Below, piece by piece: positions 1 through 48,906 of a DNA stretch of 48,906 nt. Under the pieces are notes generated by a model. That model saw only the letters and a program-made list of their open reading frames with translations. It was not told where the DNA came from and did no database searches. This stretch comes from Macrostomum lignano (taxonomy: Eukaryota). The number at the start of each line of letters is the position of its first letter. Positions within the stretch are counted from its first letter, which is position 1. Location: assembly GCA_002269645.1 (NCBI GenBank), contig NIVC01002253.1, positions 1-48,906 of the forward strand, in the 5' to 3' direction. A program made the translations under genes and the position numbers.

Positions 1-29
1 AGTCATTGTTATGGAGACAACACTATTTT

Positions 30-1046
30 GAGGCGCCAAACAAACTGATAGGAGCGCCAAAATTTTGATTTGGTAGGCGCCAAACAAACTGATAGGAGCG
101 CCAAATTTGGATTTGAGTAGGCGCCAAACAAACTGATAGGAGCGCCAAATTTGGATTTGAGTAGGCGCCAAACAAACTGACAGGAGCGCCCAAATTTGGG
201 TTTGAGTAGGCGCCAAACAAACTGACAGGAGCGCCCAAATTTGGTTTGAGTAGGCGCCAAACAAACTGATAGAGCGCCAAATTTGGGTTTGAGTAGGCGC
301 TAAACAAACTGATAGAAGCGCCAAATTTGGATTGAGTAGGCGCCAAACAAACTGACAGGAGCGCCAAATTTGGGTTTGAGTTTGAGTAGGCGCCAAACAA
401 ACTGATAGGAGCGCCAAATTTGGATTTGAGTAGGCGCCAAACAAACTGATAGAAGCGCCAAATTTGGATTCGAGTAGGCGCCAAACAAACTGACAGGAGC
501 GCCCAAATTTGGGTTTGAGTAGGCGCCAAACAAACTGACAGAAGCGCCCAAATTTGGGTTTGAGTAGGCGCCAAACAAACTGATAGAAGCGCCAAATTTG
601 GATTCGAGTAGGCGCCAAACAAACTGACAGGAGCGCCAAATTTGGGTTTGAGTAGGCGCCAAACAAACTGACAGGAGCGCCCAAATTTGGGTTTGAGTTT
701 GAGTAGGCGCCAAACAAACTGATAGAAGCGCCAAATTTGGATTCGAGTAGGCGCCAAACAAACTGACAGGAGCGCCAAATTTTGGGTTTGAGTAGGCGCC
801 AAACAAACTGACAGGAGCGCCCAAATTTGGGTTTGAGTTTGAGTAGGCGCCAAACAAACTGATAGAAGCGCCAAATTTGGATTCGAGTAGGCGCCAAACA
901 AACTGACAGGAGCGCCAAATTTTGGGTTTGAGTAGGCGCCAAACAAACTGACAGGAGCGCCCAAATTTGGGTTTGAGTTTGAGTAGGCGCTAAACAAACT
1001 GATAGGAGCGCCCAAATTTGGGTTTGAGTAGGCGCCATGAACAAAC
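30..1046. repeat. Minisatellite, 44-51 bp unit (GAGTAGGCGCCAAACAAACTGATAGGAGCGCCAAATTTGGATTT), in the DYRK1 intron
   Basis: About 22 near-identical tandem units, with unit starts at 115 and 159 giving a 44-bp period. It explains ORFs 9..260, 23..1015 and 300..857. Confidence 0.97.
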
Positions 1047-1126
1047 TGATAGAAGCGCTAAATTTATGATCCAGTAGGAAAAGATGAATTCTTAAAAAAA
1101 CAAAGCTTATAAAACAAAACACTTAC

Positions 1127-1551
1127 CTCGTTAATAACTTTATAAGTTTTGATTAATTCCACTGTCAATTTAAATACGGGACGCGAGCCGCATTCGCGGA
1201 AGCTACTACTGCTAGTAGATGAGGCTAAAACTCCGCAACCGCCGCCGCCAGGAGGAGCAATGACATTTTGATTAACATTAGCGGCTACCCGATGCAGTAC
1301 AGCGTAATCACTGCCAGCATTAGCGGCAGGTAAATTGTACAGAGATAGCGGATAGCTGCGATTGGTAGAATCCGCCTGCAGTAGCTGATGATGCTGACCT
1401 GCTGCACTGCGGTTGTACCGCCAGTTAATAAATAATCCTGCAGCTGAGCCGGTTTGTTCTCATAGTCTCCGGCAGCTGGCACTCTTGAGCGCAGATTGCT
1501 CAACTGATTGCTGGTGCACAGCTGGCCATATTGGCCAGTTGCGGGACGCAT
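1127..1551 (-). CDS. DYRK1: 5' coding exon of a DYRK1/minibrain-like dual-specificity kinase (gene continues leftward beyond the window; start and frame uncertain)
   Basis: The minus-strand frame open over 1459-1127 ends ...SSFRECGSRPVFKLTVELIKTYKVINE followed by a GAG|GTAAGT donor (intron starts at 1126). This matches the DYRK1A N-terminal motif [26 protein letters not shown] as recalled. The nearest ATG (1551) is in a different frame. The kinase domain is not in the window. Confidence 0.75.
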
Positions 1552-2566
1552 AAATACAATTTATAATATGTACTATCACTGCCAGCCAGTATTTATTAAA
1601 CAATATTCCAGTATGCGATGCTCTTTTCAAGTCTTTGTTTCAGCTGTTAAGTAGTGATCAAGCTTGATTCTTTAGGACTTCTGTGTCTGTGTGCTGTAAC
1701 TTTGCAGTTAATTGATTTTATGTTATTTATAACACAGCAGGATTCTATAGAGTGATATTTTTGGTTTCACAGAAATATGAAAATAAGATTATTATTAAAG
1801 ACTATGAAAATTACATTATCTGGCTATGACAATCATGTTAAATATTGAACCAGTTAAATACAATATTTATTGTCTACAATAAAGATGCTTCTTATTAACC
1901 AATGCCAACTATGTTAGAGGATGAACATATATACAAAACTGTATACACAACTTAATTTTGACCAGATTTGTATCTTACCCAAAAGCTAAGTAAGTACTTA
2001 GAAACTTAAATTTATTGTGAAATTTTGCCAAAAGATAAAAATTGTCTAGAAAAAGTCATCAATTTTGTGATTTACCTTTGGTCCACAATAGTTTATATTA
2101 GCTAGAGTGAACAAATTGGCTAGCAATTTTGCATATATATAAACAACTCATACATCTATTTGATTTACAAACTATTATATAACTTGAGGAAAAACTTTTA
2201 ATAAAAAACCTGATATAAATGTATACTTCGTTTTTATTTACATGATAATAAATTACATCATCCTTTTTGCATAAAAATAACTTGTTTAAAGGCAGATTTA
2301 CAAAAAATAGGACTTCTGTGTTTTTAAAATTAAACAAAAATCCTAAAATCAAACATATAAAGCTATTATATTAGATAATGCAAAGTTAATAAAATAAACT
2401 TTTTAAAAAATTGACAATATTTATCATTTCTAATTTTTAGCTTAATAGTAAAGATAGTAAAGATAATAAAGCTATAAAGTAGTAAAACACTACTTAATTT
2501 AAACCAAAAAGTTATGGAATTCCCTTGGATCAATGGTGTTGAATAATAGGCTCTGTTTTACTATCT

Positions 2567-2912
2567 TGCTATCTGGGATGATGCTTGCTATCTGGGTGGA
2601 TGCTTGCTATCTGGGATGATGCTTGCTATCTAGGGGATGCTTGCTATCTGGGTGGATGCTTGCTATCTAGGTGGATGCTTGCTATCTAGGTGGATGCTTG
2701 CTATCTGGGATGATGCTTGCTATCTGGGGGATGCTTGCTATCTGGGATGATGCTTGCTATCTGGGATGATGCTTGCTATCTGGGGATGCTTGCTATCTGG
2801 GGGATGCTTGCTATCTGGGTGGATGCTTGCTATCTGGGTGGATGCTTGCTATCTGGGTGGATACTTGCTATCTGGGTGGATGCTTGCTATCTGGGGGATG
2901 CTTGCTGTCTTG
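2567..2912. repeat. Minisatellite, 18-19 bp unit ATGCTTGCTATCTGGG(A/T)(T/G)G
   Basis: Unit starts at 2581, 2600 and 2619, about 18 copies. Confidence 0.96.
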
Positions 2913-3895
2913 GGAATATTTTTTATTTAGGAAGAATGTCTGTTGGCTCATTCCATATAAGCACGGTCGTAACATGACAGGCTACTTTTACTTATAAAAT
3001 GAAATCTAATAATAGAATATAATAAACCAATATTTTAAATGAAAGATTATTTTGTCTAGAATATATTTATAGAGTTTCATATAAATGTCATCATTAGTAT
3101 AGACTATGCTAATAAACCTTAAATGACACTTATGGTCATAACGACAGGATTTTTGACATATAAAAACTAAAAGGTAAAAGTCATAACATTTTTCATTTTT
3201 TATATTTTGCAATACATTTTTAAAATTTGACTAAGAACATCTTTAGAAATCATACTCTTTTATTAGAATATATAAACTCAAAGGCAACAAAGATACAAAA
3301 GAAAAGGCAGCCTTATGGTCCTAACATTATGGTCGTAACATATTTTTTCTGTCAATTCAGTAACTTTGAGGTACTAATACATTAAAAATATAATAGATTA
3401 TTTGGTCACCAATGCTTTTATCTGATGATGCAAGTACTATACTTTTATCTATAGTTTGTTTTAACCTTCAAAAGCTTTTTATTTGTTTTTAAAAGGTACA
3501 AAATCTTTACAAAATTTTTACAAAAATGACTTTTTGCCATTTGATAACATACTAATCCAACATTTTACCATTCCTTTATATTCTTAGATTGTATATATTG
3601 TACATAAAAAACATTTGGTAAAAAATAGGATAATAAGGCAATGGCAAGCAAAAATATTGACTTTTTTATTTTCTAAATATGTCCATCTTATATGGAATGA
3701 GCCTGTTAGCTTTGTGAAAGCTATATTTTGTTGTCTGTTTGTTAATTTAAGAAAAAAGAGATTTATAGCAAACATCTTTGTCTGTGACAATTTTACATGA
3801 ATAAGGTAATTTTTAAAATTAAAGAAAGAATTGGTTCTTAAGAATATGTGCTTTTTAATTGTTTTCCATGAACTATTTTTGCTCCTTGCTTATTG

Positions 3896-3922
3896 GGCAC
3901 CCCGAAGGGGGGCCACACTAGT
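3896..3922 (+). mobile_element. Possible Helitron 3' terminus (GC hairpin + CTAG|T)
   Basis: GGC-A-CCCC-GAA-GGGG-G-GCC stem-loop (3896-3914) followed by ACA-CTAG-T (3918-3922) in otherwise very AT-rich DNA. The 5' TC end was not located. Confidence 0.4.
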
Positions 3923-5450
3923 AATTCCTAACCCTATTCATTAGCCCTTATAGCTTATCTAAATTTTTATTTTAGGTATTCATGACATTTTATTCCTATT
4001 TAAGTATTTAATGATTCTTTAATTATTGTTTGAGTTTTTAAAGCTTCTTTTTCTTATTTATGACTTTATATATTCTAATTACTTTTTTCTCTTTAAAAAT
4101 TCTATACTTGTATCTAATTGGGTTTTCAAGCTTTTCTTCTACTTAACACTTTTGAAATGACTAATGTTCTAGTCTTAGATCTTGAAAACTTTCATATTTT
4201 GATAAGATACCTAATTGGCAAAATTAGTTAAGTATTGGAACAAATAGAACATAGGTTTTAAAAGGTATATTTTATTTTACTTAGATGTAGGCTTTATTTA
4301 TATATCTTAGTTGGAAAGAGCCATCAGCCATTCAAAAAGGCTATTATTAGCTAGTATGCATTTAAACAAATGGTAGATTTAAACAAAAAAAACTTATAAC
4401 AAAAAACTATAAATTAGTTAATATAATATAAAATACACCTTTTAATGGTATATACCTTTAATGGTACCTTTTAATGGTAATCATGGTTTCTTGCTATTAT
4501 AATAAGGTATTAATAAAAATATAATACTTTATCTTGTTAAATTAGCTTTATTGCTAGCAATTAGGATTGGCATTTGACAATAAAGCTTTATATTTACTTT
4601 TTTTAATGTTAAAAATGTTTACTAATTTAGTAATAGGAGGAAAAAAAGAAACTAAAGTAAAAAATTGACAATATTGAAAATGGCAAAAAATGGGATTCTT
4701 AAAACTTCATGGCCCATGTGCAAAAAAATGAAATTTCTAGTTTTTCAATCTATATGCAGACATAAATAAAAAAAATTACTCCAATTGTAAAGTAGCTTAA
4801 ATGCTATATTTTTTAATGCCATCTTCCACGAGGGTAAGATGCTCTTCCAGGAAAGTCTGCACCTCGACCGCCTAGGTAGGACGTAGGAGTAGGACTACGC
4901 GTCTCTAAGTATAAAAAACACTCGGCCAAAAAATTCGTTTCTACTGTGTGTTTTTCAGCATGACATTATAGGCCAAAGAAACTCTTTGAGAAACACTAGA
5001 AGCAACTGGCTGGCTTTTTAAGCCATGTGAGTGTGAGGCACTGTGAGCCTACATATGCAGTTTGACACAATCGATTTACTTTAAATTTTTTAAATAAGTC
5101 GTAGTAGTAGTAGTAGTAGTAAATTTGGCTCAGGCTTAAGGAGCCTGTTTTGCCAGTATAATCCGATGTATTTAGTATTTGTTCAAAAGTCGAAATGGTT
5201 TATTTGGAAGTTTTAAATTCGTCCCAAAAACATCGAAAACACCTACTATAACGATATTAAAAGTTTTTTAATGCAGAAAAACATTAGAACTAAATTAAAC
5301 AATTTTTTGGTTGTAGAAAAAGTTTTCACTTAAAATCTATCTATTTCTTCAAATGGCAGAAAGTATATTTTAAAAACTATATTTTCTAAGAACGCTTATT
5401 TTCCTGCTGCACGTATAACCCAAGTCCTGAGTCCTAAGTATACTTCCACG

Positions 5451-5697
5451 ACAATTGCCTGCGCGACAACTGCCTGCACGACAACTGCCTGCGACGACTG
5501 TGGAGTGTGGAGACAAACGTATGCTAGCTGAGCTTGTTTAATAACTCAGAGCGTATTATCATAGTTATTATCAGTAATTAGAAGAAAAACTAAAATATCA
5601 AACAGCGAAAAAACAGGTTTTTGTGTAATGAATTCAAAGTATGTTATAACTTGAACAAAAGCAGTTGTTGCGCAGGCAGTTGTGTGCAGGCAATTGT
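5451..5697. mobile_element. Small inverted-repeat element (MITE-like) with subrepeated arms
   Basis: ACAATTGCCTGCGCGACAACTGCCTGCACGACAACTGC at 5451 is the near reverse complement of GCAGTTGTTGCGCAGGCAGTTGTGTGCAGGCAATTGT ending at 5697. No TSD was found. Confidence 0.5.
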
Positions 5698-6236
5698 AGT
5701 GCTACCATCAAATATTTCCTATCTATTTCTATAGTTTTGAATGTTAAAGCATTAGAAAATTTAAAAAATCGACACTTACTTAGTCTTAAGAATATTGTAA
5801 GAGGTCAAAAAGCTTATAATAACTTAGTAATTATCCTATTTAGTAATTATAGTTGCTAAGAACTTTGGTTTTGCTATAATTTCATTTGGAATGTTATGCA
5901 TAGAAACTGGTAAAAAATATATATATAGAAACTGTTATGCATAGAAACTGGCTCTTAATATTTTTTCAAAATATAGCTATGATTAGCCCTATAGAAATAT
6001 AATGATTTCGATTTAGAAAAAAACCCTAGTTTTGCTTCTAACTATGCTTATATGGCTATAGATAGTTGTCTATCTGTCTCTAGACAACTATCCTCTAGAG
6101 ACATAGTATAGTTGTCCTCTACTATAACAAAAGCTAATTTAGTAACAATTTATTTGTGTTAAGGATAACTTAGGACAGGTGAGAAAATATAATGTTTTTA
6201 TTTAATCAGTTTCTTAATTTTTTGTAGGGCACAATT

Positions 6237-9002
6237 ATGTATAAACTCTTGTTTCTGAAACTAAAATGCATATATATTTCTCATTACAGTATGTTCAAAT
6301 ATATGCTTATTCCAGTCCAAAGTGCAATGAGAATTATTAAAATGATGACAATAGCTAGTGCTAGTGGCACTATTGCATATTCTTCTTGGCTAGCTTTTCG
6401 ACCACTGACTAATGAAGAGAAGGCTAATTGGAATGCGATCTACATGGAGGACTCATCTATTAGGGTATGAGTGATATTTGAACTACATTTTTAATAACTT
6501 ACTAATTAGATAGCAAGTCATCTAACACTCATCATAAAGTAAAAGTTGCTCCCGCCTTTTACCCTTTTTGTACAAAAAGCTTCGAGTTTATCGTCGTCTA
6601 CCATTAAATGCGCTATCCCGACTGTGGGGTCGCTGCCAGCATGTCGAGCTGCCTGAATTCGCTCGCCAACCAGCCTACAGCCTGTATGCCCGATTGTTCC
6701 ATTGCAATTTAACTGAAGTGGCTAACAGTGACTTGACTGGGTACAGGAATCTGTCAGAATTCTTCAGGCGAGAGCTGCGACCCGATGCAAGACCTGTGGC
6801 AGCGAAAGTGGGCCTGGTGGCGCCCGCTGATGGCTTGGTGCTGCATCTGGGTCGGGCCGAACCTGATGGACGCCTGGAACAAGTCAAGGGTGTCGATTAT
6901 ACACTGCAGGTAGTCAGGGTGCTTGGATAGAGTAGATGTAGCTTGCAGATAGATGCTGTGAATTGCAGATAGCTAGATGCAGTAGATTGCTGATAGATAG
7001 AGTAGATTGCAGATAGATTCAGTAGATTGCAGATAGATTCAGTAGATTGCAGATAGATTCAGTAGATTGTAGACAGATTCAGTAGATTGCAGATAGATTC
7101 AGTAGGTTGCAGATAGATTCAGTAGGTTGCAGATAGATTCAGTAGGTTGCAGATAGATTCAGTAGGTTGCAGATAGATTCAGTAGGTTGCAGATAGATTC
7201 AGTAGGTTGCAGATGGATTCAGTAGGTTGCAGATAGATTCAGTAGGTTGCAGATAGATTCAGTAGGTTGCAGATGGATTCAGTAGGTTGCAGATAGATGC
7301 TGTGGATTACAGATAGATACAGTAGATTGCAGATAGATGCTGTGGATTGCAGATAGATACAGTAGATTGCAGATAGATGCTGTGGATTGCAGATAGATAC
7401 AGTAGATTGCAAATAGATGCTGTGGATTGCAGATAGATACAGCAGATTGTAGATAGATGCTTTGGATTGCAGATAGATACAGTAGATTGTAGATAGATGC
7501 TGTGGATTGCAGATAGATACAGTAGATTGCAGATAGATGCTGTGGATTGCAGATAGATACAGTAGATTGCAGATAGATGCTGTGGATTGCAGATAGATTC
7601 AGTAGGTTGCAGATGGATGCAGTAGATTGCAGATAGATGCAGTAGATTGCAGATAGATACAGCAGATTGTAGATATATGCTGTGGATTGCAGATAGTCTA
7701 TGAGATAGATACATTATATTGCGGATAAATGCAGTAGATTGTAGATAGATAAAGTAGACTTCATATAAAACACTCGTAAATAGATATAACGTTTATTCTA
7801 ATTATAAATTTTCGCTTTTTTCGATTGCTTTAATACACCGAAGTATTAATAATCGCTAAAAATCTGCCCCATGCAGAGCTTTCTCGGTCCGTTGTCCTCC
7901 GACAACTCAAACCCGCGCCTACCCGACTCAGAATATTACTCCCGATTGAAGACTCACTCATCAGGCAGCAGCCTGTACCACTGCGTCATCTATCTTTCGC
8001 CCGGCGATTATCATCGATTCCATTCGCCGACAGATTGGCAGGCGTCAAGACGGCGTCACTATCCCGGCTATTTGATGTCCGTGTCGCCTGGCGTGGCCGG
8101 GCTTGTCCGAGGCCTGTTCTGCTTGAACGAGCGAGCCGTGTTCACCGGCAGCTGGAGGCACGGATTCTTTGCTTATGCCGCGGTTGGCGCTACCAATGTG
8201 GGAAATATTCGAGTCTATGCGGATCAGGTGAGGGATGGTTAAAACTTGAGCATAAATTTATTTCGAAAGATACTTTCAAAATTTGGCGTATCTCTTCAAA
8301 ATCCTCAATTAATATGAGGTTTGATTCATGCTTAAAGATCTCTGAAGAAGCTTGGAGAGCCTCCCAGATCCTCAGTTGATGGGCCAGCCTCCCAGAGTGT
8401 CAGCTGCTGGGCCAGCCTCACAAATCCTCAGCTGCTGGGCCAGCCTCCCAGATCCTCAGATGCTGGGCCAGCCTCCCAGATCCTCAGTTGCTGGGCCAGC
8501 CTCCCAGATCCTCAGATGCTGGGCCAGCCTCCCAGATTCTCAGTTGCTGGGCCAGCCTCTAAGATCCTCAGTTGCTGGGCCACCAGCCTCCCAGATCCTC
8601 AGTTGCTGGGCCACCAGCCTCCCAGATCCTCAGTTGATGGACCAGCCTCCCAGATCATTAGTTGCTGGGCCAGCCTTCCAGATCCTCTGCAGTTTCTGGT
8701 CCCAAATGTTCGTATCAAAAAGCCAACGATCTGAAGCAGTTATTCCAACTAAGCTCATAAAGAACTGTCTATGGCCCCAACCGCAGGACCTAGTCACCAA
8801 TGCAGGCGGTCCGCTGGCTCCCTACCGAGATTTGGATTTGCAGTCTAAGCAGGGCGGCCTACGGCTTAGTAAAGGTGAACTGTTTGGCGAATTCGATCTG
8901 GGCAGCACTATAGTGCTGGTGTTTGAAGCTCCGGACAATTTCGAGTTTAAAGTGCATCCGGGTCAACGAGTTCGAGTTGGAGAGGCTTTAAGTAACTTGT
9001 GA
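6237..9002 (+). CDS. PISD: Phosphatidylserine decarboxylase proenzyme (mitochondrial type), 4 exons, ~374 aa
   Basis: Exons 6237-6464, 6580-6909, 7877-8227 and 8787-9002, all phase-0 GT-AG, total 1125 nt. Motifs: YRRLPLNALSRLWG, NLSEFFRRELRPDARP, APADG, YTLQ|SFLGP, IYLSPGDYHRFHSPTDW, VGATNVGNI and the autocleavage site GEFDLG|STIVLVFEAP. AATAAA at 9123. The exact start Met is uncertain. Confidence 0.95.
6940..7700. repeat. Minisatellite, 20-bp unit (AGTAGGTTGCAGATAGATTC) with 40-bp dimeric variant, PISD intron 2
   Basis: Exact 20-bp periodicity over 7081-7300, then alternating AGTAG/TGTGG units. Confidence 0.97.
8354..8685. repeat. Minisatellite, ~28-bp unit (GGGCCAGCCTCCCAGATCCTCAGTTGCT), PISD intron 3
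   Basis: About 11 tandem copies, producing the spurious N-terminal part of ORF 8352..9002. Confidence 0.95.
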
Positions 9003-9649
9003 GGCAGCGAGATTAGAGTTGATTGATTGAAGGCGTTTCTCTTGGACTGGCGACTACCGATATGTAAAGTAGAAAGCTTAGCGCAATTCCTTACGAAGTT
9101 TTGTATTCCAGTTTTTTGTATTAATAAACATAAATTTATCGTGGCTATGTGAAAATATTAATCCTTATGTTGCTATTTTATGATGGAAAAACCTATTGGT
9201 TGTTCCGCTTGTCTATTATATTTTCTGTACTATGTTACGCATATGTCTGTGTCTTTCAAGCATTTAAAAAAAAGCATTAAAATTCAGAAAGATCTTGCAA
9301 AGTACACATTGCGGTGCTTTAAAGAAGCTTTTTCGTGTTCAAAATCGCTCTTCATTTGTGATATTTCTTTTTATTTTTAAATTGAATATGCAATACGGGA
9401 CAGAAACATTTACAGATTTGAATTTCATGCAATCTTAAATACGATTTATAAAGCTTGCGGAGCTTCAGCAGGTGAATCTGTGCTTAATTTTCTATTGGCT
9501 GAAATGTCACGTGCTGGGGTGATCAGAGGCAAGAGCGTAGAATTTCTAAAAATAGCAACAGTATCATCCAATGAAATCTCTACAGATAGGTTGGTTCATT
9601 CAAGCGTTAATTAGCCCCGTAGCCAATCACAGCCGTCCTGCAGCCGGCT

Positions 9650-24264
<14,615 letters not shown>

Positions 24265-26113
24265 AGCATAAATAAAAACAGGAATAGATTCTATTTTATG
24301 CACAAGATAACCAGAAACTATTACTCTTCTTTCCATATTAGAAAAACTTTACAATCTATCTAGTTATTTAAGTACCTGTTTAAAATTGTTAAAAAATGAG
24401 TATTTATGCATGCTGCCGCATATTATTTAACTATATCGTATTCTATATAATATTATTCCCTGCTGATAAATGATAATACTTTCATTTTGGGTATTAAAAA
24501 AATATTAATTTGTTTTTAATTTTTAACTAACTTTTACTATAGCTTTTACTAAAAGTTTTTATAATGCTATAAAAACCGATAGCTTAAACTGCTTTTTTTT
24601 CATAATAAATTTTTAAATTAAGATTACCGCACTTAGCAGTAGAGAATGAATTTGTAAGTTATTAAACAGAACTTGTAAGCACTTATTATAGAATGAATTT
24701 GCTCAAAAAGTTTTTAATTATTTAAGTGCAAAACATACCGCTCCTAAAATAAGTTTTAATTTAAAATATAAAGTTTTAATCTGCATCTGATCTTGATTAG
24801 GTTGTAGATTTTCAATAATATGTCTGTAGGACTGCAGAATTACTAAAACATAAAAGTCGAGCATCATTGAATGTCAACCTTTATATGAAACTAATATCTA
24901 AAGAAAATTAACATAAAGCAACGAGGGCTGCACATAACTGCAGAATAAAACAGCATTATACACAAATATGTCGGATTTTTTCGCTGAGTTTGCGGAAAGA
25001 TTCTCTAAAATAAATTTTTGGCAAAGAAGTTAAAACGACCATCTAATGCTATGCCGATTGACTATTTTTAAAAGATCTTTTACAGAAAATTGTATAAGTC
25101 ATTTCTTGTTGTTAAGAACAAATTTATACTTTGATGCATGAAGTTTTCTGACATTTGATTGTATTGTTTTGTTATTCTCTTCTGTCTAAAACCCCGGCAG
25201 ATTATGTACAGGTTGTGTCGATTATAAACATGAAATTAAATTGATAAATGCGAGTGATGAAATATCCCGCCGTGCTGACATTAGCCTATACTTCTTATTA
25301 ATGATAAAATAATGATAAAATTATTTCGAAAAAAATTCTGTCTTTGAGTACGCCTAATCGCTATTAGTGTATTAGTACTTTCTGTGAGTTGAGATAACCG
25401 TGGCGTTGTCAAATACATGCTGTATGCGTGAGCAATATTTACGAGTACTACGTACACTCGTAAATATTGCTACTATTGCAGCAATGCACCCACATCATGT
25501 AACATGCATGGTTAATGTTAAAGTTATCTTTAATTTATTGATCTGTCTGTTGTACATATTGTATACGTATAATTCATGTACGTATAATTCATGTTGTACG
25601 TCGGATAAAACGATTTCACAATATAATAATGAATTGTCATTTAACAGTAAGATACCAATACCAAGCTAGTAGTGGTACCATTATTACATGGACAAGTACA
25701 TGTACACGCAGTAATAATATGTAGGTAACACGTAGTTATAGACAGTGTAGCTTAATTGCATGCAACCATTGCATTACCTTCAACAAAAAATAGTATCTCT
25801 TTTAACTAGCCTGTACGAGCGTATTTGACTAGAATTTCTATTGTGCAGCTGTACATGCAGAGGCAGGTCATTGCCGGCCAGCTGCACTGGCTGACAGTAA
25901 GTAAAGCTGTGCAAGCATGCCATGTACGTAACTGTCAATTAAACTTGAATTTACACTATTGTACTTGCTGCTACTGCACTGCAAGAGATGCTGCAAAAGT
26001 GTAGGGCTGGGTTAACACAGCCGTTTTATATAAACAGAAGGTTTGACTCTCCTCAGTATAGCGCAGAAGAATACCTTCAACCATCTACAAAAGTAAGTTT
26101 TCTTCAATTTAAA

Positions 26114-29100
26114 ATGCTGCAAAGTTTACAAACTATGAGTTGGCACACAAAATCAAATCATATCGTTTGCCTCAGCTTATTGGCAATAATTGCATGGCAA
26201 CCATATTTTATTGCGGCCGAAAGCAAGTCTGCTTACACCGAAGCACTGCTTGGATTTGTTGATAATGTTCTATTGAGCAGCAACAAAGTGCCTCTAAGCA
26301 GCTACAATTCTAACGACTTCTCTATGGACCAGCTAATCCGAAGGCTTTCAGCAGCCTCACTTTCTCGTGGGGGAATTTTTCGCGACAACTTGGACACAAC
26401 TTGGACACTGGACGAGCTGTTGGAAAGTGCGGGCATAGGAGAGAACTGCACCAGAGATTTGAAACTTCTTGGGGAGGCCGTGCTTCGAATGAAAGGATGG
26501 GCTTTGCCGTGTGAGTGAATGCGATTTGTTTTGCGGGGAATCTTTCTTCTGAGGGCAATTTTCCGGATAAGAATCCAAAAGTGCATCTTTTTCAAAATTA
26601 GAAAAAATCTAAAGGGTAATCTTGCTCTAGGGGGATCCCTGGATTAGAATTCAGTGAGGAATTCTTCTATTTGGTGAAATCTTTTAGATAAGAATTCTCG
26701 TTAGGGGGAATCTTTTGCTTGAGAGAATTTTCCAGAAAAAAATCCAACGGGGAATCTTTGCCTTGAGAGAATTCTCCTGAAAAAAATCAAACAAGGAATC
26801 TTTCCCGAGAGAATTTTCCAGAAAAAATCCAACAGGATATCTTTACCGAGAGAATTTTCCAGAAAAAATCCAACAGGATATCTTTACCGAGAGAATTTTC
26901 CAGAAAAAATCCAACAGGATATCTTTACCGAGAGAATTTTCCAGAAAAAATCCAACAGGATATCTTTACCGAGAGAATTTTCCAGGAAAATCCAACATGA
27001 ATCTTTCCAGAGAGAATTTTCCAGAAAAAATCCAACATGAATCTTTCCAGAGAGAATTTTCCAGAAAAAATCCAACAGGATATCTTTACCGAGAGAATTT
27101 TCCAGAAAAAATCCAACAGGATATCTTTACCGAGAGAATTTTCCAGAAAAAATCCAACAGGATATCTTTACCGAGAGAATTTTCCAGAAAAAATCCAACA
27201 GGATATCTTTACCGAGAGAATTTTCCAGGAAAATCCAACATGAATCTTTCCAGAGAGAATTTTCCAGAAAAAATCCAACAGGAAATCTTTCCAGAGAGAA
27301 TTTTCCAGAAAAAATCCAACAGGATATCTTTACCGAGAGAATTTTCCAGGAAAATCCAACATGAATCTTTCCAGAGAGAATTTTCCAGAAAAAATCCAAC
27401 AGGAAATCTTTCCAGAGAGAATTTTCCAGAAAAAATCCAACAGGAAATCTTTCCAGAGAGAATTTTCCAGAAAAAATCCAACAGGAAATCTTTCAAGAGA
27501 GAATTTTCCAGAAAAAATCCAACAGGAAATCTTTACCGAGAGAGTTTTCCAGAAAAAAATCTAACGGAGAATATTTCTCGAGAGAGAATTCTTTAGATTA
27601 AAATCGAATAAAGAATTTTCCCTTTTGTTTAAATATTTAGAAATATCTTCTCTGAAATAATTCTCCAGGTAAAAAATCTAACGGGAATTTTTTTCTTCTA
27701 GATAATTCTTTAGTTGATCATCTGAAGATTTGTTAGAAAAAAAGACGAAAACTACTCGTATAAGTATAAAGATTCCAATCCACCACCAAAACAACACCTC
27801 ACCAGTCATCGACTCGATCGGCCGGCCGCAGGCGGGTCTACTCAACGGAGCCACTACTTGGTTGGGCAGCTTCGACCAGTGCCTGGCAGCTGGTGCCAAC
27901 TTCACAGACGAGAACGGCACAGTCGAGTCTGAGCAGTTCTCAGGCGCCTACTGCCTTCTGCAATTGCAAAGTTGGTCAGATAAATCCAAGTTAAAAATTT
28001 TAATTACGATTGGCACCTGTTGGCCCGACAGCTGCTCAATGCGGGACGCTGTTAATGCGACAAAGCATTTGGCAAATTTCACGTCGGTGGTCGACGTGGG
28101 GCGGCTGGATGTCAGGCCGGCGGCGCCTGACTGCCGATCGGCTGCTGGCGCCAAGACTGACAGCTTAGAGCCTGGCGCCATTGCTATGCTGTGAGCACAA
28201 TAAGAGTGCATGACTGTCTTTGAATATGTATGTAAAAAAACAATAACTCAAGAGAACAAAATCATTTTTATCGTGTCAAATTGCAGTCACATTAGTGTCA
28301 GATTGTACTCAAAATTAGTGTCAGATTGTGCTCAAATTAGTGTCAGATTAAATCCCAAATTAGTGTCAGATTGTACCCCAAATAAGTGCCAGATTTTACT
28401 CCAAATTAGTGTCAGATTAAATCCCAAATTAGTGTCAGATTGTATCCAATTTTGTGTCAGATTGTACTCCAAGTTAGTGTCAGATTGTATCCGAAATCAA
28501 TGTCAGATTGTACTCAAAATTAGTGTCAGATTAAATCCCAAATTAGTGTCAGATTTTACCCCAAATTAGTGTCAGATTGTACCCCAAATAAGTGTCAGAT
28601 TGTACCCCAAATAAGTGTCAGATTGTACCCCAAATAAGTGTCAGATTGTACCCCAAATTAGTGTTAGATTGTACTCCAAATAAGTATCAGATTGAACTCC
28701 AAACTAGTGTCAGATTGTACCCCAAATTAGTGTCAGATTGTACCTCAAATTAGTGTCAGATTGTACCCCAAGTTAGTGTCAGATTGTACCCCAAATTAGT
28801 GTCAGATTGTACCCCAAATTAGTGTCAGATTGTACCCCAAATTAGTGTCAGATTGACCCCAAATTAGTGTCAGCCTCTCTCATCTGACATCACAAAAGCG
28901 CCATCCTGAGCCTCATTGCCGCCTGCCTCATCGGCGGCACGGGCATCGACCTGTACCAGCGCAGCCGGTCAAGAAGCGCCGCTGCGGCCGCCGCCAAAGC
29001 GCCGGTGCAGGCCTCGGGTTCGGCTTCCTCTGCGGCCGCCGCGGTGGCAGCTGAAGCGGCCGCAGTCGGGTACAACGCCGACAACAATGGCGCGAACAAC

Positions 29101-32100
29101 GATTTCGACAGCAGTGAGACGGCGGGCGACGAGGAGGCGCTGATAGCAGCCACGGTTATCCATCGAGACAATCGGGGCGGAGGCGCCGGAATCGGCTGCT
29201 GCCGCTGCTGGGTAATGTTGCTGAATTTTCAATTTACCCCTCAGATGGCGCCAGCCCCAGAAATGGCCCCAACCCTTTTAACAATGGCGCCACCTCCCTT
29301 AACAGTAGCGTCACCCAATTAACAATGACACATCTTTCCCTTTACAATGGCGCCAACTCCCTTAATAGACGGCGCCAACCCCCTTAACAATGGCACTTCT
29401 TCCTTAGCAATGGCGCCCCCCATTAACAATTTCGCCACCCCATTAACAATGGCGCCTTTCCCTTAAAAATGACCCCAACCCCTTAACAATGGCGCCTTTC
29501 CCTTAACAATGACCCCAACCCCTTAACAATGGCGCCTTTCCCTTAACAATGACCCCAACCCCTTAACAATGGCGCCTTTCCCTTAACAATGGCGCCTTTC
29601 CCTTAACAATGACCCCAACCCCTTAACAATGGCGCCTTTCCCTTAACAATGGCGCCTTTCCCTTAACAATGACCCCAACCCCTTAACAATGGCGCCTTTC
29701 CCTTAACAATGGCGCCTTTCCCTTAACAATGACCCCAACCCCTTAACAATGGCGCCTTTCCTTTAACAATGGCGCCTTTCCCTTAACAATGGCGCCTTTC
29801 CCTTAACAATGACCCCAACCCCTTAACAATGGTGCTAACTCCCTTAACAATGGCGCCACCCAATTAACAATGGCGCCTTTCCCTTAACAATGGCGCCTTT
29901 CCCTTAACAATGGCGCCTTTCCCTTAACAATGACCCCAACCCCTTAACAATGGTGCTAACTCCCTTAACAATGGCGCCTTTCCCTTAACAATGACCCCAA
30001 CCCCTTAACAATGGCGCTAACTCTTTTAAAAATGGCGCCTTTTCCCTAACAATGGCGCTAACTCCCTTAACAATGGCGCTAACTCTTTTAAAAATGGCGC
30101 CTTTTCCCTAACAATGGCACTAACTCCCTTAATAACGGTGCCAACTCCTTTAACCAGCTAAAACTTCCATCGAACCACCAAACAACCATCTAGGCGGTCT
30201 AAAGTCCATCCTACTCTGCTTCTCCGTGAGGACAAACGCAGCCAAATTGATGGACCAACGACAGGCCTCCAGTAGCCTTCGATGCGTGAACGGAATCCGG
30301 TTCATCTCGATGTCCTGGGTCATCCTGAGTCACACCTACATGGTGGGCCTCATCAACGCATCAAACTTGGGCCAGCTGGTACCCCAGTGGTTGAACGATT
30401 GGACTTTTCAAGCCGTGCTCAATGCTACCGTGTCTGTTGATACCTTCTTTGTGCTCAGCGGGCTCCTTGCTACTTACTTGTTCCTGCGAGAGCTTGACAG
30501 GCGAGGGGGGCAGTTGAAACGAATTAATTGGTTGAGATTTTATTTGCACAGGTGAGCAGGGTCAGGTGAGACTGAATTTGAGTATCTGGAATTTTTACGG
30601 CTCGGGATCTGGGATTTGTAGGGTTGGGGATCTGGGATTTGTAGGGTTGGGGATCTGGGATTTGTAGGGTTGGGGATCTGGGATTTGTAGGGCTGGGGAT
30701 CTGGGATTTGTAGGGTTGGGGATCTGGGATTTGTAGGGCTGGGGATCTGGGATTTGTAGGGCTGGGGATCTGGGATTTGTAGGGCTGGGGATCTGGGATT
30801 TGTAGGGTTGGGGATCTGGGATTTGTAGGGTTGGGGATCTGGGATTTGTAGGGTTGGGGATCTGGGATTTGTAGGGTTGGGGATCTGGGATTTGTAGGGC
30901 TGGGAATCTGAGATTTGTATGGTTAGGGATTTAGGATTTGTAGGGTTGGGGATCTGGGATTTGTAGGGCTGGGAATCTGAGATTTGTATGGTTAGGGATT
31001 TAGGATTTGTAGGGCTGGGGATCTGGGATTTGTAGGGCTGGGGATCTGGGATTTGTAGGGCTGGGAATCTGAGATTTGTAGGGCTGGGGATCTGGGATTT
31101 GTAGGGCTGGGGATCTGAGATTTGTAGGGCTGGGGATCTGGGATTTGTAGGGTTGGGGATCTGGGATTTGTAGGGTTGGGGATCTGGGATTTGTAGGGTT
31201 GGGGATCTGGGATTTGTAGGGTTGGGGATCTGGGATTTGTAGGGTTGGGGATCTGGGATTTGTAGGGCTGGGGATCTGGGATTTGAAGGCCATAATCATA
31301 GTTTTTGTGAAAGCCTTCGTCTATGCCTAATATATATAAAAAAATTTAATTTTATAAATAATCCTTTCTGACCCTCCACAGGTACTGGCGTCTAACAGCC
31401 CCTTACATGCTGGTCCTGGGCGCGTACACAACCCTGGCCCAGTACCTGTACGACGGGCCAAGGTATCCGCGAAACGGGTTCGATGCCAACTGCCGAACTG
31501 TTTGGTGGCGCAACCTGCTGTACATAAATAATTTTTTCAGCATGAGGGATATGGTGAGAACTTTTGGCTTGGTTTCTTATAAAAGTCTTAAAATTCTGCT
31601 TCAAAGTTTCTTTATTTATATTTTAGGATGCTTAAGTCAGTAGTATAAGAACAGTACAAAATGTTTAGACAATTGGACTATGTCTATTGTCAAAAGTGTG
31701 TCTAGATCACTATCGTCAAAAGTATGTCTAAATCATTGTGAAAAGCATGTCTAGATCAGTGTAAAACGTACGTCTAGGTTAGTAAGTATGTCCAGATCAT
31801 CTTCAAAAATATGTCCAGATCATTGTCAAAAACCATATCTAGATCATTGTCAATAGCATGTCTAGATCATTGTCAAAAGCATGTCTAGATCATTGTCAAA
31901 AGCATGTCTAGATCATTGTCAAAAACCATTTTTAGATCATTGTCAAAAACCATATCTAGATCATTGTCAATAGCATGTCTAGATCAATGTCAATAGCATG
32001 TCTAGATCAATGTCAAAAGCATGTCTAGATCATTGTCAAAAACCATATCTAGATCCTTGTCAAAAACCATATCTAGATCCTTGTCAATAGCATGTCTAGA

Positions 32101-34892
32101 TCATTGTCAAAAACTATAACTAGATCATTGTCAATAGTATGTCTAGATCATTGTAAAAAAACATGTCTAGATCATTGTCAAAAGCATGTCTAGATCATTG
32201 TAAAAAAACATGTCTAGATCATTGTCAAAAGCATGTCTAGATCATTGTCAATAGCATGTCTAGATCATTGTCAAAAGCATGTCTAGATCATTGTCAAAAA
32301 CCATATCTAGATCATTGTCAATAGCATGTCTAGATCATTGTCAAAAGCATGTCTAGATCATTGTCAATAGCATGTCTAGATCATTGTCAAAAGCATGTCT
32401 AGATCATTGTCAAATGCATGTCTAGATCATTGTCAAAAGCATGTCTAGATCATTGTCAAAAGCATGTCTAGATCATTGTCAAAAGCATGTCTAGATCATT
32501 GTCAATAGCATGTCTAGATCATTGTCAAAAGCATGTCTAGATCATTGTCAAAAGCATGTCTAGATCATTGTCAATAGCATGTCTAGATCAATGTCAAAAG
32601 CATGTCTAGATCATTGTCAAAAACCATATCTAGATCCTTGTCAAAAACCATATCTAGATCCTTGTCAATAGCATGTCTAGATCATTGTCAAAAACTATAA
32701 CTAGATCATTGTCAATAGTATGTCTAGATCATTGTAAAAAAACATGTCTAGATCATTGTCAAAAGCATGTCTAGATCATTGTAAAAAAACATGTCTAGAT
32801 CATTGTCAAAAGCATGTCTAGATCATTGTCAAAAGCATGTCTAGATCATTGTCAAAAGCATGTCTAGATCATTGTCAATAGCATGCCTAGATCATTGTCA
32901 AAAACCATATCTAGATCATTGCCAAAAGCATGTCTAGATCATTGTCAAAAACCATATCTAGATCATTGTCAAAAGCATGTCTAGATCATTGTCAAAAGCA
33001 TGTCTAGATCATTGTCAAAAGCATGTCTAGATCATTGTCAAAAGCATGTCTAGATCATTGTCAAAAGCATGTCTAGATCATTGTCAAAAGCATGTCTAGA
33101 TCATTGTCAAAAGCATGTCTAGATCATTGTCAAAAGCATGTCTAGATCATTGTCAAAAGCATGTCTAGATCATTGTCAAAAGCATGTCTAGATCCTTGTC
33201 AATAGCATGTCTAGATCATTGTCAAAAACTATAACTAGATCATTGTCAATAGTATGTCTAGATCATTGTAAAAAAACATGTCTAGATCATTGTCAAAAGC
33301 ATGTCTAGATCATTGTAAAAAAACATGTCTAGATCATTGTCAAAAGCATGTCTAGATCATTGTCAAAAGCATGTCTAGATCATTGTCAAAAGCATGTCTA
33401 GATCATTGTCAATAGCATGCCTAGATCATTGTCAAAAACCATGTCTAGATCATTGTCAAAAGCATGTCTAGATCATTGTCAAAAGCATGTCTAGATCATT
33501 GTCAAAAGCATGTCTAGATCATTGTCAAAAACCATATCTAGATCATTGTCAAAAGCATGTCTAGATCATTGTCAATAGCATGTCTAGATCATTGTCAAAA
33601 GCATGTCTAGATCATTGTCAAAAGCATGTCTAGATCATTGTCAAAAGCATGTCTAGATCATTGTCAAAAGCATGTCTAGATCATTGTCAAAAGCATGTCT
33701 AGATCATTGTCAAAAGCATGTCTAGATCATTGTCAAAAGCATGTCTAGATCATTGTCAAAAGCATGTCTAGATCATTGTCAAAAGCATGTCTAGATCATT
33801 GTCAAAAGCATGTCTAGATCATTGTCAATAGCATGTCTAGATCATTGTCAAAAGCATGTCTAGATCATTGTCAAAAGCATGTCTAGATCATTGTCAAAAG
33901 CATGTCTAGATCATTGTCAATAGCATGTCTAGATCATTGTCAAAAACCATATCTAGATCATTGTCAAAAGCATGTCTAGATCATTGTCAATAGCATGTCT
34001 AGATCATTGTCAAAAGCATGTCTAGATCATTGTCAAATGCATGTCTAGATCATTGTCAAAAGCATGTCTAGATCATTGTCAAAAGCATGTCTAGATCATT
34101 GTCAAAAGCATGTCTAGATCATTGTCAATAGCATGTCTAGATCATTGTCAAAAGCATGTCTAGATCATTGTCAAAAGCATGTCTAGATCATTGTCAATAG
34201 CATGTCTAGATCATTGTCAATAGCATGTCTAGATCATTGTCAAAAGTGTTGGCTTAGAGATAACCCACGGAATAACTGAATATTCAAGCAGTTGATAAAT
34301 GCTTAACCGATCACCTCTTACACCGTCCCGCCAGTGCATGTCCTGGAGCTGGTACCTGGCCAACGACATGCAATTCTACGCTGTCAGCCCGCTATTCATG
34401 ACTCTCATGGCCAAACGGCCAGCCTTGGGAGTCGCCGCCGCTATGCTAGCCATCGTTGCGAGCAGTGTCGGCTTGGGAGTTTACTGCACACTGGCTGGCA
34501 TCGGGGTGTTTGGCCCCGGCACTGGAGGTGAGGAGATGTGGAACCGAGACGCTCTGGACTCAATTTACATCCGGCCCTGGTTCCGCATAGGACCGTATCT
34601 GGTGGGCAGTCTGGCTGGTATGCTGACTCATCGACTGTTGTCGGCAGAGCTTGTCGATGCCAGATTTCCATATCGACGACAGAGGGGCAGCCTGAGGCTG
34701 CACTGGTCTGTGCGACTGCTGGGCTGGGCTACAGCGGCCGTTCTCTGCCTCAGTGTGCTCTACGGACTGTTCGATGTGCAGCGAGGCCTTGTGGTGCTGT
34801 CGCAGCCTGTGGCGTCTCTGTATAATGCCACCTTTAGGCTGGCTTGGTCCATTGGTGAGCGGTGAATGCGATTGGTTAAGTTAGCTAGCTAA

Positions 34893-34981
<89 letters not shown>

Positions 34982-35008
34982 GTGTTAGTTAGTTAGTTAG
35001 TTAGTTAT

Positions 35009-35051
<43 letters not shown>

Positions 35052-35397
35052 CCTGGTAGCTAGCTTAGTTAATTAGTTAGTATCTGAACATCTGCAACCC
35101 GCAGGCATTGCCTGGGTAGTCGTGGCCTGCTGCACCGGAAACGGCGGCTTGGTTTCGGAGTTTCTGTCAGCCGGAATTTTCGCCCCTCTTTCCCGGTTGA
35201 GCTACTGCGCCTATCTGCTGCACCCAGTTATCATTGTCGCCATGGAGACCGCTCGCAGAGACACCTTTCAATGGAACAGCTGGACTCCAGTTGGGAATTT
35301 TTTGGCTTACCTGGCTACCTCTTACGGGGTCGCTTTTGGCGCTTCTCTGGCGTTCGAGTCTCCGCTAATTGCGTTGGAAAGATTGGCTGTCGAGTGA
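26114..35397 (+). CDS. NRF-6 (nose resistant to fluoxetine 6)/OACYL-like protein: signal peptide, NRF domain and acyltransferase-3 membrane domain, 7 exons, ~808 aa
   Basis: Exons 26114-26510, 27806-28190, 28899-29211, 30205-30551, 31382-31553, 34335-34854 and 35105-35397, total 2427 nt, phase-compatible. Motifs: CTRDL...WALP|FIDSIG...GATTWLGSFDQC, GTCWPDSC, LRCVNGIRFISMSWVILSHTY, SVDTFFVLSGLL, HR|YWRLT, WWRNLLYINNF, CMSWSWYLANDMQFY, IYIRPWFRIGPYLVG, PLSRLSYCAYLLHP, FESP. The start could be 26114 or 26135, and the exon 3/4 junction has an alternative (29113 joined to 30194). Confidence 0.93.
26690..27595. repeat. 41-bp minisatellite GAGAGAATTTTCCAGAAAAAATCCAACAGGATATCTTTACC, NRF-6 intron 1
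   Basis: Unit starts at 26848 and 26889, about 20 copies. Confidence 0.96.
28290..28873. repeat. 23-bp minisatellite TAGTGTCAGATTGTACCCCAAAT, NRF-6 intron 2
   Basis: About 25 copies, ending ~25 bp before the acceptor at 28898. Confidence 0.96.
29240..30150. repeat. 20-bp minisatellite CCTTAACAAT(GGCGCCTTTC/GACCCCAACC), NRF-6 intron 3
   Basis: Exact 20-bp periodicity over 29461-29820 with two alternating unit types. Confidence 0.96.
30605..31285. repeat. 23-bp G-rich minisatellite GGGATCTGGGATTTGTAGGG(T/C)TG, NRF-6 intron 4
   Basis: About 29 copies. Confidence 0.97.
31690..34246. repeat. 23-bp minisatellite GCATGTCTAGATCATTGTCAAAA (~2.5 kb), NRF-6 intron 5
   Basis: About 105-110 copies. 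The variant ACTATAAC recurs at 32113, 32694 and 33228. Confidence 0.98.
34875..35080. repeat. (TTAG)n microsatellite, NRF-6 intron 6
   Basis: About 45 TTAG units. Confidence 0.97.
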
Positions 35398-35649
35398 CAC
35401 TGGAGGACGTTGCTTCTGTTACCTGCACTTTACTGACTCCGTTATTATAGAACATTCAAGTACACAGAGAGACTGCAGAGATGCTTATATTTTGTTAAAA
35501 CTTGCTTTTAACATAAAATGTGGAATATACTAACTTATTAGAGATTAGTATCCATGAATGATTTTATAAAAAAATGATAAAATTTGCCGTGTTTTACGAG
35601 TCTGTGCATCTTTTGTCACGCACTGACAAGTCGACTAACAGACAACAGA

Positions 35650-36560
<911 letters not shown>

Positions 36561-37444
36561 CTCATCTCTCCTTACACCTCTTCAATTTACAGAGAATGAC
36601 TCAATGACTCAATTTTGAAGTCAATCGCTTTAGGTGGAGCAAACTTATGGCAGCCAAATTAAATTAGTCAATTTTTAAACCCCATTTTTGCACATCTCGC
36701 TGCATTTAATAAAAGTACCTTCTTTTGCCCCCAAGCTAGTAATTGTCTATGGCCCAAACTCCCACTTTCGGTTTCAGCCTCCAACTAACTGTGGGCCTAT
36801 GGAGAGCCTATAGTCTATTTTTAAACCCATTTACCCTCTCTGCGCGCAGATCGGGAAAGAGGCAGGCGGAGGTTGGGGTGGCTCTCTCGCTGACAAAAAA
36901 AAGCCTAACTTTAAAAGTGCACAGCGCCGTTCAGTATTAACTCTGAGACTCCAAATTTTATACGATTGTGTCAAAATAGTTGAAAATTGATTGTATCAAA
37001 TTTGAAGAGGATTGGTAAAACTGAAGCGGAGCTATGTAGGATTTCGTGAAAAATCGCACATTTGAGAACTTTTAGTTAGGAAATTTTAAGGTAGCCTAAG
37101 ATATTCTCCGTAGTAAGTTTAGGGTGGGTGCAAAATTTGGTGTAATTTAGTTGAGCAGTTTGAGAGTCCATAGCGAAGTAATCTATACTATAATCTAATA
37201 GAGAGATAGATAGATTCATATTCATTTTCATTCATTTTCAGATAAATTCATTTTCGTGTCTCAAAGCAAAGGCAATTAAAAGTATTTTTTGTTCTATGGC
37301 CATAGCTCTCTCAATAATCAAGCTTGAATTGGCTTGTAAACAATCAGAATAAAAGTCTAATAATATGAAGCAATTAGTTCAGTTTTAATCAAGCACACCA
37401 GTTGGCAAAGTTCGTTGAGAGTTAGCTAGTTAAAGTTCGATAAC

Positions 37445-40400
37445 ATGGCTAACCCATCCCGCCTCATAACCATCCTGTTAGCCCTGATATCCCATCATCA
37501 GCTGACGCGCTTGGCTTTTGGCCTCTGCCCAGCACCGTCGGATCCTCCCATGGCATCGGACGACTTTTATCTCGGCAATTCGCCGTCAACTGGCGAAGAC
37601 GAGATCGACTCGCAATGGTTGGAACACTCCGGCTTCTGCTACCGGTACGTCGGCAGGCGGAAGGCCTGGTACCCGGCTGAGCTGGTCTGTCGCCACTGGG
37701 GCGGGCATCTGGTATCGATTCGTTCGACAGAAGAGAATCGCCTGATTGGCAGACTAACCAGATGTCGGAGAGTCTGGATTGGCCGGTTCGCTACGGATCT
37801 GCATCGGATTGGCGAGCCGAGCAGCTACGAGTGGACCGAGGACGAGGCCGCGGCAGCTTCATCGTCGGGGAATGGCAGCAGTGGAGCCGCGGATGCCGGA
37901 TTCTATCAGAGCTGTCACAATGTGTCGACGCAATCGATGCCAGACCGACACGCTGGGGCTCTGCTAGCGGAAGGACTGGCTTGGACTAACGAGCATTATC
38001 ACGAGAGACTGCCGTTTGTGTGCAAAACTGCCTCTACTGTTCATGATGCTGGCAGGTGAGTTTCGTTCGGCAGTAAATTGATTTGCAGTGGTTAGATTTT
38101 GGTTTAGAATGAGTCAGCTGCGCCTTCTTATGCTGGAGATTATAGGTTGGCCGTATCATGAGTTTAGTGTAGGACACTTTATCAGTTTAGTGTAGGACAT
38201 TTGATCAGTTTAGTGTAGGATATTTGATCAGTTTAGTGTAGGACGTTTGATCAGTTTAGTGTAGGACATTTGATCAGTTTAGTGTTGGACATTTGATCAG
38301 TTTAGTGTAGGACATTTGATCAGTTTAGTGTAGGACGTTTGATCAGTTTAGTGTAGGACATTTGATCAGTTTAGTGTAGGGCGTTTGATCAGTTTAGTGT
38401 AGGACGTTTGATCAGTTTAGTGTAGGACGTTTGATCAGTTTAGTGTAGGACATTTGATCAGTTTAGTGTAGGACATTTGATCAGTTTAGTGTAGAACATT
38501 TGATCAGTTTAGTGTAGGACGTTTGATCAGTTTAGTGTAGGACGTTTGATCAGTTTAGTGTAGGACGTTTGATCAGTTTAGTGTAGGACATTTGATCAGT
38601 TTAGTGTTGGACATTTGATCAGTTTAGTGTAGGACATTTGATCAGTTTAGTGTAGGGCGTTTGATCAGTTTAGTGTAGGACATTTGATCAGTTTAGTGTA
38701 GGACGTTTGATCAGTTTAGTGTAGGACATTTGATCAGTTTAGTGTAGGACGTTTGATCAGTTTAGTGTAGGACGTTTGATCAGTTTAGTGTAGGACGTTT
38801 GATCAGTTTAGTGTAGGACATTTGATCAGTTTAGTGTAAAACGTTTGATCAGTTTAGTGTAGGACGTTTGATCAGTTTAGTGTAGGACGTTTGATCTGTT
38901 TAGTGTAGGACATTTGGTGGTTCGATTTGTTTATTGTAGGACGTTTGATCAGTGTAGTGTAGGACGTTTGATTAGTTTGTCAAGCGTTTGTAACCCGCTT
39001 ATTGTGGGAGATGTATCATCAGTATGGTGTGAGGCAGTATAACCTGCCCAATTCACACGGGTCAAAGGTACTTCTGTTTCTATAAGCTGATCCTATCATC
39101 TACTGTATTGTACACTGCCTCCTCCCTTCTCCAGATGCTCCTCGCCAATGTCGCAGTTCAATGGCCACTGCTACTGGTTGTCCGACTTTGTCACCAGTTT
39201 CGTCGACGCCAGCCTGCACTGCGAGCGCGAGTTGGGCGGTCATCTAGCTTCGGTGCACAGTCCCGCTGAGGCCAGATTGATCGCCTCGCTCGAGTTGGAT
39301 AAGGACACCTGCCAGTTAAGCACCGTGTGGATTGGCTTAATCAGACAGAGTCCCTGTCGTAGGAGCCACGCTTATCCTGTTAGGGAGAATGAGGTACAGC
39401 CGTGGGAATTTGATAAAGGGGAACCTATTGATATACCTGCTGCGGGGCAAGACTGCCGAAACTAGTCAAACAAGTACTGTCGATTTATGTAATGCTCGTA
39501 GATGGTTAGACATCTGCATTACGTAGTTTTCGAGATTGGTCAGAAAATTACGAGCAAGTCTGTTGGGAATACTGCAGGTGAATCAGCTGATAAGACTGCA
39601 GGTGAATCAGTTGATAAGACTGCAGGTGAATCAGTTGATCAGACTGCAGGTGAATCAGTTGATAAGACTGCGGGTGAATCAGTTGATAAGACTACAGATG
39701 AATCAGTTGATTAGACTACAGGTGAACCAGTCGATTAGACTACAGGTAAATCTGTTGATAATACTACATGTGAATCAGTTGATAAGACTACAGGTGAATC
39801 AGTTGATTAGACTACAGGTGAACCAGTCGATTAGACTACAGGTAAATCTGTTGATAATACTACATGTGAATCAGTTGATAAGACTACAGATGAATCAGTT
39901 GATTAGACTACAGGTGAACCAGTCGATTAGACTACAGGTAAATCTGTTGATAATACTACATGTGAATCAGTTGATTAGACTACAGATAAAAAGTTCTTAC
40001 TTAAGTAGTCTATGAGACGTCCTTGGGAATCTTATAGATTTATGGTGCTAAGTAAGAAGTTTCACCTCTAGAAAGAAGACAATTCAAAAGCACTTAAAAC
40101 CAATTTAACTAAAACATAACAAACCTAAAACTAACTTATTCGATTTATAAAGTTGGTTCGATTCAAGGGCTAACCCTGTGCACCTGCGTGCCTGCATAAA
40201 GTACGCTTGCGTGTGCTCAAGGGCAGAATTGCCTGAACACGATGTCGGCAAAGGCATTGTCCCAGGTCGCTCATACCCTTTTTGCAATGAACATTATTAA
40301 TATTCCCACAGCCCTGCTATCAGTGGACCGATTTCTCAGGTGAGCTCTCCGGCTATCCATACTGGGCCAACGGTCATCCTCTCCAAACCGATGACGGTTT

Positions 40401-40632
40401 GCCTACCGGCAACACTGCAGGCAGTCAGGATCAGCCAGCCTGGACAATGAACTGCGTCACCCTATCTGGCGACGGTCTGCGCAACGAACGATGCCATTCT
40501 AGGCGACGATTTGTGTGCAAAGTGCAGCAGGAAAAAGTGCATCACAGAACTGACGCCACTGCAGCCACTTCGGAGGAGCCCGGAATGGGAGAATCAAGAG
40601 CTGACGGCTCTTCGAAGGAGAAGAAGAAATGA
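37445..40632 (+). CDS. Secreted protein with two C-type lectin-like domains, 3 exons, ~396 aa
   Basis: Exons 37445-38055, 39135-39393 and 40312-40632, total 1191 nt. Hydrophobic N-terminus MANPSRLITILLALISH. CTLD1: FCYRY..W..AELVC...GGHLVSIRS.EEN...VWIG...FVCK. CTLD2: GHCY...A..HC...GGHLASVHS.AE...VWIGL...YQWTD...W..GHP...NCV...C...FVCK. No TM segment. Confidence 0.9.
38160..38965. repeat. 23-bp minisatellite TTTAGTGTAGGAC(A/G)TTTGATCAG, lectin intron 1
   Basis: About 34 copies. Confidence 0.97.
39572..39985. repeat. 24-bp minisatellite CAGGTGAATCAGTTGATAAGACT(G/A), lectin intron 2
   Basis: About 17 copies. It explains ORFs 39502..39714 and 39536..40015. Confidence 0.95.
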
Positions 40633-41909
40633 TCTTTGGCTTGTTATAATATATGTCTTTTATAACCTTTATAATGATTCTTTTTAGAAAAATACTTACA
40701 AATGCGAAGCAACGCTACTAATAGTAGACGCAACACACATGCGCGTCAAATTTTATGCGTAAAATTAATATTTTTACTAAAGAAATAACTTCTGCAACTG
40801 GTGAACTCTTTGTATTGCAGCAAAAACGGCTACTCAGAACTATTTTATTTGCATTTAGTTTACCAAATACCAAATTTTATTTCAAAATAAGTTACTATTG
40901 AATGCAATGGACGGCCTAATGAATAAAAGTACTTCTCAACTTTTAAAGATCTCGTAACTTTTTATTTAATCGAAATTTCTCGTTACTATATTTGGTAGCT
41001 GCCAATATTTTTTGGATTATTGATCTTTTATGCCTCTCGGACAGACAGAAATTCGAGAAGTGGAAAACAAAATTTGACAACAGAATCCGTAATAATACGG
41101 AAATCTAATATTTTCATGAGTTTCGCATAGAATACTTCCCACTGTCGTCCTTAGCAAGGCCAGTTCACTACCCAAAGTTGTGCAATCTAGCTTATTTCAC
41201 GCATTAATGTCCACTTCAAAGATCAAATCCTACTCGTAATTGAAAAGTTCTGATGCCAAAATGGGCGACAACATGAGCCCTGGAATGCGAGCTGGAGTCG
41301 ATAGCTGCTGCATGGCCGGATCAGTTGACTAAAATTGCTGAGAGATCCTATCGAGGTCCCGGGAGATGAAATTAATAGAGTCTCAAATTAATAGAATCTC
41401 CCGTGTTGGGTGTCCAATATTCCCCTTGTCCCATCCAAGTATAAAGAGGCCCCCAATGGTTTCTGCAAACTAATTATCTTCCTGTTTCATTTCGTTCAAA
41501 GTAAAATTAAAGCAACAAATTTATTTCTAAGGATGCTCTAAATGGGTCAAAGAATTTTGACTTTGCGTCTGTCTCTCGCGCCACGGCACCTGGGTTCGAT
41601 TCCTTAATTTTGCGGGTCGCGTTCATTTGGGGCAGCTGTGTGCACGAAAATTAGTGCTGAGCGTACATGTTGTCTTGTGATTCACAGCCAGTATATTAAG
41701 GACAGCCCCCAAAGCATAGCGAGTGTGCATGCATAATGATTAGAAAGTCAGGGCCGCTGTACACCCAGTGTGAGCGTGTGTACGAGTGTTTGCCTGCGTA
41801 CGGTATTAAAGCGCTTGCATGTGCTCGGGAGTCAGCGGAATGTTCAGAAATGGGACGATGTCACTGACGACGTTGCGCCACGGGGTGCCCTTGTGCAATT
41901 ATTCGAATA

Positions 41910-42655
41910 TAGCTTTTTGCAGCCCATTTGGGCTTACGCGCATCGAATTTAATCCAAGATACGTTTGCCAATGTAACAGAGCTTTTGTTTATGGTAGCAA
42001 GGCTGGCACAGCGGCATTTAATTTGGTCCAAGAAGCATCAATTTGGTCATTTAGTTCATTTGCAGCTCAGTCCCAGAATTGTGGACCATATGCTAGGCCG
42101 TTGAACGAATGTCATTGGCTTGTGATCGAAGCACTCGACGGAGGTGAACACCCAAAGGACATTGCAAGGTTGCTGAGTGTAAAAGAAAAGGTGGTTTACA
42201 GCATCCAGCAGCGCGTTGAAACTCTGCCGGCAGAGATTGCCTGCGAAAGGGTGGCAATCGCCAAGGAAAGTTGCTCGAGAGCCTCAGGTCCAACTGCTAC
42301 TCGATGCAGTGGAGACGAACCCTTTGTTGACGTTTCAGAAAATGCAGCATAAGTTGAGGGAACAGCTCCAGTTGGCTATCAGATTTCGACTATCAGCAGA
42401 GCTCTGGAAAAGCAACTGAAAACTTTTGGTAGAGACGCTGACATTCCAGCGGTGCGCAACAACCTGCAGACGGTTGAGAGAAGGCAAGAGTTTGTCCAAT
42501 GGCTCACGAGTGTTTGGACCAAATTGATGCTTTTTGGACCAAATTAAATGCCGCTGCGCCAGCCTTGCTACCATAGACAAAAGCTCCGTTACATTGGCAA
42601 ACGTATCTTGGATTAAATTCAATGCGCGTAAGCCCAAATGGGCTGCAAAATGCTA
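41910..42655 (+). mobile_element. Internally deleted Tc1/IS630-like DNA transposon A (~746 bp)
   Basis: ~139-bp TIRs (41910-42048 versus 42517-42655) flanked by TA at 41908-09 and 42656-57. The interior encodes a frameshifted transposase N-terminus (WLVIEALDGGEHPKDIARLLSVKEKVVYSIQQR; LLDAVETNPLLTFQKMQHKL; RNNLQTVERRQEFVQW). No DDE domain. Confidence 0.85.
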
Positions 42656-42663
42656 TATTAATA

Positions 42664-43364
42664 TACCTTTTTGCGATCTAGTTTGCCAAAACTGCAATCA
42701 ATTCTGCCCGCGGTCTATGCCAAGTCTGCTCAGTCATGACCAGAGTTTCAGCCACAGACAACTCTGAAAACTGCAATCAATTTTGCCAAAACTGCGACCT
42801 AGTTTGCCCATAGCATGAGAAAACACTGCACAGACATACATAGCAAGATCAAAGAATGGCCCAGCGTGGACCTTATAACAGGATTTCAGTGAATGACCGG
42901 CAGCGATTGATTCAAGCATATCAGGATAGAGAGGACTGGCAAGATTTCGGTAGGCTGTTGGGCATCTCACGAAGAACCGTGACTTACATAGTTGGACAAT
43001 TCAACGAAACCGGTCGTATAGAGCCTCTGCCTCGCGGAGGTGCCAAGCAGAGGTCCCTTAACAATGCTATGATTGAGAGCATTTGTGCCTACGTCTACCA
43101 TTATAAACTCGCTGTTTATTGTTCACTGTTACAGTTTATTTCGTCACACTTCCGAATTGATTCTCAATAAAAATTCTTCTTGACTTGGTATGGGCAAACT
43201 AGGTCGCAGTTTTGGCAATATTGATTGCAGTTTTCAAAGAGTTGTCTGTGGCTGAAACTCTGGTCATGACTGAGCAGACTTGGCATAGACAGCAAAATTA
43301 TAAGTGATATTTTTCCGCGGTCAAAATTGATTGCAGTTTTGGCAAACTAGATCGCAAAAAGGTA
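42664..43364 (+). mobile_element. Internally deleted Tc1/IS630-like DNA transposon B (~701 bp)
   Basis: TIRs 42664-42812 versus 43189-43364 with internal direct repeats (CTAGTTTGCC, ACTGCAATCAATT), flanked by TA at 42662-63 and 43365-66. ORF 42856..43170 MAQRGPYNRISVNDRQRLIQAY...FGRLLGISRRTVTYIVGQFNETGRIEPLPRGG is a paired/HTH transposase N-terminus, truncated. Confidence 0.88.
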
Positions 43365-44099
43365 TATTAATGCTAACCTAACCTACATCGTCTGTAGTGA
43401 GAGGTTGACAATTCTTCGTTATTGGATCTACGTATGAATTTTTGCTAGCCCAAAATGTTTATCTACAAGACAATCACACATAAATGGTTTAAGTTTTGCC
43501 TGATTGGCACGCTTGATGAAGCAAAATCCGACGCGTTTAAAGAAGCCAGAAAAATATGAAGCTTCCACTTGAAGGCGTGAGCTTCCCTGCAGTGATTTTT
43601 TTAAAACTCGCGTCAGTCAAACCAGAAGGATGATTGACCGTTCTAAAAGCATCCGGGTTGGTTGGGTTGGTTGGCTTAGGTAAAAAAATCGAGACGATAT
43701 TCAATCGACAACAAGTGATTCAACTCGAGGAAGTGAACCGACTGACGGCTCCTAATTTGGTGAAGATGAAGTTCTGTAATTGAAAAAATAACGTTACTCG
43801 AGGCTCCGCTTGTTTAAAATACTAGAATCACCAGAAGTAGCTCCTAGAAGGGTGGGATAATTTTGTTTTGAACAATACTTTAAAAGCTTAAGATGCTTAT
43901 GGGCTTGTGGGGAGTATGGAGTCATGTGCAAATGAACAACTAAAGTAGAAAGACGCTACGCCTTACGGTTGCGCTGCAATATGCGTTACGAGACAGGAAG
44001 TTTTCAGTATTTTTTCTTGTAATAAATTTAGAATATTACCCTATTTTTACTACACCCTATTTTTACTACCTATTACATTTACATAAAGTACTAGATGCT

Positions 44100-45960
44100 T
44101 CTAACAGCTTACGCTTGCGGTCGACTCGGACCTTCGGTAGACTCGGACTCAGACCTTCGCGGCTGTCTGGAGGTCGCTAGCTGGAGGGACGCTAGCTTGG
44201 TGGTCCTGTTCTTGCTCTGCATCGATGGCTCATAAGTCGACGGTGCCTTCTGTGACGACTCTTCTACGGCTGCAACTGTTTGCGCTGGACAGTCATCCGG
44301 CTTGAGAACCTGGACAGAGCATCGGCAACGATGTTTACGCAGCCACGAATATAGACGTCATCGGTGACATACTCGGAGAGATTGGCTGCCACTGTGGAAG
44401 GCCTGAACTAGGGGCTTGTGGTCCGTCAAGACCTTTACCAATCAATGAACTAAATAACCGTTACCTTGCGTCCTTCGATAAGGCTCCTACGTCGTAAAGT
44501 GCAGCTCTATGTCGAAGGTTCAAAGGTTCGAAACTTCTGCTGGGCTGCGGATAGCTTCTTGCTGAACAAGCCTTTAGGCGTCGACTCTTCACTCTAATTT
44601 TGATGGAGAGCTGCGCCAACGCTGGCTGGCTGAAGCATCCCTGATGAGGCCGTACGAGTAGGAGTTTGGATCTGAATGTTGCAGTAAAAGGCTTGTCCAC
44701 TTGTTTCTTGTCCACTGCGTCCAATCCCATCTGTAGGATCGCGGTGACTGTACATGTAGTTCTCTAGTGACGAGATTCTGAAGAGAAGTCACGATTTCTG
44801 ACGAACTGCGAATAAAGCGGCGGTATAAACAGATGACACCAAAGCGCAGAGCATTGGAGTAGGCCACTCACAACGATTTCAACCTGATGACGAAGCCAAT
44901 GAAGGCATACTCACTCAGCGGTGCTGACTGGTAGGTGCTGGCTGGTGATGAGGTGATGCCTGTTGTTGTACTTAACTTTCTCGGCTGGAGTTAGACGACC
45001 ACCCTCTAAATAGGAAAATATGTCCTTGAAGTGGTTGATGAGCCATTAAACACGCGCGTCGCAGTTTTCAGGGTACCTAAAGAGACTGCGAATGTGTGGA
45101 GCTGCAGGCTGGTGGCAATTAGGGTCTGTGTATGCAGCTTCGTCTCTGGGGTCTACCAGTTTGGAGAGCTTTGTGAAGGTACTTTGGTAGGGTGATAAAT
45201 ACGGCAGCTCCCGTGTCGACGAGAAAGGATGGAGCTTGGTTGCTAAATCTGAGGTCTAACCACTAGAAAGGCTTGCCCACCGCGATTTCGCCTCTGGTAC
45301 TGCTCAACGCTGCGATTTGGGCAGCACTGTCCAGTTTCCCGAAGTTATCTGGTTGTGTCGCACTGGTGAACTCGACCGCGACTGAGCTAGGGTCGTCTTG
45401 TTCTAGAGCATGCGGGGAAGGTAACCAGAGACGACTTCGGAAAAGGTCACTAGCGACGGCAGGTGTGGGCCTGTAGCCCAAAAAGATGTCCGCACGGCAA
45501 CTGACTTGACATTGATCCGGTCAGAAAAGAGTCACACCGCCACGGCTGGGCTTCCAAGTGGTGATTGAGTCGTCACTGAGTCTTGTTGGAATATAGGCTA
45601 CCGTCTTGGGTTCCATTTTGAGTCAGCGATTCAGGCGATTGAGGGTGGGCGTTTGTTTCTGGAAACCCGATAAGTGTATGCAGAATTCACTGGGTAGACA
45701 AGAGTATTAGAGTGGCTTTTATCATGTCGGGTAGCTGGTGGTTTGAATTCCGCCATAAGACGCTGGAGGAAAATTGACGATTTATCTCCTCCCAGGTCTC
45801 TGGTTGCTGGCTGGCTCTTCTGCGCCATACTGCAGACACTGGCCTTCAGTGATGCGTAGTTGGCTAGGATCTCGGCCGTCAAGAGGACCGAGGTGATGTC
45901 TTCCGGAAGGTTGGCCACGAGGTGATGGTACTTGATCTCCTAGGACGTGATGTGAGCCAA
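44100..45960 (-). mobile_element. Decayed Ty3/Gypsy LTR retrotransposon internal region (gag-PR-partial RT-RNase H), CsRn1-clade-like
   Basis: Minus-strand remnants in order: gag (EIKYHHLVANLPEDI...LGGDKSSIFLQRLM), protease FLVDTGA (~45190-45220), RT end (LYRRFI), RNase H (LFSKKLSAAQQK, LIEGRKVTV, LTDHKPLV, YIRG.VNIVADALSR ~44310-44350). There are many stops and frameshifts, the RT core and integrase are missing, and no LTRs were identified. Confidence 0.85.
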
Positions 45961-46623
45961 CTTTATTTGTTATGTGATTAGTTGCTTTCAAAAATGAATA
46001 AAGTTTTTTTGCAGACAGCGGTCTTGGGTGCTTTATATTTACCAGTATATATAATTTAATCACACTTTCTGGAATCCGGAATGTCGGGAAGAATTTTCTA
46101 GAATCAGTGAGCGCAAATTCAAACTGCTGATGCTTACGACAAAGTTTGCGCTCTTACATTTAAAATTTAAACTTACATTTTCTTTAAAAATCATATATAA
46201 CCATACGATACGGAAGTTTGTGGAAAGGTCACTCACTTCACGAGAAAAAGTCTAGAACAGAGAAACTAAAAAAATAGTTGTATCGTCTAAACGGATTTGG
46301 ACAAAAATTGTTTCGCCAGAGACAAATACTTCACTTAAGTACACTTTTTAGACTAGATAAAGATGCGTTTGAAATTTGAAATTCTGAAAGAAGGCGAGGT
46401 ACTGTAGATTTAGTGCAATTAAACACAGAATGCTTCCATAAAAACTATTTAGCTGTTTTGTTGAAACAGGTAAAAAGCAGGAATGTTTTTTTAATGATTT
46501 TCCATGAGCCTTGAAATTAATTTCCCAGAAACCATATAAAAATTCTCTAGTTCCTTGTAAAAACAAATCTAACGGAACTTATTTAGTAGGCCCAAAACTT
46601 ACAAATGGTTGGATCAAGATAGA

Positions 46624-46667
46624 CCAATCAGAGATCAGCTGAGGCCACACCCTGAAGCCTAATAAAT
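46624..46667 (+). promoter_or_regulatory. Candidate core promoter of the peptide gene
   Basis: CCAAT (46624), E-box CAGCTG (46636), CCACACCC (46645) and TATA-like TAATAAAT (46660), clustered 105-150 bp upstream of the ATG. These are motif matches only. Confidence 0.4.
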
Positions 46668-46772
46668 TTGAGCACTCTCCAGCCTACTCAAAGACTGCTC
46701 TAGTTTTGAAGAATTGAGCAGCATCCATCGAACAAGAAACCAAGGAATTTAAAACAATATAGCAACTACAGA

Positions 46773-47066
46773 ATGAGTTCTCAACGCATTTTAAACTGTG
46801 CTCTGCTAATTTTATCTTGCAGCTTTCTGCTGATGAGTTCGCAGCCCGATCTGATTGCGGCTACTCCCATCGAACTTAACGAAGAGGTCGTTGGTTCGAA
46901 TCCCGACCAGACTGTGGACAATATTAGCAACGAGGAACGACGCGAACTGTCAGTGTTGTGCGTTGAGTTGGGTTGCGTCTGGAACGAGATGCGAACTGCC
47001 TGCAGCTGCCGCTCCTCTGTCAGCCGGAAGCGGTCGCCGCCCAGGAAGCCGCCAGGGATTTGGTGA
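46773..47066 (+). CDS. 97-aa secreted prepropeptide of unknown family (signal, acidic spacer, RR, 4-Cys peptide, RKR, SPPRKPPGIW)
   Basis: Single ORF in a GC-richer island. Hydrophobic N-terminus ILNCALLILSCSFLLM, acidic segment, basic cleavage sites RR and RKR, and AATAAA at ~47164. Confidence 0.75.
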   Translation: MSSQRILNCALLILSCSFLLMSSQPDLIAATPIELNEEVVGSNPDQTVDNISNEERRELSVLCVELGCVWNEMRTACSCRSSVSRKRSPPRKPPGIW

Positions 47067-48906
47067 TGCGGAATAATAATTAAAAGCTAACAATGGAAAA
47101 ACAGAATCCTCCCTTATTAACTCTGTGCGATTGCGAATTTTATTTTACAGCTGAAAATTTATGAATAAAAATATAACAAAATTTAAGAACTGTTTGGTTT
47201 TTCGACAGAGTTAATTATAGAAATTAAGTTAATATCAGCATGCATGACTATTACCTTCTATTACTTTTCTATTGTAACTGCTAGTGGCTTTTTAGCTATG
47301 ATTAGTTTGCTTTGACAACGCTTTGCGCTGGAAATTGCTGTTCAATTATCTCTTTTGTTCGTGGCTAATTTTGACTGTGCTGTGAGAGTGAAGTGGCTCT
47401 CGACACGCAATGCCTGCTGAGCGTACAAGAGATTTTCAAACTTAGCAATTTAGTAGAGGTCAATCAGGCTCTTGAGCCAAAATATCAATCGCGTATCGGA
47501 GCTACCGGTATAGTGACAATAACGATGAGTCATATAGGGTGTGTTTAGCTTTTGGCTTTAGCTTTTGGCACGCAAAATACCAGAAAAAATCTAATTTAGC
47601 GTCTCATAAAATTCAAATTAAAAGAAATTAATAAAAGTATTCTAAATTTGTTAGCAACAAATTAAATTTGAGTCGTGAGTTGTACTTTCTAAAGACTTTT
47701 TTCTAAGAAACATGCTTTACATAGCATACAGGCAATCATCTGCATGTATTGTAAAAATTATTCTATATATCGTGCAGGCTGAACGATTTATCACACTTTA
47801 GGCGCACATCAAGTACAGAGCAAGGCGCACATGTAGAATAAGCGAATGCGTTCAAGAGTTCGTAAATATCTTGGACGAAGTTATATAAGCTTAAAAAATC
47901 ACTTGCAACACTTGGACGAGAGTGCTTTGCAGTAGCCATGTTTGAACACAACTCCCGAGGGATCATTTGGAAATCTTAGATATCAAATTATAAATGCGAA
48001 TCAATGCATCGAGTCAGTTTGATAGGTTTTCTAATTTTCTTAAGCTGATTGCCTTCCTATTTAAATGAAGAGGAGTATAACTAGCTACATGTAATTGCAT
48101 ACAGATGCATCAAGTGCGTCATGCAAATTGAACTGTTACAGCAGAAGTTCGGATCTTATACGAAACAGGCTAGGGCAGGTTTGATGTGGATTTCTTCGCC
48201 TGATAATTTAATATTCTTTATTTGAAAATAAATTTAAGACACGACGTATGGTAAGTGGGCAGATTAAGTATTTATCTTAACAGGCACTTTCTGTGAATGC
48301 AGCTCAACACAGATGAATTTCAAGATAACGATGTTAACTTTTAATTTCCGGGAAAAACCATCTCGCGTTATAAAACGTTAAAAAATGGTGTAAATTAGTT
48401 ACCTAGTATGCTTGTTAAAATATATTCGTCTAAATATAAATGTTATCGGCACTTGCATTTTGTACACGTTAGTCTACATGTAAGTGTGCATGTATTTATG
48501 ATAAACAGAGTAAAGATGCAGTCATATTCTATGTGTATTACGAGTACACAATCTTAAATATAAGCATCTGAGAAACTTGCAAAAAGCACACAGCGTCAGC
48601 GAACTGATGCGTATTCTCTGTAGCGGTTCCAGTCGTCCTAAACTCATCACGATAATTAAATGTAATTTGAATCAGTTCCAACTGAGTAATTATCGTAGAT
48701 CAAACCAGTTAAACATATTAAAAATTCTAGCTTCAAAAATAGTAACTTTTTCTTAACGAAATTTCAGCACCAGCTTTTTTTAAAAGAATAAGTTCGCTTG
48801 TAATTATAGCTTTACATCTTCTTTAAACTAAGCAGTCAACAATTTCACATAATTTCAACTTTCACATCCCCATCCGATTTTTTCGATAATTTTAGAAATT
48901 TGTTTT

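What the first reader, a model, noticed from the sequence alone, without database searches (positions are those of the whole stretch)
46773..47066. Orphan prepropeptide: 4-Cys peptide plus a C-terminal KPPGIW peptide resembling cnidarian GLWamides
The layout is that of a neuropeptide or toxin precursor: signal (probable cleavage near IAA|TPI), acidic spacer, RR, then ELSVLCVELGCVWNEMRTACSCRSSVS (C-x4-C-x8-C-x-C), RKR and SPPRKPPGIW-stop. The tail is one conservative change from Hydractinia He-LWamide II (KPPGLW-amide) but has no amide-donor Gly, so it would be a free acid. I do not recognise the Cys framework. One precursor releasing a disulfide-bonded peptide and a Pro-rich Trp-terminal peptide, with its own compact promoter and poly(A) signal, is the best candidate here for an undescribed signalling, antimicrobial or seminal-fluid system. 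The GLWamide resemblance covers only 6 residues and may be chance.
Basis: partly seen in the sequence, partly recalled or inferred. Interest (0 to 1): 0.72.

Follow-up and report, generated by a model that had tools for sequence, protein, structure and literature searches.

The report
Orphan flatworm secreted cysteine-peptide precursor gene
This is a real, already annotated but uncharacterised gene of the flatworm Macrostomum lignano; it encodes a small secreted, cysteine-containing peptide precursor with no known relatives, and its likeness to cnidarian GLWamide neuropeptides fails every test of that family that matters.

Summary
The 97-codon ORF at 46773..47066 (+) is exactly as described. 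The window is a whole contig of the Macrostomum lignano Mlig_3_7 assembly. The ORF is an annotated hypothetical protein of gene cluster Mlig005551, and that annotation was built only from transcripts. Four genomic copies exist, 98-100% identical in coding sequence and flanks alike, so they are recent polyploid duplicates and say nothing about constraint.

Coding character is supported by a GC jump confined to the ORF, by codon-position GC matching neighbouring exons, and by a non-random layout: signal peptide, acidic propiece, RR, a 4-Cys segment, RKR, and a basic Pro-rich tail ending in Trp. AlphaFold2 predicts a helix plus beta-hairpin for the Cys segment with a disordered tail. No Pfam, PDB sequence or Foldseek match was found, and no homologue among 1.8 billion representative proteins.

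A control search showed that these databases hold no Macrostomum transcriptomes, so conservation in congeners could not be tested.

The GLWamide link is rejected: the tail is GIW rather than GLW, has no amide donor and occurs once, and M. lignano has a separate true Wamide precursor.

Best reading: a lineage-restricted, probably convertase-processed secreted peptide. Whether it signals, defends or is a gland or seminal product is undecided. Interest is low to moderate.

The parts
46773..47066 (+). Complete intronless CDS (97 aa plus TGA) of the Mlig005551-family gene copy on this contig
   Evidence: The ORF is. An identical 97-aa protein is called at this place in GenBank assembly GCA_002269645.1. 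Its cluster mate P0001 is PAA83552.1, BOX15_Mlig005551g4. GC and codon-position GC are typical of coding sequence.
46773..46862 (+). Predicted signal peptide, residues 1-30: n-region MSSQR, h-region I6-M21, likely cleavage at IAA|TP
   Evidence: The most hydrophobic 15-residue stretch is residues 6-20 (Kyte-Doolittle mean 2.42). Sites compatible with the (-3,-1) rule lie after residues 22, 29 and 30. AlphaFold2 gives a helix at 3-19 with low confidence. This is a heuristic; SignalP was not available.
46863..46937 (+). Acidic propiece, residues 31-55 (TPIELNEEVVGSNPDQTVDNISNEE), net charge -7, with an N-I-S glycosylation sequon at N50
   Evidence: Charge was computed. The segment is low-confidence or disordered in the AlphaFold2 model.
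46938..46943 (+). Dibasic RR56-57, a candidate convertase site
   Evidence: Read from the sequence. It lies inside predicted helix 53-65 of the full-length model, which is weak evidence against accessibility. In copy L004 the next residue is K (E58K), which makes RRK.
46944..47024 (+). Four-Cys segment, residues 58-84 (ELSVLCVELGCVWNEMRTACSCRSSVS), Cys at 63, 68, 77 and 79; predicted helix 59-65 plus beta-hairpin 69-71/76-78
   Evidence: AlphaFold2 on the 40-mer gives pLDDT 90-92 for its first 20 residues. The same secondary-structure elements appear in the full-length model at pLDDT of about 80. Foldseek found no PDB match at E<=0.001.
47025..47033 (+). Tribasic RKR85-87, a candidate convertase site
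   Evidence: Read from the sequence. It lies in the region predicted to be disordered.
47034..47066 (+). Basic Pro-rich tail SPPRKPPGIW (residues 88-97) and the TGA stop; no Gly amide donor
   Evidence: Read from the sequence. Net charge is +2. The stop codon is identical in all four copies.
46535..46666 (+). Promoter-like motifs upstream: TATAAA at 46535, CCAAT at 46624, TATA-like AATAAA at 46661. The ATG at 46773 is the first ATG after 46605 and has A at -3
   Evidence: Their use was not verified because no RAMPAGE or RNA-seq data could be reached here.
47079..47169 (+). Candidate poly(A) signals: ATTAAA at 47079 and AATAAA at 47164
   Evidence: GC falls to 0.24-0.36 directly after the stop codon.

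Best explanation
This is an intronless, transcribed gene (cluster Mlig005551) with no detectable relatives outside Macrostomum lignano. It is present in four near-identical copies left by the recent genome duplication of this flatworm.

It encodes a 97-residue secretory precursor. The inferred pathway is as follows:
1. The signal peptide is removed near A30|T31.
2. The acidic 25-residue propiece is cut off by a subtilisin-like proprotein convertase at RR56-57.
3. This releases a peptide of about 40 residues. Its first ~22 residues form a compact helix plus beta-hairpin held by two disulfides among C63, C68, C77 and C79. Its last ~16 residues are a flexible, basic, Pro-rich tail ending in a free-acid Trp.
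4. The tail may be released separately at RKR85-87.
5. The product acts outside the cell.

Shown here: the ORF, its coding-like composition, the existence of an annotation derived from transcripts, the four copies, and the absence of any known family. Inferred: secretion, convertase processing, the fold and an extracellular role.

Among extracellular roles I lean slightly towards a signalling peptide of the orphan 'secreted peptide prohormone' kind known from planarians, over a defence peptide or a gland or seminal product. The evidence here cannot separate these. It is not a GLWamide or Wamide peptide.
For: - The ORF and its features are.
- The identical protein is called at this position in GCA_002269645.1 and at two further contigs, with a fourth copy differing by 2 residues.
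- The GenBank annotation of this assembly comes only from StringTie/TACO transcripts, the de novo transcriptome and TransDecoder ORFs (PMC5730564). A transcript colinear with the ORF therefore exists.
- The GC jump is confined to the ORF, and codon-position GC equals that of the PS-decarboxylase, NRF-6-like and lectin exons.
- The ordering of hydrophobic N-terminus, Cys cluster and multibasic runs is non-random.
- Hydrophobicity and the (-3,-1) rule fit a signal peptide.
- Two independent AlphaFold2 runs give the same helix plus hairpin, with pLDDT 90-92 in the 40-mer.
- M. lignano has a PC2 homologue expressed throughout its neurons (PMC12435804).
- Planarians have 19 orphan 'secreted peptide prohormone' genes, and their PC2-dependent peptides were examined by mass spectrometry (PMC2953531).
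Against: - No expression pattern, peptide detection or conservation data could be obtained.
- The four copies differ as much in the CDS (4 substitutions in 294 bp: 2 synonymous, 2 non-synonymous) as in the flanks (23 in 1500 bp). There is therefore no sign of purifying selection.
- RR56-57 sits inside the predicted helix of the full-length model, so it may not be a cleavage site.
- The AlphaFold2 runs used a single sequence, and neither model matched anything in the PDB.
- Small orphan secreted proteins of gland cells are probably more numerous in this animal than prohormones. This is a base-rate argument from my own knowledge of the seminal-fluid and gland screens; it was not tested here.
- The cluster id was found in no paper text or held supplement.
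Confidence: 0.5

Rival explanations
1. It is a neuropeptide or hormone prohormone that releases two bioactive peptides: a 27-residue two-disulfide peptide and the decapeptide SPPRKPPGIW. Both would be made in PC2-positive neurons or endocrine cells and act on receptors.
For: The layout is signal, acidic spacer, RR, peptide, RKR, peptide. Orphan prohormones are common in flatworms (spp-1 to spp-19). PC2 is present in M. lignano neurons. After RKR cleavage the tail would start with X-Pro-Pro, an aminopeptidase-resistant N-terminus of the kind described for Hydra peptides.
Against: No amidation signal is present. RR lies within a predicted helix. No homologue was found among the flatworm prohormones held in the protein databases. 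Expression is unknown.
Confidence: 0.2
2. It is a host-defence (antimicrobial-type) peptide. An anionic propiece (net -7) would neutralise a cationic mature 40-mer (net +4) until secretion. The design would combine a disulfide-braced head with a Pro/Arg/Lys-rich tail ending in Trp.
For: The charges are segregated. The predicted helix plus hairpin has C-x-C in a strand, which recalls cystine-stabilised alpha/beta peptides. From general knowledge, chimeric Pro-rich plus Cys-rich antimicrobial peptides exist in crustaceans (penaeidins, arasin), though there the Pro-rich part comes first, the reverse of the order here.
Against: The Cys head itself is net -1 and overall cationicity is modest. Spacing is C-x4-C rather than C-x3-C, and there are only two disulfides. 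There is no structural match to defensins or any other PDB entry and no sequence family.
Confidence: 0.13
3. It is a gland secretion, for example a prostate (seminal fluid), pharyngeal, cement or adhesive gland product. It would be secreted more or less whole, and the basic pairs would be incidental.
For: It is a small, orphan, signal-peptide-bearing protein. Many prostate-limited transcripts of this kind have been reported for M. lignano (PMC5977470 is the relevant screen). RR lies within a predicted helix.
Against: The id Mlig005551 is absent from the held supplements of the seminal-fluid screen. Those files are small and may use other ids, so this is weak. Three multibasic runs are more than composition predicts (2.2% of shuffles).
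Confidence: 0.15
4. It is a young or chance ORF on a transcribed locus, with no functional peptide product.
For: There are no relatives anywhere and no excess constraint among the four copies. An ORF of 97 codons is not rare by chance.
Against: The GC rise is confined to the ORF, with GC3 equal to that of real exons. The signal, propiece, Cys-domain and tail order is never reproduced in 100,000 shuffles. AlphaFold2 predicts a compact fold with confidence. The frame is intact in all four copies, although the flanks carry indels: 12 indel columns upstream, 158 downstream and none in the CDS.
Confidence: 0.1
5. It is a flatworm homologue of the cnidarian GLWamide / bilaterian Wamide family.
For: KPPGIW against KPPGLWamide gives 5 identities and 1 conservative change over 6 residues.
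Against: The motif is GIW rather than GLW, and the review excludes GIW peptides and reports loss of activity on Leu replacement. Amidation is essential and there is no Gly donor. There is one copy rather than many. There is no precursor homology. M. lignano's Wamide-type peptides come from a different gene, Mlig032062.g1.
Confidence: 0.02

Closest known systems
Planarian 'secreted peptide prohormone' genes (spp-1 to spp-19; Collins et al. 2010, PMC2953531)
   Same: These are short flatworm precursors with a signal peptide and basic cleavage sites.
   Different: There is no sequence similarity to any of them. This precursor carries a 4-Cys folded segment and no amidation site. No mass-spectrometry or expression evidence exists for it.
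Cnidarian GLWamide peptides (He-LWamide II, KPPGLWamide)
   Same: Both have a Pro-Pro-Gly-aliphatic-Trp C-terminus, and the tail would start with X-Pro-Pro after RKR cleavage.
   Different: Ile replaces Leu, there is no amide donor, there is one copy rather than 11-18, the peptide sits at the extreme C-terminus behind a Cys domain, and the precursors are not homologous.
Cystine-stabilised helix / cystine-stabilised alpha-beta motif (C-x3-C in a helix bridged to C-x-C in a strand; insect and plant defensins, scorpion toxins) - from general knowledge
   Same: A predicted helix is followed by a beta-hairpin. One Cys pair lies in or just after the helix and a C-x-C lies in the last strand.
   Different: The spacing is C-x4-C, not C-x3-C. 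There are only two disulfides and the core is only about 22 residues. Foldseek found no match to any PDB entry. The disulfide connectivity is unknown.
Macrostomum lignano Wamide-type propeptide Mlig032062.g1 (GRTNNKNVFRWamide, AYGSMPWamide; PMC9234716)
   Same: Same organism, and both give Trp-terminal peptides.
   Different: Those peptides are written as amidated and come from a different gene cluster. The present tail would be a free acid.

Membership tests
GLWamide family (Cnidaria) | C-terminal Gly-Leu-Trp motif | tested here: not met
   The C-terminus is G-I-W. [quoted passage not shown]
GLWamide family (Cnidaria) | C-terminal alpha-amidation (a Gly donor after Trp), stated to be essential for activity | tested here: not met
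   TGG is followed directly by TGA in all four copies. The need for amidation is stated.
GLWamide family (Cnidaria) | Precursor with many tandem peptide copies | tested here: not met
   There is one copy here. Hydra has 11 copies, and Hydractinia has 17 copies of He-LWamide II plus one of He-LWamide I.
GLWamide family (Cnidaria) | Protected N-terminus (X-Pro, X-Pro-Pro or pyroGlu) | tested here: met
   After RKR cleavage the tail would begin S-P-P. The feature is described. It is generic and not diagnostic.
GLWamide / Wamide superfamily | Detectable homology of the precursor to known members | tested here: not met
   phmmer against 1.84 billion representatives found only the protein's own cluster, plus two chance hits inflated by summing over internal repeats. 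M. lignano's Wamide-type precursor is a different gene.
Flatworm peptide prohormone (functional class, Collins et al. 2010) | Signal peptide plus peptides flanked by basic convertase sites | tested here: met
   The hydrophobic N-terminus and (-3,-1) sites are. Multibasic runs are enriched relative to shuffles. This is sequence-level evidence only.
Flatworm peptide prohormone (functional class, Collins et al. 2010) | Processed peptides detected by mass spectrometry; dependence on PC2 | not testable with these tools
   No peptidomic data for M. lignano could be reached.
Flatworm peptide prohormone (functional class, Collins et al. 2010) | Expression in neurons or endocrine cells | not testable with these tools
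   The id was not found in paper texts or in held supplements. The single-nucleus atlas paper has no supplements held.
Cystine-stabilised alpha-beta / cystine-stabilised helix motif | C-x3-C in the helix | tested here: not met
   The spacing is C63-VELG-C68, which is C-x4-C.
Cystine-stabilised alpha-beta / cystine-stabilised helix motif | C-x-C in a beta-strand | tested here: inconclusive
   C77-S-C79 overlaps predicted strand 76-78. This is a prediction only.
Cystine-stabilised alpha-beta / cystine-stabilised helix motif | Structural similarity to solved members | tested here: not met
   Foldseek against the PDB gave no hit at E<=0.001 for either model. Sensitivity is poor for a core of about 22 residues.
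Insulin/relaxin-like peptides | A-chain CC-x3-C-x8-C together with a B chain carrying two Cys | tested here: not met
   C-x4-C-x8-C superficially fits the A-chain spacing, but the adjacent CC is missing. The region between signal peptide and RR has no Cys, so there is no B chain. There is no Pfam hit.

The most novel reading that the evidence does not exclude
The gene is a true dual-product prohormone of an early-branching flatworm. One product would be a two-disulfide helix-hairpin peptide with a Cys framework not seen in any solved structure. The other would be a non-amidated, Pro-rich, Trp-terminal decapeptide. Each would have its own receptor, which would make this a new peptide signalling system restricted to Macrostomum or macrostomorphs.
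Probability: 0.1. Interest if true: 0.5.

Novelty: new member of a known kind. Interest (0 to 1): 0.22.

Why it matters
If the product is a processed bioactive peptide, it would add a lineage-specific ligand, and possibly a new small disulfide fold, to the toolkit of a transgenic, RNAi-amenable flatworm model. It would also be easy to test by in situ hybridisation, RNAi and peptidomics. As it stands, it is one of many uncharacterised small secreted proteins of this genome. It bears on no long-standing question, and the link to cnidarian GLWamides, which would have been the surprising part, does not hold.

Tried and rejected
**Homology searches, all negative**
- Pfam scan at E<=10: no family.
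- Word-indexed search of 5.8 billion protein clusters: only the protein's own cluster.
- Full phmmer against 1.84 billion representatives: the protein's own cluster plus P0002 and P0003. These are a 1739-aa repeat-bearing helicase-like protein and a 2414-aa protein built of long tandem repeats. Each repeat matches the propiece at only 25-28 bits, the Cys framework is not matched, and the E-values come from summing over repeats. I rejected both as chance hits.
- PDB sequence search: nothing.
- Foldseek against the PDB with both AlphaFold2 models: nothing at E<=0.001.
- JGI metagenome scan: nothing.
- tblastn of the window and the four loci for paralogues: none.
- Rfam and tRNA scans of the window: nothing.

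**Constraint from the four copies**
- This is uninformative, because the flanks are as similar as the CDS.

**Transcript contigs**
- Exact-protein look-up found only the four GenBank genome contigs.
- A control search with the PS-decarboxylase exon gave a best hit of only 67% identity. The protein collections therefore hold no Macrostomum transcriptome ORFs, and 'no relatives' says nothing about other Macrostomum species.

**Literature**
- 'Mlig005551', PAA83552, A0A267GE81, PPGIW and CVELGCVW appear in no paper text.
- They appear in no held supplement of five M. lignano papers.
- The Brand 2020 supplements do not use this id format, so their silence is meaningless.

**Ideas considered and dropped**
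- Insulin A-chain likeness: there is no CC pair and no B chain.
- Read-through or splicing past the stop to supply an amide-donor Gly: the annotated transcript-derived protein ends at the same stop.

Full report
**1. What is there**

The window is the whole 48,906-bp contig NIVC01002253.1 of the Macrostomum lignano Mlig_3_7 assembly, GCA_002269645.1.

MSSQRILNCALLILSCSFLLMSSQPDLIAATPIELNEEVVGSNPDQTVDNISNEERRELSVLCVELGCVWNEMRTACSCRSSVSRKRSPPRKPPGIW-stop

The same 97-aa protein is a called gene here and on two other contigs, NIVC01002254.1 and NIVC01001021.1. A fourth copy on NIVC01000415.1 is PAA83552.1, 'hypothetical protein BOX15_Mlig005551g4'. It differs by two residues, E58K and V61M. Because the annotated product equals the genomic ORF, the coding region has no intron.

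**2. Is it more than chance?**

Length alone is not. About three ATG-ORFs of at least 97 aa are expected in a shuffled window. The real window has 31, mostly read through minisatellites. Three other things argue for a true coding sequence.

- **Composition.** GC is 0.49-0.63 inside the ORF and falls to 0.24-0.36 directly outside it. GC at codon positions 1/2/3 is 0.50/0.49/0.61. That is the same profile as the exons in this window that Pfam confirms as phosphatidylserine decarboxylase, NRF-6-like acyltransferase and C-type lectin.
- **Order of residues.** In 100,000 shuffles of the protein, an N-terminal hydrophobic block this strong occurs in 0.13%, a 4-Cys cluster this tight in 5.6%, and three or more multibasic runs in 2.2%. 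All three together never occurred. This test was chosen after seeing the sequence.
- **Transcript origin of the annotation.** The GenBank annotation of this assembly was built only from StringTie/TACO transcripts, the de novo transcriptome and TransDecoder ORFs (PMC5730564). A gene model here therefore implies a transcript. I could not see the reads themselves.

**3. The four copies**

Over 3.3 kb the four loci are about 98% identical in flanks and CDS alike.

- The CDS carries 4 substitutions, all in one copy: 2 synonymous and 2 non-synonymous. It has no indels.
- The 1.5 kb upstream carries 23 substitutions and 12 indel columns.
- A LIM-domain gene lies about 4.7 kb downstream in at least two of the other three copies.

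These are therefore syntenic duplicates, not a mobile element. That fits the 180 Mb of blocks at least 95% identical reported for this karyotype. The duplicates are too young to show constraint. The conservation of the Cys and basic sites among them means nothing.

**4. Anatomy of the product**

| Residues | Feature | Basis |
|---|---|---|
| 31-55 | Acidic propiece, net charge -7, with an N-I-S sequon | |
| 56-57 | RR | |
| 58-84 | 4-Cys segment, C-x4-C-x8-C-x-C, net charge -1 | |
| 85-87 | RKR | |
| 88-97 | SPPRKPPGIW, net charge +2 | |

AlphaFold2 was run without an alignment, because none can be built. It gives the same picture twice. The full-length model has a helix at 53-65 and strands at 69-71 and 76-78, with pLDDT of about 80, and the rest is of low confidence. 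The 40-mer alone has a helix at 59-65 and the same hairpin, at pLDDT 90-92, with a disordered tail.

The Cys segment therefore looks like a compact two-disulfide helix-hairpin. C63 lies in the helix, C68 just after it, and C77 and C79 in the last strand. In the full-length model the helix runs through RR56-57. That is weak evidence against cleavage at RR. RKR lies in the flexible part.

**5. Relatives and known families**

None were found.

- Pfam: nothing, even at E<=10.
- Word-indexed search of 5.8 billion clusters: only the protein's own cluster.
- phmmer over 1.84 billion representatives: its own cluster plus two large repeat proteins. Each of their repeats matches the propiece at 25-28 bits, and the library E-values come from summing over repeats. 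I reject both as chance.
- PDB sequence search, Foldseek with both models, and a JGI metagenome scan: nothing.
- No paralogue in the window or in the four loci.

There is an important caveat. A control search with the conserved PS-decarboxylase exon from this window found nothing above 67% identity. These collections therefore hold no Macrostomum transcriptome ORFs. 'Orphan' means orphan among annotated proteomes.

**6. The GLWamide idea**

The same review gives the family's features, and this tail fails the ones that matter.

- The motif is GLW. Replacing Leu abolishes activity, and -GIWamide peptides are explicitly said not to belong to the family.
- Amidation is essential. Here Trp is followed directly by the stop codon in all four copies.
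- Family precursors carry many copies: 11 in Hydra, and 17 of He-LWamide II plus one of He-LWamide I in Hydractinia. This one carries a single copy.
- Only the generic X-Pro-Pro N-terminus is shared.

In addition, M. lignano already has a propeptide, Mlig032062.g1, that yields amidated Trp-terminal peptides, GRTNNKNVFRWamide and AYGSMPWamide (PMC9234716). The six-residue likeness is best read as coincidence.

**7. Other likenesses considered**

- **Cystine-stabilised helix / alpha-beta motif.** The predicted helix-hairpin with C-x-C in a strand recalls this motif, which by general knowledge has C-x3-C in the helix bridged to C-x-C in a strand. Here the spacing is C-x4-C, there are only two disulfides, and no structural match was found. 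It is a resemblance, not membership.
- **Insulin A chains.** C-x4-C-x8-C superficially fits the A-chain spacing. There is no CC pair and no Cys-bearing B chain.
- **Planarian spp genes.** The closest functional class is the set of 19 orphan 'secreted peptide prohormone' genes of planarians (PMC2953531). That class is defined by layout plus peptidomics. Only the layout can be shown here.

**8. Mechanism**

Most likely (about 0.5) this is a secreted, convertase-processed, disulfide-stabilised peptide acting outside the cell. A PC2 homologue is expressed throughout M. lignano neurons (PMC12435804).

Within that reading I cannot separate three roles:
- a signalling peptide (about 0.2);
- a defence peptide with an anionic propiece masking a net +4 product (about 0.13);
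- a largely unprocessed gland or seminal product (about 0.15).

A non-functional young ORF remains possible (about 0.1). The composition, the layout and the intact frame in all four copies, against indel-bearing flanks, argue against it.

**9. Verdict**

The gene model is already public as a hypothetical protein. Small orphan secreted precursors are a known kind in flatworms. I rate it a new member of a known kind, with low to moderate interest (0.22). The decisive data already exist or are easy to obtain: browser tracks, the cell atlas, congeneric transcriptomes and peptidomics. None of them could be reached with the tools here.

Noticed in passing
window 31-1065, 2565-2914, 6938-7758, 8358-8687, 13607-14233, 15268-16074, 17075-17798, 18549-18901, 19180-20492, 21629-21981, 23574-23871, 26721-27585, 28291-28873, 29262-30150, 30584-31289, 31686-34246, 38161-38916, 39559-39987: About twenty minisatellite arrays (periods 13-44 bp, up to 110 copies) plus an (ACAG)n microsatellite fill a large part of the contig. 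They generate most of the long spurious ORFs in the six-frame list. This fits the roughly 15% simple and tandem repeats reported for this genome.
   Followed up: partly
window 6568-9002 (+): Three exons of a phosphatidylserine decarboxylase gene (Pfam PF02666 in three consecutive pieces). The ORF holding the third piece also reads through a 28-bp minisatellite at 8358-8687, which is probably intronic.
   Followed up: partly
window about 25988-34865 (+): An NRF-6-like gene (nose-resistant-to-fluoxetine N-terminal domain at 27730-28194, acyltransferase-3 domain at 34299-34865). Its introns hold very large minisatellites, for example 31686-34246 with 110 copies of a 23-mer.
   Followed up: partly
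window 37445-38059 (+): A complete 204-aa ORF with a hydrophobic N-terminus and a C-type lectin domain (PF00059). No gene with exactly this product is on record in the contig index, so it may be unannotated or spliced differently.
   Followed up: partly
window 41819-42352 (+): A 177-aa ORF with a weak winged helix-turn-helix (HTH_29) match below Pfam's cut-off. It may be a transposase remnant.
   Followed up: no
L001, L002, L004 about 9770-10294: In the other copies a called gene starts about 4.7 kb downstream of the peptide gene. Pfam marks it as LIM-domain in L002 (505 aa) and L004 (612 aa); the 612-aa gene at the same place in L001 has no Pfam hit on record. The window contig ends 1.84 kb after the peptide gene, before this neighbour.
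   Followed up: no
(control search with window 7871-8242): The large protein collection returned no hit above 67% identity for a conserved M. lignano exon, not even the species' own annotated protein. Negative homology results for Macrostomum genes in these databases should therefore be read with care.
   Followed up: partly
window 46944 and 46953 (copy L004): The only amino-acid differences among the four copies (E58K, V61M) fall at the very start of the putative mature peptide, next to RR. E58K turns RR into RRK.
   Followed up: no
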